A stretch of 64,000 nucleotides of DNA, from NCBI GenBank assembly GCA_016875915.1, contig VGOM01000007.1:1-64000 (forward strand), written 5' to 3'. Within the stretch, counting starts at the first letter, position 1, and each line of letters begins with the position of its first letter. The notes under the pieces were generated by a model, which saw only the letters and a list, made by a program, of their open reading frames with translations, did not search any database and was not told where the DNA came from. This document shows, piece by piece, positions 1 to 64,000 of the stretch. The translations under genes were made by a program, and so were the position numbers. The stretch is from Chloroflexota bacterium. GTDB lineage: Bacteria; Chloroflexota; Dehalococcoidia; UBA2247; RBG-13-53-26.

Positions 1-12
1 GGCGACGGTGAA

Positions 13-177
13 GATGGCGAAGTACGAGTGTACGGCCTGTGGCTACATATACGATCCTGAGAAGGGCGATCCCGACGGCGGCATCCCACCGGGAACCCCC
101 TTCGAGAAGCTGCCGGACGACTGGACTTGCCCACAGTGCGGCGTGGGCAAGGACGAGTTCCAGAAGGTGAAGGACTA
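13..177 (+). CDS. Rubredoxin (53 aa, complete)
   Basis: Translation [52 protein letters not shown] has two CxxCG knuckles in the typical rubredoxin length and layout. ATG at 13, stop at 175-177. Confidence 0.9.
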
Positions 178-657
178 GCGGCTGAAGTCCAGGACACAGA
201 GTCCAGCGCCCTGGCAGATGCGGGACCGTGAGGTGTAGCGCAGCCTCTCATCGAACTCGGCCGCCCACGTGGAATACTCCGTGTCGCAGATGCGGGCGCC
301 AATCTTGCCAGACAGGGCCTCCCGGCCGGACTTGATCATGGCATCGTGCCAGGGGCAGCGGCTGATGCTGATGCGGAGTCCATCAGGGGAGCGCCGCTCC
401 ACCTGAAAGGCGAAGCCCTCCACACCCAGCTTGGCGGCGAAGCACTCCAGAAAGGCCTCCTCGCCTCCGGTCCGCTTCAGCATTCCCTTGAGCGTCCGGG
501 CCTGGATCTTGGGGAAGACCTTCCACACCTCATCATCAACGTCCAGGGCGGCGTCGAAGCCGAATCTCTCCTCCAGCTTCATGAACCACAGTCCATCGAT
601 GGCGGTGTAGCTGCGTCGGAAGAACTCGGCGGTCTGCTCCGGGCTCAACTCGGTCAT
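175..657 (-). CDS. Uncharacterised conserved-domain protein, a single copy of the domain that is tandemly duplicated in 57696..58865
   Basis: Start taken at MTELSPEQ inside the 188-aa ORF. Shares the pattern hhxDxxWFxxVxxRxGxDxAxxxDxxxW ... CxxhxxhxxxxxxhxxxC with both halves of the 389-aa protein at 57696..58865. Confidence 0.6.
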
Positions 658-785
658 GGTCGACTCCTCCCCGGCAATGGCGAAACCGGCGGGGTACTCA
701 CATCCCGGGACAAGAATAGGATAATCAGCCGTGCAACACAAATGATGCGCCGGCCAATTAGAACAAGCAAGGTAAATCGACTATA

Positions 786-1379
786 ATGCTTCCCATGCAA
801 AATCCCGAACCCGAACCGGAAGTCCGCGCGCCACGGAAGGGGCAGATGAGGATCAACCTGCGCGAGATCCTGATCATGGCCCTCATCTTCCTGGTGGTCT
901 TCGCAGCAGTGCAGTTCGGCGTGCAGAGCTTCAGGGTGGACGGTCCAAGCATGGAGCCATCCTTCACCGAGGGCGAGTTCATCATGGTGAACAAACTGAC
1001 CTACCACTTCAGCGACCCGCGGAGGGGCGACGTGATCATCTTCGACCCGCCATTCTCATCCAGCTACCCGTTCATCAAGAGAGTGGTCGGCCTGCCCGGC
1101 GAAACGGTGGAGATCAGGCACGGCGACATCTACATCAACGGCCGCCTGTTGAACGAGACGCCCACCATGGGCGATCCCAACAGGGACATAGGACCGATGC
1201 GAGTGGAGAAGGGCCACTACTTCGTCCTGGGCGACAACCGTGACAACAGCCGCGACTCCTCCGAGGGCTGGACGGTGCCGCGCGACAACATCATCGGCAG
1301 GAGCTGGATGGTCTACTGGCCCCTGTCGCACTTGGGCCTGTCGCCGGGCTACTCGTACACCCTGGGCACCGTGGCCTAG
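786..1379 (+). CDS. lepB: Signal peptidase I
   Basis: N-terminal TM helix, then SMEPS(F) box, GDVIIF, KRVVGLPGE, GDNRDNSRDS motifs. An alternative start at MRINL (846) is possible. Confidence 0.9.
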   Translation: MLPMQNPEPEPEVRAPRKGQMRINLREILIMALIFLVVFAAVQFGVQSFRVDGPSMEPSFTEGEFIMVNKLTYHFSDPRRGDVIIFDPPFSSSYPFIKRVVGLPGETVEIRHGDIYINGRLLNETPTMGDPNRDIGPMRVEKGHYFVLGDNRDNSRDSSEGWTVPRDNIIGRSWMVYWPLSHLGLSPGYSYTLGTVA

Positions 1380-1442
1380 CCCGGCCAACGCCGGAGACCA
1401 AGAAGGGCGCCGGGGCGAAGGCGCCGGACAAAGGAAGGAGAC

Positions 1443-3407
1443 TTGACCGTGAAGCACCTGAAGAAGCTGTTCACTCCCCTCAGGATCGGCTCCGTGGAGC
1501 TGAAGAACCGGATCGTCATGGCACCGATGACCACCACCTGGGCTCCCAACGACGGCACGGTGCCGGACAAGATGATCGACTACTGGGAGGAACGGGCCAA
1601 GGGCGGAGTAGGGCTGATCATCTTCGAAACGGTGGTTGTGGATTCTGCCCATCCATATATAGTCCAGAGCGTGGGACTGTGGGATGACAAGCTCATCCCC
1701 AGCTTCAAGAGACTCGTCGACGCCATGCATGCCCACGGCGCCAAGGTGGCGCCCCAGATCTCCCACCCCGGCCCGGAGTCTTTCGGATGGATATACGGTG
1801 TCCAGCCCGTGGGGCCCTCGGCTGTGGTCAGCAAGAGGCACGGGCAGGTCTGCCGGGAGCTGACCCTGGAGGAGATCAAGAAGATCATCGAGCAGTACGG
1901 GGATGCGGCCAGACGCGCGAGGGAGGCGGGCTGCGACTGCATGGAGTTGCATGCGGCCCACAGGTACATGCTGGCGGGGTCATTCCTGTCACCGCTGCGC
2001 AATCAGCGCACGGATGAGTACGGCGGGGGCATCGATGGGCGGCTGAAGTTCGTCCTGGAAGTGGTGGAGAACATCAAGAAGAAGGCGGGGAAGGACTTCC
2101 CGATCATCATGCGCATGTCCGGCGACGAGCACATGGCCGGGGGCAGGGACTTGGCAGACTCGCTGTACATCACACCGAAGCTGGCCGAGGCAGGCGTGGA
2201 CGCCTTTGAGATCTCCGGAGGGGTGGACCCAGACGACACCTACCGGGTGCTGCCCTGCATGGGCATGCCGCCCGGGGCCAATGTGCCCCAGGCAGCCGCC
2301 ATCAAGCAGGTGGTGGATGTGCCCGTGCTGGTGGTGGGCAAGATCACCGACCCGCGGTTCGCCGATGACGTCCTGATCAAGGGCTACGCCGACGCCATAG
2401 TCATGGGAAGAGCCCTCATCGCCGACCCGGAACTGCCCAACAAGGCCAAGGCAGGCCATTTCGAGGACATCGCTCCCTGCACCAGTTGCGGCCAGGGCTG
2501 TCTGCGGATGGGCCTGACCTTTGAAGCCTTCACCTGCGTCATCAATCCCACTGTGGGCAGAGAGAAGGAGATGGCCATCACCCCGGCGGCCAAGCCCAAG
2601 AAGGTGCTGGTGGTCGGCGGCGGGCCGGGGGGCATGGAGGCGGCCCGCGTGGCGGCGATCAGGGGCCACAACGTGACGCTGTGGGAGACGGCCGCCAAGC
2701 TGGGCGGACAGCTCTGCCTGGCTCCCATCCCCCCCACGAAGCAGGATATGGCCAAGTGGGTGATCTACCTCTCCGCCCAGATGAAGAAGGCCAAGGTCAA
2801 GGTGGAACTGAACAGGGAGGCCACGGCGGAGTCCATCGTGGACTTCAAGCCGGATGTGGTCATCGTGGCCACCGGCGGCAAGCCGCTCATCCCGCCCATT
2901 CCGGGCATCGAGGGGAAGAAGGTGGTCACGGCCGCCGATGTCCTGGCCGGGAAGGTGGGCGTGGGCCGGGGCAATGCCCTGGTGGTGGGAGGCGGCATGG
3001 TAGGCTGCGAGGTGGCCGACTGGCTGGCCAGCCGGGGGCTGGACCAGACCACAGGGAGCGTCCACGTGACCATAGTGGAGATGCTGCAGGATATCGGCAT
3101 GGATGAAATCCCCCAGACCAGGATGCTGCTCATCCCCAGGCTGGAACAGAAGGGGGTGAAGTGGACTACCTCGGCCACGGTGAAAGAACTGACGGAGGAC
3201 GGCGCCGTGTACACCAAGGATGGCCGGGACGAGACCATCCGGGGCATGGAATTCATAATCATCGCCTGCGGGGCCGCTTCCGTCGATGACCTGAGCGAGA
3301 AGATCAAGGACAGAGTGCCCGAGGTTCATGTCATCGGCGACGCCAAGAAGGCCCGGAAGGCGCTGGAGGCCATCGCCGAGGCGGCGGAGATCGCCAGGAA
3401 GATCTGA
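1443..3407 (+). CDS. OYE-family NADH:flavin oxidoreductase fused to an FAD/NAD(P)-binding domain (2,4-dienoyl-CoA reductase / BaiCD-BaiH-like), paralog 1 of 3
   Basis: 654 aa. N-terminal TIM-barrel OYE motifs (RIVMAPM, HAAHRYML), central 4-Cys stretch (CTSCGQGCLRMG), C-terminal GGGPGG Rossmann motif. TTG/GTG start follows a GGAGG RBS. Confidence 0.85.
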   Translation: MTVKHLKKLFTPLRIGSVELKNRIVMAPMTTTWAPNDGTVPDKMIDYWEERAKGGVGLIIFETVVVDSAHPYIVQSVGLWDDKLIPSFKRLVDAMHAHGAKVAPQISHPGPESFGWIYGVQPVGPSAVVSKRHGQVCRELTLEEIKKIIEQYGDAARRAREAGCDCMELHAAHRYMLAGSFLSPLRNQRTDEYGGGIDGRLKFVLEVVENIKKKAGKDFPIIMRMSGDEHMAGGRDLADSLYITPKLAEAGVDAFEISGGVDPDDTYRVLPCMGMPPGANVPQAAAIKQVVDVPVLVVGKITDPRFADDVLIKGYADAIVMGRALIADPELPNKAKAGHFEDIAPCTSCGQGCLRMGLTFEAFTCVINPTVGREKEMAITPAAKPKKVLVVGGGPGGMEAARVAAIRGHNVTLWETAAKLGGQLCLAPIPPTKQDMAKWVIYLSAQMKKAKVKVELNREATAESIVDFKPDVVIVATGGKPLIPPIPGIEGKKVVTAADVLAGKVGVGRGNALVVGGGMVGCEVADWLASRGLDQTTGSVHVTIVEMLQDIGMDEIPQTRMLLIPRLEQKGVKWTTSATVKELTEDGAVYTKDGRDETIRGMEFIIIACGAASVDDLSEKIKDRVPEVHVIGDAKKARKALEAIAEAAEIARKI

Positions 3408-3519
3408 TCCCGCCTCTCCTCAGCTGTAGCCAGGGAGAGCGGGCGAGCACAATCGCCAAGGGAAGAGTGGGGTTTCTGAGCCGACTGCGGAGGCAGCGCT
3501 CCAGGCCGGGAGGGAAGAC

Positions 3520-4503
3520 ATGCTGGTGATCATGAAGAACGATGCCACGGAATCGCAGGTCGAGGCGGTGGTCCGGGAGATCAAACGCATGGGCTACCGG
3601 GGGATCCCCATACCGGGGGCCCTGCGAACGGCCGTGTGCATCACAGGGAATGAGGGCCCCGTTGACGATTCGCGCCTGCTGTCCATGAGCGGCGTCAAGG
3701 AGACCGTCCGGGTCACCAAGCCCTACAAGCTGGTCAGCAAGGAGACTCGCGCGCAGCCGACAGTCATCGTCGTCGGCCAGGTGGCCATCGGCGGCGGCAA
3801 GCCGGTGGTCATGGCGGGCCCCTGCGCCATCGAGAATGAGACACAGACGCTGACCATCGCCCGGATCGTGAAGGAGCACGGGGCCCAGGTCTTCCGCGGC
3901 GGAGCCTTCAAGCCGAGGACCTCGCCCTACAGCTTCCAGGGTCTGGGGGAGGAAGGCCTGCGACTGCTGAAGAAGGTCCGAGAAGAGACGGGGCTGCTGG
4001 TGATCACCGAGGCCATCGACCACACCAACCTGGAGCTGGTAGAGGAGTACGCCGACATCATCCAGATCGGGGCGAGGAACATGCAGAACTACTCCATCCT
4101 GCGCCGGGCAGGACGCTCGACACGGCCGATCCTGCTCAAGCGGGGCTTCGCGGCCACCATTGAGGAACTGCTGATGTCGGCCGAGTACGTCATGGCGGCG
4201 GGGAACACCGACGTCATCCTGTGCGAGCGGGGCATCCGGACCTTCGCCGATGTGACCAGAAACACCCTGGACCTGAGCGCCATACCCTCGATCAAGGAGC
4301 TGAGCCACCTCCCCGTCGTGGTTGACCCCAGCCATGCGGCCGGGCGGAGCGAGTACGTCATCCCTCTTTCCAGGGGGGCCATCGCCGTGGGCGCCGACGG
4401 CCTGCTGGTTGAAGTGCACCACGACCCGGCACACGCGCTCTCCGACGGCAGGCAATCGCTGGACGCCGAGCAGTTCGCATCGTTGATGCGCCAGATCACC
4501 TAG
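3520..4503 (+). CDS. 3-deoxy-7-phosphoheptulonate (DAHP) synthase, type I-beta with N-terminal regulatory domain
   Basis: KDO8P/DAHP-synthase core motifs ([34 protein letters not shown]) after a ~90-aa N-terminal extension. GGGAGGGAAG RBS. Confidence 0.85.
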
Positions 4504-4531
4504 AGCAGGCCGGGACCGGCGAGGCAGAGCT

Positions 4532-5089
4532 TTGGAGTCCTTCCACTACACGAAGGTTCCTTCCCCTTTTGGGGGACTGGCCATCCTCTGGCGGCAGGGA
4601 GACGGCGGGCCGGAGGTGCACCGGATCCTCCTGCCCAACGAGACAGGCCGAGCCGGGTCCGGGACTCGACAGAGCTTCGTCCACGCGACGCCCGCATCGT
4701 GCTCCGTCATCGCCAGCCTGGGGGAACGCATCCAACGCTGCCTCGAAGGGGAAGCGGTGGAGTTCGACCTGGCTGCCATGGCGCTTGACTCCTGCTCCGG
4801 ATTCCAGCGGAGGGTCCTTCTGGCCGACTACGGCATCCCCAGAGGCTGGGTGAGCACCTACGGCAGGGTGGCCCGCAGCCTGGGCTGTCCCGCCGGGGGC
4901 AGGGCGGTTGGGGGCGCTCTGGCGCACAACCCGTTCCCCATCGTCATCCCCTGTCACCGGGTGGTCAGAGCCAACCTGGAGCTGGGGGGCTTCGGGGGCG
5001 GCCTCGCCATGAAGCGGGCCCTGCTGGAACTGGAGGGCCTGAAGCTCTCGGAATCGGGGCAGGTGCTCACCGACAGGATCTTCTACTGA
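4532..5089 (+). CDS. ogt: Methylated-DNA-protein-cysteine methyltransferase
   Basis: IPCHRVV active-site motif, YGxxA and ALxxNP motifs. N-terminal Ada/Ogt-type domain present. TTG start at 4532 is uncertain. Confidence 0.8.
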   Translation: MESFHYTKVPSPFGGLAILWRQGDGGPEVHRILLPNETGRAGSGTRQSFVHATPASCSVIASLGERIQRCLEGEAVEFDLAAMALDSCSGFQRRVLLADYGIPRGWVSTYGRVARSLGCPAGGRAVGGALAHNPFPIVIPCHRVVRANLELGGFGGGLAMKRALLELEGLKLSESGQVLTDRIFY

Positions 5090-5144
5090 CCGCCCCATGG
5101 GGGTGATGGCGGGAGATGGGCCCCCGGATCACGGATGGCAGCCC

Positions 5145-5714
5145 TCAGAGAATATGGGTCAGCAGGATTCTGAGGCCGATGCCGATGAGGATAAGCCCGC
5201 CAACCGCTTCCGCCCATTCCCCCAGGATATGACCCGCCTTTCTGCCCAGCAGGAAGCCCAAGGCAGTGATGGCAAAGGCCACCCCTCCGATGGTCAGGGC
5301 AGCCAGGGCGATGTTCACCTCCAGGAAGGCGAAACTGAGGCCGACGGCCAGGGCGTCGATGCTGGTGGCCACGGCCAGGACCAGCAGGGCAAGCCCTCTG
5401 GTGGCATCCCTGGTTCCGGCTTCGGACTCTTCTGAATGCAGGGACTCCCAGAGCATACGGCCACCGATGACGGCCAGCAGACCGAAGGCCACCCAGTGGT
5501 CGTAGGAGGCGATGAAGTCCACTATGGTGCTCCCCACAGCCCAACCGATGGCAGTCATGAGGGTCTGGGCCACTCCAAAGGCCAGGGCGGTGCGGAGCAT
5601 CCGCCGGGAGGAAGGGCTGGCGGCGGAGATGCTCACTGCCATCGTCACGGCAAAGCAGTCGGCAGACAGACCGACGGCTATGAGCAAGAGGGAGGTCAGA
5701 TCCACCTGAGCCAT
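5145..5714 (-). CDS. mntP: Manganese efflux pump MntP
   Basis: 189-aa polytopic membrane protein with two DUF204-type repeats (SxDxFAV ... SIDALAVG). Confidence 0.75.
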   Translation of the reverse strand: MAQVDLTSLLLIAVGLSADCFAVTMAVSISAASPSSRRMLRTALAFGVAQTLMTAIGWAVGSTIVDFIASYDHWVAFGLLAVIGGRMLWESLHSEESEAGTRDATRGLALLVLAVATSIDALAVGLSFAFLEVNIALAALTIGGVAFAITALGFLLGRKAGHILGEWAEAVGGLILIGIGLRILLTHIL

Positions 5715-5842
5715 CGCACCAGTGTACGGTCAGGCCGGGCATTTGCCAAATCGCTCCGCCCGCAGGTGCGGGGCAAGGTGCCAGGCGAGGGCTGGACTTC
5801 GGCCCGGGAATGGGAGAGAATGGCTGCAGCCGGGAGTAGGGA

Positions 5843-6559
5843 ATGCCTGTGCTCTTCTTCGTAGTCCTGATCTGCGTGCTGATCGCCGGGGGCATCGCCT
5901 TCGCCATCTGGCGCCGCCGGCTGAGAGAGAAACGCATGATGGCGCTGGCCATGTGGGCTGAGTCCAACGGCTTCAGCTTCCGGGCCACGGTGGACAGGGG
6001 CATGCACTGGCGCTTCAGGGACTTCCGTTGCCTTCAGCGGGGCGACGACCGCTACGGCTACAACATCATGGAGGGAACGGCAGGCAAACGGCCGGTGTGC
6101 GCCTTCGACTACCACTATGAGACCCACTCATCGGGCAGCAAGGGACAGCGGCAGACGCACCACCACCACATGTCAGCCCTGGTCATGGAATCCGGCCTGC
6201 CGCTCAAACCGTTGTTCATCCGTCCCGAGGGCTTCCTCGACCAGGTGGCGGAGTTCGTCGGATTCGACGACATCGACTTCGAGTCGGCGGAGTTCAGCAA
6301 GCGATTCCTGGTCAAGTCGCCCGACCGCCGCTGGGCCTATGACGTGCTGCACCAGAAGACGATGGAGTTGATGCTGGCTCATCCCAACTTCACCCTGGAC
6401 TTCCAGGGGAGCCAGATCATGGCCTACCGCGACAACAAGACCCTCGCTCCGGGGGAGTTCAGCGCAGCCCTGAAGCTGATCGCGGTGATCCTGGACAACC
6501 TGCCCGAATCCGTGGTCCGGGAGCAGAGGAGCGTCAATACGGAGGTCCGACAAACATGA
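5843..6559 (+). CDS. Membrane-anchored protein, DUF3137-like LemA partner
   Basis: N-terminal TM helix plus a soluble domain with an internal His run. Its stop overlaps the lemA start. DUF3137 is recalled from memory and unverified. Confidence 0.5.
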   Translation: MPVLFFVVLICVLIAGGIAFAIWRRRLREKRMMALAMWAESNGFSFRATVDRGMHWRFRDFRCLQRGDDRYGYNIMEGTAGKRPVCAFDYHYETHSSGSKGQRQTHHHHMSALVMESGLPLKPLFIRPEGFLDQVAEFVGFDDIDFESAEFSKRFLVKSPDRRWAYDVLHQKTMELMLAHPNFTLDFQGSQIMAYRDNKTLAPGEFSAALKLIAVILDNLPESVVREQRSVNTEVRQT

Positions 6560-7116
6560 ATCCAATAGCCATCGCCGTCCTGGCCGTTGTGGTCCTGCTG
6601 ATACTTTGGGTGGCCTTCATGTACAACTCGCTGATCCGGGGCCGCAATCACTGCGACGAAGCGTGGTCCAACATCGACACCGAACTCAAGCGGCGCTACG
6701 ACCTGATCCCCAACCTGGTGAACGCGGTCAAGGGATACGCCGCGCACGAGAGGGAGGTGATGGAGCGGGTGACCCAGGCCCGGACCAACGCCATAGCCAG
6801 CCAGGGCTCGCCGGCCTCGCAGGCTAGGGACGAGAACGTGCTGGTGGACAGCCTGCGCCGTCTGCTGGCGGTGGTCGAGAAGTACCCCGACCTGAAGGCC
6901 AATCAGAACTTCCTGTCCCTGCAGGAGGAACTGGTCAACACCGAAGACCGCATCCAGAGGGCGCGGCGGTTCTACAACGGCAATGTGCGGGACTACAACA
7001 ACCGCGTGGAGGTCCTGCCCTCCAACATCGTGGCGAAGTGCTTCGGCCTGAAGAAACGGGAGTTCTTCGAGATCGAGGCCGCCGTGGAGCGGGCAGCACC
7101 TGCGGTGAAGATCTGA
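6556..7116 (+). CDS. lemA: LemA family protein
   Basis: N-terminal TM helix plus YNSLIxxRNxCDEAWSNIDTELKRRYDLIPNLV and EKYPDLKANQNF motifs typical of LemA. Confidence 0.85.
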   Translation: MNPIAIAVLAVVVLLILWVAFMYNSLIRGRNHCDEAWSNIDTELKRRYDLIPNLVNAVKGYAAHEREVMERVTQARTNAIASQGSPASQARDENVLVDSLRRLLAVVEKYPDLKANQNFLSLQEELVNTEDRIQRARRFYNGNVRDYNNRVEVLPSNIVAKCFGLKKREFFEIEAAVERAAPAVKI

Positions 7117-7161
7117 AGCAGGGCAACACCCTGCGTCAGGTGAGAGACGTCCACCTGGGCT

Positions 7162-7920
7162 TCAGATCCTGGCCGCCAGACCGCTGATGAAAGCCGTGAG
7201 GTTCCTCTCTGCGCGCCGCGCGCTTCTGAAGAGGGTGAACACGTTGATCAGGTACCACGGGTGGAGAAGGAAGGAAACCGCAGCCCTCTTCCAGAGGAGT
7301 CTGCCGTCCGCAGTGAGAACCCGGTCGAAGGGTTGGACGCCCTGCCGCGTTGTGTCCGAAATGGACCGAATGGCGATGAAGGGCACCCCCCGGGCGGAGG
7401 CTATCCTGGCAATCCAGTAGCTCTCCATATCGACGATGTCCGCCCGCAGGCCAATGCCGAGCGCCTGCGTCTTCTGAGTGCCGGAGGCCAGATGCCTCAC
7501 CGTGACACCGGTGCCAAGGAGGACGCGGGGCACCCCCTGCCCTGCCGTCTCTGAGGCCAGGGCGAGCAGCCGGGCATCGGCATGACAGGCCTCAGACTCC
7601 CCCTCCCACCCCAGAGGTCCGGACGCGCAATGCAGGGTCGAGCAGACAATCACGTCACCGATGGCCAAGTCCCGACTCAGCGCCCCGGCGAAGCCCAAGG
7701 AGATCACAGCGGTGACCGGGTAGCGCTGCAGAGCAAGATGAGCCGCAGCAGCAGCCTTCTCCCTGCCCATCCCGGTCCGTGCCAGGAGGCAGTCCCGGCC
7801 TTCCAGCCTGCCCCGGTACACCTTGCCGCCCGGGCCGGCGATGACCTCCTCAATGGCCATCCTTCCCCGCAGGCCAGCTATCTCCTGGTCGAATGCACCC
7901 AACAGAGCCAGCATCGGCAC
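7162..7920 (-). CDS. Nucleoside phosphorylase family protein (MTA/SAH nucleosidase, futalosine hydrolase or HpnG-like)
   Basis: PNP_UDP_1-type fold signals: GMGREKAAAAAHLAL, VISLGFAGAL, DMESYWIARIA, FIAIRSISD. Confidence 0.65.
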   Translation of the reverse strand: MPMLALLGAFDQEIAGLRGRMAIEEVIAGPGGKVYRGRLEGRDCLLARTGMGREKAAAAAHLALQRYPVTAVISLGFAGALSRDLAIGDVIVCSTLHCASGPLGWEGESEACHADARLLALASETAGQGVPRVLLGTGVTVRHLASGTQKTQALGIGLRADIVDMESYWIARIASARGVPFIAIRSISDTTRQGVQPFDRVLTADGRLLWKRAAVSFLLHPWYLINVFTLFRSARRAERNLTAFISGLAARI

Positions 7921-7965
7921 CCCAAGGCGAGCAGACGATGACTTGTGCCGTCGTCGGCTGCCGGG

Positions 7966-9939
7966 CTAGGTCTTCTCGGCGGGTTTCTGGCCGAAGTACT
8001 TCATGAGTATGCCGGCCAAGCCGTCAACTGATGACCCACCGGAGACCATCACGTCCGGTACGAACTTGAGGTTCTTCTCGGCGAGCTGCCCGATGGTGTT
8101 CACCAGCACGGCTCCATCCTGTCCCAGAGCCGTCTGCTGGGCCTGGTAGCCCTTGGCCTTGCCGACACCGATGGCCTCGAAGGCGGCGCCATCGCCCTTC
8201 CCGATAGCTTCCCGGGAGGATCCTTCGCCTTTGCCGATGGCTTCCCTCTTGGCTCCTTCGGCCTTGCCCATCCTCTCGGTGTAGAAGGCTTCGCCATCGG
8301 CTTCGGCCTTCCTCTGCTCAGCCTTGTTCTTCTGAATGGACACGCCCACTTCGGCAGCGGCCAACTCGGCCTGTTTGTCCGCAGTACCCCGGGACTTCTC
8401 TGTCTGAATGCGCTGCTGCTGGGCCTCCTGCTGCTTCTTGTACGTAGCGATCTCCTGGTTGGCGATCTCTCTGGCAGTCAGGACATTGACTAGCTGCTCA
8501 GGCAGAACAACGTCCTGGATGTAGACACCCCTCGTTTCCACTTTGTACTGGTCAAGCTTGGTCTGAACATGCTCGAAGGCTTCTTCCTGAACCCGCTGCC
8601 TGGTTTCGATGAACTGAACGGCCGGCATGCTCTGCAACTTGTCCCTGAAGTGATTGCCCACAGCCCCCTGGAGCACCTCGTCGACCAGGTTGAGCATGGT
8701 GCCGACCATGGAAATGACCACGGGGGCGTTTCTGTCGGAGACGTGGATCTGAACCTGGAGGTCGATGCTGAACTTGAAGCCCTCTCTGCTCTTGGCCAGG
8801 ATGGTGGACAGGTTGGCGTCGAGCTTGTGCGCCCGAGACCGGGCCTCGGCCCAGTTGAGGGTGAGTATGGCAGTGGGAACGACCTCGGCGTTGTAGCAGT
8901 GGGGATTGATAGGGTATTTCCCCGTCCTGAGAGGCTCTCTCCATATCCCACGGTGCCCCGGACGGACCAGTGTGCCGAACTTGAACTCCTCTCCGGTGAC
9001 GCTCTCCGACGGCAGGCCGACGTAGGACTTGATGACGGCGACCTCGCCCTGCTCCACCACCAGCATGGGAACCTTCTGGACAGAGACCAGGAAGGGATTG
9101 AGGTTGTACGCGCCGTAGAGAAGGACGTCGTGCTGCAGACCAATCTTGCCGCCGCTGTCGAGGAAGGTCTGGAAGTCCTGGTAGTTGTTGTGGACGCTGT
9201 TCTTGCTGCCGAGGACAGCTTCGATGATGTCTATGTCCCCCTGAGTTGCCTCCAGGGCCCTGATCTCGCCGAATCCGCCGATTCGGCTGGCGATATCACC
9301 GGCCAGGAGGGGATCACCCTCGTAGGTGGTGACCACCCCGACCATGTCCTTCCCGCTGGCGTCAGGGGTAATGACCACTACTCCAAGCTGGTCAGGAGTG
9401 AGCCCGAAGTGCTTCGGCTTGAGTTCCTCCTTGGTATTCAGTAGTTCGGGAAGGATGGGCACGCCATAGACACTCTGTCTGGTGAGCACCAGGAATGCCA
9501 CCGGATGTATGGGGGCGGCGGTTCCCGGCGGCAATACCGGCCTTTGAACGCCCTTCTGGCCGCCGTTTTCGATGAAGGCCTTGAGGCTGGTGAAGTTGGA
9601 GAACTCCTTCTTGTAGACCGCCGACTTGGCCCCGATGGGCAGCGGATCGCCAACCTGAGCGATGACCACGCCGATTTCGCCCGCTGGAACCTGGACCCAG
9701 GGATGGCGTTCCACGGAATACACCGGCCAGAATCTGAAGAAGAATCCGGGCATGATGAGCCCCGCCTGGTAGCCAGCTTCTCCTTCGAAGCCTATGGGGT
9801 TGTCCTCCGGCAGTTTCTTGCCGAAGCGTTTGCGCACCAGGCCAACTTCCAGCGCCCCGATGAACCCTGTGGAAGGATAGATGAGGACAACAGCGATGAC
9901 AACGAGGGCAATCGAACCGAGAACGATCCCCAGAACCAT
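7966..9939 (-). CDS. Flotillin-like SPFH/band-7 membrane protein
   Basis: 657 aa. N-terminal TM helix and a long C-terminal Glu/Ala/Lys/Gln-rich coiled-coil repeat region (KQQEAQQQRIQTEK ... AEQRKAEADGEAF) typical of bacterial flotillins (YqiK/FloT-like). Confidence 0.6.
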   Translation of the reverse strand: MVLGIVLGSIALVVIAVVLIYPSTGFIGALEVGLVRKRFGKKLPEDNPIGFEGEAGYQAGLIMPGFFFRFWPVYSVERHPWVQVPAGEIGVVIAQVGDPLPIGAKSAVYKKEFSNFTSLKAFIENGGQKGVQRPVLPPGTAAPIHPVAFLVLTRQSVYGVPILPELLNTKEELKPKHFGLTPDQLGVVVITPDASGKDMVGVVTTYEGDPLLAGDIASRIGGFGEIRALEATQGDIDIIEAVLGSKNSVHNNYQDFQTFLDSGGKIGLQHDVLLYGAYNLNPFLVSVQKVPMLVVEQGEVAVIKSYVGLPSESVTGEEFKFGTLVRPGHRGIWREPLRTGKYPINPHCYNAEVVPTAILTLNWAEARSRAHKLDANLSTILAKSREGFKFSIDLQVQIHVSDRNAPVVISMVGTMLNLVDEVLQGAVGNHFRDKLQSMPAVQFIETRQRVQEEAFEHVQTKLDQYKVETRGVYIQDVVLPEQLVNVLTAREIANQEIATYKKQQEAQQQRIQTEKSRGTADKQAELAAAEVGVSIQKNKAEQRKAEADGEAFYTERMGKAEGAKREAIGKGEGSSREAIGKGDGAAFEAIGVGKAKGYQAQQTALGQDGAVLVNTIGQLAEKNLKFVPDVMVSGGSSVDGLAGILMKYFGQKPAEKT

Positions 9940-10105
9940 GATTCACCTCCTGGCTATGGCAATCCCGTTGTTGTCGGCGGCGCCGGCGGCGGAGCATGGG
10001 CGAGCCCGCCGATAGTGCCTGCAACTACCGTATGCGAATGGTAGGCAGGCAGCGACTCGGATGTCAAGTGAGCGCAGAAGGCCGCCGGACCGGCGGCGGT
10101 TTGCG

Positions 10106-10134
10106 TTTGACAATGGATTGGCCTGTGGTAGTAT
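10106..10134 (+). promoter_or_regulatory. Candidate sigma70-type promoter for the small ORF at 10167
   Basis: TTGACA at 10106-10111, 16-17-nt spacer, TAGTAT at 10128-10133, about 33 nt upstream of the GTG start. Confidence 0.3.
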
Positions 10135-10166
10135 TGCGCCTAGACAAGCACTGAGGAGGCACTAGC

Positions 10167-10316
10167 GTGTTCTGTGGCACTGGCCCATGTGCATGGGGCT
10201 TCTGGACCGGCGTAGGCATACTGATAGGGGCCGCCGCCTCAGGGGTGGGGCTTCTGGGCTTTCTGCTCTACCGCCGACTGAAGAAGCCCGGCAAGCCGTC
10301 CACGGCTCAACAGTAG
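10167..10316 (+). CDS. Small hydrophobic peptide (49 aa) with CGTGPC motif, one TM helix and a basic tail
   Basis: GTG start 7 nt after a GGAGG RBS. Translation VFCGTGPCAWGFWTGVGILIGAAASGVGLLGFLLYRRLKKPGKPSTAQQ. Not in the ORF track because it is short and GTG-initiated. Confidence 0.4.
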   Translation: MFCGTGPCAWGFWTGVGILIGAAASGVGLLGFLLYRRLKKPGKPSTAQQ

Positions 10317-10448
10317 CTGGTTTCCCCCTCCCCAGCAGACGATTCCACAGCGTCAGCGCGACTGATTCCCTCTCATCACACGGTCGCTGGCATGCGCACC
10401 TCAAGCTCCGGGCGGAGTCAGACCCCCGTGCCGGAATCGCCCCACCCA

Positions 10449-10476
10449 TGGATCCCGCATCAAGTGCGGGATGACA
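10449..10476. repeat. Conserved hairpin motif, copy 1 (TGGATCCCGCATCAAGTGCGGGATGACA)
   Basis: Perfect 8-bp stem ATCCCGCA/TGCGGGAT with TCAAG loop, about 80 bp downstream of the minus-strand MoCo gene stop. Same motif at 34546 and 40597. Confidence 0.7.
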
Positions 10477-10551
10477 AACAGAAAGGGAGCGCGGGTGGAC
10501 ATCGGGGGTGAGGCACGGGATTGCATTGGAGGGGAGTCCGCCGAGTGGGGT

Positions 10552-12759
10552 TCAGGAGGCCTTGGCCACTTCGACCAGGGCGGTGTTGTAGGGGAAGGAG
10601 CCGCCGGGTGAGTGCCTGTCAGGGGTGAGGACGTTGGCGCAGCCACCTCTGTCCACGCGGTCCGGATCCGGGGCATACCAGGCCCCGTGGGGCACATCGA
10701 CCACGCCGGGCATGATCCTCTCCGTGACGCGGGCCTTGATGAGTATCTGCCCCCGGTCGTTGAACACCCTGACCATATCGCCATCGTTGATGCCACGAGC
10801 ACGGGCGTCTTCGGAGTTGATCAGCAGGGCATGATCCTGGAGTTCCCTCAGCCAAGGGATGTTCTCGAACTGACTGAGGGCCCGCCTCTTGAGATGGGTG
10901 GTGATCAGCTGCAGCGGGTACTTCCGGGCCAGGGGATCGTTGCGGCCTTCCCAGCTCCCGATGTACTTGGGGACGGCGGGCAGACCGGGTATGCCCAGGT
11001 CCGCCCACTGCCGTGAGTAGATTTCGATCTTCCCCGAGGGAGTGGGGAAGGGGTTGGCGGCCGGGTCTTTCACCTGAGCCCTGAAGGCAACGTAGGGCTC
11101 GATGGTCTTCAAGCGGTACACACCCCGCTTCTTGAAGCGGCGGTAGTCATAGACGCCGTTGTTCATGGCCCGTTCCTGCAGTATCTGCTCCTCAGTCTTG
11201 TCCAGATAGCCCTTGATGCCCAGGCGCTCGGCCAGTTCGGCGGCAATGCGCCAGGGGGGCCGGGATTCCCCCAGTGGTTCGATGACCTTGTTGACGCAGC
11301 CGACGTAGGCCGAGCCCACCCCCGGGGTGACGTCGTTCCTCTCCATGAAGGTGGCCACCGGCAGTATGATGTCGGCGAACTTGGCCGTGGGCGTCATGAA
11401 CTGCTCTTCGACGACGATGAACTCCAGGGAGTTCAGCGCCCGGGCGATCTTGTTGCTGTCGGGGAACTGGACCAGGTAGTTGCACTGGGCGACCACCAGC
11501 GCCTTGTAGTCGGCGAAGTAGCCGCCGGCCCTGCCTCTGAGGATAGCATCAGCCAGCCTGGTGAAGTGGACCCGGGGTCTGCGGTAGAAGAGGGGGACCT
11601 TGCGGTCCGGCGGGAAGGCCCTCTCCACGGGGTTGGGCGCCCGGTCTATGGCGCTGGTCATGGAGTTCACCGGGTAGGGGAAACCACCCATGACCGACTC
11701 CCAGGCCCGGGCTCCGGCGTCCCCGCCGTGGATGCCGACGTTGCCGGTCATGGCGGCCAGGGTGATGGCGGCACGGTGGAACTGCTCGCCGTAGGCGGTG
11801 CGGCCCGGGGCGATGCCAGCCATCAGCGCCGCAGGCCGAGTGGTGGCGTACTGCCGGGCAAGCTCGACGATGGTCCCAGCAGCGACGCCGGTGATACCCT
11901 CCGCCCACTGCGGCGTCTTCGCTACACCATCCTCCGAGCCCAGGACGTAGTCCTTGAACCGGTCGAAGCCGACGGTATGCGCGGCGATGAAGTCCCGGTC
12001 GTAAAGCTTTTCGTCGACCATGACATAGGCCATGGCGATAAGCATGGCAGTGTCCGTCCCCGGCCTGATCGGTATCCAGCTGTCGGCGAAGGCGGCAGCG
12101 CTGTCGGTGTGCCGGGGATCAACGGAGATGATCGTGGTGCCGGCCTCCCGGGCACGGGCCAGATACCAGCAGGTGTTGGGGCCGGTGATGGTGCTGGCCG
12201 GGTCCCAGCCCCACATGATGATCAGCCTGGAGTTGAGTAAATCGTCGCGGGTGTTGCTGGCGAACCAGGTGCCGTAGGTAACCATCGAAGCGTACACCCC
12301 GGCCTGAAAGGAGGTCACTCCCCAGGGCGAGGTGTAGCCGCCGGCCATGCTCAGCAGGCGGTCCAGGGCCCCGAAGTTGTTCAGGGAGCAAACATCACCA
12401 GTCATCTGGGCCAGGATGATGGCTGGCGGACCGTAGGCATCCCTGACCCTCTTCAGCTCGGCGGCAACGGTGTCCAGGGCCTCGTCCCAGGAGGTGCGCT
12501 GGAAGCGGCCCTCCCCCCGGGGACCCGCCCGCTTCAGGGGATAGAGCAGGCGGTCCGGGGCGTAGACCCTCTGGCGGTAGGCCCGCCCCCGGAGGCAGCC
12601 GCGGAGCTGGGGCTCCTCGCCGTCGTCGCTCTCTATCCTGGTGATGACGCCGTCTCTGACGTGGACCTTGAGGAGGCAGGCACCGCCGCAGTGGCTGGCG
12701 CACATGGTGGCGATGACCCTGTCGCCGCCGGTCGATGTGCCGCCTTTGCCGTGACTCAT
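10552..12759 (-). CDS. Molybdopterin (Mo/W-bisPGD) oxidoreductase catalytic subunit, DMSO-reductase family, cytoplasmic, copy 2
   Basis: 735 aa. N-terminal CxxxCxxxC...C [4Fe-4S] motif (CASHCGGACLLKVHVRDG), no twin-arginine signal, C-terminal molybdopterin dinucleotide-binding beta-barrel region. Close paralog of 13226..15436. Confidence 0.85.
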   Translation of the reverse strand: MSHGKGGTSTGGDRVIATMCASHCGGACLLKVHVRDGVITRIESDDGEEPQLRGCLRGRAYRQRVYAPDRLLYPLKRAGPRGEGRFQRTSWDEALDTVAAELKRVRDAYGPPAIILAQMTGDVCSLNNFGALDRLLSMAGGYTSPWGVTSFQAGVYASMVTYGTWFASNTRDDLLNSRLIIMWGWDPASTITGPNTCWYLARAREAGTTIISVDPRHTDSAAAFADSWIPIRPGTDTAMLIAMAYVMVDEKLYDRDFIAAHTVGFDRFKDYVLGSEDGVAKTPQWAEGITGVAAGTIVELARQYATTRPAALMAGIAPGRTAYGEQFHRAAITLAAMTGNVGIHGGDAGARAWESVMGGFPYPVNSMTSAIDRAPNPVERAFPPDRKVPLFYRRPRVHFTRLADAILRGRAGGYFADYKALVVAQCNYLVQFPDSNKIARALNSLEFIVVEEQFMTPTAKFADIILPVATFMERNDVTPGVGSAYVGCVNKVIEPLGESRPPWRIAAELAERLGIKGYLDKTEEQILQERAMNNGVYDYRRFKKRGVYRLKTIEPYVAFRAQVKDPAANPFPTPSGKIEIYSRQWADLGIPGLPAVPKYIGSWEGRNDPLARKYPLQLITTHLKRRALSQFENIPWLRELQDHALLINSEDARARGINDGDMVRVFNDRGQILIKARVTERIMPGVVDVPHGAWYAPDPDRVDRGGCANVLTPDRHSPGGSFPYNTALVEVAKAS

Positions 12760-13223
12760 GCCTGACCCTGCTGCTTCTGGTACCAGAGCAGCTCGATCAT
12801 GACACCACCGACGCTGTCGGTGCCCAGGTAGGCGAAGGCCATCCAGCCCATGTTGTGCCAGAAGACGGGCTCAACGCCCTTGCTCTTGAAGCGGGCCAGC
12901 CAGCCGTGGAAATCGTCCACCTCGAAGCCCAGATGGTGCAGTCCCTCTCCCTTGGCGGCGAGGAACTCGGTGTAGATGCTCTCGCCCTGCAGAGGTTGGA
13001 TCAGCTCGATCTGTACGGGGCCGGACTGGGCGAAGGCCACCTTGATGCTGGTGCTGGTGGGCCGGCCACGGAGGAGGGCGCCCTCGAACTTGACCTCCGG
13101 GATGATGCCGAAGGGACCGATGCCGAAGGTGGAGTGGTAGAAGGCAGCGGTCCTGTCGACGTCCCGGACCACGATGCCTACCTGACTCAGCGGGGGAAGA
13201 CTCACGGGTGATTGGTCTTTCAT
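12756..13223 (-). CDS. VOC (glyoxalase/bleomycin-resistance/extradiol dioxygenase fold) family protein, copy 2
   Basis: Start taken at MKDQSPVSL. Conserved GIVVRDVD...HHLGFEVDD motifs. Paralog of 15433..15909. 4-nt overlap with the downstream MoCo gene. Confidence 0.7.
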   Translation of the reverse strand: MKDQSPVSLPPLSQVGIVVRDVDRTAAFYHSTFGIGPFGIIPEVKFEGALLRGRPTSTSIKVAFAQSGPVQIELIQPLQGESIYTEFLAAKGEGLHHLGFEVDDFHGWLARFKSKGVEPVFWHNMGWMAFAYLGTDSVGGVMIELLWYQKQQGQA

Positions 13224-13225
13224 GT

Positions 13226-15436
13226 TCAGATCCTTTCTACCTGCACCAGGGTGGTGTTGGAGCAGAAGGCCCCTCCCGGCGAGTGCTCGTCCCGGGTGAG
13301 GACATTGCAGCACCCTCCCCGGTCAACCCCATTCTCGTCGGGGTCATACCAGGCCCCTTGAGGGATGTCGACCACTCCGGGCATGATCCGCTCCGTGACC
13401 CTGGCGGGAATGACCATCCGGCCCCTGTCGTTGAACACCCTGACCATGTCGCCATCATTGATGCCCCTGGCCTGAGCGTCGGCGGAGTTGACGGACACGG
13501 CCTGAGTCTGGAGCTCGCGCAGCCAGGGCAGATTGTCGTACTGGGAGTGGGCCCGCCTCATGATGTGCGTGGTGACAAGCTGCAGCGGGTATCTGGCAGC
13601 AAGGGGATCACGGCGGCTCTCCCAGGTCTCGATGTACCTAGGGATGGGCGGAATCCGGGGATCGTCCATGTCCGCCAGGCGCTGGGAGTAGATCTCGATC
13701 TTGCCGCTGGGGGTGGGGAAGGGATTGTTCTGCGGATCTTCGATCTGAGCCTTGAAGGCCACAAACGGTTCGGCCATCCTCAGCTTGTGGATGCCGTCCT
13801 TCTTGAAGACATCGTAGTCGGCGATGTCGCGGCTGCCCTTGACGATCTCCCGCAGCCAGCCGTCCTCCGTATGCTCGCTGTAGTCGGCGACGCCTAGCTT
13901 CGCGGCCAGATCCATGCCGATCTGCAGGTGTGATCTGGCTTCGCCCGGCGGCTCGGCGGCCTTGTTCATGTAGCCGTAGAATCCCGTAGCGCCGTCCAGG
14001 GCAATGTCGTTCTTCTCCAAGGAGTTGCAGGTGGGCAGGACCAGGTCGGCGAACCTGGCCCCGGGGGTCGTGAACTGCTCGAAGACGACGACGAACTCCA
14101 GGCTCTTCAGGGCCCGGACGGCCTTGTTGACGTCGAGGTACTGATTGGGGTAGTCGGTGTCCACCAGATAGAGCAGCTTGTAGTCGGCGGGGTAGCCGCC
14201 GGCCCTGCCCCTGAGGATGGCATCGGACATCTTGGCGGTGTTGACCTGGCCACGCCTCATGGCCACGCCGAAGGCGGGGAGGGCATTGCGGCGGGGCGGG
14301 GCGTCGGCCTCAACGGGGTTGCGGGGCGATTTCGGACCACGGCCCAGGCTGAAGTAGGCCGTGGGACCGGCGGTGGGCCAGGAGCGTCCACCGGAGCTCC
14401 CGCCGTGGACGCCGACATTGCCGGTCATGGCGGCCAGGACCATGGCCGCCCGGTGATACTGCTCGCCGTAGGCGGTCCGTCCCGGAGCGATGCCGGCGAT
14501 GAGGGCCGCCGGCGTGGCGGTGGCATATTCCCTGGCGAAAGCAGCGATGGTGGCGGCGGGCACGCCGGTGATGGCCTCTGCCCAGGCGGGCGTCTTGGCC
14601 ACACCGTCCTCCAGTCCGAGGACATAGTGCTTGAAGTGATTGAGGCCCACGGTGTAGGTATCCAGAAAGGCCTGGTCCTGCAGGTTCTCCTTGATGATGA
14701 CGTAGGCCATGGCGATGAGCATGGCGGCGTCCGTGCCGGGGACGATGGGGATCCATTGCTGGGAGAAGGTGGCGTTCGATTCGGTGTACCGGGGGTCGAC
14801 GGAGACAATCCTGATCCCGGCCTCCCCGGCCTGGGCCAGGTACCAGGCGGTGTTGGTGTTCTGAATGGTCACCGAGGGATTCCAGCCCCACATGATGATA
14901 AGGCGGGAGTTGAGCAGGTCATCGCGGGTGTTGCCGGTGTCCACGGTGCCGTAGGTAGCCAGCTCGGCGAACAGTCCCCCGTCGAAGGAGAAGGTGCCCC
15001 AGACATCCGAGCAGCCACCGATCATATTCAGCACCTTGTAGTGGCACATGGCGTTGTGCAGCACGGAGGTATCACCTCCGGACCACTTGAAGAGGATGGC
15101 GGCGGGACCGTAGGTCTCCCGGACCCGGTTCAGCTCCCGGGCCAGGGTGTCCAGGGCCTCTTCCCAGGAGATCCGGGTGAACCGGCCCTCTCCGCGCTGG
15201 CCGACTCTCTTCAGAGGGTGCAGCAGCCGGTCGGGGGCATACATCCGCTGGCGGTAGGCCCGGCCGCGAACGCAGGCCCGGAACTGGGGATCGGCGCCGT
15301 CATCGGTCTCGATCCTGGCCACGACGCCGTCTTTGACGTGGACCTTGAGGAGGCATGCCCCGCCGCAGTGGCTGGAGTGCGTGGAGTAGATCACCTCCTC
15401 CGAGGCGGGCTGCCGATGGTCATGGTGAGCGCTCAT
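13226..15436 (-). CDS. Molybdopterin (Mo/W-bisPGD) oxidoreductase catalytic subunit, DMSO-reductase family, cytoplasmic, copy 1
   Basis: 736 aa. N-terminal CGGACLLKVHVKDG [4Fe-4S] motif. Collinear paralog of 10552..12759 with long identical blocks (LLNSRLIIMWGW, DRGGC). Confidence 0.85.
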   Translation of the reverse strand: MSAHHDHRQPASEEVIYSTHSSHCGGACLLKVHVKDGVVARIETDDGADPQFRACVRGRAYRQRMYAPDRLLHPLKRVGQRGEGRFTRISWEEALDTLARELNRVRETYGPAAILFKWSGGDTSVLHNAMCHYKVLNMIGGCSDVWGTFSFDGGLFAELATYGTVDTGNTRDDLLNSRLIIMWGWNPSVTIQNTNTAWYLAQAGEAGIRIVSVDPRYTESNATFSQQWIPIVPGTDAAMLIAMAYVIIKENLQDQAFLDTYTVGLNHFKHYVLGLEDGVAKTPAWAEAITGVPAATIAAFAREYATATPAALIAGIAPGRTAYGEQYHRAAMVLAAMTGNVGVHGGSSGGRSWPTAGPTAYFSLGRGPKSPRNPVEADAPPRRNALPAFGVAMRRGQVNTAKMSDAILRGRAGGYPADYKLLYLVDTDYPNQYLDVNKAVRALKSLEFVVVFEQFTTPGARFADLVLPTCNSLEKNDIALDGATGFYGYMNKAAEPPGEARSHLQIGMDLAAKLGVADYSEHTEDGWLREIVKGSRDIADYDVFKKDGIHKLRMAEPFVAFKAQIEDPQNNPFPTPSGKIEIYSQRLADMDDPRIPPIPRYIETWESRRDPLAARYPLQLVTTHIMRRAHSQYDNLPWLRELQTQAVSVNSADAQARGINDGDMVRVFNDRGRMVIPARVTERIMPGVVDIPQGAWYDPDENGVDRGGCCNVLTRDEHSPGGAFCSNTTLVQVERI

Positions 15437-15909
15437 TTCTCATCCTTCCCGCGTTTGGCCAGATGAAACAGCTCGAAGGTGACGCCGCCGATTCTGTCGG
15501 TGTTCAGATAGGCGAAAGAGGCCAGTCCCGGAAGCACCTGGTGGAACACCGGCCGCACTTCCTCCCTGCCGAGCTGAGACAGAAGTCCATCGTAGTCGTC
15601 CACGCGGAAGCGGAGGTGGTGCAGGCCTTCACCCTTGTGCCTCAGGAACTCTGAATGGGGCGTATCGCCCTCCAGGACCTGGATCAGCTCGATCTCGATG
15701 GTTCCGGAGCGGGCGAAGGCCATCTTCAGCCGGCAGCGGCCCGGCCTGTCCCTGAAGATGAACCCCTGCAGGTCAACCTCACTGATCTGGAAGGGGCCCC
15801 AGCCGAAGAGGGCGGTGAGATGCTCGACGGCCCGGTCAACATCGTGAACGACAATGCCCACCTGTTCCACCGGAGGCAGCTTCACCGCAGGCTCCAGACT
15901 GTCCGACAT
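15433..15909 (-). CDS. VOC (glyoxalase fold) family protein, copy 1
   Basis: 158 aa. GIVVHDVD...EGLHHLRFRVDDYD motifs. Overlaps the downstream MoCo gene by 4 nt. Confidence 0.7.
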   Translation of the reverse strand: MSDSLEPAVKLPPVEQVGIVVHDVDRAVEHLTALFGWGPFQISEVDLQGFIFRDRPGRCRLKMAFARSGTIEIELIQVLEGDTPHSEFLRHKGEGLHHLRFRVDDYDGLLSQLGREEVRPVFHQVLPGLASFAYLNTDRIGGVTFELFHLAKRGKDEK

Positions 15910-15925
15910 CAGAGCACAACTCCAA

Positions 15926-16498
15926 CTAATGGGCGATACCGGCAGGCTCCGACTTGGGCTTGAAGATCACGGCCGGCCGGATCTTGGTCTTGTAGGTGAA
16001 TCCCACGGCATGGTGGGCCCCGCCATACTTGGCCTGGAGATCCTCCAGCGGCCCGGCATCCAGGGCCCGCATGGGGCAGCCAGCGACGCAGATGGGCGCT
16101 TTGCCCTCGGCCCAGCGCTCGAGGCAGAAGTCGCACTTCTCCATCTTGGCGTTTTCTTCGGCGCCGAACTGAGGGGCCTTGTAGGGGCAGACCTCGAGGC
16201 AGCGCTGGCAGGAGTCCTTGCCCAGGCAGAGCCCCCGGTCGACGACCACTATGCCATCCTCATCCCGCTTGGTCATGGCGTCCACGGGGCAGGCGGGGAT
16301 GCAGGCCGGGTGGGTGCAGTGGTAGCAGGCAGCAGCCATGAAGGCCACGAAGGGGTGCGGATACTTGCCCTTCTCTATGGTGGTCACCCGCATCCAGCTG
16401 GCCGGGCCAGCGGGGACATCATGCCAGTCCTTGCAGGCCACCACGCAGGCGTAGCAGCCGGTGCATCTGGTTTGGTCAAAGTAGAAAGCCAACTGCAT
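15926..16498 (-). CDS. DmsB-type 4x[4Fe-4S] ferredoxin electron-transfer subunit
   Basis: 190 aa. Four Cys clusters (CTGCYACVVAC, CYHCTHPACIPAC, CQRCLEVC, CDFC...CVAGCP) in the DmsB/PsrB arrangement. AGGAGG RBS. Confidence 0.85.
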   Translation of the reverse strand: MQLAFYFDQTRCTGCYACVVACKDWHDVPAGPASWMRVTTIEKGKYPHPFVAFMAAACYHCTHPACIPACPVDAMTKRDEDGIVVVDRGLCLGKDSCQRCLEVCPYKAPQFGAEENAKMEKCDFCLERWAEGKAPICVAGCPMRALDAGPLEDLQAKYGGAHHAVGFTYKTKIRPAVIFKPKSEPAGIAH

Positions 16499-16575
16499 GC
16501 GGTCAGTCCTCCTTCTTCAGAGCAGCCCTGAGCCCGTGGGTGGACGCGAGCGTTTCAGAGCACTCCCGGCACGCG

Positions 16576-18372
16576 TCATGAGGCAGAACGCCCCTTCCTG
16601 GCCCTCGTGAGCAGCGCAATGGCGGTCAATCCGGAGATGGCAAGACCTGTGGCCAGAAGCCACCACCAGGGGAAGAAGGGGCTCCGAGAAGGCGTCTCCC
16701 CACCGGGAACGTCGGGGCCCTCTGGGGCCGCCGGCGGGTCGGGAGTTGATGGCGGGGCATCCCCATCAGGGGTCACGGTTGCCGCGGTGAAGCGCTCCAC
16801 GGCCTCACGCGAGAGGTTGCCGGCGGTGTCGACGGACACGGCACGGATCTGGTACGCTTGGCCATCATCCAGCGCGGGCAAGGCGCAGATCCAAGTGTCG
16901 GTGCCCTGGCCATCAAGCCATCTCTCTGCCTGGACCCAGGCCGAGCCATCCCAGCAAGCGCGGTCGCTTCCTCTGCCAATGGCCACCTGCACCCTGGCGA
17001 TCTGCCCCGGCGGGGCATCCGAAGCAGTGCCGCTGACGGCGGACAAAAGTCCCACCAAATCGGGGACGTCCTCAATGGTGACCGACGGAGGAGCAGTGTC
17101 AACGGTGAAGGATTGTCCGGTCAAGGCACTCACGTTCCCGGCTGCATCAGTGGCCATCAGTTCCACCGAGTGGGCTCCGTCGCTGAGCTCTGTGACCGTG
17201 AAGATAATATCTTCGTCGGGCTCGTCGAACAAGCCATCGGCGGCAGCAGCCGCAATCCAGTGGCCGCCATCAAGCTCATATTGTACCAGCACGATCGGGC
17301 TGGTGGCATCCGAGGCGCTGCCGCTGAAGCCGGGTGTGCTGTCGCTCGTAACACTGCTCCCGGCAGGGAGTAGCAACACGCTGGGGGCGGTGGTATCCGT
17401 GACGAAGCTGGCGGAGAGGTAGCCGGCGGCTGCGGTGGAGTTGCCCAGAACGTCGGCAGACCGCAGCTCAACGGTGTGGGAGCCATCGCTGAGGCCAGAG
17501 AAAGCAACGGCGAACTCCTCCACCGGCTCATCGAAGGCCCCATCGGGCGATGAGGCCGCCGTCCACTGCCCGCCATCCAGGGAGCCCTCCACCGCGGCCG
17601 CCAAACTGCCGGCGTCCGCGGCGGTGCCATGGAGGATGACGTTCGAGGCGCCGATGTAGGCGGGGAGGGGTTCCAGAGCGAGAGAGGGCGCCGTGGTGTC
17701 TATGGCGAAGGTGTCGGCCACCGGGGCGCTGACGTTGCCAGCGGCGTCCCTGGCCCTAGCCTGCACGGTGTGCGGACCATCGGCGAGGGCAGCGGTGGTG
17801 AAGGAGTAGCCCTCAGAGAGGGAGTCGAAGGCGCCGTCAACGGCCGCCGCCACGGACCACTGTGCGCCGTCGAGGCGGAACTCCACCGCGGCTATGTGAC
17901 TGGTGGAATCCTGGGCCGAACCGGTCACGGTGGGGGTGTTGTCGGCCGAGGCGTCGGGAGACAGAGGGACGATGGAGATCATGGGTGGAACGGTGTCGAC
18001 ACAGAAGACGGCAACGGCGTAGTCGTCGGCCGCCGTGGTGTAGCCCGCCTTGGTCGTAGCTTTGACATCGGCCTGATGCCATCCATCATCGAGATCCCCG
18101 GCAATGAAGGTATAGGGTTCGACGGCTGAGCCTCCGAAGGCTCCATCAACGGGGGCCGCCGGCAGCCAGGGGCCGTCGTCAACCCTGTATTCAACAGAGG
18201 CGACGGGGCTGTTCTCATGTGCGGCCGTCCCGGTGAAGCTGACTGTATGAGCGGCGGCGTACTCCGGGTACGAATCAAGGCTCACGGAGGGGGCTGGCCC
18301 ATCCGCGTGAGCAGTGGCGGGCAACACCGGCGTGAGGAACACGGCGATCAAAGCCAGGGCCGATCCCAGCAT
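16576..18372 (-). CDS. Secreted cell-surface protein with about five tandem Ig-like repeats and a C-terminal TM anchor
   Basis: Signal peptide (MLGSALALIAVFLTPVLPATAHA). Roughly 90-aa repeats sharing DTTAPS...GTAxDxxS...VEFRLDGGxWxAA..DGAFD. C-terminus PFFPWWWLLATGLAISGLTAIALLTRARKGRSAS is a hydrophobic helix plus basic tail. Confidence 0.65.
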   Translation of the reverse strand: MLGSALALIAVFLTPVLPATAHADGPAPSVSLDSYPEYAAAHTVSFTGTAAHENSPVASVEYRVDDGPWLPAAPVDGAFGGSAVEPYTFIAGDLDDGWHQADVKATTKAGYTTAADDYAVAVFCVDTVPPMISIVPLSPDASADNTPTVTGSAQDSTSHIAAVEFRLDGAQWSVAAAVDGAFDSLSEGYSFTTAALADGPHTVQARARDAAGNVSAPVADTFAIDTTAPSLALEPLPAYIGASNVILHGTAADAGSLAAAVEGSLDGGQWTAASSPDGAFDEPVEEFAVAFSGLSDGSHTVELRSADVLGNSTAAAGYLSASFVTDTTAPSVLLLPAGSSVTSDSTPGFSGSASDATSPIVLVQYELDGGHWIAAAAADGLFDEPDEDIIFTVTELSDGAHSVELMATDAAGNVSALTGQSFTVDTAPPSVTIEDVPDLVGLLSAVSGTASDAPPGQIARVQVAIGRGSDRACWDGSAWVQAERWLDGQGTDTWICALPALDDGQAYQIRAVSVDTAGNLSREAVERFTAATVTPDGDAPPSTPDPPAAPEGPDVPGGETPSRSPFFPWWWLLATGLAISGLTAIALLTRARKGRSAS

Positions 18373-18444
18373 CCCAAGGCTCGCCACGAGGGGACACCGG
18401 GTCAAGGCAGGCCCCCGGGAATGGCAGCCTCCCACAGGCGCGAC

Positions 18445-18783
18445 CTAGCCCTCATCCGTTTCCCGGTCTATCCATTCCAGGTAGTCATCATTGCCGGCCA
18501 TGATGGGCAGGGCTATGATCTCTGGAACGGTGTAGCTGTGCGCACCTTTGACCATGGCAATCACCCGGGGGACGAGCGCCATCCTGGTCTTGGCGATGAG
18601 CAGGCTCTCCTGGGCGGAATCCAGTTTTCCCTGCCACCAGAAGAGCGAGTGCACGCCGGGGACGATGTTGACGCAGGCCACCTTCCGCTGATCCAGAAGC
18701 AGCCGGGCTAGCCGCTCGGCTTCCTCCTTTGATGCGGTGGTGATCAGCACCACCGCTTTGTCTGTACCCTTGGTCTCTGTCAT
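18445..18783 (-). CDS. cutA: Divalent-cation tolerance protein CutA
   Basis: 112 aa from ATG at 18783. VVLITTASKEEAERLARLLLDQRKVACVNIVPGVHSLFWWQGK matches the CutA1 fold. Confidence 0.8.
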   Translation of the reverse strand: MTETKGTDKAVVLITTASKEEAERLARLLLDQRKVACVNIVPGVHSLFWWQGKLDSAQESLLIAKTRMALVPRVIAMVKGAHSYTVPEIIALPIMAGNDDYLEWIDRETDEG

Positions 18784-18931
18784 GGAGAAGTGAACCTCCC
18801 TTCCGGATCCGCCCACTGGAAACAGCATGAACCAGGGAGCTCCGGGAGACCGTCTGTGCCTGAATGATAGCCTATGGGGCTGCCCCGAATCAAAGCGGGG
18901 CCGGCCCATGCGGAATGCCGTTTCCGCTGGA

Positions 18932-18960
18932 TGTACAACAGTCTCATGAGGAAGTATAAT
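18932..18960 (+). promoter_or_regulatory. Candidate sigma70-type promoter for the GNAT gene
   Basis: TGTACA, 17-nt spacer, then a perfect TATAAT at 18955-18960, about 80 bp upstream of the ATG at 19038. Confidence 0.35.
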
Positions 18961-19037
18961 CGTAGCTGAGCCGACACGATGCCCGGGTTGCGGCCCCATC
19001 GCGACAATGTCCCATATTCCACCAATCAGACGGAGGT

Positions 19038-19673
19038 TTGATGCAGAGCGGTGACCCTGACAGTCAGCAGAGATCAGTCAACAGGCGGACGGAGGTCGAA
19101 GAGGACCACCAGACCCAGCCAACAGGGGACGAGGAGGACTCCAGGCCGAGGAAGCTGGAGCTGGAGATCAGGGAGATCGAGGTGGATGACATCCCCGAGG
19201 TCTTTCACCTGGGCGAGCAGATCTTCACCGTGGACAGGGTGCCCACGCTCTACCGTACCTGGGACGAATACGAAGTCACATCGCTGTTCAACTCCGACCC
19301 GGAGTTCTGCCTGGTGGCCGAGATCGGCCATCTCATCGTGGGCTTCGCCCTGGGTACCACGGTGACCAAGACCAGATCATCATGGAAGTACGGCTATCTG
19401 GTCTGGTTGGGGGTGCTGCCCGAGTGGCAGCGTGACGGAATAGGCGGCCGACTCTTCGACAGGCTGGCGGAGAAGATGATTGAGGACGGGGTGCGCATGT
19501 TCCTGGTGGACACCGAGGCGGACAACACCCCGGCCCTGGATTTCTTCAAGAAGAAGGGGTTCACCAACCCCGAAGAACACATCTACCTCACCCTGAACCT
19601 CAAGACCTACCGGCAGATCCGGAGGAAGGCGCGGGGCGCGGCCAGAAAGCACCAGAATGGAAACCACTCCTAG
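19038..19673 (+). CDS. GNAT family N-acetyltransferase
   Basis: Acetyl-CoA binding region LVWLGVLPEWQRDGIGGRLFD. Low-complexity N-terminus makes the start uncertain. Confidence 0.75.
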   Translation: MMQSGDPDSQQRSVNRRTEVEEDHQTQPTGDEEDSRPRKLELEIREIEVDDIPEVFHLGEQIFTVDRVPTLYRTWDEYEVTSLFNSDPEFCLVAEIGHLIVGFALGTTVTKTRSSWKYGYLVWLGVLPEWQRDGIGGRLFDRLAEKMIEDGVRMFLVDTEADNTPALDFFKKKGFTNPEEHIYLTLNLKTYRQIRRKARGAARKHQNGNHS

Positions 19674-20781
19674 ATCGGCGCCGGAGGTACAGCCAAGGAG
19701 GCTGAGGAAGCTCATTCGTGAGCTGACCGACATCTACAGCCCTTCCGGCAAAGAGGAGGAGATCCTCGAGTATGCCGAGCAGCACCTGAAGAAGCACGAC
19801 CTGCCGGTGGAGAGGCAGGAGGTGGGCGAGAACCGATTCAATCTGGTGGTCTTCCCAGACAAATCAAATCGAGTCGACCTCTGCTTTGTGGGACACCTGG
19901 ACACGGTGGTGGCCTTTGACCTGGAGGACTACGGCTTCCACGAGGAAGGCGACACCCTCTTCGGGCTGGGCATCACCGACATGAAAGCCGGGTGCGCGGC
20001 CATGATGGAGGCGTTCTGCGTGCTGGCCGAAACCAAGAAGGGCCTATCCTCGGTAGGCCTGGCTCTGGTGGTCGGCGAGGAGCAGGAGGGCGACGGTGCC
20101 AAGACCCTGATCCGAGAGCTGAGCATCCCCTGGGCAGTGGTCGGCGAGCCCACGAACCTGGTGCCCTGCCTGGGCCACTATGGCTATCTGGAAGTGCTCC
20201 TGCGCACCCGCGGCAAGCGGGCCCATTCCTCCATGCCGGAGTTGGGGCAGAACGCCATCGAGACCATGCTGAAGTTGCTCCTGAAGCTGACCGAGTATGC
20301 CGACAACGCACCTCACGGCCTGGTGTACAACATCAGGCAGCTCACGGGATTCCCCGGCGGGTTCGTGGTCCCCGATAGCTGCGAGGCCTGGCTGGACCTT
20401 CATCTGCCCCCCGACGCCAGGATGGACATACTCAAAGCAGAACTGGAGCAGATCGTAGAAGGGGCCATCGAGAACATCCCGGGCATGGACGCCTACATCA
20501 GGTTCGAGAACGCCCATTCGGGGTATCTCATCTCGCAGAAGAGGCCGCTGGTGGGCAGACTGAGAGAGGCCTACCGGAAGATGTCCATCGGCTGGAAGCC
20601 TCAGGTGTTCCGGAGCCATTCGGACGCCAACATCCTCTGGGCCGGTGGAACCGACCCGATCATTCTGGGGCCAGGGCAACTGGAGACGGCCCATACCCCC
20701 GAGGAATCCGTGGAGTTCTCTCAGGTAGTGCAGGCGGCTGAGCTCTACCTGAACTTCGCCCGCTCGGTGCACAGACGATAG
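19657..20781 (+). CDS. M20 family metallopeptidase (ArgE/DapE-like deacylase)
   Basis: GHLDTV, GITDMKAG, VVGEEQEGDGAKTL motifs of the M20 zinc-binding and catalytic sites. Confidence 0.8.
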   Translation: METTPRSAPEVQPRRLRKLIRELTDIYSPSGKEEEILEYAEQHLKKHDLPVERQEVGENRFNLVVFPDKSNRVDLCFVGHLDTVVAFDLEDYGFHEEGDTLFGLGITDMKAGCAAMMEAFCVLAETKKGLSSVGLALVVGEEQEGDGAKTLIRELSIPWAVVGEPTNLVPCLGHYGYLEVLLRTRGKRAHSSMPELGQNAIETMLKLLLKLTEYADNAPHGLVYNIRQLTGFPGGFVVPDSCEAWLDLHLPPDARMDILKAELEQIVEGAIENIPGMDAYIRFENAHSGYLISQKRPLVGRLREAYRKMSIGWKPQVFRSHSDANILWAGGTDPIILGPGQLETAHTPEESVEFSQVVQAAELYLNFARSVHRR

Positions 20782-20841
20782 GCTCGGGGAACAGGGGGCG
20801 TGCCGGGGATGGTGCGTCACTCACCTCGGTTGGACGAATCC

Positions 20842-21585
20842 ATGCTGACCAGACAGGACCTGGAACGGTACGATCGGCAGATACGGTACGAGGGGTTCGG
20901 TGAGCAGGGGCAGCGCAGGCTCAAGGCATCGCACGTGGTGGTGGCCGGCGCCGGGGGGATCGGCTGTCCGGCCTCGATGTACCTGGCCTGTGCCGGGGTG
21001 GGGAGAATCACGGTCATCGACCACCAGTCCGTGGAACTGTCCAACCTCAACCGGCAGGTCCTGCACTGGGAAGAGGACATCGGCCGGCCCAAGTCTGTTT
21101 CCGCGGCGGCCAAGCTGAGGAACCTGAACCCTTCGACGGCCATCTCGCCAGTGACTGCCGAGATCACCGCGGCCAATGCCGGTGACCTTGTCAGAGGAGC
21201 CAGCGCAGTGCTGGATGCCATGGACAACTTCGAGACCAGAGCCGTCCTGAACCGGGCCACTGTGGCCAAAGGGATCCCCTTCATCCACGGAGGGGTCTGG
21301 GGTCTGTGCGGCCAGGTGACCACCATCATTCCAGGGAAGACACCGTGCCTGGCCTGCCTCTATCCGGAGAAGCCGGCGGAGAAGAGTCCTTTCCCGGTCT
21401 TCGGCGTGGCACCGGCCATGGTGGCCATCATCCAGGCCATTGAGGCCATCAAGATAATCGCCGGATTCGGCCGCCTGCTGGCGGGCCAGATGCTCTACTT
21501 CAACCAGGCCACCATGGACTTCAGCTTCCGCGAAGTGATCAGAAGGCCGGGTTGCCCGGTTTGCGGGCAGGCGGTCAAGCGATAG
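20842..21585 (+). CDS. ThiF/MoeB-family E1-like adenylyltransferase
   Basis: RYDRQI, VVVAGAGGIGCP Rossmann motif, C-terminal CxxC...CxxC zinc site. Start taken at MLTRQDL; the ORF opens at 20800. Confidence 0.8.
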   Translation: MLTRQDLERYDRQIRYEGFGEQGQRRLKASHVVVAGAGGIGCPASMYLACAGVGRITVIDHQSVELSNLNRQVLHWEEDIGRPKSVSAAAKLRNLNPSTAISPVTAEITAANAGDLVRGASAVLDAMDNFETRAVLNRATVAKGIPFIHGGVWGLCGQVTTIIPGKTPCLACLYPEKPAEKSPFPVFGVAPAMVAIIQAIEAIKIIAGFGRLLAGQMLYFNQATMDFSFREVIRRPGCPVCGQAVKR

Positions 21586-21588
21586 CCG

Positions 21589-21882
21589 ATGAAGATCCGC
21601 CTGAAGTCATTCTTCCACTATGACCTGAGTCAGGTCCTCGACCGGGGCATGATGGAACTGGAAGGCCGGAGTCCAACCCTGAGGGACCTCCTGAATGAGA
21701 TCTCTCTGAGGAGCGGCGGGAAGGTCCGGGCCATCGACCCGAAGACCGGAGAGATGGACGTGGAGTTCTTCGTGCTGCTCAACGGGCGCGAGGTGCCGGC
21801 TGTGCCGCAGGGGCTGGAGACCGAGATCCATGACGGCGACGAGGTGGGCATCGGCCTGATGCACTTCTGGGGTGGAGGCTAG
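21589..21882 (+). CDS. MoaD/ThiS-like ubiquitin-fold sulfur-carrier protein with C-terminal GG
   Basis: 97 aa ending ...GDEVGIGLMHFWGGG. Sits immediately downstream of the E1-like gene. Confidence 0.65.
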   Translation: MKIRLKSFFHYDLSQVLDRGMMELEGRSPTLRDLLNEISLRSGGKVRAIDPKTGEMDVEFFVLLNGREVPAVPQGLETEIHDGDEVGIGLMHFWGGG

Positions 21883-21953
21883 GCGGAGACAGCAAGGCGA
21901 TAGCAAGACCGCCTTCTCCACAGGGGCCGAAACACGGACAGGATGGGAACAAC

Positions 21954-22367
21954 TTGAATCAGGAAGAGCAGATACTGGATACTTACCGTATAGTGGCCGT
22001 GGTGGGTCTGTCGCCGGATGCAGAACGCCCCAGCTTCAGGGTGGCGTCATATCTCAAGGCACAGGGCTACAGGATCATCCCGGTGAACCCGAGGCTCAGT
22101 CAGGTACTGGGTGAGACCTGCTATCCGGAGTTGACCTCGATACCGGAGCCGGTGGAGGTGGTGGACATCTTCCGGCGGGCCGAGGAAGCGCCGGCGATCG
22201 TGGACCAGGCCATCGCCGTCGGGGCGAGGGCGGTCTGGATGCAGGAGGGAATAGTGAACGAGGCCGCAGCCCGGAAGGCCAGGGAGGCCGGGCTGCTGGT
22301 GGTGATGGACAGGTGCATGCGCAAAGAGCATCTGAAAGCAACAGAGAAGAAGTCAGGAGGTAGGTGA
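21954..22367 (+). CDS. CoA-binding domain protein (YccU/YneT-like)
   Basis: IVAVVGLSPDAERPSFRVASYLKAQGYRIIPVNP and VWMQEGI motifs. Confidence 0.75.
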   Translation: MNQEEQILDTYRIVAVVGLSPDAERPSFRVASYLKAQGYRIIPVNPRLSQVLGETCYPELTSIPEPVEVVDIFRRAEEAPAIVDQAIAVGARAVWMQEGIVNEAAARKAREAGLLVVMDRCMRKEHLKATEKKSGGR

Positions 22368-22870
22368 TGTCGAAGACCAATGACAACGTGGCAGCAGCAT
22401 TCGCCGGGGAGAGTCAGGCAAACCGGAAGTACCTCTTCTTTGCGGAGAAGGCCGAGGAAGAGGGGCACAAGCAGATAGCCCGGCTGTTCCGGGCCACCGC
22501 GGAGGCGGAGACGGTCCACGCGCGGAACCACCTCAAGGTTCTGCAGGGCATTATGTCAACTTCTGACAACCTCAAGACGGCCATCGGCGGTGAGAACCAC
22601 GAGTTCACGGAGATGTATCCCGGGTTCATCAAGCAGGCCGAGACCGAGAACCAGGCCAAGGCCAAGAACAGCTTCGACCTGGCCAACAGGGTGGAGGAGC
22701 TCCATCACGGCCTGTTCCAGGCCGCCCTGAGCAAGCTGGAGAAGAAGCAGTCCATGGAGGAGCAGCCCTTCTACGTGTGCCAGATCTGCGGCAACACGGT
22801 GGAGGGCAAGGCCCCCGACAAGTGCCCGGTGTGCGGCGCGCCGGCGAAGATGTTCAAGCGCGTCGACTAG
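22364..22870 (+). CDS. rbr: Rubrerythrin
   Basis: Diiron four-helix ExxH motifs plus a C-terminal rubredoxin-like CQICGN...CPVCG. Confidence 0.9.
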   Translation: MMSKTNDNVAAAFAGESQANRKYLFFAEKAEEEGHKQIARLFRATAEAETVHARNHLKVLQGIMSTSDNLKTAIGGENHEFTEMYPGFIKQAETENQAKAKNSFDLANRVEELHHGLFQAALSKLEKKQSMEEQPFYVCQICGNTVEGKAPDKCPVCGAPAKMFKRVD

Positions 22871-22938
22871 CTGCGCCGTTCCCGAAGCAATCGAACACCT
22901 GATGTCAGCGGCTCCCTGTCCGGAGCCGGGCGGAGGCT

Positions 22939-23517
22939 GTGATGAAGATCATGGGCATCATGGGCAGTCCACGGATAGGGGGCAACACCGAACTGCTCCT
23001 CGACGAAGCCCTGCGGGCGGCGGGAGTCCAGGGGGCGGAGACGGAGAAGATCGCCGTGGGCAGGCTGAAGATATCCCCCTGCAAGGAGGACTACGCCTGC
23101 CTCAAGGACGGCACCTGCGACATCAGGGACGCCATGGATGACATCTACCCCAAGCTGCTCGGCGCGGACGCCGTGATCATCGCCTCACCGATCTTCTTCT
23201 ACGGACTGACCAGTCAGGCCAAGGCGCTGATCGACCGCTGCCAGGCGCTGTGGGCCAGGAAGTACGTCCTGAAGCAGAAGCCGCACGGTTCGGGCAGGAG
23301 AGGCGCCCTCATAGCCGTCGGGGCCACCAAGGGAGAGAAGCTCTTCGAGGGATCGATACTGACGGCGAAGTACTTCTTCCAGACCATCGGCGTTGACTAT
23401 GCCGGGGAGTTGCTCATCCGGGGCATAGACAAGAAGGGCGAGATACGGGAGCATCCCACGGCGCTGAGGGATGCGGCGGAACTGGGCAGGCGGTTGGCGC
23501 TGCCAAGGCCGGAGTGA
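22939..23517 (+). CDS. NADPH-dependent FMN reductase / flavodoxin-like flavoprotein (Isf-like)
   Basis: MGSPRIGGNTE flavodoxin-like FMN loop. Cys-rich CKEDYACLKDGTC segment near the N-terminus. Confidence 0.7.
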   Translation: MMKIMGIMGSPRIGGNTELLLDEALRAAGVQGAETEKIAVGRLKISPCKEDYACLKDGTCDIRDAMDDIYPKLLGADAVIIASPIFFYGLTSQAKALIDRCQALWARKYVLKQKPHGSGRRGALIAVGATKGEKLFEGSILTAKYFFQTIGVDYAGELLIRGIDKKGEIREHPTALRDAAELGRRLALPRPE

Positions 23518-23603
23518 AGTCCATCCCGTCTCCGCCGGCGACACAGCCGAGCCGCTGAAGGAGTCATGGTGGCCCCATCCGACAGGTGAGGAGGAGTCAG
23601 GCG

Positions 23604-24134
23604 ATGTCGAAGCAGATCCAGAGAATGGCCGGCGCCCTGGAGACGGCCCTGGGGATGGAGATCGAGGGCAAGGAGTTCTATCAGAAGACAGGGCGGAAGA
23701 GCGTCAGTCCACTGGTTCAGGAACTGTTCAAACACTTGGCGGCGCAGGAGGATGTGCACTACCGCAGGGTGAAGGAGGTTCACGCGGCGGTCAAATCCGG
23801 GAACAGATGGCCGGAGAAGGAGTCCACCTTCAAGCGCCCCAGGAGCCTGCAGCGGGTCTTCAGGGAGGCCATAGACAAGATGGGCCCTCATTTCCAGGCT
23901 GCCTCCGCCGAGATTGACGCCCTCAAGGTGGCCATGGACATGGAGGACAAGAGCTGCAGCTTCTATCGAAATCGCGAGGAGGAGGCGGGGTCGGCGGCCG
24001 AGAAGGCCTTCTACAAGGCTCTGATGGGCGAGGAGAGGGTGCACTACCTCACACTGCAGTCCTCCCATGAGTACCTCTCCGATCCGGAGGGCTGGTTCAC
24101 CACGAAGGAGCGGTGGAGCCTGGACGGGATGTAG
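23604..24134 (+). CDS. Ferritin-like diiron protein (rubrerythrin family, no rubredoxin domain)
   Basis: Two ExxH half-sites (AQEDVHYRRV, EERVHYLTLQ) in a four-helix-bundle-length protein. Start taken at MSKQIQ. Confidence 0.6.
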   Translation: MSKQIQRMAGALETALGMEIEGKEFYQKTGRKSVSPLVQELFKHLAAQEDVHYRRVKEVHAAVKSGNRWPEKESTFKRPRSLQRVFREAIDKMGPHFQAASAEIDALKVAMDMEDKSCSFYRNREEEAGSAAEKAFYKALMGEERVHYLTLQSSHEYLSDPEGWFTTKERWSLDGM

Positions 24135-24222
24135 CCCCGGCCCTCGCCAGGCCCGGGTGCTGGTCTGGGTGGGGACGCGGGTATATAATCTTCTCTGCTC
24201 CGCGGAGCCGTCCTGAACGTCA

Positions 24223-24921
24223 ATGGCCATCGAAGTCGCGCTGCTGAAGTCGATACCGTACTTCCTGGGTTTGAGCACAGCGGAGCTCGAAGCCATCAGG
24301 AAGTACGTCTTCGAGCAGGCCGTGGGAAAGAACGACATGATCCTCATGGAGGGGGACCCGGCCAATGCGGTCTACTTCGTGGTCTCAGGGGCGGTGAAGG
24401 TCTTCAAGACGTCGGTTGAAGGCAAGGAGCAGATCCTGTGCATCCTCAGGCCGGGCGAGTCTTTCAATGACGTTGCCGTGTTCGACGGCGGCCCCAATCC
24501 GGCCAGCGCCATAGCCATGACCCCGGTGCTCCTCTACGGGATAAACAGGGCCAACGTGGAGACCATCCTCAGGGACTACCCCAACCTGGCCGCCAACGTG
24601 ATCAGGATCCTCTCCAAGAAGGTGCGCCACTTCGTGTCGCTGGTGGAGGACCTGTCGTTCCGGCACGTCACCGACAGATTGGCCAAGCTTCTTCTGGAGT
24701 ACGCCACGGACCACGGCACCGTCGCCGGGGAGCCCGGGGCGCGCCCGAGGCTGACCCAGCAGGAGATGGCCGCCGTGGTGGGCACGGCCCGGGAGGTGGT
24801 GGGCCGGTCTCTCAAGGCGCTGGAGGAAGAAGGGGCCATCAGGATGGACCGGCACCGGATCGTCATCGTCAACAAGAAGCGTCTGGAGCAGATGAGCGGG
24901 GTCGGGGCCGGGTCCGGCTAG
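24223..24921 (+). CDS. Crp/Fnr family transcriptional regulator
   Basis: cNMP-binding beta-roll region followed by a C-terminal HTH (REVVGRSLKALEEEG). No N-terminal FNR-type Cys cluster. Confidence 0.8.
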   Translation: MAIEVALLKSIPYFLGLSTAELEAIRKYVFEQAVGKNDMILMEGDPANAVYFVVSGAVKVFKTSVEGKEQILCILRPGESFNDVAVFDGGPNPASAIAMTPVLLYGINRANVETILRDYPNLAANVIRILSKKVRHFVSLVEDLSFRHVTDRLAKLLLEYATDHGTVAGEPGARPRLTQQEMAAVVGTAREVVGRSLKALEEEGAIRMDRHRIVIVNKKRLEQMSGVGAGSG

Positions 24922-24997
24922 ATGAGATGGAGACAAAGGTTACATACGTTCGGCCAGAGAGTGTGCCACTATCGCTGTTGGGCAAGCGAGGTTTGAG

Positions 24998-25225
24998 ATG
25001 CTGGTGAAGCCTATCCTGGATGAGGCGCTGTGCAATGGATGCGGGCTGTGTGTGGACGTCTGCCGGTGCGGGGCCCTGGTCCTGGTGAAGAAGATCATCA
25101 AGATCATCGAGGCAGAAGACTGCGGCTACTGCACCCAGTGCGAGCTGGTTTGCCCCACCGGGGCGATCCAGTGCCCATTCGAGATAGTGATCGAGGAAAC
25201 CATCGAGATAGGCCCTGAGGAGTAG
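24998..25225 (+). CDS. 2x[4Fe-4S] ferredoxin
   Basis: 75 aa with CNGCGLCVDVC and CGYCTQCELVCP motifs. Confidence 0.85.
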   Translation: MLVKPILDEALCNGCGLCVDVCRCGALVLVKKIIKIIEAEDCGYCTQCELVCPTGAIQCPFEIVIEETIEIGPEE

Positions 25226-25245
25226 TACCCGGGGGCGCGGCCCGA

Positions 25246-26349
25246 TCAGCCCAGAACCCTGGCGAACACGGGGTTCGAGGTGAGCACCCGGGAAGGCTCC
25301 AATCGATAAGACAGACCTTGGCGCGTCAGCCATCCCTCATTGACCATTTCATCCAGTCTGCGTAGTAGTCCGGCAGCAACGCCGTGCCCGTACCGGCTGA
25401 CCAAATCATCAGCCATCAACCCCTCTGAGAGCAAGCGCAGGCGCAACATGGCCTCCTCTGCGGCCTTGTCCGCCGGCCCCAGTTCCTCCGCCTCTTCCAC
25501 CAGTCCGCCGGGCTGGCAGAGGTAGGCATCCAGATCGGTCCGATTCCGGAACCGGCGTCCGTTCAGGTGCGAGGCGGCTGCGGGGCCGAGTCCGAGGTAC
25601 TCACCGCCGCGCCAGTAGTTCAGGTTGTGCAGACAGGCACGGCCCGGGAGGGCGAAGTTGGAGATCTCGTAGTGGATGTAGCCCGAACCCTGAAGGAGAC
25701 ACCGGGCAGCCTCGAAGAGATCGACCTGATCGTCCGCGGAGGGCAGATCAGGCGGCGGATTCGAGGCCAGGGCCGTGCCCGGCTCCAGCGACAGGCAGTA
25801 CAGCGAGAGATGGGGCACACGGAGGGCGGTCAGGCCGTCGAGGGTGGCCTGAAGAGCCGGCCAGCGCTGACCGGGCAGGCCGACAATGACGTCGACGGAT
25901 ATGTTCTCGAAGCCGGCCTCCCGGGCACGCTGAACCGCACCCAATGCCTGCGCGGCGCTATGGACCCTACCCGCCCGGCGGAGTTCCTCATCCTGAAGCG
26001 ACTGGACCCCGACGGAGAGTCGGTTCAGCCGGGAGTCCAGGGCAGCCCGAAGCAGATCAGCGCTGGCTGACTCCGGGTTGACCTCAATAGTGGCCTCCAC
26101 CATGGCCGAGAGGTCGAAGACCGAACGCAATCCCCCCAACAGCCTGGTCAGTCCCCGGGCTCCCAGGAGGCCGGGCGTGCCGCCGCCCAGGTAGAGGGTG
26201 TCGAATGACAGTCCGGGGCGGGCGCGGGCCTCGCCAATCAGAGCCTCAACATAGCTGTCGATGAGGTCGATCCGTCCGGCAAGGGAGTAGAAATCGCAGT
26301 AGGCGCACTTCCGGACGCAGAAGGGAACGTGGATGTAGAGTCCGGCCAT
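25246..26349 (-). CDS. hemW: Radical SAM heme chaperone HemW (HemN-like)
   Basis: LYIHVPFCVRKCAYCDF radical-SAM CxxxCxxC motif, about 367 aa (HemW size). Start taken at MAGLYIH. Confidence 0.8.
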   Translation of the reverse strand: MAGLYIHVPFCVRKCAYCDFYSLAGRIDLIDSYVEALIGEARARPGLSFDTLYLGGGTPGLLGARGLTRLLGGLRSVFDLSAMVEATIEVNPESASADLLRAALDSRLNRLSVGVQSLQDEELRRAGRVHSAAQALGAVQRAREAGFENISVDVIVGLPGQRWPALQATLDGLTALRVPHLSLYCLSLEPGTALASNPPPDLPSADDQVDLFEAARCLLQGSGYIHYEISNFALPGRACLHNLNYWRGGEYLGLGPAAASHLNGRRFRNRTDLDAYLCQPGGLVEEAEELGPADKAAEEAMLRLRLLSEGLMADDLVSRYGHGVAAGLLRRLDEMVNEGWLTRQGLSYRLEPSRVLTSNPVFARVLG

Positions 26350-26365
26350 CTGCCGCTGCCCGGAG

Positions 26366-26608
26366 CTATCCCTCGACGACATCGCCGGAGGCGGAGTCCA
26401 CCCTGATGCCTTTGGCGGCCACCCAGGCGATTCCCCTGTCGATGTCCTCGTCCGCGCCCTCCAGCTCCAGAACCACCCAACCCCTGTTCTCAGTCACATC
26501 GGCGCGGCGGATATTGGTCACCACCCCGAACTGGCGGCCGAGCAAGTAGATGACCGGCTCCTCAATGCGCTCCGGGGGGAAGGTGAACATCACCCGTCTC
26601 TTCGGCAT
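26366..26608 (-). CDS. NIL-domain-like small protein
   Basis: 80-aa protein. The pattern resembles the MetN C-terminal NIL domain (recalled from memory). Sits between the ThrC-like and hemW genes. Confidence 0.45.
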   Translation of the reverse strand: MPKRRVMFTFPPERIEEPVIYLLGRQFGVVTNIRRADVTENRGWVVLELEGADEDIDRGIAWVAAKGIRVDSASGDVVEG

Positions 26609-26616
26609 GGTCCCTC

Positions 26617-27858
26617 CTATCGAACCTCTGCGGCTGTCCCGGCGGCCGGCACTCTCTCTTTGAATGACTCCAGCGTGGGCTGGATGACGATGGGCTGAAC
26701 CACATCCCAGACCACCTCCTGGGTCTTGAGTCCGGCCGCGGTGATGCAGGCCACAGTGAGTTCATCGCGCCGGATCACCCCTGATCTTACCATGTTCTGC
26801 AATCCGGCAATGACCACCCCACCGGCGGTCTCGGTGAAGATGCCCTCGGTCCGGGCCAGGAGCTTCATGCCGGCAATGACCTCGTCGTCGCTCACCGCCG
26901 AGGCGCTGCCCCCGGACTCCCTGACGACCTTCAGGGCATAGTGGCCGTCGGCAGGATTGCCCACGGCGATGGACTTGGCGATGGTGTGCGGCTCCACGGG
27001 ATGGACGTGCAGCGTGCCGGCTCTGTAGGCATTGACGATGGGCGAGCTGCCGGCAGCCTGAACCAGGTGCATGTGGGTATTCACCGGCTCGATCAGGCCG
27101 AGCATGGACAGCTCGTTCAGTCCCTTCCAGATCCGGGTGAACAGCAGTCCCGAGGCAGACGGCGCCACAACGCAGTCCGGCGAGCGCCAATCCAACTGCT
27201 CTGCGATCTCATAGCCCAGGGTCTTGCTGCCTTCGGCATAGTAGGGACGCAGGCTGATATTGATGAAGCCCCAGCCATAGGCCTCGGCCAGCCTGTTGCA
27301 GAGGGCATTGACCCGGTCGTAGCTGCCTTCAACGGCGACCACCGTTGGCCCGTATACGGCCGTGCCCACCACCTTGCCTGCCTCAATGTCCGCCGGGATG
27401 AAGACGTAGGCGCGGAGTCCGGCCCGGGCCGCATGGGCGGCAACGCTGGCCGCCAGATTGCCGGTGGAGGCACAGGCGACGGTGCGGAAGCCCAGTTCTC
27501 GGGCCTTGGTGATGGCCACGGCCACGGCGCGGTCCTTGAAGGAATAGGTGGGGTTGAGACAGTCGTTCTTGATGTAGAGCTGCTCCAGTCCCAACTCCCG
27601 ACCCAGGTTGTCGCACCTGGTCAGGGGGGTGAAGCCCGTGCCGATGTCCACCACCGGGTCCTCGACGGGCAGAAGATCACGGTAGCGCCACATACTGGGC
27701 GGACCACTGCTCAGCGCCTGGCGGCTGACCCGCCTGGACATGGCCTTGTAGTCGTAGGCCACATCCAGCGGGCTGAAGCAGAAGTCGCAGAGGTTGACGG
27801 CTTTGAGGGGGTATTCACCGCCGCACTTGCGGCAGCGCAGGCTGGTGGCATAGGACAC
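26617..27858 (-). CDS. Threonine synthase-like PLP enzyme with N-terminal zinc ribbon
   Basis: N-terminal CRKCGG...CDFC zinc ribbon, PLP lysine motif SFKDR, glycine loop ASTGNLAAS. Confidence 0.75.
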   Translation of the reverse strand: MSYATSLRCRKCGGEYPLKAVNLCDFCFSPLDVAYDYKAMSRRVSRQALSSGPPSMWRYRDLLPVEDPVVDIGTGFTPLTRCDNLGRELGLEQLYIKNDCLNPTYSFKDRAVAVAITKARELGFRTVACASTGNLAASVAAHAARAGLRAYVFIPADIEAGKVVGTAVYGPTVVAVEGSYDRVNALCNRLAEAYGWGFINISLRPYYAEGSKTLGYEIAEQLDWRSPDCVVAPSASGLLFTRIWKGLNELSMLGLIEPVNTHMHLVQAAGSSPIVNAYRAGTLHVHPVEPHTIAKSIAVGNPADGHYALKVVRESGGSASAVSDDEVIAGMKLLARTEGIFTETAGGVVIAGLQNMVRSGVIRRDELTVACITAAGLKTQEVVWDVVQPIVIQPTLESFKERVPAAGTAAEVR

Positions 27859-27870
27859 TGTTCTGCTCCC

Positions 27871-28962
27871 TCAGTCCCCTTCCCGCAGTCCGGCTTCGCC
27901 GGCCAAGGCATCCTTCTTCTCCAGGGCGGAGTAGAACGCCTTCCAGAAGGGATCAACCCTGGGGTGGACCAGTTCCCTGCGCGCACCCCCGGCGGTGACG
28001 GTCATGCCCTGTCTGGCGTCGGTCAACTCTGCGACCACCGACGACCTGATCCCCTTCCGCGACAGAGCGGCAACGGCATCGGCCGCCCTGTGCTCGCGGC
28101 AAGCAATGACCAGGGTTCCCTCACTGATGGAGGAGTAGGGGTCGATGCCGAAGTAGCCGCAGACCTCGGGGACGCAGTCCTCGACCACAATGCGGTCGGC
28201 ATCCACTCTGATCCCCAGTCCGGAGGCCTGGCAGAGCTCATAGAGAGCACCCCAGATGCCACACTCCGTGGCGTCGTGCATGGCAGTCACACCGTCCTCC
28301 CTGACCCCAACGCCGGCCGCGGTGAGCGCATCATCAACGACGGACATCTTGTAGAAGATCCCCTGTGCCTTGCGACTGAAGGCCCCTCCGAACTGCCTGG
28401 CGATCAACTCAGGGAACATGGTGGCCAGTATCCCCACGGCTTCGATGGCCGGCCCCTTGGTGACGATGACTCTGTCGCCGGCCCGGCACATGGCCGGGGT
28501 GACGTATCTGTCCTTCTGGCCCACACTGATCACGGTGGCACCGCCGACCATGGGATAGTGGCAGTTCTCATACCTGGCGGTATGGCCACAGATGACGCAG
28601 ATGCCCAGTTGCTGACACTCCCGGTGGATGACGGTCCAGGTGATCTCCAGTTGCTCCCGGGTCATCTCCATAGGCAGGTTGAGATCGATGGAGAGGTAGG
28701 TCGGCTTCAGTCCAGAGGTCACCGCATCTGAGGCCAGTATGTGAAGGGCGAACCAGGCGGCCTTCTCCCAGCCGTACTCCGGCACGATGAAGACGGGGTC
28801 GGTAGTCAGGGCCACCGCCTTGTCCCCGATCTCAACGATGCCCACGTCAACGCCGTGCTGGGGACCGACCAGGACGCTGTCATTCCTGGCTCCAAGGCGG
28901 GGCAGTATCAGCTCCTCGAAGATCTCGGGGGATATCTTGCCTATCTCAGGAAGTTCCTTCAT
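27871..28962 (-). CDS. AIR-synthase-related (PurM/HypE/ThiL superfamily) protein
   Basis: PurM-like N-domain (DVGIVEIGDKAVALTTDPVF) and C-domain. Lacks the SelD N-terminal Cys/Sec loop and the HypE C-terminal Cys. Confidence 0.6.
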   Translation of the reverse strand: MKELPEIGKISPEIFEELILPRLGARNDSVLVGPQHGVDVGIVEIGDKAVALTTDPVFIVPEYGWEKAAWFALHILASDAVTSGLKPTYLSIDLNLPMEMTREQLEITWTVIHRECQQLGICVICGHTARYENCHYPMVGGATVISVGQKDRYVTPAMCRAGDRVIVTKGPAIEAVGILATMFPELIARQFGGAFSRKAQGIFYKMSVVDDALTAAGVGVREDGVTAMHDATECGIWGALYELCQASGLGIRVDADRIVVEDCVPEVCGYFGIDPYSSISEGTLVIACREHRAADAVAALSRKGIRSSVVAELTDARQGMTVTAGGARRELVHPRVDPFWKAFYSALEKKDALAGEAGLREGD

Positions 28963-29059
28963 GGCTCACCTCCGATGTCGCCTCGCTCAGGGACGGGGCG
29001 ACGACAGCAGTTCATGCCGGCATTGTATCAGGACCAGATACACTGATAGAAGGTCAAGG

Positions 29060-30202
29060 CTAGACCCCAGTCAACGCCTGTTCCAAGTCTTCGACAAGGT
29101 CGTCCACGTTCTCCAGGCCGACCGATAGGCGGATCAGCCCTTCCGTGATGCCCACGCCGTTTCTGACCGACTCCGGCATGGAGGCATGACTCATTGTAGC
29201 AGGATGTTCCACCAGGGAGTCCACGCCCCCGAGGGATTCCGCCAGCGAGAAGACCTTCATCCTCCTGAGGAACGCCGGGACGGCCTGGCTGCCGCCCTTG
29301 ATCTCGAAGGAGACCATGGCCCCAAATCCCTTCATCTGCCTTCTGGCGATGGCATGGCCGGGGTGGGACTTCAGTGACGGATAGAAGACCCGCTCCACCC
29401 TGGAGTGACAGTCCAGGTACTCGGCCACGGCGGTGGCGTTCCGCTCCTGCTGCTTCATCCTGACCGGCAGGGTCTTGATGCCTCGGAGTACCAGCCAGCA
29501 GTCGAAGGGAGAGGCGCAGGTCCCCATGGCATTCAGCAGGAACTGCACCCGGATGGCCAGATCATCGCTGGCGGTGACCACCGCCCCCCCGACGACGTCG
29601 CAATGCCCGTTGAGGTACTTGGTGGTCGAGTGCACCACCAGATCGACGCCGTACACGATGGGCCTGAGGAAGCAGGGTGTGGCGAAGGTGTTGTCCACCA
29701 CGGTAGTCAGATTGTGCCTCCTGGCTACGGCAACGGCCATCTCGAGGTCAACGATGTTCAGCAGCGGGTTGGACGGCGTCTCAATCCAGAGCATCCTGGT
29801 GCTGGGCCTCACAGCATCTTCAATGCGCCGGGGGCTATCCATCCTCACGAAGGAGCACTCCAGGCCGAACCGGGTCATGACGTCCTGAAAGAGACGATAT
29901 GTCCCCCCGTAGACATCATCCCCGCAGATGACGTGATCGCCCTTCTGGAGCAGACAGGCTACGGTGGTCTCGGCGGCCATTCCGGTGGCGAAGGCGAAAC
30001 CAGCCTTGCCGCCTTCCAGGGCAGCGATGGTCTCCTCCAGCGCACTGCGGGTCGGGTTGGAGGTTCTGGAGTAGTCATACCCCCGAGTCCGGCCCACGTC
30101 TTCAAAGACGAAGGTGGATGTCTGGTAGATGGGCGGTATCAGAGCGCCGGTGGCCGGGTCGGGCCCTCCAGCGGAATGAATAGCCAGCGTCTCAAATCGC
30201 AT
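29060..30202 (-). CDS. Cys/Met-metabolism PLP enzyme (cystathionine gamma-lyase / gamma-synthase / methionine gamma-lyase family)
   Basis: PLP lysine in VVHSTTKYLNGH. YSRTSNPT and AVESLGG motifs. Confidence 0.85.
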   Translation of the reverse strand: MRFETLAIHSAGGPDPATGALIPPIYQTSTFVFEDVGRTRGYDYSRTSNPTRSALEETIAALEGGKAGFAFATGMAAETTVACLLQKGDHVICGDDVYGGTYRLFQDVMTRFGLECSFVRMDSPRRIEDAVRPSTRMLWIETPSNPLLNIVDLEMAVAVARRHNLTTVVDNTFATPCFLRPIVYGVDLVVHSTTKYLNGHCDVVGGAVVTASDDLAIRVQFLLNAMGTCASPFDCWLVLRGIKTLPVRMKQQERNATAVAEYLDCHSRVERVFYPSLKSHPGHAIARRQMKGFGAMVSFEIKGGSQAVPAFLRRMKVFSLAESLGGVDSLVEHPATMSHASMPESVRNGVGITEGLIRLSVGLENVDDLVEDLEQALTGV

Positions 30203-30259
30203 TGTCTCTTCCCTCCCCTGTCCCTTCCAGAGAACGCCCGTGCGGGTCCTGCTGCTATT

Positions 30260-31234
30260 CTACTGGAAGACCCAGGTGCTGAGGTAGCGTTCCCCGGTAT
30301 CGGGCAGAACGACCACGATGATCTTGCCCCGGTTCTCCGGCCTCCGGGCCACCTGCAGAGCGGCCCAGGTGGCGGCACCGGAGGATATGCCCGCGAGTAT
30401 ACCCTCTTCCCTGGCCAGGCGCACGGTGGTGGCGCCGGCGTCCTCGTTGCTGACCCCGATGATCTCATCGATGAGCTCCGTTCTGAGCACAGCGGGCACA
30501 AAACCGGCGCCGATTCCCTGGATCTTGTGCGGTCCAGGCTGTCCCCCGGAAAGCACAGGGGAGGCGGCCGGCTCCACGGCGACGGTCAGGAAGCCGGGCC
30601 TGCGGGCCTTGATGACCTCGGACACGCCGGTGATGGTTCCCCCGGTGCCCACGCCAGAGACCAGGATGTCCACCTTCCCTTCGGTGTCCCTCCAGATCTC
30701 CTCGGCGGTGGTCAAACGATGTATCTCCGGATTCGAGGGGTTCTTGAACTGCTGTGGCATGAAGGAGTTGGGGGTGCTAGAAGTCAGCTCCTCGGCCTTC
30801 CGGACGGCCCCGGCCATTCCTTCAGCCCCCGGGGTAAGTACCAATTCAGCGCCGAGAATGCGCAGAATCTGGCGACGCTCCAGCGACATGGTGTCGGGCA
30901 TGACCAGGATCAGCCGGTACCCGCGGGCGGCACAGACGAAGGCCAGGGCAACGCCAGTGTTGCCGCTGGTGGGCTCGATGACCACGGAGTCCTTGTGCAG
31001 GAGGCCCTTCTCCTCAGCATCGGCGATCATGGCCATACCGATCCTATCCTTGACACTGCCCAGGGGATTGAAGGACTCCAGCTTGGCCAGGACCTCCGCA
31101 CCGGTCCCCCCGGCGATACGGTTCAGCCTGACCAGCGGAGTATTGCCGATCAGCTCCGAGCTGTCCCCGGCTATTCCCCTAGTGAGCCGGGGCAGGCTGA
31201 CCGTCTTGTAGCGTAACTTGTCAGCAGCGTGCAT
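30260..31234 (-). CDS. Cysteine synthase / cystathionine beta-synthase-like PLP enzyme (CysK/CysM family)
   Basis: IGNTPLV, SVKDR (PLP lysine), GNTG and GIGAGF motifs. Confidence 0.85.
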
Positions 31235-31296
31235 TGTGCCACCCTCCTCAATTCCCGAAGTCCGGCGCCTGACGAGCCGCCGGGACGACGCACCTA

Positions 31297-31797
31297 TCAG
31301 GGCAACCCGGCGACCCTGGTGTTCTCGTATGCAGTGACCAGGTCGCCGATGCCGGCAGCCAGCCTGTCACCGACGACGGTGTAGGCGGCTCCCGCCTTGG
31401 GGTAGTTCTTGCAGGCACCGGAGATGCCATCGCCCGTAGCTGCCTGGAATCTGGTGCCACAGGCATTGCAGACCAGAACGTCGCCAGCAAGTGAGAAGCT
31501 CTCTGACCGGCAGGGCGGACAGATGCTGGCCCGGAGCTGAATCTCCTCACCCAGCCGATAGGCCATGAAGACCATCTTCTTCCCCTGATCTTCCACCCTG
31601 AAATGGGCCATTTGAGCGTCATCGATCTCACTCCTGGAGACGGACACCTGCTCTCCATCCACCTGGGCAGTGACCCACGTAGGCTTGATCTCCACTCCTG
31701 TTCCGCCGGAGCTGCGGCTGCAACCGGCAGCCAGAAACGCCACGAGGGCCACCAGGACCAGCGATACCGCAGCGAACGCCAGTGTTCTGTGCTTCAT
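31297..31797 (-). CDS. Lipoprotein with CPPC...CxxCG metal-binding motif (DUF2318-like)
   Basis: Signal peptide plus lipobox (LAAGC). ICPPCRSE...CNACG. Sits directly upstream of an ABC ATPase/FtsX-like pair. Confidence 0.55.
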
Positions 31798-31864
31798 CCG
31801 ACTACCTCCTCAGCCTGTACTTGGATCACGCTCTGGAATCCTGCTAACACCGGGGGACTCCGAC

Positions 31865-32530
31865 TCAGCCGGCAGAGACCACCTCTCCGTCCCTCAGGGA
31901 GACGATCCTCCTGGCCCGATGGGCTATCTCGGGACTGTGAGTAACCATGATGATACTGACACCGTCCCTGTTCACCTGCTCGAAGAGCTGCAGAACCTCG
32001 ATGCCCGTCTTCTGGTCCACGTTGCCAGTCGGCTCATCGGCCAGAATGAGGGTACAGCCGTTGACCAGGGACCGGGCGATGGCCACTCTCTGCTGCTCTC
32101 CGCCGCTCAACTGACTGGGCTTGTGCCCGGCCCTCTTCTCCAGTCCCACCCGGCGGAGAAGCTCCATGGCCCGCTGTTCGGCATGCCCGTTCGAGGCACC
32201 GAAGGTCAGCGGCAGGAGAACGTTCTCCAGGGCGGTGAGGGAGGGGATGAGATGGTACTGCTGGAAGACATAGGCGATCTTCTTCCTGCGGATATCAACA
32301 AGAGCATTCTCACTCAAGTCGTCGATGCGCCGGCCGTCCAGGATGACCTGGCCACCGGTGAGCTTCTCCAGTCCGCCAATGACATTGAGGAGGGTCGATT
32401 TGCCGCTGCCGGAAGGACCTGTGATGGCCACGAAATCGCCATCCTCCACACGGAGGCTGACATCATTCAGCGCGGCTACCCTGGCCGGACCGCTGCCATA
32501 GATCTTCGACGCGTGCCTCACCTCCAGCAT
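31865..32530 (-). CDS. ABC transporter ATP-binding protein (MacB/LolD-type)
   Basis: Walker [10 protein letters not shown], signature [13 protein letters not shown], Walker [12 protein letters not shown]. Confidence 0.9.
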
Positions 32531-32539
32531 GGCATCACC

Positions 32540-33730
32540 TCAGAGGGACCTCAGCGACTCCGCGACTCTGATCTGGGAGGCCCGGAACGCGGGGTACACG
32601 CTGGCCACCGCGGCCACCAGGACAGCCAGGCCGAGTGCGGGGCCCAGATACTGCAGTTCGTAGGCCACGGCCAGGTCGTCGAAGATGAGGGGGCCGATGA
32701 CGTAGGACAGCAGGGTCCCGGCCGCGTATCCCAGCAAGCCCCCGATGACGCCGACGCCGATGGCCTCATAGACGAACATTCGGACGATCTGGCGGCGGGA
32801 AGCCCCGACGGCTTTCATGATGCCGATGTCTCTGACACGCTCGTGCACCGAGGAGATCATGGTATTGACCACCCCGAATGCTCCCACGATCAGGGTGATC
32901 CCGGCCAGAGTGATCATGAAACGGTTCACCTTGTTGACCAGATTCATCTCGGTCTCGGCTATCTGCCTCACGGCCACGGCGCGGACCCCGGGGATCTCCT
33001 CATTGATCATGTCGGCGATGTCCACCGCGGGACAGGCGGAGCACAGTGCCCGGATATCGGCCGCGGAAACCAGTCCTTCCCTGGCGAACAGTCTCTGAAC
33101 CGTGGGCAAGGGCACGAACACATGATAGTCATCATTGGAGCCGGTCTCCCCCAGCACACCGACAACGGTGGTCTGCTCCCCCCCGAGGAGGAGGGTGTCC
33201 CCCACGCCGAGGCGGAGCGATGCACTGGCCCTGGCACCGAGAACGGCCTCATCGGCCTGTTCCACATACCTGCCTTCAGACACGATCCACCAGGTCTTGA
33301 CAAGCCTTTCCTGCTCCGGATCAATGCCTACTACCATGGCGGACGTACCCTGCAGTTCAGTGTCCACGTAGAGCTTGGGGGCGATAGTGGCAATATCACC
33401 TTCATCCTGGATGTCGAGGGCCTCCCGTATGGCGTCATCGGCAATCCGTCTGACCTCAAGCAGTTTCTCTTCCGCAAAGTAGTTGTCGCCTATGGCCAGG
33501 GTCCCCAGGCGCAGGTCCCCCAACTGTAGATCCAGGTCGCTGACCGCCGGAGTGACCATCAGGTTCGGGCCGTACTTGTCGATTTCAGCATAGACCCTGT
33601 CCTCACCGGCCCGGGCCACGGTGAGCACGGCCACGAAGGCGGCCACGCCGATGGCCACGCCAAGCGCCGTGTAGAGCACGCGCCGCTTCCGGCGCAGCGC
33701 ATCCTTGAACACCACCTGAAGCAACTTCAT
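32540..33730 (-). CDS. ABC transporter permease, FtsX/MacB-like
   Basis: 396 aa: N-terminal TM helix, large extracytoplasmic domain, C-terminal FtsX-type 3-TM bundle. Confidence 0.8.
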   Translation of the reverse strand: MKLLQVVFKDALRRKRRVLYTALGVAIGVAAFVAVLTVARAGEDRVYAEIDKYGPNLMVTPAVSDLDLQLGDLRLGTLAIGDNYFAEEKLLEVRRIADDAIREALDIQDEGDIATIAPKLYVDTELQGTSAMVVGIDPEQERLVKTWWIVSEGRYVEQADEAVLGARASASLRLGVGDTLLLGGEQTTVVGVLGETGSNDDYHVFVPLPTVQRLFAREGLVSAADIRALCSACPAVDIADMINEEIPGVRAVAVRQIAETEMNLVNKVNRFMITLAGITLIVGAFGVVNTMISSVHERVRDIGIMKAVGASRRQIVRMFVYEAIGVGVIGGLLGYAAGTLLSYVIGPLIFDDLAVAYELQYLGPALGLAVLVAAVASVYPAFRASQIRVAESLRSL

Positions 33731-33905
33731 CCAGCCTCTACCTCCCGGCTAGAATAACACGATAATCATTATCATGTTAGTCATAAATTATCATGGGCTC
33801 CAGGCCTTGTCAAGCGATTCCGTGATCCTGAAACGAAGGGGGAGTCAGTCGGCGTCCATCAACAGAAGTCAGGGGCCGGGCCGAGGATTCACCGCCGAAT
33901 CGGTG

Positions 33906-34145
33906 CTACTTCCGCCTGCTTCTGGCCGACGACCCAGACCGGCGGGGCGATCCGGCCCTGGCCGCCTCAAGCATGGTCTCCCACTTGCCTTCGCTCGGCA
34001 GCGGACGGCCGGCCTGCTGCGGGCTGTAGTGGTCGAGATACATCAGATTGCCGCACTGGACACAGTTCTCGTACCACTCACCGAGGTAACTGCCCATCAT
34101 GAGTATGCCTCCGCACTTGGGGCACTTCCGCGAACTGAGACCCAT
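33906..34145 (-). CDS. Small zinc-ribbon protein (80 aa), locus B partner
   Basis: Start taken at MGLSSRKCPKCGG. The CxxC-x19-CVQCGNLMYLDHY pattern echoes CQSCGTQKQFHNY in 45090..45368. Confidence 0.5.
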   Translation of the reverse strand: MGLSSRKCPKCGGILMMGSYLGEWYENCVQCGNLMYLDHYSPQQAGRPLPSEGKWETMLEAARAGSPRRSGSSARSRRK

Positions 34146-34213
34146 AACTGCACCTCTCCTTCCTGGTCTTCCGGGGAACTGCCTATGACGATAGTCCAGC
34201 GGGCATCTCCAGT

Positions 34214-34231
34214 CTGTGACCGCGGTCACAG
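34214..34231. promoter_or_regulatory. Perfect 18-bp palindrome CTGTGACCGCGGTCACAG (candidate operator)
   Basis: Exact dyad symmetry about 70-85 bp upstream of the zinc-ribbon gene start. Confidence 0.45.
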
Positions 34232-34545
34232 TCGGCATGAGAGTGAAGCAATGAACAGGCGGCACTTGCAGTCCGGCAACCCCCGTGTTATGATGGCATC
34301 AACAACTGAATAGACGATACATAGAGTCCAACGGGTCATAGCTCAACGGTTACAGCCAAACTAGGAGAAAGAAAGGGCCGATCTGAGCACTCAAGCGGAC
34401 TCTTTTCTTTTGCCCAGAACCGTCTGGAGTCAGCTGGCTTGGACTAGCCGAGACTCCACCCCGTCACCCCTGGAGGGAACCGGACAGACTGCCTCCATCG
34501 GGCTGGCAATACCACCACTGATTCGAGATTCGTCTTTGCGGGAAG

Positions 34546-34573
34546 TGGATGACGCATCAAGTGCGGCGTGACT
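34546..34573. repeat. Conserved hairpin motif, copy 2 (TGGATGACGCATCAAGTGCGGCGTGACT)
   Basis: Same loop TCAAG and GCA/TGC stem core as copies 1 and 3, with one mismatch and one G-U wobble. About 160 bp downstream of the minus-strand 5-Cys gene stop. Confidence 0.6.
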
Positions 34574-34729
34574 TGGGGCGAGTGCCGGGAGGGGCACGAG
34601 CCATACGCAAGGTGCAACCTGGGCGCGCATGTACCGGCAGCAAGAGGAGTGCACCGGCCAGCGGGAACTGTGTGACACGCAAATGCCCGCCCGGGGACAG
34701 GGGAGACAGTCCCCGTTGGCGGTCCGGGA

Positions 34730-34984
34730 TCAGCCGTAGCTGAACTGCTGCTCCGGCTCGGATCTCCTCACCCGCCGGTGAGTCACTATGGATGGCACGT
34801 GCATACAGCCGATAAGGCGGTCGGCGAGGTCCTGGCAATCACTCATGTAACGGCAGTTGCGGCAGTCGTCGTTCGTCCTGCTGCAGGCGAAGGCCCAGCG
34901 TTCAATTAGCTTGTCGTCGTCCTTCTTGGGATACCACCTGGCCCATCTCTGTCGTCCACTGGATTTCTCTCCCATTACGCGCAT
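34730..34984 (-). CDS. Small 5-Cys protein, family member B (84 aa)
   Basis: Start at MRVMGEK with GGAGGAG RBS. RQRWARWYPKKDDDKLIERWAFACSRTNDDCRNCRYMSDCQDLADRLIGCM aligns with 45374..45622 at identical Cys positions 34/41/44/50/60. Confidence 0.65.
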   Translation of the reverse strand: MRVMGEKSSGRQRWARWYPKKDDDKLIERWAFACSRTNDDCRNCRYMSDCQDLADRLIGCMHVPSIVTHRRVRRSEPEQQFSYG

Positions 34985-35111
34985 GCCTCTGTCTCCTCCT
35001 TCTGAAAAGGGGGGATGGTTTTGGAATAGGGCAAGCATAGGGGAGGGAGATTAGCTCCAGATGAGGGCAACCTTAGAAGAGCCTTAGAGTTTTGTCACAG
35101 AGCGGAGGCCG

Positions 35112-35139
35112 TGTTATACTTTTACCAGTTCAAGTATAA
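35112..35139. promoter_or_regulatory. 9-bp inverted repeat GTTATACTT-N10-AAGTATAAC (candidate GntR-type operator)
   Basis: Perfect inverted repeat about 25-50 bp upstream of the GntR-PBP regulator ATG, in the divergent intergenic region. Confidence 0.4.
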
Positions 35140-35163
35140 CAATATCCAGCGATCGGCACCGGC

Positions 35164-36360
35164 ATGGCAGCACGCAAGACAACCGCCCAAACCCCGCCTG
35201 AGGGGAAGTCAACGGCCATTCTCCTCGGCGACACCGCTCACTCCCCGCTCTTCACCCAGATAGTGGCACAGGTGAGGCAACTGGTAGCCACTGGCAGGCT
35301 GAAGCCAGGCGAACGCTTGCCCACCGTCAGGGAATTGGCGGACACCCTCGGGGTCAGCCCCGGCACAGTGGTCAGGGCCTATCTCGATCTGGAGAAGCAG
35401 GGGGTTGTCCAGTCCAGGCGAGGGGCGGGCACGTTCGTCTCCGCCAGTGTCGGACGTCCCGGAGCGTCTGCGCTGCGCAGGGGCCAGCTCTCCAACATAG
35501 TGAGCGGCAGCATCCTGGAAGCCCTGACTCTGGGCTTTGAGCCCGATGAAGTGGAGGCGGCCTTCTCGGTGCACCTGGCCCGCTGGCGCGAGGAGCGACA
35601 GCGGCTAGCAGCCACACCACCGAAGAGAGGCAGGAACGGGAACAAGACGATTGCCATTGTCGCCAGCCATGACCTGGCGCTCAACCTTCTGGTGAGCCAT
35701 CTCAAACAGCGCGATCCCCGGACTCGGGTAGAGGTGACCTATGCCGGAAGCCTGGGCAGCCTGATCGCCCTGCAGGGCGGAAGGGCCGACATAGCCGGCA
35801 TCCACCTCCTGGATGGTGAGACCGGGGAATACAACTGCCCCTACGTGAAGCACGTCCTCCCCAACCAGGAGGTGGCCGTAGTGCACCTCGCCTACAGAGT
35901 GCAGGGCATGATGTTCGCCGCGGGCAACCCCAAGCGGATCAAGGGACTGGAGGACCTGAAGCGTCCCGATGTCAGGATGCTCAACCGCCAGAAGGGCTCG
36001 GGGACCCGGGTACTGCTGGACTTCCAGTTGCAGCAACTGGGGATAGCGCCGCGTGACGTTCAGGGATACGAAACAGAGGTGGACACCCATCTGGCTGTGG
36101 CCGACGGCGTGGCCCGGGGAGAGGCAGACGTGGGCATGGGCATCGAGGCGGCCGCCAGAGCCTGCGGGGCCGACTTCCTGCCACTGTTCAGGGAGAGATA
36201 CGACCTGATCATCCCGATGGAGACCTACAAGAGCAGGCGGCTGTCCCATCTCCTGGAGATCGTAGCCAGCGAGGATTTCAGAAGGGTGGTGGCCGAGACC
36301 GGGGGCTATGACACCTCACAGACCGGGGCGACCACCTTCTGCAGATACGAGAAGAACTAG
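35164..36360 (+). CDS. GntR-family HTH regulator fused to a periplasmic-binding-protein-like (tungstate/molybdate-binding-like) domain
   Basis: N-terminal winged HTH (LPTVRELADTLGVSPGTVVRAYLDLE), C-terminal PBP type-2-like domain. Sits immediately upstream of tupABC. Confidence 0.75.
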   Translation: MAARKTTAQTPPEGKSTAILLGDTAHSPLFTQIVAQVRQLVATGRLKPGERLPTVRELADTLGVSPGTVVRAYLDLEKQGVVQSRRGAGTFVSASVGRPGASALRRGQLSNIVSGSILEALTLGFEPDEVEAAFSVHLARWREERQRLAATPPKRGRNGNKTIAIVASHDLALNLLVSHLKQRDPRTRVEVTYAGSLGSLIALQGGRADIAGIHLLDGETGEYNCPYVKHVLPNQEVAVVHLAYRVQGMMFAAGNPKRIKGLEDLKRPDVRMLNRQKGSGTRVLLDFQLQQLGIAPRDVQGYETEVDTHLAVADGVARGEADVGMGIEAAARACGADFLPLFRERYDLIIPMETYKSRRLSHLLEIVASEDFRRVVAETGGYDTSQTGATTFCRYEKN

Positions 36361-36566
36361 GCACTCCGAGCCCTGACCCCTAGGGGCGGTGAGCCTACGG
36401 GGCAGCGGCCGGCAGGGTATCGCGGGAAACGGCGATGCCTCCCTCAGCTTGGAAAGGAGTGTATGGCTAGAAGGGCAGGCCCGGAATGCCGGGCGCCACC
36501 GGGTACGGATTGATGTCTTTGATGCGATCGGCCCCATGTTTATGTAAATAAAGGACAGAAGGATCA

Positions 36567-37451
36567 ATGACAAGAAAGCCACTGTATTGCCTGGTGACTG
36601 TGCTGGTTCTGGCAGCCCTGGTGATCGGCGCCATCGGCTGCAGCAGCGAGACCAGCGGAGGAGTGCTCAAGCCCGAGGGCAGACTCCGGGTGGCGACGAC
36701 CACCAGCCTGTATGACACCGGACTCTGGGGCTACCTGGAGCCGAAGTTCGAGAAGCAGTATGACGTGGAACTGGACGTACTGTCGGGGGGAACCGGCCTG
36801 GCACTGGAGTGGGGCAGGAGAGGAGACGTGGATGTCCTCACCGTGCATTCCAAGGCCGATGAACTGAAGTTCATCGCCGACGGCTATGCCGCAGAGCGTG
36901 TCTGGTTTGCCTGCAACTACTTCCTGATCGTGGGACCAGAGGACGATCCGGCCGGCATCAAGGGTATGTCACCGGAAGAGGCCTTCAAGACGCTGTACGA
37001 TGGCGGCGAAGGGAAGTTCGTCTCCCGCGGGGACAACTCCGGCACCCACAGCAAAGAGAAGGCCATATGGAAGGCCGCCGGCTATGCCGACTATGCGGCA
37101 CTGACAGAGGCCGGAATAGCAGCAGGGTGGTACCTGGAGGCGGGCAGGGGCATGGGGGATACCCTGGTAATGGCCCGCGAGTTGGGAGCGTACACGCTGA
37201 CAGACATCGGCACCTTCCTGGCATTTCAGAGCGACCTGCAACTGGTGCCCATCGTGGAGAGCGGCAGTATCCTGCTCAACGTTTACTCCGTGCTGGTCTG
37301 TGCGAAGAGCACGAAACAGGAGATGGCCAACAACCTGGTGACCTTCCTCACCTCGCCGGAGGTACAGGACCTGATCGCCGACTATGGCGTAGCGGACTAT
37401 GGCCAGTCACCGTTCACGTCCTGCGCCGGCCAAGATGAGCCGACGTCGTAG
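36567..37451 (+). CDS. tupA: Tungstate ABC transporter substrate-binding lipoprotein TupA
   Basis: Lipobox (AIGCSS), RLRVATTTSLYDTGLW and RGDNSGTHSKE motifs typical of TupA. Confidence 0.8.
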   Translation: MTRKPLYCLVTVLVLAALVIGAIGCSSETSGGVLKPEGRLRVATTTSLYDTGLWGYLEPKFEKQYDVELDVLSGGTGLALEWGRRGDVDVLTVHSKADELKFIADGYAAERVWFACNYFLIVGPEDDPAGIKGMSPEEAFKTLYDGGEGKFVSRGDNSGTHSKEKAIWKAAGYADYAALTEAGIAAGWYLEAGRGMGDTLVMARELGAYTLTDIGTFLAFQSDLQLVPIVESGSILLNVYSVLVCAKSTKQEMANNLVTFLTSPEVQDLIADYGVADYGQSPFTSCAGQDEPTS

Positions 37452-37475
37452 CAGCACTGGGAGAACTGCAAGACA

Positions 37476-38165
37476 TTGACCGAACTTTGGGACGGATTAG
37501 TACAAGCCCTGCACCTAATCGTCACCTTCGACGATGAGGTGGTGGACATCGCGTGGAGGTCGCTGCGGGTATCGGCGGCCTCCACCGTCCTGGCAGCCCT
37601 GATCTGCATCCCCCTGGGCGGACTGATCAGCTTCCGCAGTTTCCGGGGCAAGCGCCTGCTGATCAACGTCATCCAGACCTTCTACAGCGTGCCCACGGTC
37701 TGCGTGGGCCTGTTCGTCTTCCTGATGCTCTCGCGGGCTGGGCCCCTGGGGGGACTAGGACTCCTGTTCACGCCGTCGGCTATGGTGGTGGGGCAGGCGC
37801 TGCTGATCACGCCCATCATGCTGGGGCTGACCATCTCCGCCCTGAGCAGCGTGGACAAGAACATCAGGGACACCACCCTGTCCCTGGGTGCCTCCGAGCG
37901 GCAGGCCATCTGGGCCATTATCAAAGAGGCCAGATTCGCCATCAGCGCCGCCATCGTCCTCGGCTTCGGCCGGGCCATCTCCGAGGTGGGGGTAGCGATG
38001 ATGGTGGGAGGGAACATCAGGGGCTTCACCCAGATTCTGACCACGGCGATCGCTGACGAGGCCAACCAGGGTAACGTAGAACTGGCGCTGGCTCTCGGCG
38101 TGATCCTCCTGGCAATTGCCCTAGTCGTCACTCTGGGTGTCAACCTGGTACAGCAGAGGCGCTGA
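37476..38165 (+). CDS. tupB: Tungstate ABC transporter permease TupB
   Basis: 229-aa 5-6 TM permease with an ABC TMD EAA-like loop. Confidence 0.75.
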   Translation: MTELWDGLVQALHLIVTFDDEVVDIAWRSLRVSAASTVLAALICIPLGGLISFRSFRGKRLLINVIQTFYSVPTVCVGLFVFLMLSRAGPLGGLGLLFTPSAMVVGQALLITPIMLGLTISALSSVDKNIRDTTLSLGASERQAIWAIIKEARFAISAAIVLGFGRAISEVGVAMMVGGNIRGFTQILTTAIADEANQGNVELALALGVILLAIALVVTLGVNLVQQRR

Positions 38166-39241
38166 TGTCCATCATGCAAGTCATCGATCTACACCAGCGC
38201 CACGGCTCCAGGGAGACGCTGAAGGGCGTATCGTTCTCCCTAGAGCAGGGGGAGGTGTTCGGGATCATCGGCCCGACCGGCTCGGGGAAGACAACGCTGC
38301 TGCGCCTGCTGGACCAGATCGAGGTGCCCTCCTCAGGCAGGGTCTACTTCGAAGGGCGGGATGTCACCGGATCACCCAGGCTGCGGTCAGAGCTGAGGCG
38401 CAAGGTGGGGATGGTCCTTCAGAAGCCGGTGGTCTTTGATGCCAGTGTCTATGACAACGTGGCCTTCCCTCTGAGACTGCGAAGGTACAGCAGAAAGGTT
38501 GTCCACGGCAAGGTGGACACCATGCTGAATGCAGTGGGGCTCGATGGCTACCAGAGGCGGAATGCGCGCACGCTGTCGGGCGGCGAAACCCAGAAAGTGG
38601 CCCTGGCGCGGGCACTGATCACCAATCCGCAGGCACTGCTACTGGACGAGCCGACGGCCAACCTGGACCCGGTCAGCCTGAAGACGATCGAGGAGTTCAT
38701 CCTGCGGTTCAGCCGGGAGAACGGAACGACGATTGTCATTGCCACACACGAGATGGCCCAGGGCCAGCGCCTGGCCGACAGGATAGGCGTGATAATGGAG
38801 GGACAACTGGTCCAGATCGGCAAACCATCCGAGATCTTCTATGCGCCAAGCGACATCAGGGTCGCCCGCTTCGTAGGGGTTGAGAACATCCTGGAGGGAA
38901 GGGTGACTTCAAACCGGGAGGGGCTCGTTCACTTGGACGTCCACGGACGCGCCGTAGAGGCCATAGCCAATCGTCATCCAGGTGATGAGCTGCACCTGTT
39001 CATCAGACCGGAGGACGTAGTCCTGTCACTGAGCGAGGCCTCAACCAGCGCCAGGAACTCCTTCTCAGGTCAGATAGCCGGGCTGGCCATGTCTGGTCCC
39101 TTGGCCAGGGTACACCTCGATTGCGGCTTCCCGCTGGTGGCACTGATCACCAGACAGTCAGCCGAAGACCTGGGACTGCAGGTCGGGAAGCAAGCTCACG
39201 TTTCCTTCAAGGCAACCGCGGTCCACGTCATCGGGCAGTGA
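38165..39241 (+). CDS. tupC: Tungstate/molybdate ABC transporter ATP-binding protein with C-terminal TOBE domain
   Basis: Walker A GPTGSGKTT, LSGGETQKVALARAL, Walker B LLLDEPTANLD, C-terminal TOBE-like domain. Start overlaps the tupB stop. Confidence 0.85.
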   Translation: MSIMQVIDLHQRHGSRETLKGVSFSLEQGEVFGIIGPTGSGKTTLLRLLDQIEVPSSGRVYFEGRDVTGSPRLRSELRRKVGMVLQKPVVFDASVYDNVAFPLRLRRYSRKVVHGKVDTMLNAVGLDGYQRRNARTLSGGETQKVALARALITNPQALLLDEPTANLDPVSLKTIEEFILRFSRENGTTIVIATHEMAQGQRLADRIGVIMEGQLVQIGKPSEIFYAPSDIRVARFVGVENILEGRVTSNREGLVHLDVHGRAVEAIANRHPGDELHLFIRPEDVVLSLSEASTSARNSFSGQIAGLAMSGPLARVHLDCGFPLVALITRQSAEDLGLQVGKQAHVSFKATAVHVIGQ

Positions 39242-39375
39242 TAGCGACGCGGTTGACGTCTGCACGGGAGCCCGTATGGTACCATAGGGATCAGACCGTG
39301 CGGGTGTGCTGAAGCCTGATGGATGCTGGGCGTTCCGGCGACTCGAAGGCGACAGACAGAGAGGAGGAAAGACAG

Positions 39376-39872
39376 TGAAGGTTCTGGTTACCTATGTTTC
39401 GCGGACGGGCAACACGAAGAAGGTGGCCGAGGCGATCTTCAAGGAGATCAAGGGCACCAAGGAGATGAAGGACCTGGAGCAGGTCGGCGGACTTGAGGGC
39501 TATGACCTGGCCTTCGTGGGTTTCCCAATCGAGGCGTACGGGCCGGCCAAGCCGGCAGCGGCCTTCCTGGAGAAACACGCGACGGGCAGGAATATCGCCC
39601 TGTTCATCACCCACGCTGCACCGGAAGGCGACGACAGGATCAAGGAATGGCTCGAGAGCTGCAAAGGAGCCGCGGCCGGCGCCAAGTTGGTGGCGGTGTT
39701 TGACTGCCAGGGAGAACTGTCAGAACAGATAGCGGACTTTATGCTGAAGAGCGGGGACGAGCAGTTGGCTGCCTGGGCAAAGGAGCGCTCCACCACCATG
39801 GGCCAGCCTGATGCCACCAGGCTGAAGCGGGCAGCCGCCTGGGCCAAGGAGGTATTGAAGAGCTGCCGCTGA
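39376..39872 (+). CDS. Flavodoxin
   Basis: GTG start after GAGGAGG RBS. VKVLVTYVSRTGNTKKVAEAI FMN phosphate-binding loop. Confidence 0.8.
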
Positions 39873-40029
39873 GGCAGGCCTGTAGCTGTCCGAGGGGCGG
39901 AGCCCCGGGGCGAGCGAGGCCGATTCAGAGCAAGTTGGCGGGCTTGCCAGACCAAAGAGGAGTCACTCTTGGGGGGTCGGTCTGGCTCACCCGCCAGGAT
40001 ACACCTGAGTGTGGCCTGATTGAAGCCGC

Positions 40030-40434
40030 CTACACGCGTGTGCCTCCGACGCCGATGGGCACCTCCTCCGGCGTTTCCTCCAGCGTTTCCTCGCGGACCA
40101 TCTCGAACTCGCCTTCAAAGACGCAGCACTCACTGCCGTTGTCCATGGTGACAAGCCAGCTTCGCGGGCAGTCCTCTCGCCTCTCTCCAGCGCCGGTGAT
40201 CCGGCCCAGATCGCCCTGGTCACAGACAAGCCACAAGCGCCTCCGCATCCGGATCCGTGAGCCGATTCCGGGCTTCCCTCTCTCGCAGCCTGCGGCGGGC
40301 AGAACCAGGACCCCATCGGCACTGACCCAGACAGGGACATGGGTGGAGCGTCCCTCCACAACGATGACCCCGCTCTTGGAGCACCACCTCTCGTCAGCGA
40401 GTTGGCGCCGGGGCATCCACTCATCTGCACACAC
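40030..40434 (-). CDS. Hypothetical protein (orphan ORF in an 825-bp gap)
   Basis: Only protein-like frame in 39873..40698. Acidic C-terminus, no recognised motif. The overlapping plus-strand ORF is Ser-rich low complexity. Confidence 0.25.
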   Translation of the reverse strand: MCADEWMPRRQLADERWCSKSGVIVVEGRSTHVPVWVSADGVLVLPAAGCERGKPGIGSRIRMRRRLWLVCDQGDLGRITGAGERREDCPRSWLVTMDNGSECCVFEGEFEMVREETLEETPEEVPIGVGGTRV

Positions 40435-40533
40435 AGCCCTGGCCTCCTCGTTTGCCCAACACCGGGCAGAGGTCGCCTTGCGCCTCCGGGTTCAGGGATA
40501 ACACAACTGGATTCGTCTTGGAAGTGATTATGT

Positions 40534-40552
40534 TATAGAAGATACTTCTATA
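40534..40552. promoter_or_regulatory. Palindrome TATAGAAG-ATA-CTTCTATA in an AT-rich island
   Basis: Perfect 8-bp inverted repeat in an unusually AT-rich about 50-bp patch of a GC-rich genome, 100 bp upstream of the orphan ORF start. Confidence 0.35.
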
Positions 40553-40596
40553 TGCGACTGTTATGAGGCAGGCTTGGCGCCACGCCACCCCAGCCC

Positions 40597-40624
40597 TGGA
40601 TGCCGCATCAAGTGCGGCATGACA
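40597..40624. repeat. Conserved hairpin motif, copy 3 (TGGATGCCGCATCAAGTGCGGCATGACA)
   Basis: Perfect 8-bp stem ATGCCGCA/TGCGGCAT with TCAAG loop. Differs from copy 1 by a compensatory C-G to G-C swap. About 80 bp downstream of the lepA stop. Shares the upstream CCACCC flank with copy 1. Confidence 0.7.
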
Positions 40625-40698
40625 TCTCGGAGATGCGCGGGGTGACCCGACGTGGGCGGACCTGCCGGTGCAGGTCAGGTGGAGCGTGGTGCTGGGGA

Positions 40699-42494
40699 CT
40701 ACTCCTCGAGCTTGAGGAGGGAGAGGAAGGCTTCCTGGGGCACCTCCACGGAGCCAACCATCTTCATGCGCTTCTTGCCCTCTTTCTGCTTCTCAAGGAG
40801 CTTCCTCTTGCGGGTAACATCGCCGCCGTAGCACTTGGCCAGAACGTCCTTCCTGATCGGGGCGATGTCCTCTCTGGCCACGATCCTGCCACCGATGGAC
40901 GCCTGGAGGGGGACCTTGAACTGCTGCCGGGGGATGAGCTTCCTCAGCTTGCTCACCAGCACCCTAGCCCGTGCAATGGCGGCATCCCGGGTGGCGATGT
41001 AGGAGAAGGCATCCACAGGGTCGCCGTTGACCAGGATGTCCACCTTCACCAGGTCGCCGGTGCGGTAGCCGGCGAGCTCATAGTCCATGCTGGCATAGCC
41101 CTGGCTGACGCTCTTGAGCCGGTCGTAGAAGTCGGCGATGATCTCCACCAGGGGGAAGTCGTAGGTGAGGACCACCCTCCTCTGATCCGGATGATCCATG
41201 CCCGCCAGCGTGCCCCGGCGGGAGCTGGCCAGCTCCATGCAGGGTCCCACGAAGGCGGTGGGGACGACAATCTGGGCCCGGATCATGGGCTCCTCTATGT
41301 GGTCGATCTCCTGGACACTGGGGAACTTCGAGGGGTTGTCGATCATGAGCACATCGCCCGCGGTGGTGGCCACCTTGTAGACCACCGAGGGCATGGTGGC
41401 GATGAGGTTCTGCTCGTACTCGCGGCGCAGTCTCTCCACAGTGATCTCCATGTGGAGCATGCCCAGGAAGCCAACGCGGAAGCCATGGCCCAGGGCGGCG
41501 GAGTTCTCCTTCTGGAAGACGATGGAGGAGTCGTTGAGCTGGAGCTTCTCCAGGGCCATCTTGAGCTTGTCATAGTCGCCGGTGTCCACCGGGTAGAGTC
41601 CGCAGAAGACCATGGGCTGGAGCCGTCTGAAGCCGGCGATGAACGGGGTCTCCGGATGCTCCGGCGAGATGATGGTGTCACCGACACTGACATCGGCCAC
41701 TTCCCGGACCATGGCGCTGACGTAGCCCACGTCGCCGGCCACCAGCCGCTGGCAGGGCATGGGCTGGGGACTGAAGTGGCCCACGTCCTCCACATCGAAG
41801 GTCTTGCCGCTGGACTTGACCAGGATATGGTCGCCGGGCGAGATGCTGCCGGAGAAGACCCGGATGTGGGCGATGACCCCGCGATAGGGGTCGTAGTGGG
41901 AGTCAAAGACGAGGCAACTGAGGGGGGCGGCGGGCTCTCCTCCGGGGTGCGGGATGCGCGACACAATGGCCTCCAGGAGCGCGGGCACGCCGGTGCCCTC
42001 CCGGGCGGAGACCAGCAGGGCATCCTCGGCGGGCAGTCCGAGCATCTCCTCGAGCTGGAGCAGGCAGTCGTCGATCATGGCATTGGGGAGGTCGATCTTG
42101 TTGATCACGGGGATGATCTCCAAGCCGGCGTCAACGGCGAAGTAGGCATTGCCGATGGTCTGGGCCTCGACGCCCTGCGAGGCATCCACCAGGAGGACAG
42201 CCCCCTCACAGGCCTTGAGGCTGCGGGAGACCTCGTAGTTGAAGTCGATGTGGCCGGGGGTGTCAATCAGGTTCAGGACGTACTCAGCGCCGCCGGGGGA
42301 CCTGTAGGGTATCCTGACCGGTTTGGCCTTGATGGTGATGCCCCGCTCACGCTCCAGGTCCATGCTGTCCAGGACCTGCTCGCTGCCGGAGGTGCGGATC
42401 ACCCCGGTCAGCTCGAGGATGCGGTCGGCCAGGCTGGACTTGCCGTGGTCGATGTGGGCAATGATGCAGAAGTTGCGGATGGCCTTGGTCTTGC

Positions 42495-42498
<4 letters not shown>
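40699..42498 (-). CDS. lepA: Elongation factor 4 (LepA)
   Basis: IRNFCIIAHIDHGKSSLADR G1 motif, DTPGHIDF, and the LepA-specific C-terminal domain. Confidence 0.95.
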
Positions 42499-43754
<1,256 letters not shown>

Positions 43755-43821
43755 GCTTTCCTCTCAGATCCAGATTCCCAACGGGAGAGGCAACGTGCCC
43801 TCTCCTGCAGCCGCTGGGCAG

Positions 43822-44931
43822 CTACCGGCTCAGGATGGTGCGGCGGCCGTTGTAGCGCTCGGTATCATACTGGGTGGCCACGTCGACCAGGCTGAGCCGG
43901 CCCACGATATCCTTAAGGGGGACAGTGCCAATCCGGCCGTTGCCGTAGCTGACCATCTTGCCGAAATCACGGGCCACGATGAGATCGACCGCAGCGATGC
44001 CGAAGTAGCGGCCCATGCGGCGATCATAGGCACACGGCGCGCCACCGCGCTGCAAATGGCTGAGGACCAGGCTGCGCGTCTCCAGTTTGGTGGCACCGGA
44101 GATCTCCGTGGCCAGGTAATCGCCGATGCCGCCAAGGATCTTGTGGCCGAAGCTGTCTTCGCCCTGGTCCCTGATGAACTCCCCGCCGCCGGAGGGCTTG
44201 GCCCCTTCGGCCACGACGATGATCTCATATCTGGCCCCCTGCCGCCTTCCTTCAAGCACCAGATCGTTGATCTTCTGAACAGAGAAATCGTACTCAGGGA
44301 TGAGGATGATGAAGGCCCCGGCGGATTCGCCTCCCTCCAGAGCCAGCCAGCCGGCAGTGCGGCCCATGGTCTCCACCACAAATATCCTCTTGTGGGAGCC
44401 GGCGGTGGTCCGCAGCCGGTCGATCTCCTCGGTGATGACGTTCAGCGCAGTCTCGAATCCCAGGGCGTAGTCGGTCCCCCAGAGGTCCTTGTCGATGGTT
44501 TTCGGTATGGCGACGACGCTGACCCCTTCCTGGCTCAGTTTGGAGGCTACGCCGAGGGTATCCTCCCCGCCGATGGCCACGATGGCGTCCAGACCCAGGC
44601 CCTGGATGTTGCCCAGGACCTTCCGGGACTGGTCGTTCTTGGGGCTGTAGGGGTTGGTGCGGGAAGTGCCCAGCATGGTGCCGCCCAGCCTGTCCCAGGT
44701 GCGGACCACGTTCTGGTCCAGGGGCATCAGCCACTCCTGCGCATCGCCCCGCGACGGGTCGGCGGCTACGAGGCCCTTCCAGCCATCCCGGATGCCGATG
44801 ATCTCGTAGCTGGTGTCCCTCTCGCGCTGCAGTCGGTCGTCGAGGGAAGTCTTGACCACCCACTTGATGGCCGAGTTGAGGCCGGCGCAGTCGCCGCCGC
44901 CGGTGAGGATGCCTATCCTGCTCTTCCTCAT
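43822..44931 (-). CDS. pfk: 6-phosphofructokinase (ATP- or PPi-dependent)
   Basis: IGILTGGGDCAGLNSAI, GGDGS-like GGEDT and MGR motifs. Confidence 0.85.
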   Translation of the reverse strand: MRKSRIGILTGGGDCAGLNSAIKWVVKTSLDDRLQRERDTSYEIIGIRDGWKGLVAADPSRGDAQEWLMPLDQNVVRTWDRLGGTMLGTSRTNPYSPKNDQSRKVLGNIQGLGLDAIVAIGGEDTLGVASKLSQEGVSVVAIPKTIDKDLWGTDYALGFETALNVITEEIDRLRTTAGSHKRIFVVETMGRTAGWLALEGGESAGAFIILIPEYDFSVQKINDLVLEGRRQGARYEIIVVAEGAKPSGGGEFIRDQGEDSFGHKILGGIGDYLATEISGATKLETRSLVLSHLQRGGAPCAYDRRMGRYFGIAAVDLIVARDFGKMVSYGNGRIGTVPLKDIVGRLSLVDVATQYDTERYNGRRTILSR

Positions 44932-45089
44932 GACGCTGGCTAGATTCTAGGGTCGGGCCCCCCCGATGTCAATAAGGCCTGAGAACGAAGTGAGCGTGGA
45001 GCGGCGGGGGGCATCTGGCGACAAAAGTCGCATACAAGGATCACCTCTTACTCTAGACTGGGTCCGATCAGCGTAAGGGGGTAAGCAAG

Positions 45090-45368
45090 ATGGTGACCAG
45101 AAGCGCGGTAGCAGACGAAGAGACGGTAGCGGAGGAGAGGGGGGCCGAGTGTCAACACCACTGGGTGATTGATGCGGCAGCGGGGCCGGTGAGCAGCGGG
45201 AGGTGTCAGAGCTGCGGGACCCAGAAGCAGTTCCACAACTACCTGCCTGACTGCCTGGCGAACAAAGACAGGGAGACATACGAAGGGTGGCTGGCGAAGC
45301 ACAGCCAGAATGAGAGAAAGAGGTCCAGAGCGAAGCGGGGCATCGTGTCTCTTCTTGACGAGGACTAG
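45090..45368 (+). CDS. Small zinc-ribbon-like protein (92 aa), locus A partner
   Basis: AAGGGGGT RBS. CQHH...CQSCGTQKQFHNY. Only 5 nt upstream of the 5-Cys gene. Confidence 0.5.
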   Translation: MVTRSAVADEETVAEERGAECQHHWVIDAAAGPVSSGRCQSCGTQKQFHNYLPDCLANKDRETYEGWLAKHSQNERKRSRAKRGIVSLLDED

Positions 45369-45373
45369 GGGAG

Positions 45374-45622
45374 ATGGGGATGGCGGATGATATCCAGGGT
45401 GTGAGGCGGCGATGGGCCAGGTGGTATCCCAAGAAGCAGGATGACACCATAATTGAGCGCTGGGCCCGGGCTTGTAGTAGAATTAATAACGACTGTCGGG
45501 ACTGCGGTTTCGGCGAGGAGTGTCAGGACCTTGCCGACCGTCTCATTGTATGCATGACGGCATTACCGGGCAGAGGCGGACGCCGACAGAGAGGGCAGGA
45601 TCCCGGTCAAGGCAGCAACTGA
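45374..45622 (+). CDS. Small 5-Cys protein, family member A (82 aa)
   Basis: RRRWARWYPKKQDDTIIERWARACSRINNDCRDCGFGEECQDLADRLIVCM. Paralog of 34730..34984. Immediately upstream of dnaJ-clpB. Confidence 0.65.
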   Translation: MGMADDIQGVRRRWARWYPKKQDDTIIERWARACSRINNDCRDCGFGEECQDLADRLIVCMTALPGRGGRRQRGQDPGQGSN

Positions 45623-45644
45623 CCAGCGCGGTCTTTGAACCACC

Positions 45645-46658
45645 ATGGACTACAAGGACTACTACAAGGTCCTGGGCGCGGACAAGAAGGCCACCGCCAA
45701 GGAGATCAAGCACGTCTACCGCAAGCTGGCCCGCCAGCACCACCCGGACGTGAATCCAGGCAACAAGCAGGCCGAGGCGCGATTCAAGGAGATCAACGAG
45801 GCCTATGAGGTGCTGGGGGACGAAGAGAAGCGGAAGAAATACGACGAACTGGGCGCCAACTGGAAGCACTACGAGCAGTGGCAGCGGGCAGGCGGCGAAG
45901 CCAGCGGACAACCCTTTGACTGGAGCCAGTATGGCTTCGGGGCGGGGCCGGGCAGGGGCGGCCGCTACCAGACCCGGACGGTGTCCGAAGAGGAACTGAA
46001 GGACCTCTTCGGCGATTCCGGGCCATTCTCCAGCTTCTTCTACACCTTCTTCGGCGGCGGAGAGCAGCCGGAGATGGGCGGCAGACGGCACTTCAGGACG
46101 ACGTCGCGGCAGCACCGGGGCGAGGACCTGGAGCAGCCGGTAGAGATAAGCCTGGAGGAGGCCTTCAGCGGCACCAACCGCATCCTGCAGATGCAGGACG
46201 CCCACGGCAGAGTCCGCCGACTCGAAGCCAAGATCCCCGCCGGGGTCCAGGAAGGCTCCAGGGTCCGCCTGGCCGGCCAGGGGGGACACGGGGCGGGCGG
46301 GGGGCCGGGCGGCGACCTGTACCTGGTGGTCCACATCCTGCCCCATCATCTCTTTGAACGAAAAGAGGATGATCTTCACCTCAAGCTGGGCGTGCCCCTG
46401 ATCACCGCGGTGCTGGGAGGTGAGGTCAGCGTGCCCACGCTGAACGGCAGGGCAATAATGCTGAAGATCCCGCCCGAGACACAGAACGGGCGGGTGTTCC
46501 GGCTCCGGGGCAAGGGCCTTCCCAAGCTGGCAGCCTCTCCGCAGAAGCACGGGGACCTGCTGGCTGAGGTGAGGGTGGTCCTGCCCGACTGCCTCTCCGA
46601 CAAAGAGCGCAAGCTCTTCGAGGAACTGGCTAAGCTGCGTCCCGCAGACGGCGAGTAG
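45645..46658 (+). CDS. cbpA: DnaJ-class co-chaperone lacking the zinc-finger domain (CbpA-like)
   Basis: J domain (DYYKVLG...HPD), G/F-rich linker, two C-terminal beta-sandwich domains, no CxxCxGxG repeats. Confidence 0.8.
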   Translation: MDYKDYYKVLGADKKATAKEIKHVYRKLARQHHPDVNPGNKQAEARFKEINEAYEVLGDEEKRKKYDELGANWKHYEQWQRAGGEASGQPFDWSQYGFGAGPGRGGRYQTRTVSEEELKDLFGDSGPFSSFFYTFFGGGEQPEMGGRRHFRTTSRQHRGEDLEQPVEISLEEAFSGTNRILQMQDAHGRVRRLEAKIPAGVQEGSRVRLAGQGGHGAGGGPGGDLYLVVHILPHHLFERKEDDLHLKLGVPLITAVLGGEVSVPTLNGRAIMLKIPPETQNGRVFRLRGKGLPKLAASPQKHGDLLAEVRVVLPDCLSDKERKLFEELAKLRPADGE

Positions 46659-46719
46659 TCCACGGCAGGCGAGGGACCCGGTCCGAGACCACGACCACAG
46701 ACCAAGGGGGTGACAGCCG

Positions 46720-49362
46720 ATGAGCATGAACAAGTTCACCGAAAAGGCGCAGGAAGCCATCGTCTCGGCACAGCAGATCGCCGAGAGGAGCAATCATACC
46801 CAGCTTGACGTGGAACACCTGCTGGCGGCCTTGCTGGACCAGTCGGAAGGCATAGCGCCTCAGGTACTGCGGAAGCTGGGGGCTGACCAGGCGCAGGTCA
46901 AGGTCGAGCTAGCCAGCGAGATGGACCGCCTCCCCAAGGGGTATGGCGCGGTGCAACTGTCGATGTCCCCGCGCTTCAAACGGGTCCTGGATACGGCCCA
47001 GATCGAGGCGGGAAGGCTCAAGGATGAGTACGTCAGCACCGAGCACCTGCTGATCGCCCTTGTCGACGATCAGGACAGGGGAGCGGCCAGCCGCATCCTG
47101 AAGAGCCACGGGGTGACCAAGGACCGGATCTATCAGGTGCTGACCAGCATCAGGGGGACGCAGCGGGTGACCGACCCCAATCCCGAAGGCAAGTACCAGC
47201 CGCTGGAGAAGTACGGCCGGGACCTGACCGAGATGGCCCGCAAGGACAAACTGGACCCGGTGATCGGCCGGGACAAGGAGATCCGCCGGGTGATCCAGGT
47301 CCTGTCGCGCCGCACCAAGAACAACCCTGTTCTGATCGGCGAACCGGGCGTGGGCAAGACGGCCATCGTCGAAGGTCTGGCACAGCGGATAGTCAAGGGG
47401 GATGTGCCTGAGGGGCTGAAGAACAAGCGCCTGGTGGTGCTGGATCTGGGAGCCATCGTGGCCGGCTCGAAGTACCGCGGGGAGTTCGAGGAACGGCTCA
47501 AGGCGGTGCTGAAGGAGGTCCAGGAGGCCGAAGGCAGAATCCTCCTCTTCATCGATGAGCTGCACACCGTGGTGGGGGCCGGCGCCGCCGAGGGGGCCAT
47601 GGACGCCTCCAACATGCTCAAGCCGATGCTGGCCCGGGGAGAGCTGCACTGCATCGGGGCCACCACGCTGAACGAATACCGGAAGCACATTGAGAAGGAC
47701 GCCGCTCTGGAGCGCCGTTTCCAGCCGGTGATGGTCAACGAGCCAACGGTGGAGGACACTATCAGCATCCTGCGCGGACTGAAGGAACGATATGAGGTTC
47801 ACCACGGGGTGAGGATCAAGGACTCGGCGCTGGTAGCGGCAGCGGTGCTGTCACACCGCTACATCAGCGACCGCTTCCTGCCGGACAAGGCCATCGACCT
47901 GGTGGACGAGGCGGCCAGCAGACTGCGCATGGAGATCGACAGCGTGCCGGCGGAACTGGATGAAGTTCAAAGACGGACGATGCAACTGGAGATCGAGCGC
48001 CAGGCACTGAAGAAGGAGAGCGACGACACATCGAAGGAGCGCCTGGCGCACCTGGAGAAGGAGCTGGCCGACCTGAAGGAAGAGGGCAACCGGCTGAAGG
48101 CGCAGTGGCAGCAGGAGAAGGGGGCCATCCAGGGCATCCAGCAGATCAAGGAGCAGATCGAACAGGCCAAGCTGGAGGTGCAACAGGCGGAGCGGTCGGC
48201 CGACCTGGAGAAGGCGGCCCAACTGAAGTACGGCACCCTGGTGGAACTGGAGAGGCAACTCAGAGAGAAGGAATCCCATCTCACCGCGGCACAGGAGGGC
48301 CACACCATGCTGCAGCAGGAGGTGGGTGAAGAGGACATCGCCGAAGTGGTCAGTCACTGGACAGGGGTGCCGGTGAGCCGGCTGATGGAGGGCGAGATCC
48401 AGAAGCTGCTGAAGATGGAGGAGCGCCTGCACGTCCGGGTGGTGGGCCAGGATGAGGCCATCAACGCGGTGAGCAGCGCAATCAGACGGGCCAGGGCGGG
48501 GCTGCAGGACCCCAACCGGCCTCTGGGCAGCTTCATCTTCCTGGGGCCGACGGGGGTAGGCAAGACCGAGCTGGCCCGGGCGCTGGCCGAGTTCCTCTTC
48601 GACGACGAGCAGGCCATGATCCGCCTGGATATGTCCGAGTACATGGAGAAGCACACGGTGTCGCGGCTGATCGGCGCGCCGCCGGGGTATATCGGCTATG
48701 ACGAAGGGGGCCAGCTCACTGAAGCGGTGCGGCGGCGGCCCTACTCGGTGGTGCTGTTCGACGAGATCGAGAAGGCGCACCCCGACGTGTTCAATACGCT
48801 TCTCCAGATCCTCGACGACGGCCGGCTCACGGACGGCCATGGCCGGACGGTCGACTTCAAGAACACCGTGGTGATCATGACCAGCAACCTGGGCGGTCAC
48901 CTGTTCAGCGAGCCGGGCCTGGCCGACACGGACGAGGTCCGCCACCGGGTGATGGAGACGCTCCGGGCCCAGTTCCGGCCGGAGTTCCTCAACAGAATCG
49001 ACGAGGTAATCATCTTCCACTCGCTGGACCGCGACCAGATCAAGGAGATCGTGGACATCCAGATGAGGGGATTGAAGCAGCGGCTCGATGGCCGGCACAT
49101 GAGCTTTGAGCTGACGGATGCGGCCAAGGAACTGGTGGTGGAACAGGGATACGATCCCACCTACGGCGCCAGGCCTTTGAGGAGAACCATCCAGCGCCGC
49201 ATCCTGGACCCGCTGGCCCTGAGGGTTCTCGACGGCACCTTCAGCGACGGCGCCAGGATAGTGGTCGACGCCAGGGATGGGGAGATCGTCTTCCGTGAGG
49301 AGGACGGGGGGCACGAACACAAACAGAAATCATCGCACAAGAAGTCCGCGCGGTCCGGATAG
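46720..49362 (+). CDS. clpB: ATP-dependent disaggregase ClpB
   Basis: 880 aa: Clp-N repeats, two AAA+ modules ([16 protein letters not shown]), long M-domain coiled coil in NBD1. Confidence 0.95.
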
Positions 49363-49404
49363 CCGCGTCAGAGAACCAGGCAAGGGGAAGGCAAGGAGGA
49401 TGAG

Positions 49405-49926
49405 ATGAATGTAGTACTGTACACCACGCGCACCTGACCCTACTGCTACCAGGTGAAGGAGTTTCTTTCACAGAAGGGCATCGCCTACCAGGAGCGTGAC
49501 GTCTCGGTGGACCGGGAAGCGGCCCGGGAGATGATTCAGAAGACGGGGCAGCGGGGCGTGCCGGTGACCACGGTGGACGGCGAGGCGGTGATCGGCTTCG
49601 ACCGGGCCAGGCTGGAGCAGCTGCTGGCCAAGCAGGGTGGGGGGCAGCATCCCTCCATGGGTCTGCAGGTGGCCGACGCCAGCAAGATCGCCCAGAAAGT
49701 GGGCGCCGTGCCGGTCTTCGGAGCCCTGGTGGGCGGCGTCAGACCGGGCTCGGCCGGTGAGAAGGCGGGGCTGGAGCAGGGCGATGTGATCACCGAGGTC
49801 AACCTGCGCCGGATCAGCAACGCCGATGATCTGGAGAAGGCCGTGGCTGGACTGTCGGCGGGCAGCCGGGCGGCCATAGTCTTCATGCGGGGGCAGAAGG
49901 AGATCCGGGCGGAGGTCACCCTCTAG
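49405..49926 (+). CDS. Candidate selenoprotein: glutaredoxin-like domain (U-P-Y-C active site, in-frame TGA at 49435-49437) fused to a PDZ domain
   Basis: AAGGAGGA RBS 5 nt before the ATG at 49405. Read-through gives MNVVLYTTRT-U-PYCYQVKEFLSQKGIAYQERDVS...GVPVTTVDGEAVIGFDRARLEQLL, a complete Grx fold. The track ORF from 49453 would lack beta1 and the CxxC motif. Confidence 0.6.
49453..49471 (+). ncRNA. Candidate bacterial SECIS stem-loop (GUGAAGG-AGUUU-CUUUCAC)
   Basis: 7-bp stem (one G-U) with a 5-nt loop containing GUU, starting 16 nt 3' of the in-frame UGA. Confidence 0.35.
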
Positions 49927-50053
49927 GGCAACATCGGCGTCATTCTAGGGCACTATCACGCGGGGACGGCCGAGGGGCCGTCCCCGTTGCTTTGCGGCAA
50001 TGGCAGCCACGGCGGGGATGCGTCTATAATATCAACTGCCGGGGGAGACAGCG

Positions 50054-50854
50054 TTGAAGATCGTGCGTTTTGGGGCCGGGGGCAGGGCCAGGTACGGTGT
50101 GCTAGAAGGAGATACCATCCGCGGCCTCCGGGGCAGCCCCTTCGCCGACTCCGGAGTCGGCCTTGGCTCCCTCGAGTTCGACGGCAAGACCCTCGATGCG
50201 GGCAAGGCGAAGCTGCTCGCTCCCTGCACTCCATCCAAGCTGGTGTGCCTGGGGGTGAACTACCGCAGCCACGCTGAAGAGACAGGACTGCCCACGCCCC
50301 CGCTGCCCCTGATCTTCCTCAAGCCGTCCACGGCAGTGATCGGCCCGGAGGAGAAGATCGTCCTGCCCCCGCTGCCCAAGCGCCGCGTGGACTACGAAGC
50401 AGAGCTGGGAGTGGTCATCGGGAGAAGGGCCAGAAACGTGGCCAGGGAGGAGTTCGGCCGGTACGTGCTGGGCTACACCTGTGTGAACGACGTCACGGAG
50501 CGCTACGCTCAGCGGGACGACGGCCAGTGGACAAGGGCCAAGAGCTTCGACACCTTCGCCCCCATCGGGCCCTGGATCGAGACCGACATCAGCCCGCATG
50601 ACCTGAAGATCGAGAGTTGCCTCAACGGCGAGGTCCGCCAGTCAGCCCGGACCAGTGATCTGATATTCGGCGTGGCGGAGCTGGTGAGCTTCATCTCCGG
50701 CATCATGACGCTGCTGCCGGGCGATGTGATCGCCACAGGCACGCCCTCGGGCATCGGGCGGATGAATGCCGGCGATGTGATCGAGATCAGGATCGAGGGG
50801 ATCGGCACGCTGAGGAACTTCGTGGTGGACCAGTCTCAAGGAGAAGCGGCATGA
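50054..50854 (+). CDS. Fumarylacetoacetate hydrolase (FAH) family protein
   Basis: TTG start after GGGGGAG RBS. FAH-fold motifs (KLVCLGVNYRSHAEE, YEAELGVVIG, GDVIATGTPSGIG). Confidence 0.8.
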   Translation: MKIVRFGAGGRARYGVLEGDTIRGLRGSPFADSGVGLGSLEFDGKTLDAGKAKLLAPCTPSKLVCLGVNYRSHAEETGLPTPPLPLIFLKPSTAVIGPEEKIVLPPLPKRRVDYEAELGVVIGRRARNVAREEFGRYVLGYTCVNDVTERYAQRDDGQWTRAKSFDTFAPIGPWIETDISPHDLKIESCLNGEVRQSARTSDLIFGVAELVSFISGIMTLLPGDVIATGTPSGIGRMNAGDVIEIRIEGIGTLRNFVVDQSQGEAA

Positions 50855-52833
50855 GCAGACTGAAGCACCTCTTCCAGCCGGTGAAGATAGGCACCATGGA
50901 GATCCAGAACCGGATCGTGATGTCCGCCATGGACCCCGGCTTCGGCATTGACGACGACGGGTGCGTGACGGAACAGCTCACCGCGTTCCTGGTGGAGAGG
51001 GCCCGGAGCGGCCCAGGGATGATCGTCACCGGCGCGACTCCGGTGCACCCCTCGGGGACAGCAGATCCGAACACCATCAAGATGGTGCACCTGTGGGAGG
51101 ACAGGGTGCTGCCCAGTCTGGAAGCCATGGTGAAGGCGGTGCACCGCTACGACGTGAGGTTCGGGGCCCAGTTGAACCATGGAGGGCTGGCCCATATCCC
51201 TCAGGAGGCGGTGTGCGCTTCGGTGATCCCGGAACTGACCCAGCTCGGACTGCCTGTGAGGGAGGCCACCAGGGATGACCTGCAGGAGTATGTCGAGGCC
51301 TTCGCCGCCGGGGCAGAGAAGTCGGTGAGGGCGGGCTTCGACTTCATCGAGATCCATGGTGGTCACGGCTATCTGATCAACACCTTCCTCACTCCCTACT
51401 ACAACCGGAGGATGGACGAGTACGGCGGCAGCTTCGACAACAGGATCAAGTTCCTCCTGGAGATCATCCGGGCCATCAGGGAGAGGATCGGCCGCGGCGT
51501 TCCCCTCGGGGTGCGGCTGAACGGCGACGATTTCATTCCACAGGGAGGCTGGAGGCTGCCGGAGGTCTGCCGGCTGGCTCCCATCCTGGAGAGGGAGGCG
51601 GTGGACTACATCAACATATCGGCCGGGGCCACCTCCATGGGCACGTTGCACTACACCATTATGCCCATGTACCAGGAGCAGGGTGTCTTCGCCCCCTTCA
51701 GCGAGGAGGTGAAGAGATACGTCTCCATCCCAGTGATCCTCACGGGACGGATCAAGAGCCCGGTAGTGGCGGAAGGGATCATCAAGGAGGGCAGGGCCGA
51801 CCTGGTGGTCATGTCCCGGGCCCAGATCGCCGATCCCGATCTGGTAGAGAAGGCCAGACAGGGCCGCCTGGCTGACATACGGCCCTGCCTGGCGGAGTGC
51901 CTGGGGTGCATCGAGGGGATCCTGCGCTACGGCGAGGCAAGCTGCGCGGTGAACGCCAGACTGGGCAGGGAGTACCTCCTGAAGGAGATCGAGGGGGAGA
52001 AGAAGGCCTCGGCGAAGAGGGTGCTGGTGGCCGGGGCAGGGTGCGCCGGGCTGGAAGCGGCCCGAAGGGCGGCCTTCGCCGGGCACAAGGTGATTCTCTG
52101 CGAGAGCCGGAGTTGGATCGGCGGCCAACTCAGGCTGGCGGCCATGATGCCCGGGAGACAGGAGATCGGGGACATCATCCCCTGGTACGAGAGGCAGTTG
52201 CACAACCTAGGGGTGGAGATACGGCTGAACACCGCCGTGGATGAAGGCCTACTGGGCGACATTCGGCCCGACGTGCTGGTGATAGCCTGCGGCAGCCTGC
52301 CGGAGGTGTCTCTGGGGTTCATCGACGGACTGGGGAATATCAGGGATATCGAGCTGGTCATGGCCGACGAACTCATTGAGGAAGGACGGCTGACGGGCGC
52401 GGCCGTGCTGGTCATCGGCGGGGATCAGATCGGGCTGCAGGTGGCCGACCTTCTGTCACGGGACGGCAAGACCGTGCACGTGGTGGAGAAGGGGGACCAC
52501 TTCGGGCAGAAGATGGCCTCCAACGACAGGCGCTTCCTCATGGGCCGGCTGATCGCCCAAGGGGTGAAGAGGCACAAGAACGTGGAGGGCATCGAGGTCC
52601 TGCCCACCGACGAAGTGTGGATGACCAGCGGAGGCAGGCGCGAGAGGCTGCCAGCGATCGAGACCATTGTTCTGACCAGCCAGAGACGCCCCAACGTATT
52701 CCTGGAAGAGGCGGCCAAGCGGAAGGGCATCGAGACTCACATCGTCGGCGACTCCGCGGGCGTCGCCGCTGAGGGCCAGGGCACCATCATGGCGGCGATC
52801 ACCGCCGGATACGATGTGGGCCGACAGATCTAG
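50851..52833 (+). CDS. OYE-family NADH:flavin oxidoreductase fused to an FAD/NAD(P)-binding domain (BaiCD/BaiH-like), paralog 2 of 3
   Basis: 660 aa, collinear with 1443..3407 (IQNRIVMSAM, HGGHGYLIN, 4-Cys patch, VLVAGAGCAGLEAA). Start overlaps the FAH stop. Confidence 0.85.
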   Translation: MSRLKHLFQPVKIGTMEIQNRIVMSAMDPGFGIDDDGCVTEQLTAFLVERARSGPGMIVTGATPVHPSGTADPNTIKMVHLWEDRVLPSLEAMVKAVHRYDVRFGAQLNHGGLAHIPQEAVCASVIPELTQLGLPVREATRDDLQEYVEAFAAGAEKSVRAGFDFIEIHGGHGYLINTFLTPYYNRRMDEYGGSFDNRIKFLLEIIRAIRERIGRGVPLGVRLNGDDFIPQGGWRLPEVCRLAPILEREAVDYINISAGATSMGTLHYTIMPMYQEQGVFAPFSEEVKRYVSIPVILTGRIKSPVVAEGIIKEGRADLVVMSRAQIADPDLVEKARQGRLADIRPCLAECLGCIEGILRYGEASCAVNARLGREYLLKEIEGEKKASAKRVLVAGAGCAGLEAARRAAFAGHKVILCESRSWIGGQLRLAAMMPGRQEIGDIIPWYERQLHNLGVEIRLNTAVDEGLLGDIRPDVLVIACGSLPEVSLGFIDGLGNIRDIELVMADELIEEGRLTGAAVLVIGGDQIGLQVADLLSRDGKTVHVVEKGDHFGQKMASNDRRFLMGRLIAQGVKRHKNVEGIEVLPTDEVWMTSGGRRERLPAIETIVLTSQRRPNVFLEEAAKRKGIETHIVGDSAGVAAEGQGTIMAAITAGYDVGRQI

Positions 52834-52848
52834 GCAGGCCGGTCCCTG

Positions 52849-53379
52849 ATGACATCCCCAAACCCAGCAGAACGCGCCTTCCCCACGGACAGCGAATTCG
52901 AGTCGCTCTTCGGGGCGCAGATCGCCGCGGCCACCAGGATGCTGGCCGGGCATGCCGGAGGCATCTGCCAGTCGTGCCGCGGGGAGTGCTGCCGCAGGAT
53001 CGAGTGTGAGTTCTACTCAGACCGGTTCGACTGCTGCCCCATACACGGGTACCGTCCGGTGAAGTGCCGCTTCTACTACTGCGAGAAGATCCTGGAGAAC
53101 GAGACGCTGAGCGACGAGGCACGCTGGCTGCTCAACCGGCCGGCACGGGAGCTGTCTGACCGCCTCAGAGAGGACCAGGGCCTGCGGGTATTCATCGAGC
53201 CGCCAGTCAGAATCGGGGGCCGAAGCTGGCTGGCCCGGTTCGGCATCGAGGACGAAGTGGCCGGGATAGTCAGAGCCGTGAGCAAGGGCGCCCTGAGTGC
53301 CGAAGCCGGCACGGCCGGGCTGGCCGAACTGGTCCGGCAGTGCAGAGAGCGGCCGTCCGGCTCAGTGGACGATCGATGA
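52849..53379 (+). CDS. YkgJ/UPF0153-like Cys-rich putative Fe-S/zinc protein
   Basis: CQSCRGECCRR...C...CC...YRPVKCRFYYC pattern (CxxCxxCC ... RPxxCRxF). Family recalled from memory. Confidence 0.5.
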   Translation: MTSPNPAERAFPTDSEFESLFGAQIAAATRMLAGHAGGICQSCRGECCRRIECEFYSDRFDCCPIHGYRPVKCRFYYCEKILENETLSDEARWLLNRPARELSDRLREDQGLRVFIEPPVRIGGRSWLARFGIEDEVAGIVRAVSKGALSAEAGTAGLAELVRQCRERPSGSVDDR

Positions 53380-54408
53380 AGGCCCGGCGATGGTTTCCGG
53401 GATGAACTCCGGCGGCCTGACCAGCTCCATCGTCATAGCGCCCGGCGGGCACTTGAGCACACAGACACCGCAGCCGACGCACTTCTCGGCATTGATGACC
53501 GCCTTCGGCGCGTCAGGGCCATGGACCTTCTTCATCTCGATGCCATCGAAGAAGCACCAGGAGACGCAATCCCCGCAGCCGTCGCAGAGATCATTGTCCA
53601 CTTCGACCAGGAAGCGGCTGGCGGCCAGGGCCTGGGGCACCTTGTCCGCCCTGATGATGGGGTTGAGCACCAGGCAGGCACACTTGTCGCAGTAGCAGAT
53701 GAACTCCAGGGCCTCCATCGGCGAAACGTTGGCCACGGTGGGCACCAGGCCCGCCTTGCCGGCCTTCATGGACACGGCAATGGCCTCCCCCGCCGAGACC
53801 TTCCGTCCGCTGCCCCGATAGAGGTCGTATTCCGCCCTCCGGCCGAACTGGGTGCAGACCTCGGTGGGGTGATCACAGGCCTTGGCGCCCACGCGGCAGC
53901 AGCAGTGACGCACCGTGATCAGCTCCTTGTGGGCCTCGATGATGTCCGCGATGCTCTCGTGAGGCAACAGCTTCACATCCGGCGGGGTGGACTTGAGGAT
54001 GGGGGCCACCCTGAGCACGGCATTTCCCAGGGTGGTCAGTGAGTCGGCTATCTCGCGCCACCAGCCGCTCTCATAGAAGTCCATCCACAGCCTGTCGATG
54101 CCCGGCGGGACGTGCTGGGGCAGGCTGGCCAGGATGTTGTCATGCAGCGTGCCCAGGTCCCGGGGATAGCGGAACCCCTTCCGTGATGAAACCACCAGAC
54201 CTCTGCGGGCCAGATTGAGCACCCTGTCCGCCACCGCCCTCTCATCCATGCCGAACTTGGCCGCCAGATCGGCATTGGCCGCCGGCAACTCCAGGAGAAA
54301 CCGGGCCTCTTCAGGGGTCATGGCCTTCTCCAGTATCCGGTGCAGCAGCTCCGAGTCGCGGTGTCCACCCCTCTCCGCCAGCTTCACATAGGCCTCATCA
54401 GTCTTCAT
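53362..54408 (-). CDS. Fe-S protein with C-terminal 2x[4Fe-4S] ferredoxin domain
   Basis: C-terminal CDGCGDCVSWC and CVGCGVCVLKCP motifs plus additional Cys pairs (HCCCRVG, CYCDKCAC). N-terminal about 150 aa is unassigned. Confidence 0.6.
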   Translation of the reverse strand: MKTDEAYVKLAERGGHRDSELLHRILEKAMTPEEARFLLELPAANADLAAKFGMDERAVADRVLNLARRGLVVSSRKGFRYPRDLGTLHDNILASLPQHVPPGIDRLWMDFYESGWWREIADSLTTLGNAVLRVAPILKSTPPDVKLLPHESIADIIEAHKELITVRHCCCRVGAKACDHPTEVCTQFGRRAEYDLYRGSGRKVSAGEAIAVSMKAGKAGLVPTVANVSPMEALEFICYCDKCACLVLNPIIRADKVPQALAASRFLVEVDNDLCDGCGDCVSWCFFDGIEMKKVHGPDAPKAVINAEKCVGCGVCVLKCPPGAMTMELVRPPEFIPETIAGPSSIVH

Positions 54409-54447
54409 GCTTCTCCTCTCCTGTCGACAATCGCAGCAACCATCGGG

Positions 54448-54969
54448 TCACTTCCCGGGCGGCGCGAACATACTCCTGGTGATCCTCAGGCTCTTGGTCT
54501 CGTTCCGGTCCCAGACCTCCTCGAAGACGCGGTCGTAGCCGGTCTGCTGGATCTTCCATTCCCCGCCGACCTTGACGTACTCGTCATGATAGAAGGACGC
54601 CCCCCTCAGAGCGGTGTTGCTCTGAGTGACGATGACATAGTCGTGCAAAGCCCAGATCCCCCTGGCCGTGGTCTTGCCGGTGATCTCGATCTCGGGGTGA
54701 TGTCCGTGGTGCATGCTGATCATGGTCGGCCCCAGCCCTTCCCTGAGGAACTTCATGATGGCCTCCCGGCCCTGAAAGCTGTACTTGCCGCCGGAGTAGC
54801 TGGTGGTGGCATCCTCGGCGAAGCACTCCACCAACTCGTCCCACAGCTTGCTGTCCAGGCAGCGGAAGTAGCGGTACTTCAGGCGCTTGATGGCCTCTAT
54901 GTCGTCGCGAACGGCCTGCGCCCGCTCCAGCTTCTTCAACCGTGCTTCTATCTTCGAGGCCTCAGCCAT
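54448..54969 (-). CDS. SnoaL/NTF2-like protein resembling bile-acid 7-alpha-dehydratase BaiE
   Basis: 173 aa with DIEAIKRLKYRYFRCLDSKLWDEL, TTSYSGGK, ISMHHGHHPEIEI, GGEWKIQQTGY, which matches BaiE motifs as recalled from memory. Confidence 0.6.
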   Translation of the reverse strand: MAEASKIEARLKKLERAQAVRDDIEAIKRLKYRYFRCLDSKLWDELVECFAEDATTSYSGGKYSFQGREAIMKFLREGLGPTMISMHHGHHPEIEITGKTTARGIWALHDYVIVTQSNTALRGASFYHDEYVKVGGEWKIQQTGYDRVFEEVWDRNETKSLRITRSMFAPPGK

Positions 54970-55033
54970 GGCAATCCCCTTTCCGCCGGGACGCGGGGCC
55001 TTCGACCCCGGGGTCCCGGTCCGCTCAACGCTC

Positions 55034-56641
55034 CTACTTCTTGCCCGCTTGGGCAGCGTGACGGGCGGCGATGTAGCCGAAGATCATGCTCTTGCCCTGC
55101 GCCGCGCCGCTGTCGTAGTGGTGGCCCAGGGGCAGCATGGCCTGGGTATTGCTGGTGCAATACAGGCCAGGTATCACCCGACCGCGCACATCGATGACCT
55201 GAGCCTGAATATCGGTGACCAGTCCGCCCAGATTCCCCGCCGTGGTCAGGCCGAGGCGCACGCCATAGAAGGGCGGCTTCTCCAGCGCGCCAAGCACGGC
55301 ACCAGCGCCGCGTCCGGGGAAGACGAACTCTCCCCACTGGAGATCGAAGGTGCTCTCTCCCCGGCGGAAGTCGGGGTCCTTTCTCTCTCTGGCAAACCTA
55401 TTGAACCGCTCCACGGTCTCCACGAAGTTGTCCGCCGGAATGCCCAGCGCCCCGGCCAGCTCCGGGAGCGTCTGGCCGCGCTTGATCCAGTCGGCCACGT
55501 CCGTGCCCCTCTTCAAAGTCATCACAGGCATGAAATCCCGGAAGGCCTGGTCGCAGATCCAGAAGATGGGCCAGTTGGCGAATTCCCCCCTGATCCGGTC
55601 GTACTCCAGGAAGGCCCGGCCCATGTCAGGATAGAAGCTCTCGTTGCAGCAGCGCCGGCCATAGCGATTGACCATGATCATGTTGGGATACCCATAGATG
55701 AAAGGCCGGTAGAAGGGCTTGCCCCCCTCGACCACCTCGCCGGGGAGATTGAAGCCGGGCTGAAAGATGCTGTGGTCCATCAGGGCCAGCGCCGCGCCGA
55801 CCTCCATGCCCATGATATGGCCATCGCCTTCGTTGGAGGGAGCGGTGTACGCGTGAAGCGGCGGCGAGTAGATGAATCGCCGGTTCATCTCCTCGTTCCA
55901 CTCGAAGCCTCCCGTGGCCAGCAGGACGCCCCGTCGGCCCCTGACGAAGAAGTCGCGCCCGTTGCGCTCCGCGCGGAGTCCGACCACCCTGCCGTCGTCG
56001 ACGATCAACTCCTGACCGCGAACGCCCGTGATTATGTCAACTCCACGCTGGGCACAGGCCAGTGTCAGAGCGCCGATGAGGGCCCGGCCCTGAACCCAGG
56101 GCGGGCGGGGCCCGATGAGGTACTTCACCGGGTCCTTGCGCACTCTGGCCACGATGGGGTGGGCCTTCTCCGCCTCCTCCAGTACGGGGGGCATGATCTG
56201 GGGATCGGGCCAGATCTTCCGGCCCATGCACTTCCCGCCGGGGACATCGGCGCAGTACTCGGTGCGGCTGGCATCGGTCTCAGCAGTCATCTTCAAGGGT
56301 GTGTGTTCCTCGATGTAGCGGAGCATCACCGGGCCGTTGTCCAGGTAGGCAGCCAGGAGCGGCTCATCATGGTGCCCCATGCTCACTCCGCGGACGTAGG
56401 TCAGCGCGTCCTCCCGGGAGTCGTGGATGCCGGCTGCCGGCATGTGGTGATTGAACGGTATCCAGATCACCCCTCCGGAAAGGGCCGTGCCTCCGCCGAG
56501 GACATCGGCTTTCTCCAGCACCACCGTCTTCAGTCCCAAGTCATGGCCCACGATGGCGGCGGTCAGCCCGCCGCTGCTGGAGCCGACGGCCACCAGGTCA
56601 ACTTCTAGGTCCCAGCTCTGGGGAACCCTGTTCTTGATCAT
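55034..56641 (-). CDS. FAD-dependent oxidoreductase (3-ketosteroid-delta1-dehydrogenase / fumarate-reductase flavoprotein family; BaiJ-like)
   Basis: Start at MIKNRVP with GGAGGT RBS. VDLVAVGSSSGGLTAAI dinucleotide fold. C-terminal FAD_binding_2-type closure (AAGNLGG). Confidence 0.75.
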   Translation of the reverse strand: MIKNRVPQSWDLEVDLVAVGSSSGGLTAAIVGHDLGLKTVVLEKADVLGGGTALSGGVIWIPFNHHMPAAGIHDSREDALTYVRGVSMGHHDEPLLAAYLDNGPVMLRYIEEHTPLKMTAETDASRTEYCADVPGGKCMGRKIWPDPQIMPPVLEEAEKAHPIVARVRKDPVKYLIGPRPPWVQGRALIGALTLACAQRGVDIITGVRGQELIVDDGRVVGLRAERNGRDFFVRGRRGVLLATGGFEWNEEMNRRFIYSPPLHAYTAPSNEGDGHIMGMEVGAALALMDHSIFQPGFNLPGEVVEGGKPFYRPFIYGYPNMIMVNRYGRRCCNESFYPDMGRAFLEYDRIRGEFANWPIFWICDQAFRDFMPVMTLKRGTDVADWIKRGQTLPELAGALGIPADNFVETVERFNRFARERKDPDFRRGESTFDLQWGEFVFPGRGAGAVLGALEKPPFYGVRLGLTTAGNLGGLVTDIQAQVIDVRGRVIPGLYCTSNTQAMLPLGHHYDSGAAQGKSMIFGYIAARHAAQAGKK

Positions 56642-56835
56642 CGTTCGTACCTCCGTGGTGAGATTGGCCAAGACTGGTTCGGTGCTGAAGTCCCGTCTGC
56701 GGGATGGCAAAGCTCCATGATGCAACCATATGGTAGCACCGGCGCTTCGAGTTTATCAAAGCAGAGATTGGCGCTGGCCGCGAGTGTTGACTAAAATGGA
56801 CTGCAGAAGACTGACCGATCGCGGGAGGTGCTGAA

Positions 56836-57603
56836 GTGTACCCATCGTTTTCTCTGGCCAACAGAGTGGCCATCGTCACCGGTTCCGGCCGGGGCATTGG
56901 CAAGGCCACCGCCCTGGGCATGGCTCAGGCCGGTGCCGATGTGGCAATCCTGGCCCGCACCGCCGCCGATGTGGAGAAGACCGCAGGGGAGGTGCGCGCA
57001 CTGGGCAGGCGGGCCCTGGCCATTCCCACGGACGTCAGGATCAGCGAGCAGATACTGGCCATGGTGGAGGCGACACTGAAGGAGTTCGGGCGGATCGACG
57101 TACTGGTGAACAACGCCGGCGCCGCCTTCCTCGCGCCGACTCTCAGCCTCAGTGAGGGCGGCTGGGACGCCCTGATCCGGGAGAACCTGAAGACCCCCTT
57201 CCTGTGCAGCAAGGCGGTGGCCCCGGCCATGATCAAGCAGGGCAAGGGCAGCATCATCAACATCTCCTCCACAGAGGGGGTGCGCTCAGCGGCGACCACC
57301 GCGGCTTATGCCGCGGCCAAGGCAGGGGTGATCAACCTCACCCGCAGTCTGGCGGTGGAGTGGGCTCAGCACGGGATCAGAGTGAACGCCGTCTCCCCCG
57401 GATTCATCGAGAATCCGGGGTTGCCCGAGGCGCTGCAGGCGAACACAGGGCTTCAGGAGAAGCTGTCCAGGGTGCCGTTGGCCCGCATGGGCAGGCAGGA
57501 GGATATCGTGGGTGGCGTGATCTACCTGGCCTCAGATGCCGCCGCCTACGTCACCGGGGCCAACCTGATCATCGACGGCGGCCTGACCAGCGTGCTGGGC
57601 TGA
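56836..57603 (+). CDS. Short-chain dehydrogenase/reductase (SDR)
   Basis: GTG start after GGGAGGTG. TGSGRGIG cofactor motif, NNAG, catalytic YAAAK. Confidence 0.85.
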   Translation: MYPSFSLANRVAIVTGSGRGIGKATALGMAQAGADVAILARTAADVEKTAGEVRALGRRALAIPTDVRISEQILAMVEATLKEFGRIDVLVNNAGAAFLAPTLSLSEGGWDALIRENLKTPFLCSKAVAPAMIKQGKGSIINISSTEGVRSAATTAAYAAAKAGVINLTRSLAVEWAQHGIRVNAVSPGFIENPGLPEALQANTGLQEKLSRVPLARMGRQEDIVGGVIYLASDAAAYVTGANLIIDGGLTSVLG

Positions 57604-57695
57604 CGCCGGGCCGACAAGGACCACGCGTGAAACATACAGGGGTGGGCCATGCAGCCCACGCCTTTGCCATCTCTATCGGTGGATACGGCCGGACG

Positions 57696-58865
57696 CTATT
57701 GCTGGAGCTTGAACTCCCAGCGGCAGGCGATGTCTTCGGGGCTCTTCCGCGGCGGTAGTACGAGGGGGGTCACAGTCACCTTGGGGTTGACCAGGTACTT
57801 CTCGATGACCGGCTTCTCCAGGTGGTGACACATGGGGATGATCCTCTCTGGCTCCGCCTTCTCGAAGTAGTCCAGGGTGCGGCACTTCATCACCGTCATG
57901 ACCACGTGGTTGGGGCTGCGGACATCGTACTCGGCCGGGTACAGGCCGACGGTGTTGTCCAGAGGCAACTGGGTGACCTTGAGGGAGTCGAGCACCGTCT
58001 CCAGCTTGATGTTGGCTATCTTGGCGTACCTGGGATTGACCTTCTCTCCCACGATCATCCACGATGCCAGCTCGCACTCATTGGCGGCATCGGAACCATA
58101 CCGGGATTTCACCGCGTCGTAGTAGCCGCCGCTCATGATGATCCAGGCATACTGGTAGGACTGCATCAGCTTGAGAAGGAAGTCCTTGGAGAAGTTGGCA
58201 TGGGTGAGATTGAGATAGAAGGGACCGCTGTTGTCGTTCAGCTCTGGGATCTGATCCGATGGCCGCTCGTCGACCACCTCGGCCTTCTTCCTGATCTTGG
58301 TTCCCCTGGGGACTTTGATCTTGTACTCCCACTGACAGGCAATGTCCTCGCCGCTGCTGCGCGGAGGGAGCTTCAACGCCTTGACCTGGATATTGGGATT
58401 GACGATGTACTTCTTGATGATCTGGGGCTCATTCACCTGGCACATCGGCCCGATCCGGCCCGGCTCCTCCCGCTCACACCACTCCAGGGCAACGCACTTC
58501 CGCACCGTGACGATGGCATGGTTCTCGTTCTTGATATCGTAGTGAACCGGGAAGATGCCGCCCATGGTGTTGTCCAGAGGCAACTGGAGCAGCTTCAGTG
58601 AGTCCACAACGCTGTTCAGGGGGATGTTGGCCAGCTTGGCGTAGCGGGGATTGCAGCGCTCGGCCACCCTCAGCCACATCTCCAGGTCGCACTCCCAAGC
58701 CACCTTGTCGCCCCATCTCTTCTTCACCACGTCGAACCAGGCGGCATCCATGCGCAGCCAGGCCCACTGCCAGACGCCGATCAGTTTGACCAGGAACTCC
58801 TTTGAGAAATCCGAGAATCTCAGTCCGGGATTGAACGGGCCACTGAGGTCATTGAGCTCTGCCAT
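57696..58865 (-). CDS. Tandem-duplicated uncharacterised-domain protein (2 x about 180 aa)
   Basis: The two halves align residue by residue (ELNDLSGPFNPGLRFSDFSKEFLVKL... vs ELNDNSGPFYLNLTHANFSKDFLLKL...; ...NPRYAKLANI vs NPRYAKIANI; ...PPRSSGEDIACQWEYK vs PPRKSPEDIACRWEFK). Same domain as 175..657. Confidence 0.65.
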   Translation of the reverse strand: MAELNDLSGPFNPGLRFSDFSKEFLVKLIGVWQWAWLRMDAAWFDVVKKRWGDKVAWECDLEMWLRVAERCNPRYAKLANIPLNSVVDSLKLLQLPLDNTMGGIFPVHYDIKNENHAIVTVRKCVALEWCEREEPGRIGPMCQVNEPQIIKKYIVNPNIQVKALKLPPRSSGEDIACQWEYKIKVPRGTKIRKKAEVVDERPSDQIPELNDNSGPFYLNLTHANFSKDFLLKLMQSYQYAWIIMSGGYYDAVKSRYGSDAANECELASWMIVGEKVNPRYAKIANIKLETVLDSLKVTQLPLDNTVGLYPAEYDVRSPNHVVMTVMKCRTLDYFEKAEPERIIPMCHHLEKPVIEKYLVNPKVTVTPLVLPPRKSPEDIACRWEFKLQQ

Positions 58866-58942
58866 TCGGCCCCCTTTCGCTGCGAACCTTTCCTTGAATC
58901 CGATCGCCGTGCCCGCCCGCCGTCCGGGAGGGCCAACCCGCC

Positions 58943-60877
58943 CTAGATCTGGGCGGCCACCCTGGCCGCCTGGTAGGCCACCTCGGCGGCATCCCGCGGC
59001 CGGACGCAGTCGCCGACGCTGTATAGTTCCGCCGCCACGCCCTCAAGCTCCTGGGCCAGCTTGTTCTCCGACTTCATGCCCACCGCCAGAATGACCGTAT
59101 CGGCCGGCAGGGTATGGATGTCCCCTCCCATGGAGAAGATCACCGCTTTGTCGGTGATCTCCATGACAGTGGAGTTCAGATAGAGCGGAACCCGCAGGTC
59201 GAGCAGCCTTCTGGCCAGCGTCTTGAAGCTGAGCTTCTCCAGCTTGATGCCGTCCTCTCCCAGGCCGGCGCGGGTGACCAGGGAGACCTCCCGACCCTGC
59301 TCAGCCAGCCAGATGGCCACCTCCATGCCGATGAACCGTCCGCCGACCACGATGACCTTGCCCTCGGCCTGGACCTTGCCCTCGATGACGTCATGCCCCT
59401 GAACGACACTGCCGCCGGTGCCGCCGGGCACTCTGAGCCACACGGGCACCGCACCTGTGGCCACCACCACGGCATCCGGCCTCACCTCAGCGACCAGCCC
59501 CCTGGTGACCTCGGTGTTCAGGGTGATATTGACGCTGTACCGGTCCAGAAAGCGCTTGAGATACTGGGTGAACGCCGCATAGCCCTCTTTGCCGGGTGTG
59601 GCACAGGCCACATTCCACTGGCCGCCAAGCTGCGCTTTCTTCTCGTACAGTGAGACCCGATGTCCCCGCTGCGCCAGGAAGAGGGCCGCCTGCATGCCAC
59701 CCAGCCCACCGCCGACGACCATGACCCGCTTCGGCGCCTTAGCTGGAGGGGGAGGGTACCTGGCCTCCCTGTAGAGATAGGGATTCACAGAACAAGAACC
59801 CGGCCCGGCCTCAGGGTCGGTCTTGAGGCAGTTGTTGCAGTAAATGCAGCGGCGGACGTCCTCCACGGGGCCCCTATGGATCTTCTCCGGAAGCTCGGGG
59901 TCCGCCAGAAGAGGCCGGCCCATAGCCACGAAATCAGCCCTGCCCCCGGCAATGACCTCCTCGGCCAGCTCAGCGTCTATCTTGCCGGCGGCGATCACCG
60001 GCACCTGGACCGCTTTCTTGATGCGCTCCGCCATGGACACCATGGGGCCTTTGGGGTAGGGGTAACAGGGTATGCTCAGGGTGGACCAGTACTCCAGTCC
60101 CCCGGAGACGCTGATGGCGTCCGCGCCTGCTGCTTCCAGTATCCGGGCCTGCTCCGCGGCCTCGTCAAGGGTGACCCCGCCCTCCACGTCGTCACTGGCG
60201 TTGACTCTAACCCACAAGGGATACTCCCTGCCCACCTCCTGCCGGATCCGCTCCAGGACCATCCGGGCGAAGCGGGCCCGGTTCTCCACGGAGCCTCCGT
60301 ACTGATCGGTGCGGCGGTTGGTGACGGGGGACATGAAGCTGCTGATCAGGCAGCCATGGCAGGCATGAAGCTCAATGGCGTCGGCACCGGCCTGTCTGGC
60401 CCGGCGCGCCGCCTGGCCGAAATCCTCCATGTATCGCTCGATATCACTGCTGCTGAGCTCATGGTAGGGGTTCCTGGTCTCCTTCAGCCAGGGCATCATG
60501 GACGGGACCAGTATGGAGAACTCCTCAGGCACCACCTCGGAGTACAGGAGAAGCATGCCGATATGCATCAGTTGGATGCAGAAGGCGGCGCCGGCCTCAT
60601 GGACCGCATCGGCCACCCGGCTCCAGTCCGGCACGTGACCATCGTCACACAGGGCCATGGTGTACGGGAGTGCGGAGTCCCGGCTCACTGCGGCGAACTG
60701 CGGAGTGACCATGGCCGCGCCACCCGCCGCCCGGGTGCGGTAGTAGCTGACCAGTCGGTCGGTGACCCTGCCCTCCGCGTCCGCCAACTGGGTGCCCATG
60801 GCGGGCATGATAAGCCTGTTCTTCAACTGGAGCGAGCCTATCCTGCCCGGCTGGAACAGTGAGGGAAAACGCTTCAT
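58943..60877 (-). CDS. OYE-family NADH:flavin oxidoreductase fused to an FAD/NAD(P)-binding domain (BaiCD/BaiH-like), paralog 3 of 3
   Basis: 644 aa: LKNRLIMPAM, HACHGCLIS, CIYCNNC Cys patch, VMVVGGGLGGMQAA. Confidence 0.85.
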   Translation of the reverse strand: MKRFPSLFQPGRIGSLQLKNRLIMPAMGTQLADAEGRVTDRLVSYYRTRAAGGAAMVTPQFAAVSRDSALPYTMALCDDGHVPDWSRVADAVHEAGAAFCIQLMHIGMLLLYSEVVPEEFSILVPSMMPWLKETRNPYHELSSSDIERYMEDFGQAARRARQAGADAIELHACHGCLISSFMSPVTNRRTDQYGGSVENRARFARMVLERIRQEVGREYPLWVRVNASDDVEGGVTLDEAAEQARILEAAGADAISVSGGLEYWSTLSIPCYPYPKGPMVSMAERIKKAVQVPVIAAGKIDAELAEEVIAGGRADFVAMGRPLLADPELPEKIHRGPVEDVRRCIYCNNCLKTDPEAGPGSCSVNPYLYREARYPPPPAKAPKRVMVVGGGLGGMQAALFLAQRGHRVSLYEKKAQLGGQWNVACATPGKEGYAAFTQYLKRFLDRYSVNITLNTEVTRGLVAEVRPDAVVVATGAVPVWLRVPGGTGGSVVQGHDVIEGKVQAEGKVIVVGGRFIGMEVAIWLAEQGREVSLVTRAGLGEDGIKLEKLSFKTLARRLLDLRVPLYLNSTVMEITDKAVIFSMGGDIHTLPADTVILAVGMKSENKLAQELEGVAAELYSVGDCVRPRDAAEVAYQAARVAAQI

Positions 60878-61077
60878 CTCAAACGTATTCGCGGATTCGT
60901 GCGGCGACAGCAGCCACCTGGGAGGATGAACGCCGAATGAGTCTCAATATCGCCCTCAGCCCGAGGCAGGCATGCCCCGCGGCTACGAATAGAGATTATA
61001 TGCTCTGCGTGTCCTGCGGCGCAATTCGGCAGCATCAAGTCAGACGGGAACGAAGCTGCAGGCGCAGCGGTCGGCAG

Positions 61078-61617
61078 CTACTTCACGATACTGATGATCT
61101 GCTTGAACACGGGCCCTTCGGCCACCCGGAGAAGCTCGAAGAGGGCGGTCTCCACGCTGGTGATGCTGGCCCCGGCGTCCTTCATCTTCTGCAGTCCGAT
61201 GGCCTTGTTCTCCGCCCTCCTTGAAGAGACCGCGTCAGCCAAGACATGCACCTCATAGCCGGAGGCGACCAGATCGACGGTGGTCTGGTAGAGACAAACG
61301 TGAGCTTCGATGCCCGACAGCAGCACCTGGCACCGCTGCAGCCCCGAGAGCTCCCTGGAGAAGGCCTCGTCGCCGCAGCAACTGAAGCTCAGTTTGGGGA
61401 TACGCCGCGCGCCGGGCACCAGGTCGGCGATCTCGGGTACGGTCGGCCCCAGACCCCTGGGGTTCTGCTCGGTGAGCAGCAGGGGTAGGCCCAGAGCCTG
61501 GGCTCCCTTGATGATCTTCTGCACGTTCTCGAAGAGCAACTCCCTGCAGTGCATCGACTGGGCCAGCTTGCCCTGCATGTCGATGACCACCAGGACCGCC
61601 TTGTCGGTGGTGAGCAT
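61078..61617 (-). CDS. Isochorismatase-family cysteine hydrolase
   Basis: VLVVIDMQ, catalytic Cys in GIEAHVCL, about 180 aa. Confidence 0.8.
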   Translation of the reverse strand: MLTTDKAVLVVIDMQGKLAQSMHCRELLFENVQKIIKGAQALGLPLLLTEQNPRGLGPTVPEIADLVPGARRIPKLSFSCCGDEAFSRELSGLQRCQVLLSGIEAHVCLYQTTVDLVASGYEVHVLADAVSSRRAENKAIGLQKMKDAGASITSVETALFELLRVAEGPVFKQIISIVK

Positions 61618-61824
61618 GGGATGTTGCCTCCTCAGGAACAGTGTTCCGTCCGCTGCAGGTCAGAGCTGCAGCGTGTCCCAGCAATTGAAGCCCTTGGAGT
61701 AGTCCAGCAGGTACTCAATGATGGCCTTCCTCAGAGTCTGTTCCATATCCACCCCCCTGCCTTGATATCCTCTCCGAAAAGGACTTGGCAGGCATAGCCC
61801 GTCCGGGCCGACGCTCTCCCGGCT

Positions 61825-62082
61825 CTACCCATCCGAAGCCGGGCTACGCCTCAGCTCGAAGACCACCGGCTGCGGGTCGGGGCAGGAAACGGTGGCCTTG
61901 TCCGGGTCGTCCTCCCAGGGGAACGATCCCCCGAACTGCAGCACCTCGGCGAAGGGGAAGAGTGTGTGAAAGGCCCAGGAGCACATGCCGGGAGGGGTCT
62001 TCTCCCCCATGACGAACTCATCGCCCACCCGGTGGCCGGCAGAACAGGTCCCCGATATGACCCTGGCAATGACTTCCGCCAT
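61825..62082 (-). CDS. TIGR04076-family small protein
   Basis: 85 aa with GMCSWAF ... FGGSFPWE ... VSCPDPQPVVFELRR, matching TIGR04076 motifs as recalled (GFCSWAW...GASYPWM...CCTDG.RPVIFKLER). Confidence 0.5.
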   Translation of the reverse strand: MAEVIARVISGTCSAGHRVGDEFVMGEKTPPGMCSWAFHTLFPFAEVLQFGGSFPWEDDPDKATVSCPDPQPVVFELRRSPASDG

Positions 62083-62115
62083 TCCTCTCCCTTCTGCCCG
62101 CGGCGTAGGTACAGG

Positions 62116-63222
62116 CTAGAGATTGATGACGAACTGCCCGTCTTTGTACAGCAACTCGCCGTCCACGCGGATCTCGCCTCCATGTTGAAGGTCGCTGACC
62201 AGATCCCAGTGAACAGCGGACTCATTGGTGCTGCCGGTCTCAGGATAGCCCGCCCCCAGCGCCATGTGGAAGCTGCCGTTGATCTTCTCGTCGAAGAGGA
62301 TCTGCCGGGTGGCCCGGGTGATGCCCTCATTGGTGCCGACGGCGAACTCCCCGATGCGCCGCGAGCCCTGGTCGGTGTCCAGTATCTTCAGCAGGTACTC
62401 CTCGTTCTTCTCTGCGCTGGCCTTGACCACCCGCCCCCGCTCGAACCACAGTCGCACCCCCACAACCTCACGCCCACCCTCTATGGCGGGGTAGGAGAAG
62501 TAGGCATGTCCCTCGACGCTGTCCTCAACGGGGCCGGTGAATATCTCGCCGTCGGGCATGTTGTAGCGTCCGTCGCAGTTTATGAAGTGCCGTCCGGCGA
62601 TGCCCAGACGGAGGTCAGTCCCCGGCCCGACGACACGCACATGCTCCTTGCCCTTGAGCCAGGCGACGATCTTGTCCTGCCGGGCCGAAAAGCGCCTCCA
62701 GTAGCCCACCGGATCATTCATGTCGGGCATACAGGCCCCGTAGGCGAAGTCCTCGTATTCACTGAGGCTCATCTCGGCATCCTGGGCATAGGCGTTAGTG
62801 GGGAACAGGGCATAGGTCCAGCGCAGCTCACCCGCGGCAGAACGCCGCAGGAAGGTCTTCATCAGCTCGGTTCGCGCCTGATCGCGGAGCACCATCTTGG
62901 CCGGGTCAACGCTGGTCAGGGACTTGGTGTTGTCGTCTCCGCCGATGGAGATGCGCACGTCGTAGGTCTCCATGATGAGCTTGTGCGGCTGGTGGATGTA
63001 TCGAAGCTGGTCATCCGACCCATGTCGGAACAGCATCTCCTCCATCCCCGGCGGCGCGGCATTCATCAGCGGATGCCCGCCGGCCTGGAGCACCTTGATG
63101 TACACGGCCTTCAGTAGTGGCTCGGCCAGGCTGGCGCCCTCGATGAGCACCCTGTCCCCGCTGCGCACGGCAGCAGAGTAGCTGACCAGCAGGTGAGCCA
63201 GTTTCTCTACACGCGGATCCAA
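62116..63222 (-). CDS. M29-family aminopeptidase (AmpS/PepS-like)
   Basis: 368 aa. Conserved EIFTGPVE, IGEFAVGTN and HMALG motifs of aminopeptidase T/S. Confidence 0.75.
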   Translation of the reverse strand: MDPRVEKLAHLLVSYSAAVRSGDRVLIEGASLAEPLLKAVYIKVLQAGGHPLMNAAPPGMEEMLFRHGSDDQLRYIHQPHKLIMETYDVRISIGGDDNTKSLTSVDPAKMVLRDQARTELMKTFLRRSAAGELRWTYALFPTNAYAQDAEMSLSEYEDFAYGACMPDMNDPVGYWRRFSARQDKIVAWLKGKEHVRVVGPGTDLRLGIAGRHFINCDGRYNMPDGEIFTGPVEDSVEGHAYFSYPAIEGGREVVGVRLWFERGRVVKASAEKNEEYLLKILDTDQGSRRIGEFAVGTNEGITRATRQILFDEKINGSFHMALGAGYPETGSTNESAVHWDLVSDLQHGGEIRVDGELLYKDGQFVINL

Positions 63223-63243
63223 AAGCCCTGCCCTCCCGGATCC

Positions 63244-64000
63244 TCAGGCGACCATCACGCTCACGGCACCGGGGACGATCTCAAACGTAGCCGGCAGCCG
63301 GCCCACCAGCTCGCCGTCCATCTCCAGAAGGACCTCTTCCTCAGAGGTGACTTCAACCCGGCGGCCCTGCGAGTGACCCACCTTCTCCAGCCCCATGTGC
63401 TTCCCGTTGCGCAGTTTGGGAAGATGCCACAGCGCTTCGAGGGTGCCGAAATTGCCCACAGTGACGATGTCGAAGAGGCCGTCGTTCATCATGGCCTCCG
63501 GCGCGGCCAGAAAGCCCCGGCCGAAGAACCTGCCGTTGGCGATGACGACGTTCCTCGTGGCCAACCGTGCCGGCGGGCTGCCGTCAACGGAGATGGCCAC
63601 CTCCCTGGCCCTGTAGAAGAGTGCAGCGGTGAGAATGCCCCAGGCATAGTTGGGCCTCCGGCCGAGGATGCGGGGCGCCCGGATAGCCTTCTGAACCACC
63701 AGTCCCCCGGCGCCGAGGTCGGCGATGTTGATGAAGAGCCGGGTCTCCTCTTCTCCACGGAGGTTGACGAACCGCACTCTGCCGACGTCAACCCTCCTGA
63801 CGCAGCCGGCATCAGGGCTGTTCAGCACGGGGGTGGTTTCCGCGTTGATGCCCAGCGTCCGGGCCAGGTCGCAGCCGGAGCCCAGCGGGACAATGCCCAA
63901 TACCAGATCGTCCCGGAGCGGCAAACCGTTCTCGAACATGCCATTGACCACCTCATTGACGGTGCCGTCACCGCCGACGGCCACCACCACCCGGCAGCCG
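63244..64000 (-). CDS. Diacylglycerol/lipid kinase catalytic-domain protein (YegS/DgkA-like), N-terminally truncated by the window edge
   Basis: VVAVGGDGTVNEVVNG motif. The frame stays open to position 64000. Confidence 0.7.
   Translation of the reverse strand, partial: GCRVVVAVGGDGTVNEVVNGMFENGLPLRDDLVLGIVPLGSGCDLARTLGINAETTPVLNSPDAGCVRRVDVGRVRFVNLRGEEETRLFINIADLGAGGLVVQKAIRAPRILGRRPNYAWGILTAALFYRAREVAISVDGSPPARLATRNVVIANGRFFGRGFLAAPEAMMNDGLFDIVTVGNFGTLEALWHLPKLRNGKHMGLEKVGHSQGRRVEVTSEEEVLLEMDGELVGRLPATFEIVPGAVSVMVA

Follow-up and report, generated by a model that had tools for sequence, protein, structure and literature searches.

In the 64-kb stretch of Chloroflexota DNA analysed here (the window), dnaJ and clpB are followed on the forward strand by a reading frame which is interrupted by an in-frame TGA and which spans a glutaredoxin (Grx) domain and a PDZ domain. 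The features of the locus are given below in order of position.

45645-46658, forward strand: dnaJ, upstream and co-directional, identified through Pfam annotation in the syntenic loci L005, L006 and L008
46720-49362, forward strand: clpB, upstream and co-directional, from the Pfam annotation of the same three loci
49393..49400, forward strand: Shine-Dalgarno sequence AAGGAGGA, from reading of the sequence, with a similar motif in orthologs
49405..49926, forward strand: full coding sequence of the proposed Grx-PDZ selenoprotein, 173 codons, with UGA for selenocysteine (Sec) as codon 11 and TAG at 49924-26
49411..49629, forward strand: glutaredoxin domain, residues 3-75, PF00462, with the order β1-α1-β2-α2-β3-β4-α3
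49435..49437, forward strand: in-frame UGA, probably read as selenocysteine at residue 11, aligned with the invariant Cys11 of orthologs
49435-49446, forward strand: U-P-Y-C redox motif, with the UGA as motif position 1
49453..49471, forward strand: SECIS-like hairpin, stem 49453-49460/49464-49471 of 8 bp, loop GUU at 49461-49463
49630..49650, forward strand: Gly-rich flexible linker, residues 76-82, with pLDDT <50 at residues 78-81
49651..49923, forward strand: HtrA-type PDZ domain, residues 83-173, PF13180 and PF17820
49960..49987, forward strand: GC-rich 12-bp hairpin followed by UUGCUUUGC, a probable terminator

Translation from the ATG at 49405 gives MNVVLYTTRT, the TGA at 49435-37 and PYCYQVKEFLS, and continues to the TAG stop, reproducing the peptide proposed in the initial annotation. 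The Shine-Dalgarno sequence which that annotation had placed before the ATG is likewise present, with a spacing of 4 nt, and an AGGAGG-type motif is also situated 5' of the ATG in the orthologs L011, L012, L014 and L015. The only stop-free open reading frame, as had been reported, begins further downstream at GTG 49453 and runs to 49926; it encodes 157 amino acids, excludes strand β1 as well as the redox motif, and the sequence upstream of its GTG carries no Shine-Dalgarno motif. A start of the orthologs at this GTG had been named as an observation that would speak against Sec. However, the ten codons 5' of the TGA encode a conserved peptide, and variation among 43 distinct Sec-form sequences resides mainly at the third positions of codons 2-10; the orthologs hence start upstream of this GTG. 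The Pfam Glutaredoxin match crosses the TGA (residues 3-62, profile positions 1-60 of 60, with Cys read at codon 11), and 3' of the TGA the frame is uninterrupted and evolves under purifying selection. The TGA is flanked by coding sequence on either side.

The N-terminal domain matches the full PF00462 profile with 69.4 bits (cutoff 22.9, E 3e-19). Its structure was examined in an AlphaFold model of P0003, a Cys ortholog with 72% identity to the window protein, in which the glutaredoxin domain reaches pLDDT values of 82-88. U11-P-Y-C14 is located at the N-terminus of helix α1, which comprises residues 12-23 in the model, and residues 51-54 form the cis-Pro loop G-V-P-V, of which V52, P53 and V54 are invariant in the family. 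The pTM of the P0003 model is 0.51, indicating that the two domains adopt no fixed orientation towards each other. The claimed C-terminal PDZ domain is recovered by PF13180 with 46.3 bits (cutoff 27, E 5e-12) and by PF17820 (E 2e-9). The carboxylate-binding Φ-G-Φ loop of this domain consists of M85-G86-L87 (49657-49665), and Gly86, Ala90, Asp91 and Ala92 are invariant in the family.

Comparison of codon 11 across related loci addressed the question of whether orthologs carry Cys at this position. Among the 97 loci that could be parsed, the codon is TGA in 55 and TGC or TGT in 42, and TAA or TAG occurs in none. The TGA aligns with the invariant first Cys (Cys11) of a C-[PGA]-Y-C motif, and Cys orthologs of 173 residues share 55-72% identity with the window protein. 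On a neighbour-joining tree, Sec and Cys forms are intermingled, and the state changes at least 8 times. The genomes nearest to the window are metagenome-assembled genomes (MAGs) of Chloroflexota/Dehalococcoidia, and within Chloroflexota the window probably belongs to Dehalococcoidia. MAGs of this class, for which 46-49 selenoproteins are reported, rank with the bacteria richest in selenoproteins (PMC13326102).

The hairpin 3' of the UGA, GUGAAGGA-GUU-UCUUUCAC, has a predicted free energy of -8.2 kcal/mol; its first base is the 16th and its loop G the 24th nucleotide after the UGA. It had originally been described as a 7-bp hairpin, and the 8-bp stem with GUU loop found here is equivalent to 7 bp with a 5-nt loop. 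In every Sec form, a hairpin of 7-8 bp begins 16 nt 3' of the UGA, and its loop carries a conserved G at a distance of 23-24 nt from the UGA. The hairpins fall into two sequence classes with stems of 8 bp (class A) and 7 bp (class B), in which 99.3% (17 distinct sequences) and 99.4% (23 sequences) of the alignment cells are paired, respectively; sliding the 3' partner by 1-3 columns lowers pairing to 34-77%. Pair 2 covaries between U-A, U-G and C-G in both classes. At pair 3, class A has G-C where class B has C-G. As the element hardly varies, no more than one pair in each class shows covariation. With RNAalifold, the hairpin is the only consensus helix in class A, and the same helix is present in the consensus of class B.

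This conservation is tied to the TGA. The free energy of the hairpin is -6.5 kcal/mol or lower in 43 of 43 Sec forms (mean -8.5), as opposed to a mean of -3.4 kcal/mol in the Cys forms (n=31), of which 23% lie at -5 or lower (Mann-Whitney p = 2.3e-9, calculated on sequences not corrected for phylogeny). Third-position entropy at codons 20/21 amounts to 0.27/0.00 in Sec forms versus 0.98/1.66 in Cys forms, likewise uncorrected for phylogeny; synonymous sites are frozen in the former and free in the latter. In most Cys forms the hairpin is weak or absent. Its sequence is partly constrained by the encoded K-E/R-F-L peptide, and some Cys forms that encode this peptide (L019, L100, L124, L144 and L163) form a hairpin as well. 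The region of the TGA, whose conservation among relatives the initial annotation had left to be checked, thus contains a conserved and covarying hairpin which is specific for the TGA form.

In a single sequence, the hairpin alone is weak evidence for Sec. Of the 2107 TGA triplets of the window, 6.2% have an equally stable hairpin at the same offset and 0.9% a strict SECIS-like pattern; the 66-nt fold, taken as a single sequence, is not unusual (z = -0.20). A lower-stem extension in the single-sequence minimum free energy structure (CCCU 49438-41/AGGG 49475-78) was dropped, since it is not conserved in the alignment. Searches against Rfam, which holds no model fitting a bacterial SECIS element of this kind, returned no SECIS-type match near the site at gathering thresholds and only noise at E values up to 10. 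The geometry of the hairpin fits the published generalisation for bacterial SECIS elements, a stem of 6-8 bp whose loop has a conserved G some 20 nt 3' of the UGA (PMC4605307).

Genes for Sec insertion were stated to be lacking from the window, and indeed neither a tRNA gene nor a recognisable selA, selB or selD is found in its 64 kb; selA, selB and selD are also not recognisable in 170 related loci (1.6 Mb). The search was performed by tblastn with approximate E. coli SelD, SelA and SelB queries. SelA gave no match in the window or the 170 loci. The SelD match proved to be an AIRS-family protein (27871-28962, reverse strand) devoid of the SelD N-terminal motif, and the SelB matches are LepA or EF-like GTPases, including one in the window (40699-42498, reverse strand). 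ARAGORN identified 74 tRNAs over all loci, none of which is tRNA-Sec.

A codon-usage scan of the window singled out the TGA at 49435 as the only one with coding flanks that does not mark a boundary between genes, and revealed no further selenoprotein gene. A second candidate at 61662 (reverse strand) lies in non-coding sequence upstream of an isochorismatase-like gene, and the remaining candidates are junctions of adjacent genes in the same frame, where TGA is the normal stop. The training set of the codon model included an open reading frame at 40600-42666 (forward strand) where the real gene is lepA on the reverse strand, which leaves the conclusions unaffected. A GC3-filtered scan for in-frame TGAs yielded mostly spurious pairs and missed the target gene itself. 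The in-frame TGA at 49435-37 is not a chance occurrence, and the gene is almost certainly a real selenoprotein gene which encodes a Sec glutaredoxin fused to a PDZ domain.

Three other explanations of the TGA were weighed against this assignment. If the TGA were an ordinary stop, translation from the ATG would produce a 10-residue leader peptide and the real protein would be the 157-residue product of GTG 49453, in agreement with this frame being the only stop-free one and with gene callers, which report a product of 157 (or 141) residues in many assemblies. Such a protein, however, would be deprived of strand β1 and the redox motif despite a Pfam match that begins at profile position 1, and it is the ATG, not the GTG, that is preceded by a Shine-Dalgarno sequence. 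In addition, loci with differing synonymous sites encode a conserved peptide in codons 1-10, full-length Cys orthologs exist, and the stop would be TGA in 55 out of 55 cases, which together make an ordinary stop highly improbable. A pseudogene, or a Cys-type gene with a mistake of sequencing or assembly, would take a single change from TGC or TGT to TGA. Yet four metagenome assemblies made independently of each other show the same TGA in this sequence, it recurs in at least 40 distinct orthologous sequences, and the downstream frame remains intact under purifying selection, so that this explanation is effectively refuted.

Read-through independent of a Sec system deserves somewhat more weight but is still unlikely. 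It could proceed by a near-cognate tRNA (Trp or Cys), by Cys-tRNASec or by lineage-specific recoding; residue 11 would then not be Sec and the hairpin would only slow down the ribosome. Hairpins 3' of stop codons can promote read-through, and no Sec machinery was found in the 64-kb window or the related loci. On the other hand, the site corresponds to the catalytic Cys in a CxxC motif, where Sec and Cys classically replace each other, and the hairpin geometry together with the conserved loop G matches SECIS elements of the SelB type (PMC4605307). General reassignment of UGA is not apparent, as the window contains no other gene interrupted by TGA and TGA serves as stop at gene junctions. Further support for the Sec reading comes from the closest characterised homolog, a native selenoprotein to which the glutaredoxin domain is 50% identical and which carries U at the same position (PMC7642778).

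In the window the gene ends a dnaJ-clpB unit, and this dnaJ-clpB-grxPDZ order is shared by L005, L006, L008, L011, L013, L016 and L091; the synteny is seen again in numerous loci of both the Sec and the Cys form. In further Cys forms clpB or dnaJ is located immediately 5' of the gene, and in L014, L118 and L121 this position is taken by dnaK. Chaperone synteny is found in part of the family; other members adjoin CoA-transferases or a Crp-type regulator. Transcription of the dnaJ-clpB-grxPDZ unit probably ends at the hairpin at 49960..49987, which has a centroid energy of -28.7 kcal/mol (z = -4.5, with 0 of 200 shuffles as good). A consensus terminator scan did not call this element because its T-run is short.

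Very likely, the segment 49405-49926 (forward strand) encodes a 173-residue cytoplasmic Grx-PDZ selenoprotein that is made and acts as follows. Translation would be initiated at ATG 49405, and at UGA 49435-37 the complex SelB·GTP·Sec-tRNASec would insert selenocysteine, with the hairpin at 49453-49471 acting as a bacterial SECIS that tethers SelB to the mRNA. The product would combine an N-terminal Grx fold, in which Sec of U11-P-Y-C14 is the attacking residue, with the Gly-rich linker and the HtrA-type PDZ domain. The PDZ domain could capture client proteins by their exposed C-termini or by hydrophobic strands and thereby bring disulfides, or mixed disulfides, of these clients to the Sec/Cys pair. 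Reduction of the client would convert this pair to a U11-C14 selenenylsulfide, which a reductant would then recycle.

Since the gene ends a dnaJ-clpB unit and its relatives follow dnaK or dnaJ, its substrates may be proteins that are unfolded or damaged by oxidation and are handled by the disaggregation machinery. The frequent position after dnaK, dnaJ or clpB on the same strand hints at a possible PDZ-targeted disulfide reductase in protein quality control. A more specific role is conceivable, if rather doubtful: a dedicated redox co-chaperone of DnaK/DnaJ/ClpB disaggregation in Chloroflexota, docked via its PDZ domain onto C-termini or strands that unfolded clients expose, and using Sec to resolve aberrant disulfides while the clients are pulled out of aggregates. 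If true, this would be a quality-control function undescribed for any glutaredoxin or prokaryotic selenoprotein. The occurrence of a redox-PDZ fusion behind dnaK, dnaJ or clpB offers a testable hypothesis, which would connect selenium-based thiol chemistry with protein repair in anaerobic subsurface bacteria.

The Grx-PDZ fusion occurs widely in Chloroflexota, where annotation routinely records it, wrongly, as a truncated protein. In public assemblies the window gene and dozens of its orthologs appear as N-terminally truncated calls of 157 or 141 residues, so that the databases lack the catalytic residue. The truncated forms are named 'glutaredoxin 3' or 'S1-C subfamily serine protease'; the latter, a JGI label on Sec forms, is an annotation artefact, since the protein contains no protease domain. 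A simple rule, UGA followed by [PG]-Y-C and the conserved hairpin, would correct these calls and add a widespread and easily recognised selenoprotein to the Chloroflexota selenoproteome. Predictors of bacterial SECIS elements and selenoproteins are still unreliable (PMC12013277), and the compact, well-sampled SECIS set described here, with its two classes and with Sec-to-Cys revertants that retain relic hairpins, could be useful for their training.

Comparison with known RNA elements places the hairpin close to the SECIS elements of E. coli fdhF and Moorella thermoacetica, which are likewise hairpins within the reading frame, directly 3' of the UGA; their stems comprise 6-8 bp, and their loops present a conserved G with a U after it, some 20 nt away from the UGA (PMC4605307). 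These elements are bound by SelB, whereas the window hairpin is a candidate with a different primary sequence, has no evident bulged U and exposes a loop of only 3-4 nt.

The PDZ domain is of the PF13180 type found as PDZ1 in HtrA, DegP and DegQ, whose PDZ domains are its best structural matches and share the conserved Φ-G-Φ carboxylate-binding loop. In contrast to the HtrA/DegP serine proteases, the window protein has no protease domain, and the degP_htrA_DO model is matched with 58 bits (cutoff 416) in the PDZ region only. The best NCBIfam matches of the glutaredoxin domain are TIGR02196 (GlrX_YruB; 87.6 bits with Cys substituted for Sec, marginally below the cutoff of 88.55) and NF041212 (Uxx-star; 60.7 bits, below the cutoff of 66), and names of the YruB family or Uxx-star are used in public annotation of the Cys orthologs. 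Both models describe single domains of about 70-74 profile positions, in contrast to the Grx and PDZ domains of the window protein. Uxx-star proteins, as the family name suggests, carry Sec three residues before the C-terminus, whereas the window protein has Sec at residue 11 and terminates with AEVTL instead of U-x-x-stop.

A Sec-containing redox domain of thioredoxin fold is combined with a PDZ domain in the Trx7/PDZ domain-containing (seleno)protein NF041199, the only redox-PDZ selenoprotein architecture in the table of a 2026 review (PMC13188914). That family differs in its CxxU motif, its Trx-like domain and its length of about 390 residues from the UxxC-type Grx domain protein of the window, which scores 25.9 bits against the NF041199 cutoff of 300, with the PDZ part alone.

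The closest solved structure is Grx1 of Clostridium oremlandii (cGrx1; PDB 7C10/7C12), a native selenoprotein whose Sec was replaced by Cys for crystallography (PMC7642778). Both proteins have the same Grx fold; they are 47-50% identical across about 75 residues, the P0003 model superposes with an rmsd of 1.0 Å, and both share a G/A-V-P-V cis-Pro loop as well as a V-G-F-D-R motif. The proposed partner of cGrx1 is the selenoprotein MsrA; an msrA gene is not evident beside the window gene. Moreover, cGrx1 is a stand-alone Firmicute protein of 84 residues without PDZ domain, whereas the window protein is found in Chloroflexota in a dnaJ-clpB context. In both, Sec is the first residue of the UPxC motif, which reads U-P-H-C in cGrx1 (PMC7642778). 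'Glutaredoxin (Grx), PF00462, UxxC' has been catalogued as a bacterial selenoprotein family since 2005 (PMC1088965, PMC13188914). The UxxC glutaredoxin is thus a selenoprotein type already known, and what is new is its fusion to a PDZ domain and the genomic context of this fusion.

Translation bears out the reading frame given in the initial annotation for the glutaredoxin-PDZ (Grx-PDZ) gene, in which a short run of sense codons is followed by an in-frame TGA:

49393-49400, plus strand: upstream motif AAGGAGGA, followed by tgag and then ATG 49405
49405 onward, plus strand: start ATG with ten sense codons (MNVVLYTTRT), from translation
49435-37, plus strand: in-frame TGA, with an open frame beyond it up to TAG 49924-26
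49453-49471, plus strand: hairpin GUGAAGGA-GUU-UCUUUCAC, 8 bp, -8.2 kcal/mol

The sole entry at this locus in a mechanical ORF list is GTG 49453..49926 (157 aa), which, as had been pointed out, is devoid of strand β1 and of the entire redox motif; no ribosome-binding motif lies ahead of this GTG. If the TGA is translated as Cys, the 173-aa product matches Pfam Glutaredoxin with residues 3-62 (profile 1-60 of 60, 3e-19, 69.4 bits), so that the match starts 5' of the TGA and spans it. By this match the protein is a Pfam Glutaredoxin family member. Residues 83-173 match PDZ_2 (5e-12), in agreement with the PDZ domain proposed earlier for the C-terminal half. Scanning every TGA triplet of the window by codon usage, in both orientations, leaves TGA 49435-37 as the only one, gene-gene junctions aside, with coding-like flanks on both sides.

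An AlphaFold model made on P0003, a 72%-identical ortholog with Cys at this position (mean pLDDT 83.9), displays a glutaredoxin fold (β1 3-7, α1 12-23, β2 29-32, α2 37-47, β3-β4 54-63, α3 67-75), a low-confidence linker (pLDDT below 50 at residues 78-81) and a PDZ domain (residues 87-172), the inter-domain orientation not being fixed at a pTM of 0.51. Residue 11 is situated immediately ahead of helix α1, the site of the nucleophilic Cys in CxxC redoxins. Since the protein opens directly with β1, its N-terminus is not signal peptide-like. The nearest solved structure of the N-domain is 'cGrx1' (7C10/7C12; phmmer 1.7e-18, Foldseek rmsd 1.0 Å, 50% identity) of Clostridium oremlandii, which is natively a selenoprotein and has the motif U(or C)PXC; its Sec was swapped for Cys for structure work (PMC7642778). 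PDZ1 of DegQ, DegP and HtrA is closest to the C-domain, where the carboxylate-binding loop (P83-S-M-G86-L) and A90-D91-A92 are conserved family-wide.

A protein search yielded 710 relatives (E <= 1e-10), most of them 173 aa long, 55-72% identical and carrying C-[PGA]-Y-C at residues 11-14. The closest relatives (66-92% identity) are all annotated with 157 aa (one with 156), with the common start 'M/VKEFLSQKG' and an identical cut point, because the DNA of the related loci L005, L006 and L007-L010, which differs synonymously from the window, reads ATG, nine sense codons, TGA. In a genome scan the nearest relatives are Chloroflexota/Dehalococcoidia MAGs, namely RBG_13_53_26 (82% identity), a Dehalococcoidia MAG (80%) and an 'uncultured Chloroflexia' MAG (74%). 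With a metagenome scan included, 97 loci with a Grx N-terminus were parsed. The initial annotation had proposed to inspect orthologs for Cys at the TGA codon: codon 11 is TGC or TGT in 42/97 loci (Cys forms) and a stop in 55/97, invariably TGA (55/55; Sec forms), a ratio that is not an abundance estimate because the search patterns were not neutral. Both states are interspersed on a neighbour-joining tree of 79 distinct proteins, requiring at least 8 changes, which is the usual pattern for Sec/Cys families (PMC1794560).

The hairpin noted initially at the SECIS position is present with 8 bp, and by itself it is unremarkable. A single-sequence fold of the surrounding 66 nt gives z = -0.20, and an equally stable element follows 6.2% of the window's 2107 TGA triplets (0.9% for a strict SECIS-like pattern). 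The weight rests on comparative evidence. A hairpin at equal offset is found in 43/43 distinct Sec-form sequences, falling into two sequence classes:

Class A (window type): GYGARRGA-GUU-UCUUUCRC, stem 8 bp, 17 distinct sequences, 99.3% of cells paired
Class B: GYYAAGA-GNUU-UCUUGRY, stem 7 bp, 23 distinct sequences, 99.4% of cells paired

Shifting the 3' partner by 1-3 columns lowers pairing to 34-77%, and RNAalifold returns the same helix as consensus structure independently in each class. Pair 2 occurs as U-A, U-G and C-G in both classes, so that in class B the encoded residues co-vary (Val/Asp, Val/Gly, Ala/Gly), and at pair 3 class A has G-C, class B C-G. The loop invariably opens with G, 23-24 nt 3' of the UGA, and U follows within it. 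Local hairpin energies are -6.5 or lower in 43/43 Sec sequences (mean -8.5), whereas the mean of 31 Cys sequences is -3.4, with just 23% of them at -5 or lower (Mann-Whitney p = 2.3e-9, without phylogenetic correction). At codons 20 (Phe) and 21 (Leu), Sec forms show third-position entropies of 0.27 and 0.00, Cys forms 0.98 and 1.66. The hairpin is thus specific to Sec forms. The Cys forms L019, L144 and L163, which retain a post-codon hairpin and are nested inside Sec clades on the tree, are consistent with relic SECIS elements left by recent Sec-to-Cys reversion. Together these data support the prediction of a bona fide-looking bacterial SECIS.

As initially reported, selA, selB, selD and tRNA-Sec (selC) are absent from the 64-kb window, as they are from 1.6 Mb of related loci; the window contains no tRNA genes. 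One gene shows a weak resemblance to SelD:

27871-28962, minus strand: AIRS-family gene (AIRS + AIRS_C), 25% identity to E. coli SelD

It does not contain the N-terminal Cys/Sec-Lys motif and was rejected as SelD. It is flanked by a PALP enzyme and a Cys/Met-metabolism PLP enzyme, with a radical-SAM gene nearby, and the cluster may serve a sulfur or selenium metabolite; it is not the Sec machinery. In BSepDB, Dehalococcoidia MAGs are recorded with 46 and 49 selenoproteins and count among the bacteria with the largest selenoproteomes (PMC13326102), indicating that Sec decoding is common in this class. The glutaredoxin match across the TGA, the Sec/Cys orthologs and the Sec-specific hairpin support the selenocysteine-containing fusion put forward initially, and Sec is very probably inserted at TGA 49435-37; the residual doubt stems from the Sec machinery not being seen in the window or related loci.

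Upstream of the gene lie two chaperone genes, and a stable hairpin follows it:

45645-46658, plus strand: dnaJ, 5' of grxPDZ on the same strand
46720-49362, plus strand: clpB, 5' of grxPDZ on the same strand
49960-49987, plus strand: stable 12-bp GC hairpin, 34 nt past the Grx-PDZ stop (-28.7 kcal/mol, z = -4.5)

Despite a weak T-tract, this hairpin is probably the terminator of a dnaJ-clpB-grxPDZ unit; beyond it follow an FAA-hydrolase-family gene and an OYE/pyridine-nucleotide-disulfide oxidoreductase. The gene order dnaJ-clpB-grxPDZ is found again in L005, L006, L008, L011, L013, L016 and L091; roughly a dozen additional loci, Sec or Cys, have only dnaJ or clpB immediately 5' of the gene, and in L014, L118 and L121, which are Cys forms, dnaK takes that place. 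Other clades have unrelated neighbours, e.g. CoA-transferases or a Crp-type regulator, so the chaperone association is recurrent, not universal. A role in the DnaK/DnaJ/ClpB system, as a redox co-chaperone that depends on Sec, is conceivable but rather unlikely.

Elsewhere in the window, a Moco/tungsten-cofactor riboswitch (RF01055, 74.7 bits) at 36352-36475 (+) directly precedes genes for a periplasmic-binding protein, a permease and an ABC-ATPase with TOBE domain. The arrangement, with genes at 35164-39241 (+), looks like a molybdate/tungstate uptake operon, ahead of which a GntR + PBP_like regulator is located. A molybdopterin oxidoreductase cluster (10552-12759, 13226-15436 and 15926-16498, all minus strand) combines two paralogous catalytic subunits of ~735 aa, with Fe4S4, Molybdopterin and Molydop_binding domains, with a 4Fe-4S dicluster subunit and a glyoxalase-fold protein; both catalytic subunits are free of in-frame TGA codons and were therefore rejected as Sec-type formate dehydrogenases. 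The 1.4 kb at 33731-35163 gave no ORF with coding-like codon usage, no Rfam match and no tandem repeat, and its longest ORF (33774-34313) no Pfam match. A 688-aa ORF at 40600-42666 (+) fully overlaps the real lepA (EF4) at 40699-42498 (-) and is a spurious antisense ORF, of a type common in this 64% GC window.

Membership in the curated NCBIfam equivalogs tested was rejected, all scores lying under the curated cutoffs:

TIGR02196 GlrX_YruB: 87.6 bits, cutoff 88.55
NF041212 Uxx-star: 60.7 bits, cutoff 66
NF041199 Trx7/PDZ selenoprotein: 25.9 bits, cutoff 300
HtrA models, PDZ part only: far under cutoff (e.g. 416)

Sec forms are publicly called as 157-, 156- or 141-aa fragments (protein clusters P0001, P0068 and P0079 and their members), for which JGI uses 'glutaredoxin 3', 'S1-C subfamily serine protease' and 'putative serine protease PepD'; for Cys forms the names in use are 'PDZ domain-containing protein' and 'Uxx-star family glutaredoxin-like (seleno)protein'. 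The public annotation of Sec forms is wrong; gene callers truncate them systematically.

The 'Grx, UxxC' selenoprotein group, of which the protein is a member, has long been known (PMC1088965, PMC1794560, PMC13188914). No description of a Grx-PDZ selenoprotein was found in the literature searched, where the only redox-PDZ selenoprotein listed is the Trx7/PDZ family, to which the Grx-PDZ protein is unrelated. Enzyme class and recoding mechanism are already known, while the PDZ fusion, its breadth in Chloroflexota, the link to chaperone operons and the systematic mis-annotation are new.

Follow-up and report, generated by a model that had tools for sequence, protein, structure and literature searches.

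Background

BaiE, a homotrimeric enzyme responsible for the stereospecific 7alpha-dehydration of 3-oxo-Delta4-cholenoyl(-CoA), catalyses the committed and irreversible step of secondary bile acid formation. The bai operon comprises baiB (CoA ligase), baiCD, baiA, baiE, baiF (CoA transferase), baiG (transporter) and baiH, and the bacteria possessing this pathway are reported to be rare members of the gut community. Catalytic and substrate-binding roles have been assigned to individual residues of BaiE in a review of crystallographic and mutagenesis work, which gives Y115 a stacking contact with the adenine of the CoA thioester substrate. The free acid is also accepted by the enzyme, with an efficiency roughly 10-fold higher on the CoA ester.

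Hsh2, a proteobacterial homologue of BaiE found in Sphingobium sp. Chol11 and Azoarcus sp. Aa7, is proven to be a 7alpha-hydroxysteroid dehydratase. It acts on free Delta4-3-keto bile salts in the Delta4,6 variant of bile-salt degradation and is required for the anaerobic route in Azoarcus sp. Aa7; the 5beta-Delta4-KSTD of the same pathway, also proven, is a member of the OYE family. Hsh2 homologues have been reported from environmental metagenomes, the published cutoffs for orthologues being E <= 1e-25 and at least 35% identity, and S. herbicidovorans MH and N. aromaticivorans F199 carry predicted Hsh2 orthologues and were picked for tests of the Delta4,6 route. SteC and Hsh1, the 12beta-hydroxysteroid dehydratases of Comamonas and Pseudomonas, are likewise NTF2/SnoaL dehydratases of steroid ring hydroxyls, but they act at C12 on the C ring, share about 28% identity with BaiE and are far more distant from the protein described here than either BaiE or Hsh2. 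A further arrangement is found in the Paeniclostridium (Clostridium) sordellii-type locus, which has a baiE-like gene and an upstream flavin oxidoreductase gene, with no other bai genes.

The gene and its product

The window analysed here is a 64-kb stretch of DNA originating from the deep water of Lake Tanganyika. On its minus strand, at 54448..54969, lies an open reading frame which runs from an ATG to a stop codon at 54448-54450 and encodes a protein of 173 aa, a BaiE/Hsh2-type NTF2-like (SnoaL_4) protein hereafter referred to as the dehydratase. The third codon positions have a GC content of 0.89 against 0.635 overall, the ATG is preceded by the Shine-Dalgarno-like GGAAAGGGG, an identical protein with the same neighbours is encoded on at least nine independent metagenome contigs and the product matches the Pfam SnoaL_4 family with an E-value of 5e-33. 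The reading frame is therefore regarded as a real gene and a chance ORF is excluded. The sequence motifs quoted in the original prediction, which named no strand, DIEAIKRLKYRYFRCLDSKLWDEL, TSYSGGK, ISMHHGHHPEIEI and GGEWKIQQTGY, were all found exactly in the translation.

Similarity to BaiE

Three BaiE sequences head the search of PDB with the dehydratase, with E-values of 1e-38 to 7e-37 across almost the entire protein; the best chain other than BaiE gives 1e-7, a gap of about 30 orders of magnitude. BLASTP aligns 153 aa with C. scindens BaiE at 43% identity, and a trimmed alignment gives 45%. The AF2 model of the protein (pLDDT 90.8) consists of a helix at residues 2-40 followed by a beta-sheet, and its best four Foldseek matches in PDB are all BaiE, with TM values of about 0.8 and an rmsd of 1.7-2.5 A. 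The dehydratase thus has in common with BaiE an NTF2-like/SnoaL_4 fold, a length of about 165-175 aa and a long N-terminal helix, and differs in a C-terminal tail which is missing from the aligned BaiE chains.

The original prediction had proposed a specific BaiE homologue and had taken an identity below 25% as the mark of a generic resemblance; the alignment to BaiE gave 43-45%, well over that value, and together with the separation of the E-values (1e-38 to 7e-37 against 1e-7 for the next match) it bears out the specific relationship. The opposing view, that the protein is a generic or non-catalytic SnoaL/NTF2 protein resembling BaiE at the level of the fold, draws on the breadth of SnoaL_4 and on the NCBIfam models, which gave only noise-level matches, none of them claiming the protein. 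The full-length alignment at this identity, the distance separating BaiE from other NTF2 proteins of PDB, the BaiE fold matches and the catalytic residues considered below, which are invariant across phyla, effectively refute it. The dehydratase is a full-length relative of BaiE, far beyond a generic SnoaL protein.

Catalytic residues and CoA handling

The residues Tyr30, Asp35 and His83 of BaiE, which the original prediction had singled out for comparison, are all present in the dehydratase as Y34, D39 and H87, and these three are invariant among 20 homologues. In a family alignment of 86 sequences they are invariant or nearly so (in BaiE numbering, Y30 in 84, D35 in 85 and H83 in all 86). 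The BaiE contact residues Tyr126, Arg146 and Asp106, retained in 84, 84 and 75 of the 86 sequences respectively, correspond to Y127, R147 and D110, and seven of the 16 residues in the pocket loop at positions 48-63 of BaiE, with the core TSYSxGK, are identical in the dehydratase.

A difference from BaiE lies in the segment associated with CoA. The DGKY-type insertion of four residues which carries Y115 occurs solely in the three canonical BaiE sequences of the alignment and in none of the other 83, the dehydratase included; the presumed sphingomonad Hsh2 orthologues likewise lack it. Also, genes for a CoA ligase, a CoA transferase and a transporter of the BaiG type are all absent from the 64-kb window. 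In view of these absences and of the precedent of Hsh2 and BaiE for the use of the free acid, the dehydratase most likely acts on a free steroid or bile salt, without a CoA thioester, a property in which it would resemble Hsh2, an environmental, non-clostridial enzyme that works without CoA. The insertion bearing Y115 offers a simple sequence marker that divides the CoA-dependent gut enzymes from all the other members of the family.

The same observations bear on whether the gene product serves as a canonical BaiE, that is, in CoA-dependent Hylemon-Bjorkhem 7alpha-dehydroxylation as in C. scindens, with secondary bile acids being formed. The level of identity, the intact catalytic residues and the nearby genes for an SDR and for flavoenzymes of the BaiCD family speak for such a role, and close relatives carry the automatic JGI annotation 'bile-acid 7alpha-dehydratase'. 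Against it stand the missing Y115 CoA-stacking insertion, the absence of the baiB-type ligase, the baiF-type transferase and the baiG-type transporter from the 64 kb, OYE enzymes scoring far under the BaiCD equivalog cutoff, the KstD-like and Fer4 partners in an order unlike that of the bai operon, and a source in deep lake water and not in a gut. A canonical role is accordingly considered very unlikely. As it lacks the CoA-handle insertion and the window lacks the CoA-handling bai genes, the dehydratase is probably no canonical BaiE as regards the pathway, and KO-based 'baiE' calls in environmental metagenomes are not to be read as secondary-bile-acid production.

Gene neighbourhood

The dehydratase gene lies on one strand between two genes with which it forms a trio that Chloroflexi loci retain, with identities of 60-91%. 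The first, 64 nt upstream (55034..56641, minus strand), encodes a KstD-like FAD flavoprotein of 535 aa with a Pfam FAD_binding_2 domain; its start was placed at 56641, an ATG preceded by a GGAGG Shine-Dalgarno sequence, while the mechanical ORF reaches a TTG at 56725. This gene adjoins the dehydratase gene in eight Chloroflexi loci. The top PDB matches of its product are the 3-oxosteroid 1-dehydrogenases 7p18 and 4c3x (AcmB, KstD; E about 1e-66), but the score of 358 bits with the NCBIfam KstD model falls well under the equivalog cutoff of 789, and the protein is only a family-level relative of KstD/AcmB. Among the NCBIfam models it also matches the 4-oxocyclohexanecarboxylate dehydrogenases, so the ring system involved need not be that of a steroid. 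The second gene, 39 nt downstream (53362..54408, minus strand), is preceded by a strong Shine-Dalgarno motif and is found directly downstream in the Chloroflexi loci too. It encodes a protein of 348 aa, the probable electron carrier of the module, in which some 260 uncharacterised N-terminal residues are followed by a 2x[4Fe-4S] ferredoxin domain at the C-terminus.

Divergent from the KstD-like gene lies that for a classical SDR of 255 aa (56836..57603, plus strand), a candidate hydroxysteroid dehydrogenase for making the 3-oxo group. Among the neighbours of BaiE-like genes in different phyla, an SDR recurs most often (30 of 74 loci), and SDRs are the commonest neighbouring family over seven lineages. 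The window also encodes three OYE-type Fe-S flavoenzymes, all with an FMN (OYE) domain, a 4-Cys Fe-S motif and an FAD/NAD domain: a 660-aa enzyme of the OYE/2,4-dienoyl-CoA-reductase type (50851..52833, plus strand; 438 bits with the BaiCD model), a 644-aa enzyme (58943..60877, minus strand; BaiCD the top match at 511 bits) and a 654-aa enzyme (1443..3407, plus strand) which has the best BaiCD score in the window, 552 bits, and is encoded 51 kb from the dehydratase. The family is that of BaiCD, BaiH and 5beta-Delta4-KSTD; BaiCD is the best or second-best NCBIfam model for all three proteins, and the scores of 438-552 bits lie under its equivalog cutoff of 825. The gene of the 660-aa enzyme is overlapped by 4 nt at its start by that of a fumarylacetoacetate-hydrolase-family (FAH) protein of 266 aa (50054..50854, plus strand), and on account of this overlap the two are probably translationally coupled. 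The FAH gene is co-linked in the loci L011, L017, L022 and L026, and the OYE and FAH genes remain linked in the Chloroflexi loci despite rearrangement. Outside the Chloroflexi, the neighbours of the BaiE-like genes are heterogeneous.

Compared with the described systems, the locus shares with the bai operon an SDR and family-level relatives of BaiCD/BaiH (the three OYE enzymes), and departs from it in the KstD-like and ferredoxin-domain genes which flank the dehydratase gene, in the gene order and in the host, gut Firmicutes in the one case and a member of the Chloroflexota from a lake water column in the other. The partners of Hsh2, namely a 3-HSDH (SDR), an OYE-type 5beta-Delta4-KSTD and a Delta1-KSTD, belong to the families found around the window gene. 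However, the hosts of Hsh2 have complete 9,10-seco or 2,3-seco clusters, and in the 64-kb window no genes for steroid side-chain degradation, for ring cleavage of either the 9,10-seco or the 2,3-seco type or for a bile-salt transporter were recognised; the host also belongs to another phylum and is probably an anaerobe. Proteins with a Molybdopterin/Molybdop_Fe4S4 architecture, encoded about 38 kb away, were considered as a possible 2,3-seco enzyme AtcABC and rejected, since AtcABC is of the xanthine-oxidase family. The sordellii-type loci resemble the present one in the absence of both the Y115 insertion and the CoA genes, and in an OYE encoded directly upstream of the Paeniclostridium BaiE-like gene which is 51% identical to the OYE at 1443..3407. 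In the window, however, this matching OYE gene is 51 kb off, and it is the KstD-like and Fer4 genes that adjoin the dehydratase gene.

Distribution and phylogeny

The relatives of the dehydratase span many phyla, with at least 574 species genomes containing them, and form 1076 clusters at 90% identity and 1309 at 50% identity with E <= 1e-10. They come from aquifer, soil, peat and marine MAGs, habitats in which the supply of 7alpha-hydroxysteroids is uncertain. Several paralogues are present in some genomes, as with the loci L017 and L029, which belong to one MAG, and with additional SnoaL_4 neighbours. The BaiE enzyme family is thus common among environmental bacteria, with its catalytic machinery intact. 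The nearest genomes by the dehydratase are Dehalococcoidia/Chloroflexi MAGs, which agrees with the placement outside the Clostridia in the original prediction, and the host probably belongs to the Dehalococcoidia of the Chloroflexota. The accompanying description as a rare homologue does not hold in view of the number of genomes and clusters, and a non-clostridial homologue, Hsh2, had already been described. The annotation of the dehydratase is a solid one with no rarity attached: the protein falls into an environmental branch of the BaiE family that is large and had been recognised before.

The closest relatives found in cultured organisms are the BaiE-like proteins of Paeniclostridium hominis, Paraclostridium and Romboutsia, which are 50-51% identical to the dehydratase. 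The comparison with Hsh2 was made with presumed sphingomonad orthologues taken from plasmid records and not with the characterised Hsh2; the values are 39.2% identity (E 8e-27) for S. herbicidovorans MH and 40.8% (E 3e-24) for N. aromaticivorans. The trimmed alignment puts the dehydratase at 37-39% identity to the top BaiE-like matches from S. herbicidovorans MH and from N. aromaticivorans F199, which share only 30-33% with BaiE. The dehydratase lies between BaiE and these presumed orthologues; the accompanying tree was a simple one, calculated by NJ with midpoint rooting and no support values.

Probable function

It appears fairly probable that the dehydratase is a BaiE/Hsh2-type hydroxysteroid dehydratase which acts independently of CoA within a local steroid module, and its most likely reaction, judged from homology, would be the conversion of 7-hydroxy-3-oxo-Delta4 steroids to Delta4,6-dienones. 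The enzyme would bind a 3-oxo-Delta4 steroid with a 7alpha-hydroxyl group; the C3 carbonyl would be polarised or protonated by Y34, assisted by Y127, the C6 proton would be taken by H87, tuned by D39, and H87 would then protonate the departing C7 hydroxyl to yield a conjugated 3-oxo-Delta4,6-diene and water. Of the neighbouring proteins, the divergent SDR would produce the 3-ketone, and one of the BaiCD/5beta-Delta4-KSTD-type Fe-S flavoenzymes would introduce the Delta4 bond or, at a later stage, reduce both the Delta6 and the Delta4 bond. Another double bond in the rings would be added or removed by the co-transcribed KstD-like flavoprotein, with electrons carried by the co-transcribed ferredoxin-domain protein. 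The steps might follow one another in this order and end in dehydroxylation or feed into degradation. Against this reading count the partner enzymes' scores well under the curated cutoffs, the lack of recognisable side-chain, ring-cleavage and bile-salt transporter genes in the window, the uncertain supply of 7alpha-hydroxysteroids in the habitats of the family, the heterogeneous neighbours outside the Chloroflexi and the other ring positions at which related NTF2 dehydratases act.

The same vinylogous dehydration of a hydroxy-enone to a dienone could also be directed at an alicyclic substrate other than a bile compound, such as an oxysterol, a derivative of a phytosterol, hopanoid or terpenoid, or a monocyclic hydroxy-cyclohexenone, with the hydroxyl perhaps elsewhere on the ring, as a part of the metabolism of recalcitrant alicyclic organic matter in the Chloroflexi. 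The size of the family and its spread through MAGs from aquifers, soil, peat and the sea, the paralogues in some genomes, the cyclohexanone-carboxylate dehydrogenase matches of the KstD-like partner and the action of the NTF2 dehydratases SteC and Hsh1 at C12 are in keeping with a different substrate, and a sterol- or hopanoid-like alicyclic degradation has been proposed in the literature for Chloroflexi SAR202 genomes. On the other hand, the BaiE contacts Y126, R146 and D106 and the TSYSxGK loop are kept in addition to the catalytic triad, the dehydratase falls between two enzymes of 7alpha-hydroxy-3-oxo-Delta4 bile acids and steroid dehydrogenases are the top matches of the KstD-like partner. 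A non-bile substrate is hence held possible but rather unlikely, and the hydroxysteroid dehydratase is preferred.

The conserved Chloroflexi cluster represents a concrete candidate for anaerobic steroid transformation, none having been demonstrated in this phylum. A more speculative extension of the hydroxysteroid reading, to which a low probability is given, is that the anaerobic Dehalococcoidia of Lake Tanganyika and related Chloroflexi possess a self-contained, CoA-independent and ferredoxin-linked module for the A and B rings of steroids that carries out the 7-dehydroxylation of bile salts or oxysterols. It would consist of the SDR, the BaiCD-type Fe-S flavoenzymes, the BaiE/Hsh2-type dehydratase, the KstD-like enzyme, the Fe-S protein and the FAH-family hydrolase, and may also begin the cleavage of bile salts or oxysterols, for example those derived from fish. 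If so, 7-dehydroxylation would extend to a phylum and a habitat without an established steroid metabolism, and the clostridial BaiE would have arisen inside an environmental radiation, the CoA-binding insertion being a late gain.

Other features of the window

Two further genes accompany the cluster. A Cys-rich protein of 176 aa (52849..53379, plus strand) has no family match and is conserved in the Chloroflexi cluster, and a DUF6125 protein of 389 aa (57696..58865, minus strand) is encoded directly downstream of the 644-aa OYE gene. A promoter and terminator scan, based on a consensus not validated for the Chloroflexi, returned two promoter-like sites against 1.8 expected. RNA genes offered no anchor for the taxonomy, since no tRNA genes were found in the window and a Moco riboswitch is its sole Rfam match.

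Identification of the dehydratase gene

The open reading frame on the minus strand at positions 54448-54969 starts with ATG, ends with a stop codon at 54448-54450 and encodes a protein of 173 aa, in the translation of which all the motifs quoted in the original prediction (DIEAIKRLKYRYFRCLDSKLWDEL, TSYSGGK, ISMHHGHHPEIEI and GGEWKIQQTGY) were found. It is a real gene, as indicated by its GC3 of 0.89 (GC content of the window 63.5%), the purine-rich Shine-Dalgarno-like motif upstream of the ATG and the presence of the identical protein, with the same neighbours, on at least nine independent metagenome contigs, one of which originates from the Lake Tanganyika water column (IMG metagenome 3300020074). 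The window carries a single copy of the gene.

Sequence, fold and catalytic residues

The protein was assigned to the SnoaL_4 family of Pfam (E 5e-33), and its predicted specific relationship to BaiE was borne out at the levels of both sequence and fold. In a comparison with the whole set of PDB sequences, the three different BaiE sequences (4l8p/4n3v, 4l8o and 4leh) were matched over nearly the full length with E-values of 1e-38 to 7e-37, well ahead of the next-best chain, a putative scytalone dehydratase (E 1e-7). Pairwise alignment with the Clostridium scindens BaiE using BLASTP gave 43% identity and 60% positives over 153 residues; the identity to BaiE in the trimmed family alignment is 45%. 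A confident AlphaFold2 model built with 20 homologues as input (mean pLDDT 90.8, pTM 0.84) had BaiE entries as its four best PDB matches in Foldseek (TM about 0.8, rmsd 1.7-2.5 Å), with 3ef8 and LinA clearly behind.

According to a review of the crystallographic and mutagenesis work on BaiE, Y30 serves as the general acid at the C3 carbonyl, while H83, tuned by D35, is the base that abstracts the proton at C6 and protonates the hydroxyl at C7; Y126, R146 and D106 are in contact with the substrate, stacking on the CoA thioester's adenine is the role of Y115 and an extended pocket is formed by the loop 48-63. The catalytic residues Y30, D35 and H83 correspond to Y34, D39 and H87 of the window protein and the contact residues Y126, R146 and D106 to Y127, R147 and D110, all of them present, and seven of the 16 residues of the pocket loop are identical, with the core TSYSxGK. 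In an alignment of 86 sequences (three BaiE, the window protein, proteins from 80 genome loci and two sphingomonad proteins), H83 is invariant (86/86), D35 is kept in 85, Y30, Y126 and R146 in 84 each and D106 in 75. Of the sequences in this alignment, only the three canonical bai-operon BaiE have the insertion of four residues in which Y115 lies; the insertion is absent from all the other 83, including the window protein, in which the site corresponds to residues 115-118, and the Peptostreptococcaceae and sphingomonad proteins. The insertion could serve as a sequence marker to tell the CoA-dependent gut BaiE apart from environmental 'baiE' annotations.

Distribution and phylogenetic placement

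Relatives of the protein are abundant, contrary to the rarity originally predicted. A word-indexed search retrieved relatives in 1076 clusters at 90% identity (E ≤ 1e-5), of which many bear the name 'bile-acid 7alpha-dehydratase' from the JGI pipeline, and an exhaustive HMMER search against 1.84 billion 50%-identity representatives gave 3415 matches at E ≤ 1e-3, 1309 at E ≤ 1e-10 and 68 at E ≤ 1e-30. Some of the best matches (P0122, P0124, P0126-P0129, P0131, P0134 and P0136, 430-534 aa, and P0121, 325 aa) carry three (or two) tandem BaiE-like domains in one polypeptide, and the Tyr-Asp-His triad is kept in most of these domains. Since BaiE is a homotrimer, the tandem-domain proteins have the look of dehydratase 'single-chain trimers' produced by covalent fusion.

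When one genome per species was scanned, at least 574 genomes proved to encode relatives. The nearest belong to Dehalococcoidia/Chloroflexi MAGs (up to 75% identity), followed by Myxococcota, Binatia, Desulfobacterota, Acidimicrobiales and Spirochaetales; the cultured Peptostreptococcaceae Paraclostridium, Romboutsia and Paeniclostridium have proteins with 50-51% identity. Two Chloroflexi MAGs have counterparts of the genes neighbouring the dehydratase with 83-91% identity, so the window derives from a Chloroflexota, probably a member of the Dehalococcoidia, in agreement with the predicted origin outside the Clostridia.

A non-clostridial BaiE homologue with proven activity is already known from the literature, namely Hsh2 of Sphingobium sp. 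Chol11 and Azoarcus sp. Aa7, which converts free Δ4-3-keto-7α-hydroxy bile salts to Δ4,6-dienones by dehydration and which Aa7 needs to degrade bile salts anaerobically; metagenomes of many environments have been reported to contain homologues of Hsh2. BaiE-like proteins were found here in Sphingobium herbicidovorans MH and Novosphingobium aromaticivorans F199 (plasmid/secondary-replicon records), two strains for which Hsh2 orthologues had been predicted and which had been picked for testing of the Δ4,6-route. The N. aromaticivorans gene is surrounded by CoA-transferase, enoyl-CoA hydratase, acyl-CoA dehydrogenase, VOC-family and SDR genes, a neighbourhood read as a steroid-degradation cluster. 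These presumed Hsh2 orthologues share 37-39% identity with the window protein and 30-33% with BaiE. They form the outgroup in a midpoint-rooted NJ tree without support values, in which the clostridial BaiE and the Peptostreptococcaceae proteins nest within the environmental radiation, beside the Dehalococcoidia clades. The window protein is an environmental BaiE/Hsh2-type dehydratase, and its position, bracketed by BaiE and the presumed Hsh2 orthologues, enzymes of the same reaction, supports the same chemistry as its probable activity.

Genes around the dehydratase

The dehydratase gene lies on the minus strand between a KstD-like FAD flavoprotein gene (55034-56641; 535 aa from an ATG with an upstream GGAGG) and a gene for a 348-aa protein with a C-terminal 2×[4Fe-4S] ferredoxin domain (53362-54408), with gaps of 64 and 39 nt; the dehydratase and ferredoxin-domain genes, both downstream of the KstD-like gene, have their own Shine-Dalgarno motifs. 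A classical SDR (56836-57603) is divergently transcribed. On the plus strand, an FAH-family hydrolase gene (50054-50854) overlaps by 4 nt (50851-50854) the start of the gene for a 660-aa OYE/2,4-dienoyl-CoA-reductase-type Fe-S flavoenzyme (50851-52833), followed by that of a Cys-rich 176-aa protein. FAH-family enzymes cleave C-C bonds of 1,3-dicarbonyls; a role of the predicted hydrolase in hydrolytic ring opening is therefore conceivable. A second OYE-type Fe-S flavoenzyme is encoded at 58943-60877 (minus strand) and a third at 1443-3407 (plus strand), 51 kb from the dehydratase.

DUF6125 proteins are encoded near two of the three OYE enzymes, one (57696-58865, minus strand) adjoining the second and the other (175-741, minus strand) separated from the third by a signal peptidase gene. 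The pairing is kept in two other genome loci (L010 and L011), suggesting that this flavoenzyme family has DUF6125 as a partner.

An SDR-family 3α-HSDH makes the 3-ketone in the Hsh2 pathway, after which the Δ4 bond is installed by 5β-Δ4-KSTD, a BaiCD homologue and OYE-type FMN/FAD enzyme; the 7α-dehydration by Hsh2 follows, and a Δ1-KSTD adds a further Δ1 double bond. BaiA, BaiCD, BaiE and BaiH fill equivalent roles on CoA esters in the clostridial pathway, in which the flavoenzymes then reduce the diene. At least one member of each of these enzyme families is encoded around the dehydratase and genes for CoA chemistry are absent from the window; the entire 64 kb lack genes for a CoA ligase, a CoA transferase and a bile-acid transporter. 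It is therefore proposed that the dehydratase works in a CoA-independent module. The homology, the catalytic residues and the non-clostridial origin of the original prediction stand, its rarity does not, and a canonical CoA-dependent Bai pathway, if implied, is probably wrong.

In the proposed module, the SDR and an OYE enzyme would produce a 3-oxo-Δ4 steroid, from which the BaiE/Hsh2-type enzyme would remove the 7α-hydroxyl to give a Δ4,6-dienone. The KstD-like and OYE flavoenzymes may then either desaturate it further, as happens in degradation, or reduce the diene, a net dehydroxylation serving as an electron sink, with the ferredoxin-domain protein as the putative electron carrier. Homology gives good support for the chemistry of the dehydratase step; the identity of the substrate, the order of the steps and the end point we infer. 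The best solved relatives of the KstD-like protein are the steroid Δ1-dehydrogenases AcmB (7p18) and KstD (4c3x) (E about 1e-66), and each of the OYE enzymes has BaiCD as its best or second-best NCBIfam model; all three have the 4-Cys motif. The partner enzymes score under the curated cutoffs (438-552 bits against 825 for BaiCD), and the KstD-like protein, also under its KstD cutoff, resembles 4-oxocyclohexanecarboxylate dehydrogenases as well. These scores, together with the wide habitat range of the family and its paralogy, leave some probability to the main rival explanation, namely the same chemistry on a different substrate, another alicyclic hydroxy-enone. The conserved gene cluster of the Chloroflexi is a candidate for the transformation of steroids under anaerobic conditions.

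Conservation of the gene context

The order of the KstD-like, dehydratase and ferredoxin-domain genes is kept in the Chloroflexi loci at 60-91% identity. In three loci (L017, L022 and L026) this trio is contiguous with the genes of the Cys-rich protein, the OYE enzymes and the FAH hydrolase in an order different from that of the window, and contiguity despite reordering argues for functional coupling; the FAH-family gene is linked to the dehydratase cluster in these three and in L011. SDRs are the sole neighbour family that recurs widely across all lineages (30 of 74 loci, seven lineages). Lineage-specific neighbours include a P450 with an RND pump, MFS transporters, sulfotransferases and extra SnoaL_4 paralogues. 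The Peptostreptococcaceae loci, which lack CoA genes, have an OYE gene directly 5' of the BaiE-like gene, an arrangement noted in P. sordellii by Ridlon and colleagues; this OYE enzyme shares 51% identity with the third OYE enzyme of the window.

The Acidimicrobiales MAGs (L062, L066, L072 and L079-L089, around positions 8500-13900) have a fixed, different context, with a DapB_N/DAP_DH_C-type dehydrogenase (about 360 aa) upstream and an SDR immediately downstream of the BaiE-like gene, often followed by an MFS transporter. This arrangement is a second conserved module of the BaiE-like family.

Other features of the window

A Moco (molybdenum/tungsten cofactor) riboswitch was detected on the plus strand at 36352-36475 (74.7 bits, E 3e-16), downstream of a GntR + PBP_like regulator (35164-36360). 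Just downstream of the riboswitch (36567-39241) are genes for a periplasmic binding protein, a permease and an ATPase with a TOBE domain, taken to be a molybdate/tungstate-type ABC importer. Two tandem pairs of a molybdopterin oxidoreductase (735-736 aa; Fe4S4, Molybdopterin and Molydop_binding domains) and a glyoxalase/VOC-domain protein (158-185 aa), an unusual pairing, are encoded on the minus strand at 10552-16498, with a Fer4_11 four-cluster subunit (15926-16498, minus strand) upstream of them.

Follow-up and report, generated by a model that had tools for sequence, protein, structure and literature searches.

The 389-aa protein encoded at positions 57696..58865 (minus strand) of the window, the whole 64,000-nucleotide stretch of DNA that was analysed, is an ancient fusion of two DUF6125 domains and belongs to a catalogued but unstudied family. 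Structure prediction indicates that each domain very probably adopts the V4R / H-NOX / TRAPP-Bet3 fold. The best explanation of the findings as a whole, held with slightly more doubt than conviction, is that the two domains make up a fused pseudo-dimer, which would take up a hydrophobic alicyclic alcohol or ketone and cooperate with the surrounding oxidoreductases.

The open reading frame has an ATG start, with AAAGGGGG located 6 nt upstream, and ends with a stop codon at 57696..57698. The end-to-end tandem repeat proposed for the protein in a sequence-only reading was confirmed by alignment of residues 1-184 with residues 206-389, which showed 52% identity and a single gap in BLASTP (E 1e-73) and a Smith-Waterman score of 521 compared with 30.6 ± 4.6 for 500 shuffles. 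The N-terminal unit comprises residues 1-185 (58311..58865, minus strand) and the C-terminal unit residues 206-389 (57699..58250, minus strand). The linker between the two aligned units comprises residues 186-205, P-R-G-T-K-I-R-K-K-A-E-V-V-D-E-R-P-S-D-Q (58251..58310, minus strand), of which P186, G188 and R192 are partly conserved in tandem homologues. These homologues are 385-400 aa in length and share the start M-x-E-L-x-D. The nucleotide identity of the halves was 63.5% over aligned codons, and N-halves clustered with N-halves among 72 homologues, each result indicating that the duplication is old. A recent duplication or an assembly artefact is ruled out by the nucleotide identity together with the separate conserved groups of N-halves and C-halves.

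Both halves of the tandem protein matched Pfam DUF6125 (PF19620) in two stretches with a score of 54.7 bits, above the gathering threshold of 27 bits. No match to ATC_hydrolase (PF14196, gathering threshold 28.1 bits), V4R (PF02830) or HNOB (PF07700) was obtained for the tandem protein at E≤0.01; faint ATC_hydrolase matches were found for some tandem homologues. None of the NCBIfam models matched either DUF6125 protein of the window, and sequence searches of the PDB with the tandem protein, the single-domain paralogue and the family profile returned nothing meaningful. Proteins at NCBI with 76% identity are already named 'DUF6125 family protein'. No paper in the literature searched mentions DUF6125, and none on 'Thiazoline-4-carboxylic acid hydrolase' deals with the context of the tandem gene. 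The family has 748 representatives among 1.84 billion proteins, and its domains are mostly paired or arrayed, with at least two domains in 55 of 86 loci and up to six genes in a row. A profile search of all window ORFs found only the tandem gene and the gene at 175..657, eliminating the Cys-rich 176-aa ORF that follows OYE2 as a third family member.

The gene at 175..657 (minus strand) encodes a single-domain paralogue of 160 aa with DUF6125 and ATC_hydrolase scores of 48.2 and 36.5 bits, both above the respective thresholds. The Pfam results for the two proteins agree with the earlier guess of an ATC-hydrolase-like or DUF-family domain. The paralogue had also been taken for the same unit as that repeated in the tandem protein, which did not hold, since the two share only ∼17% identity (BLASTP, E 0.004) and the kinship is visible only through Pfam and by profile-profile comparison (hhalign 90.6%, E 1.3e-6). 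From these comparisons the 175..657 protein is placed as a distant relative of the tandem units.

The AlphaFold (AF2) model of the tandem protein was predicted with a pLDDT of 94.5 and a pTM of 0.91 and contains two domains, each with long N-terminal helices packed against a four-stranded antiparallel sheet and with two inserted helices. The nearest solved structures are sensor domains, namely those of DmpR, PoxR, MopR and H-NOX. Solved relatives all enclose a hydrophobic ligand, phenols in DmpR, PoxR and MopR, heme in H-NOX and palmitate in Bet3. The sensory domains of DmpR form an interlocked dimer (PMC7264223), and hydrophobic ligands are accommodated in cavities of the dimers that this fold forms (PMC10933270). 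Since the model joins both halves of the tandem protein in a single unit with high confidence, the protein resembles the usual dimer of the fold with its two chains covalently fused, consistent with the pseudo-dimer that had been anticipated before a model was available. The hallmarks of H-NOX were absent from DUF6125, in which there is no Y-x-S-x-R motif and no His conserved at 85% or above in any domain class that could serve as the proximal ligand. Thus, the H-NOX mode of heme binding is unlikely and was rejected.

The tandem gene is located in a cluster encoding oxidoreductases. OYE3 (58943..60877, minus strand), identified by Pfam as an Oxidored_FMN plus Pyr_redox_2 Fe-S flavoenzyme, lies 77 bp upstream on the same strand, the sequence-only reading having described it as adjacent. 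The best NCBIfam match of OYE3 was BaiCD at 511 bits, below the cutoff of 825. No promoter-like or terminator-like site was found in the 77-bp gap and the OYE3-DUF6125 gene order is the same in loci L001 and L011-L014; OYE3 and the tandem gene are probably co-transcribed, judging from the gene arrangement. Convergent with the tandem gene across a 92-bp gap is a gene for a short-chain dehydrogenase (SDR; 56836..57603, plus strand; Pfam adh_short_C2, 216 bits). Beyond it lies a gene on the minus strand for a KstD-like FAD_binding_2 flavoprotein (55034..56641, Pfam) with a likely start at ATG 56641 (535 aa) rather than TTG 56725, the orthologue in L001 being 535 aa. The best NCBIfam matches of this protein, 3-ketosteroid-delta-1-dehydrogenase and 4-oxocyclohexanecarboxylate 2-dehydrogenase, were both below cutoff. 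Farther along on the same strand are genes for a SnoaL_4 (NTF2-like) protein (54448..54969, Pfam 114 bits), syntenic in L001, L011-L013 and L017, and for a protein of 348 aa whose C-terminal domain is of the 2x[4Fe-4S] type (53362..54408, Pfam Fer4_7 and related models). The latter gene always comes after those for FAD_binding_2 and SnoaL_4 in orthologous loci, and its product is a probable electron carrier for the KstD-like flavoprotein. The second OYE-FAD paralogue of the cluster, OYE2 (50851..52833, plus strand, Pfam), is syntenic in L011 and L013, and is preceded by a FAA-hydrolase gene (50054..50854) and followed by the Cys-rich ORF (52849..53379).

The frequency of neighbouring genes was determined across genomes, and the results qualify the partnership with OYE ene-reductases that had been suggested. 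An OYE-FAD gene was present within 3 kb in seven of 11 species-representative loci in which the tandem protein is at least 60% identical. In six of these seven, and in JGI locus L001, it is the next gene upstream or is set apart by no more than a KstD-like gene; in L031 it is ∼3 kb off, with two SDR genes and a single-domain DUF6125 gene in between. Outside this group no OYE-FAD gene was present within that distance at any of the nine loci at 45-60% identity or the five below 45%, and one was present at only two of the 49 loci, mostly single-domain, that lack a full-length two-domain match. OYE genes accounted for 6 of 115 neighbour genes compared with 2 of 150 in a small control set drawn from the same loci (p=0.07). 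The same control set gave a significant enrichment of SDR genes, which were 12 of 115 and 7 of 84 neighbour genes against 2 of 150 control genes (p=0.001 and 0.012). DUF6125 genes adjoin SDRs more often than OYE ene-reductases across genomes; the SDRs are the most consistently enriched neighbours and are often co-directional with gaps of 6-55 bp in many lineages. The next most frequent neighbours were KstD-like FAD_binding_2 proteins, further DUF6125 genes, AFOR and P450. Genes for TetR also recur, and the neighbourhoods are heterogeneous, with no oxidoreductase neighbour in L018 and L021. The proposed partnership is only partly supported: OYE adjacency is seen mainly among the close orthologues and recurs in two further lineages (L031/L032 and L049), which indicates some OYE bias that is limited by clade.

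That the proximity to OYE genes reflects only chance or inherited synteny, with no functional link, is doubtful but deserves serious weight. The clade restriction and the lack of a significant enrichment over the control speak for this explanation, and three OYE paralogues in 64 kb make proximity easy to obtain. The single-domain paralogue offers a further argument. The distance of about 800 bp reported between it and OYE1 (1443..3407, plus strand, Pfam) is correct at 786 bp, but a signal-peptidase gene (786..1379, plus strand) intervenes and the DUF6125 gene is on the opposite strand. The conserved neighbours of single-copy orthologues are a signal peptidase, a flavin-reductase/rubredoxin fusion and SUF genes, and in more distant genomes OYE is 4-5 kb from the single-copy gene, behind unrelated genes. 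The proximity of OYE to the single copy looks like residual synteny. Chance is harder to reconcile with the position of OYE3 directly upstream of the tandem gene on the same strand, with the OYE-DUF6125 order being kept down to ∼69% identity, and with the independent recurrence in L031/L032 and L049, where the OYE proteins share no more than 39-53% identity with those of the window.

Conserved residues were identified in the two halves and in single-domain relatives. The sequence-only reading had noted two conserved Cys per unit, which is incomplete; the tandem units have three Cys and a Glu, and in the single copy four Cys (C101, C124, C148 and C154) are invariant, as are W103 and H104. The putative metal ligands of the N-terminal unit are C124 (58494..58496), E131 (58473..58475), C142 (58440..58442) and C177 (58335..58337), the minus-strand codons of which were checked, and are conserved at 100, 100, 99 and 100%, respectively, in 72 N-halves. 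Across N-halves and single-domain relatives the Cys/Glu set is conserved at 98-100%. All four ligands are also kept in the C-terminal unit of this protein, putatively C328 (57882..57884), E335 (57861..57863), C346 (57828..57830) and C381 (57723..57725) on the minus strand; however, these positions are conserved at only 57, 61, 57 and 92% in 72 C-halves. Since the C-terminal half is without the ligand set in ∼40% of homologues, the principal functional site is probably in the N-terminal half. The zinc ligands of DmpR are C151, E172, C177 and C185 (PMC7264223), and the putative Cys-Glu-Cys-Cys set of the tandem protein has the same order with different spacing. The positions of zinc ligands vary among relatives of this fold (PMC10933270), and the zinc in solved relatives is described as structural (PMC7264223, PMC10933270).

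All three domain classes (N-halves, C-halves and single-domain proteins) conserve the polar residues E3, D6, S21, K22, Q33, D88, K91, Q94, D98 and N156, and R169 is 100% conserved in N-halves and single-domain proteins and 72% in C-halves. A plain hydrophobic pocket would be less expected to carry such residues than an active site or a binding site for a polar cofactor or handle. They favour the alternative that DUF6125 catalyses a step on ketone or enone intermediates from the SDR, the KstD-like protein and OYE, such as isomerisation, hydration or hydrolytic ring opening, by analogy with ATC hydrolase, which opens a thiazoline ring. The invariant polar residues of the N-half would then form the active site, and the C-half would be a degenerate structural partner. 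The asymmetric decay of the Cys/Glu site (99-100% in N-halves compared with about 57-61% in C-halves) is a pattern commonly seen in pseudo-dimeric enzymes of which a single half is active, and the tandem gene is tightly integrated in catabolic operons. The ATC_hydrolase family is named after an enzyme, is matched by the single copy above threshold, and has a Cys cluster in common with V4R (Galperin 2018, PMC5847659). Nonetheless, the solved members of the fold are all binding, sensor or scaffold proteins, arrays of four to six paralogous DUF6125 genes per operon are odd for a single-step enzyme, and the variety of partners (SDR, AFOR, P450 and OYE) argues against one fixed reaction. Furthermore, the tandem protein is below the ATC_hydrolase threshold, and no N-carbamoyl-L-cysteine amidohydrolase or carbamoylase, as expected for an ATC pathway, was found beside either window gene or among the commonest neighbour families. 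A catalytic role is considered unlikely, with the caveat that ATC hydrolase is, to our knowledge, the only relative that has been studied biochemically, which counts against a purely binding function.

A stand-alone ligand sensor, which would bind a substrate of the pathway and control transcription or enzyme activity via protein contacts, as V4R does in DmpR and XylR or as stand-alone H-NOX does with partner kinases or cyclases, is improbable. The closest solved structures are sensor domains and TetR genes are 4 of the 84 immediate neighbours of single-domain members. However, a scan of the 10 longest among the 150 best representatives revealed no fused output domain and no fusion to any other Pfam domain, and neither the genes next to the tandem gene in the window nor the commonest neighbour families include a kinase, cyclase or sigma-54 activator. 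The location of the tandem gene within enzyme operons, with gaps of 6-77 bp, and the multi-gene arrays are also atypical of sensors. A redox partner, in which the Cys-rich site would hold iron as a rubredoxin-like or small Fe-S centre and exchange electrons with flavoenzymes, AFOR or P450, accords with the redox neighbours (several of which need small electron carriers), with the single-copy paralogue being conserved beside the flavin-reductase/rubredoxin fusion and Fe-S assembly genes, and with the conserved four-Cys or three-Cys-plus-Glu ligand sets, but is very improbable given the structural zinc in the corresponding region of solved relatives, the ∼40% of C-halves missing the site, and the dedicated 2x[4Fe-4S] protein already encoded by the cluster.

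The explanation preferred here is that of a cytoplasmic, stand-alone protein of two fused DUF6125 domains that would bind an alcohol or ketone of poor solubility (alicyclic, isoprenoid or steroid-like) and hold it for, or hand it to, the surrounding oxidoreductases. In the cluster the partners would be the SDR (alcohol to ketone), the KstD-like flavoprotein (ketone to enone), the OYE-FAD proteins (reduction of the enone) and the SnoaL_4 protein, with AFOR or P450 taking their place in other lineages. Ligand binding followed by hand-over would make the protein an accessory subunit that binds substrate, and not a sensor with an output of its own, a functional assignment that is possible but tentative. 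It is more speculative, and on balance unlikely, that DUF6125 represents a new class of dedicated partner subunits for SDR, KstD-like, OYE, AFOR and P450 enzymes in anaerobic Dehalococcoidia and some Proteobacteria, either as zinc-stabilised pseudo-dimeric substrate carriers or as a new enzyme type on the V4R/Bet3 fold, and is needed in sediments and aquifers for degrading alicyclic, isoprenoid or steroid-like compounds of low solubility. Both environments are rich in non-dehalogenating Dehalococcoidia, which carry many OYE, SDR and KstD-like paralogues. Since DUF6125 travels with these enzymes and is predicted to have a fold with a hydrophobic pocket, the identity of its ligand would be a practical handle on their substrates. 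If correct, the proposal adds a catabolic, non-regulatory use to the V4R / H-NOX / Bet3 fold; structural context is also gained for DUF6125 and for loosely named 'ATC hydrolase' annotations.

The cluster comprises the same enzyme classes as the Bai-type and steroid A-ring sets (the OYE-FAD proteins BaiCD and BaiH, the SDR BaiA, the SnoaL-like BaiE, and KstD), with all scores far below the family cutoffs. DUF6125 proteins are not known from the Bai or Kst systems. ATC_hydrolase (L-2-amino-thiazoline-4-carboxylate hydrolase, AtcB of Pseudomonas) is a related sequence family, but the tandem gene differs in context, its neighbours being oxidoreductases acting on carbonyl compounds. The tandem protein has no detectable sequence similarity to the V4R domains of DmpR, PoxR and MopR, and would form from one fused chain what is a dimer of separate chains in those proteins. 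Whereas sigma-54 activators such as XylR and DmpR have fused AAA+ and DNA-binding output domains, the tandem protein consists of two DUF6125 units only. The TRAPP proteins Bet3 and TPC6 (TRAPPC3/C6) and the archaeal TRAPPC3-like proteins are vesicle-tethering scaffolds of eukaryotes and Asgard archaea, in contrast to the tandem protein that is bacterial and encoded in catabolic operons. Finally, Pfam DUF6125 models one domain of ∼164 residues, whereas the tandem protein has two in a constant arrangement, joined by a conserved linker.

The minus-strand gene at 57696..58865 specifies a protein of 389 residues. BLASTP matches its residues 1-184 to 206-389 (52% identical, 72% similar, one gap; E 1e-73). 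The local alignment score of the halves was 521, against 30.6 ± 4.6 for shuffled sequences (n = 500), and their nucleotide identity was 63.5%. These results indicate that the repeat is real and old, in agreement with the internal duplication claimed in the sequence-only reading; the nucleotide identity also rules out an assembly artefact as the source. AAAGGGGG lies upstream of the ATG, and all full-length homologues start with M-x-E-L-x-D. Among 72 two-domain proteins, the closest relative of the N-terminal half was the N-terminal half of another protein in 70/72, and likewise C-terminal half with C-terminal half in 70/72, indicating that fusion or duplication was a single event before the family diverged.

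Both halves matched Pfam DUF6125 (PF19620) at 54.7 bits, the cutoff being 27, and the smaller protein encoded at 175..657 on the minus strand (160 residues) matched DUF6125 (48 bits) and ATC_hydrolase (36.5 bits), which bears out the earlier guess of an ATC-hydrolase-like or DUF-family domain. Although catalogued, the DUF6125 family is unstudied; "DUF6125 family protein" is the annotation that near-identical proteins already carry. NCBIfam holds no model for the double protein, sequence searches of the PDB returned no similar chain, and no paper found in a literature search mentions DUF6125. A set of 5.8 billion proteins yielded 130 matches to the tandem protein, mostly two-domain proteins of 385-400 residues from Chloroflexota/Dehalococcoidia metagenomes, the rest including single-domain relatives of 215-245 residues 55-62% identical to one tandem half. 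The best genome match (91%), "Chloroflexi bacterium RBG_13_53_26", has a gene order identical to that of the window. From 1.84 billion cluster representatives, profile searching retrieved only 748 proteins at E<=1e-3, mostly single-domain and about 188 residues long, with about 20 two-domain proteins among the best 150; a Pfam scan of the ten longest detected no other domain fused to DUF6125.

The smaller protein had been taken for a stand-alone copy of the tandem unit, which was overstated. Its identity to a tandem unit is ~17% (BLASTP, E 0.004), and hhalign of the two family alignments gave 90.6% probability (E 1.3e-6) with C101 aligned to C328 of the tandem protein, results placing the two as homologues at the family or superfamily level only. 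A profile search of every window ORF found no third member. The single copy has four invariant cysteines (C101, C124, C148 and C154) together with W103 and H104. The genes conserved around its orthologues encode a signal peptidase (divergent), a flavin-reductase/rubredoxin fusion and SUF/NifU/cysteine-desulfurase proteins. In the window (1..657) and four homologue loci (L087-L090) signal peptidase S26 always flanks one side; on the other lie the Flavin_Reduct-rubredoxin fusion and then genes for SufBD, SufC, TusA, DsrE, NifU and cysteine desulfurase, and the single copy may be connected with the trafficking of Fe-S or sulfur. Two of these loci (L089 and L090) have an OYE gene 4-5 kb away, with a regulator, protease and Zip transporter in between, a proximity read as residual synteny.

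The tandem gene follows an isochorismatase-like gene (61078..61617, minus strand) and OYE3 (58943..60877, minus strand), with a gap of 77 bp to the latter and no promoter- or terminator-like site upstream. Convergent with it is an SDR gene (56836..57603, plus strand), from which a KstD-like FAD_binding_2 gene (55034..56641, minus strand) diverges; SnoaL_4 (54448..54969) and 2x[4Fe-4S] protein (53362..54408) genes follow on the minus strand. Convergent with the last is a plus-strand FAA hydrolase gene (50054..50854), accompanied by OYE2 (50851..52833) and a Cys-rich ORF (52849..53379) on the same strand. These enzyme classes are those acting on cyclic ketones and enones. The best NCBIfam models for the KstD-like flavoprotein were 3-ketosteroid-delta-1-dehydrogenase and 4-oxocyclohexanecarboxylate 2-dehydrogenase, far below curated cutoffs. 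The mechanical ORF of this gene (55034..56725, minus strand) has a TTG start and 563 residues; the ATG at 56641 is the likelier start because the 535-residue orthologues align from there (MIKNRV...). The 2x[4Fe-4S] protein has 348 residues, ~260 N-terminal residues without a Pfam match preceding the C-terminal cluster domain. Its gene always comes after the KstD-like and SnoaL_4 genes in orthologous loci (L001, L011-L013 and L017), and the protein probably serves that dehydrogenase as its dedicated electron acceptor.

All three OYE proteins of the window (OYE1 at 1443..3407, OYE2 and OYE3) are full-length OYE-FMN plus FAD/NAD(P) paralogues, and their number within 64 kb suggests that the class has undergone a large lineage-specific expansion. 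They most resemble the BaiCD (best in NCBIfam), mycofactocin-type FadH/OYE and bilirubin-reductase models, far below cutoffs. The Cys-rich ORF directly 3' of OYE2 encodes 176 residues with a dense Cys core (CQSCRGECCRRIECEF...DCCPIHGYRPVKCRFYYCEK) and no match in Pfam or NCBIfam; its orthologue in locus L013 has the identical position and 57% identity. Most likely it encodes a small metal or Fe-S protein associated with OYE2; it was rejected as a DUF6125 member, being absent from the window-wide profile matches. The minus-strand module at 10552..16498, with two paralogous molybdopterin oxidoreductases (735 and 736 residues) in tandem, a glyoxalase-like gene and a Fer4_11 subunit, is unrelated, respiratory or catabolic.

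Neighbourhoods were compared in 76 species-representative loci and several metagenome contigs. An OYE homologue was detected by tblastn within 3 kb in 7/11 loci with tandem proteins of >=60% identity, 0/9 at 45-60%, 0/5 below 45% and 2/49 lacking a full-length two-domain match (mostly single-domain). In 6/7 OYE-positive loci of the first group OYE was immediately upstream or separated only by a KstD-like gene; in the seventh (L031) it lay ~3 kb off, with one single-domain DUF6125 gene and a pair of SDR genes intervening. Adjacency to more distant OYE proteins recurred in L031/L032 (order OYE, DUF6125, SDR, SDR, double DUF6125) and L049. Neighbours were also scanned with Pfam within three genes of tandem loci (n = 115) and one gene of other, mostly single-domain loci (n = 84), with genes >6 kb away as control (n = 150; Fisher tests). 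OYE proteins numbered 6/115 (p = 0.07), 1/84 and 2/150, respectively. Thus, the link to OYE proposed earlier holds for the clade containing the window and a few others, and does not extend family-wide. SDR neighbours numbered 12/115 (p = 0.001), 7/84 (p = 0.012) and 2/150 in the control, and the genes were often co-directional with the DUF6125 gene at gaps of 6-55 bp. FAD_binding_2 (15/115, six being OYE proteins) was listed for tandem loci and not for the others or control; DUF6125 (9/115 and 6/84) and AFOR (3-4/115 and 2/84; immediately upstream in L023 and L026) were not listed for the control, TetR (4/84) was listed only for other loci, and P450 (3/84; control 2/150) was not listed for tandem loci. 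The family-wide partner is SDR and, more broadly, oxidoreductases for hydrophobic alcohols, aldehydes and ketones. P450 is immediately upstream of distant gammaproteobacterial and myxococcal members, two-domain relatives of 21-43% identity without a Pfam match: L005 (Halioglobus MAG, 6620..13650), whose P450 operon further includes an alkyl-sulfatase-like gene, DUF3604, a 3-beta-HSD-type epimerase, a TonB receptor and TetR, and L073 (Myxococcota MAG, 1168..4406), whose P450 carries a fused ferredoxin domain.

The family profile detected at least two DUF6125 domains in 55/86 loci and four to six in succession in L015, L020, L031, L052, L054 and L055. The five- or six-domain runs (L052, 9212..12966; L054, 5362..8555; L055, 904..3880) have domains of ~190 residues, mostly as separate genes. 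The run comes after an SDR gene in L052 and L055, which in L052 is preceded by a formate-dehydrogenase-like molybdoenzyme gene.

The AlphaFold2 model of the tandem protein (45 homologues) had mean pLDDT 94.5 and pTM 0.91, each half running from a pair of long helices through a short one and a beta hairpin to two more helices and two further strands. Foldseek matched it almost only to H-NOX, Bet3/TPC6, PoxR and MopR (probability 0.9-1.0, TM on target up to 0.60). The single-copy model (pLDDT 92) scored more cleanly: DmpR 9.9, PoxR 9.5, BcsD 9.3, Bet3 8.9, MJ1460 V4R 8.0, Thor-TRAPPC3 7.8 and H-NOX 6.6. By predicted structure, both proteins belong to the V4R / H-NOX / TRAPPC3 fold.

Conservation was computed for the 72 two-domain proteins cut into halves and 42 single-domain relatives (N-half numbering of the window protein). 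The putative metal ligands are C124 (N-halves 100%, single-domain 98%, C-halves 57%), E131 (100%, 98%, 61%), C142 (99%, 98%, 57%) and C177 (100%, 100%, 92%), and the window protein retains all four in both halves (C328, E335, C346 and C381 in the second). Residues conserved in all three classes include E3, D6, G9, S21, K22, Q33, W36, W64, D88, K91, Q94, D98, N156, P168 and W179. Neither a Y-x-S-x-R motif nor a conserved His occurs in these proteins and, therefore, an H-NOX-type heme site is unlikely.

We tentatively favor a fused pseudo-dimer that would take up an alcohol or ketone of low solubility, whether alicyclic, isoprenoid or steroid-like, in a putative ligand cavity and present it to oxidoreductases encoded nearby, the N-terminal half being the main site. 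The principal rival, that the double protein is itself an enzyme, is favoured by the large number of polar residues that are invariant and by the precedent of ATC hydrolase; multi-gene arrays and varying partner genes argue against it, and it appears rather unlikely. A stand-alone sensor is improbable, and the chances of an iron-based redox partner are slimmer still. The fold assigned to the tandem subfamily, asymmetric decay of the putative metal site between N- and C-halves, array organization and SDR-centred neighbourhood are new, a helpful lead although unsurprising for the specialist.

ATC_hydrolase was tied earlier to V4R and HNOB by Galperin and co-workers from iterative searches and a common three-Cys cluster (PMC5847659). 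The zinc site of DmpR consists of C151, E172, C177 and C185 (PMC7264223); the order Cys-Glu-Cys-Cys is common to DUF6125, for which zinc binding may be envisaged, whereas the spacing differs. Thor-TRAPPC3 has four cysteines, and zinc-ligand positions vary within the fold (PMC10933270). Known members of the fold are obligate dimers or heterodimers, such as the interlocked DmpR dimer and the Bet3-TPC6 heterodimer. The occurrence of DUF6125 domains in sets and the confident two-domain model are consistent with these assemblies.
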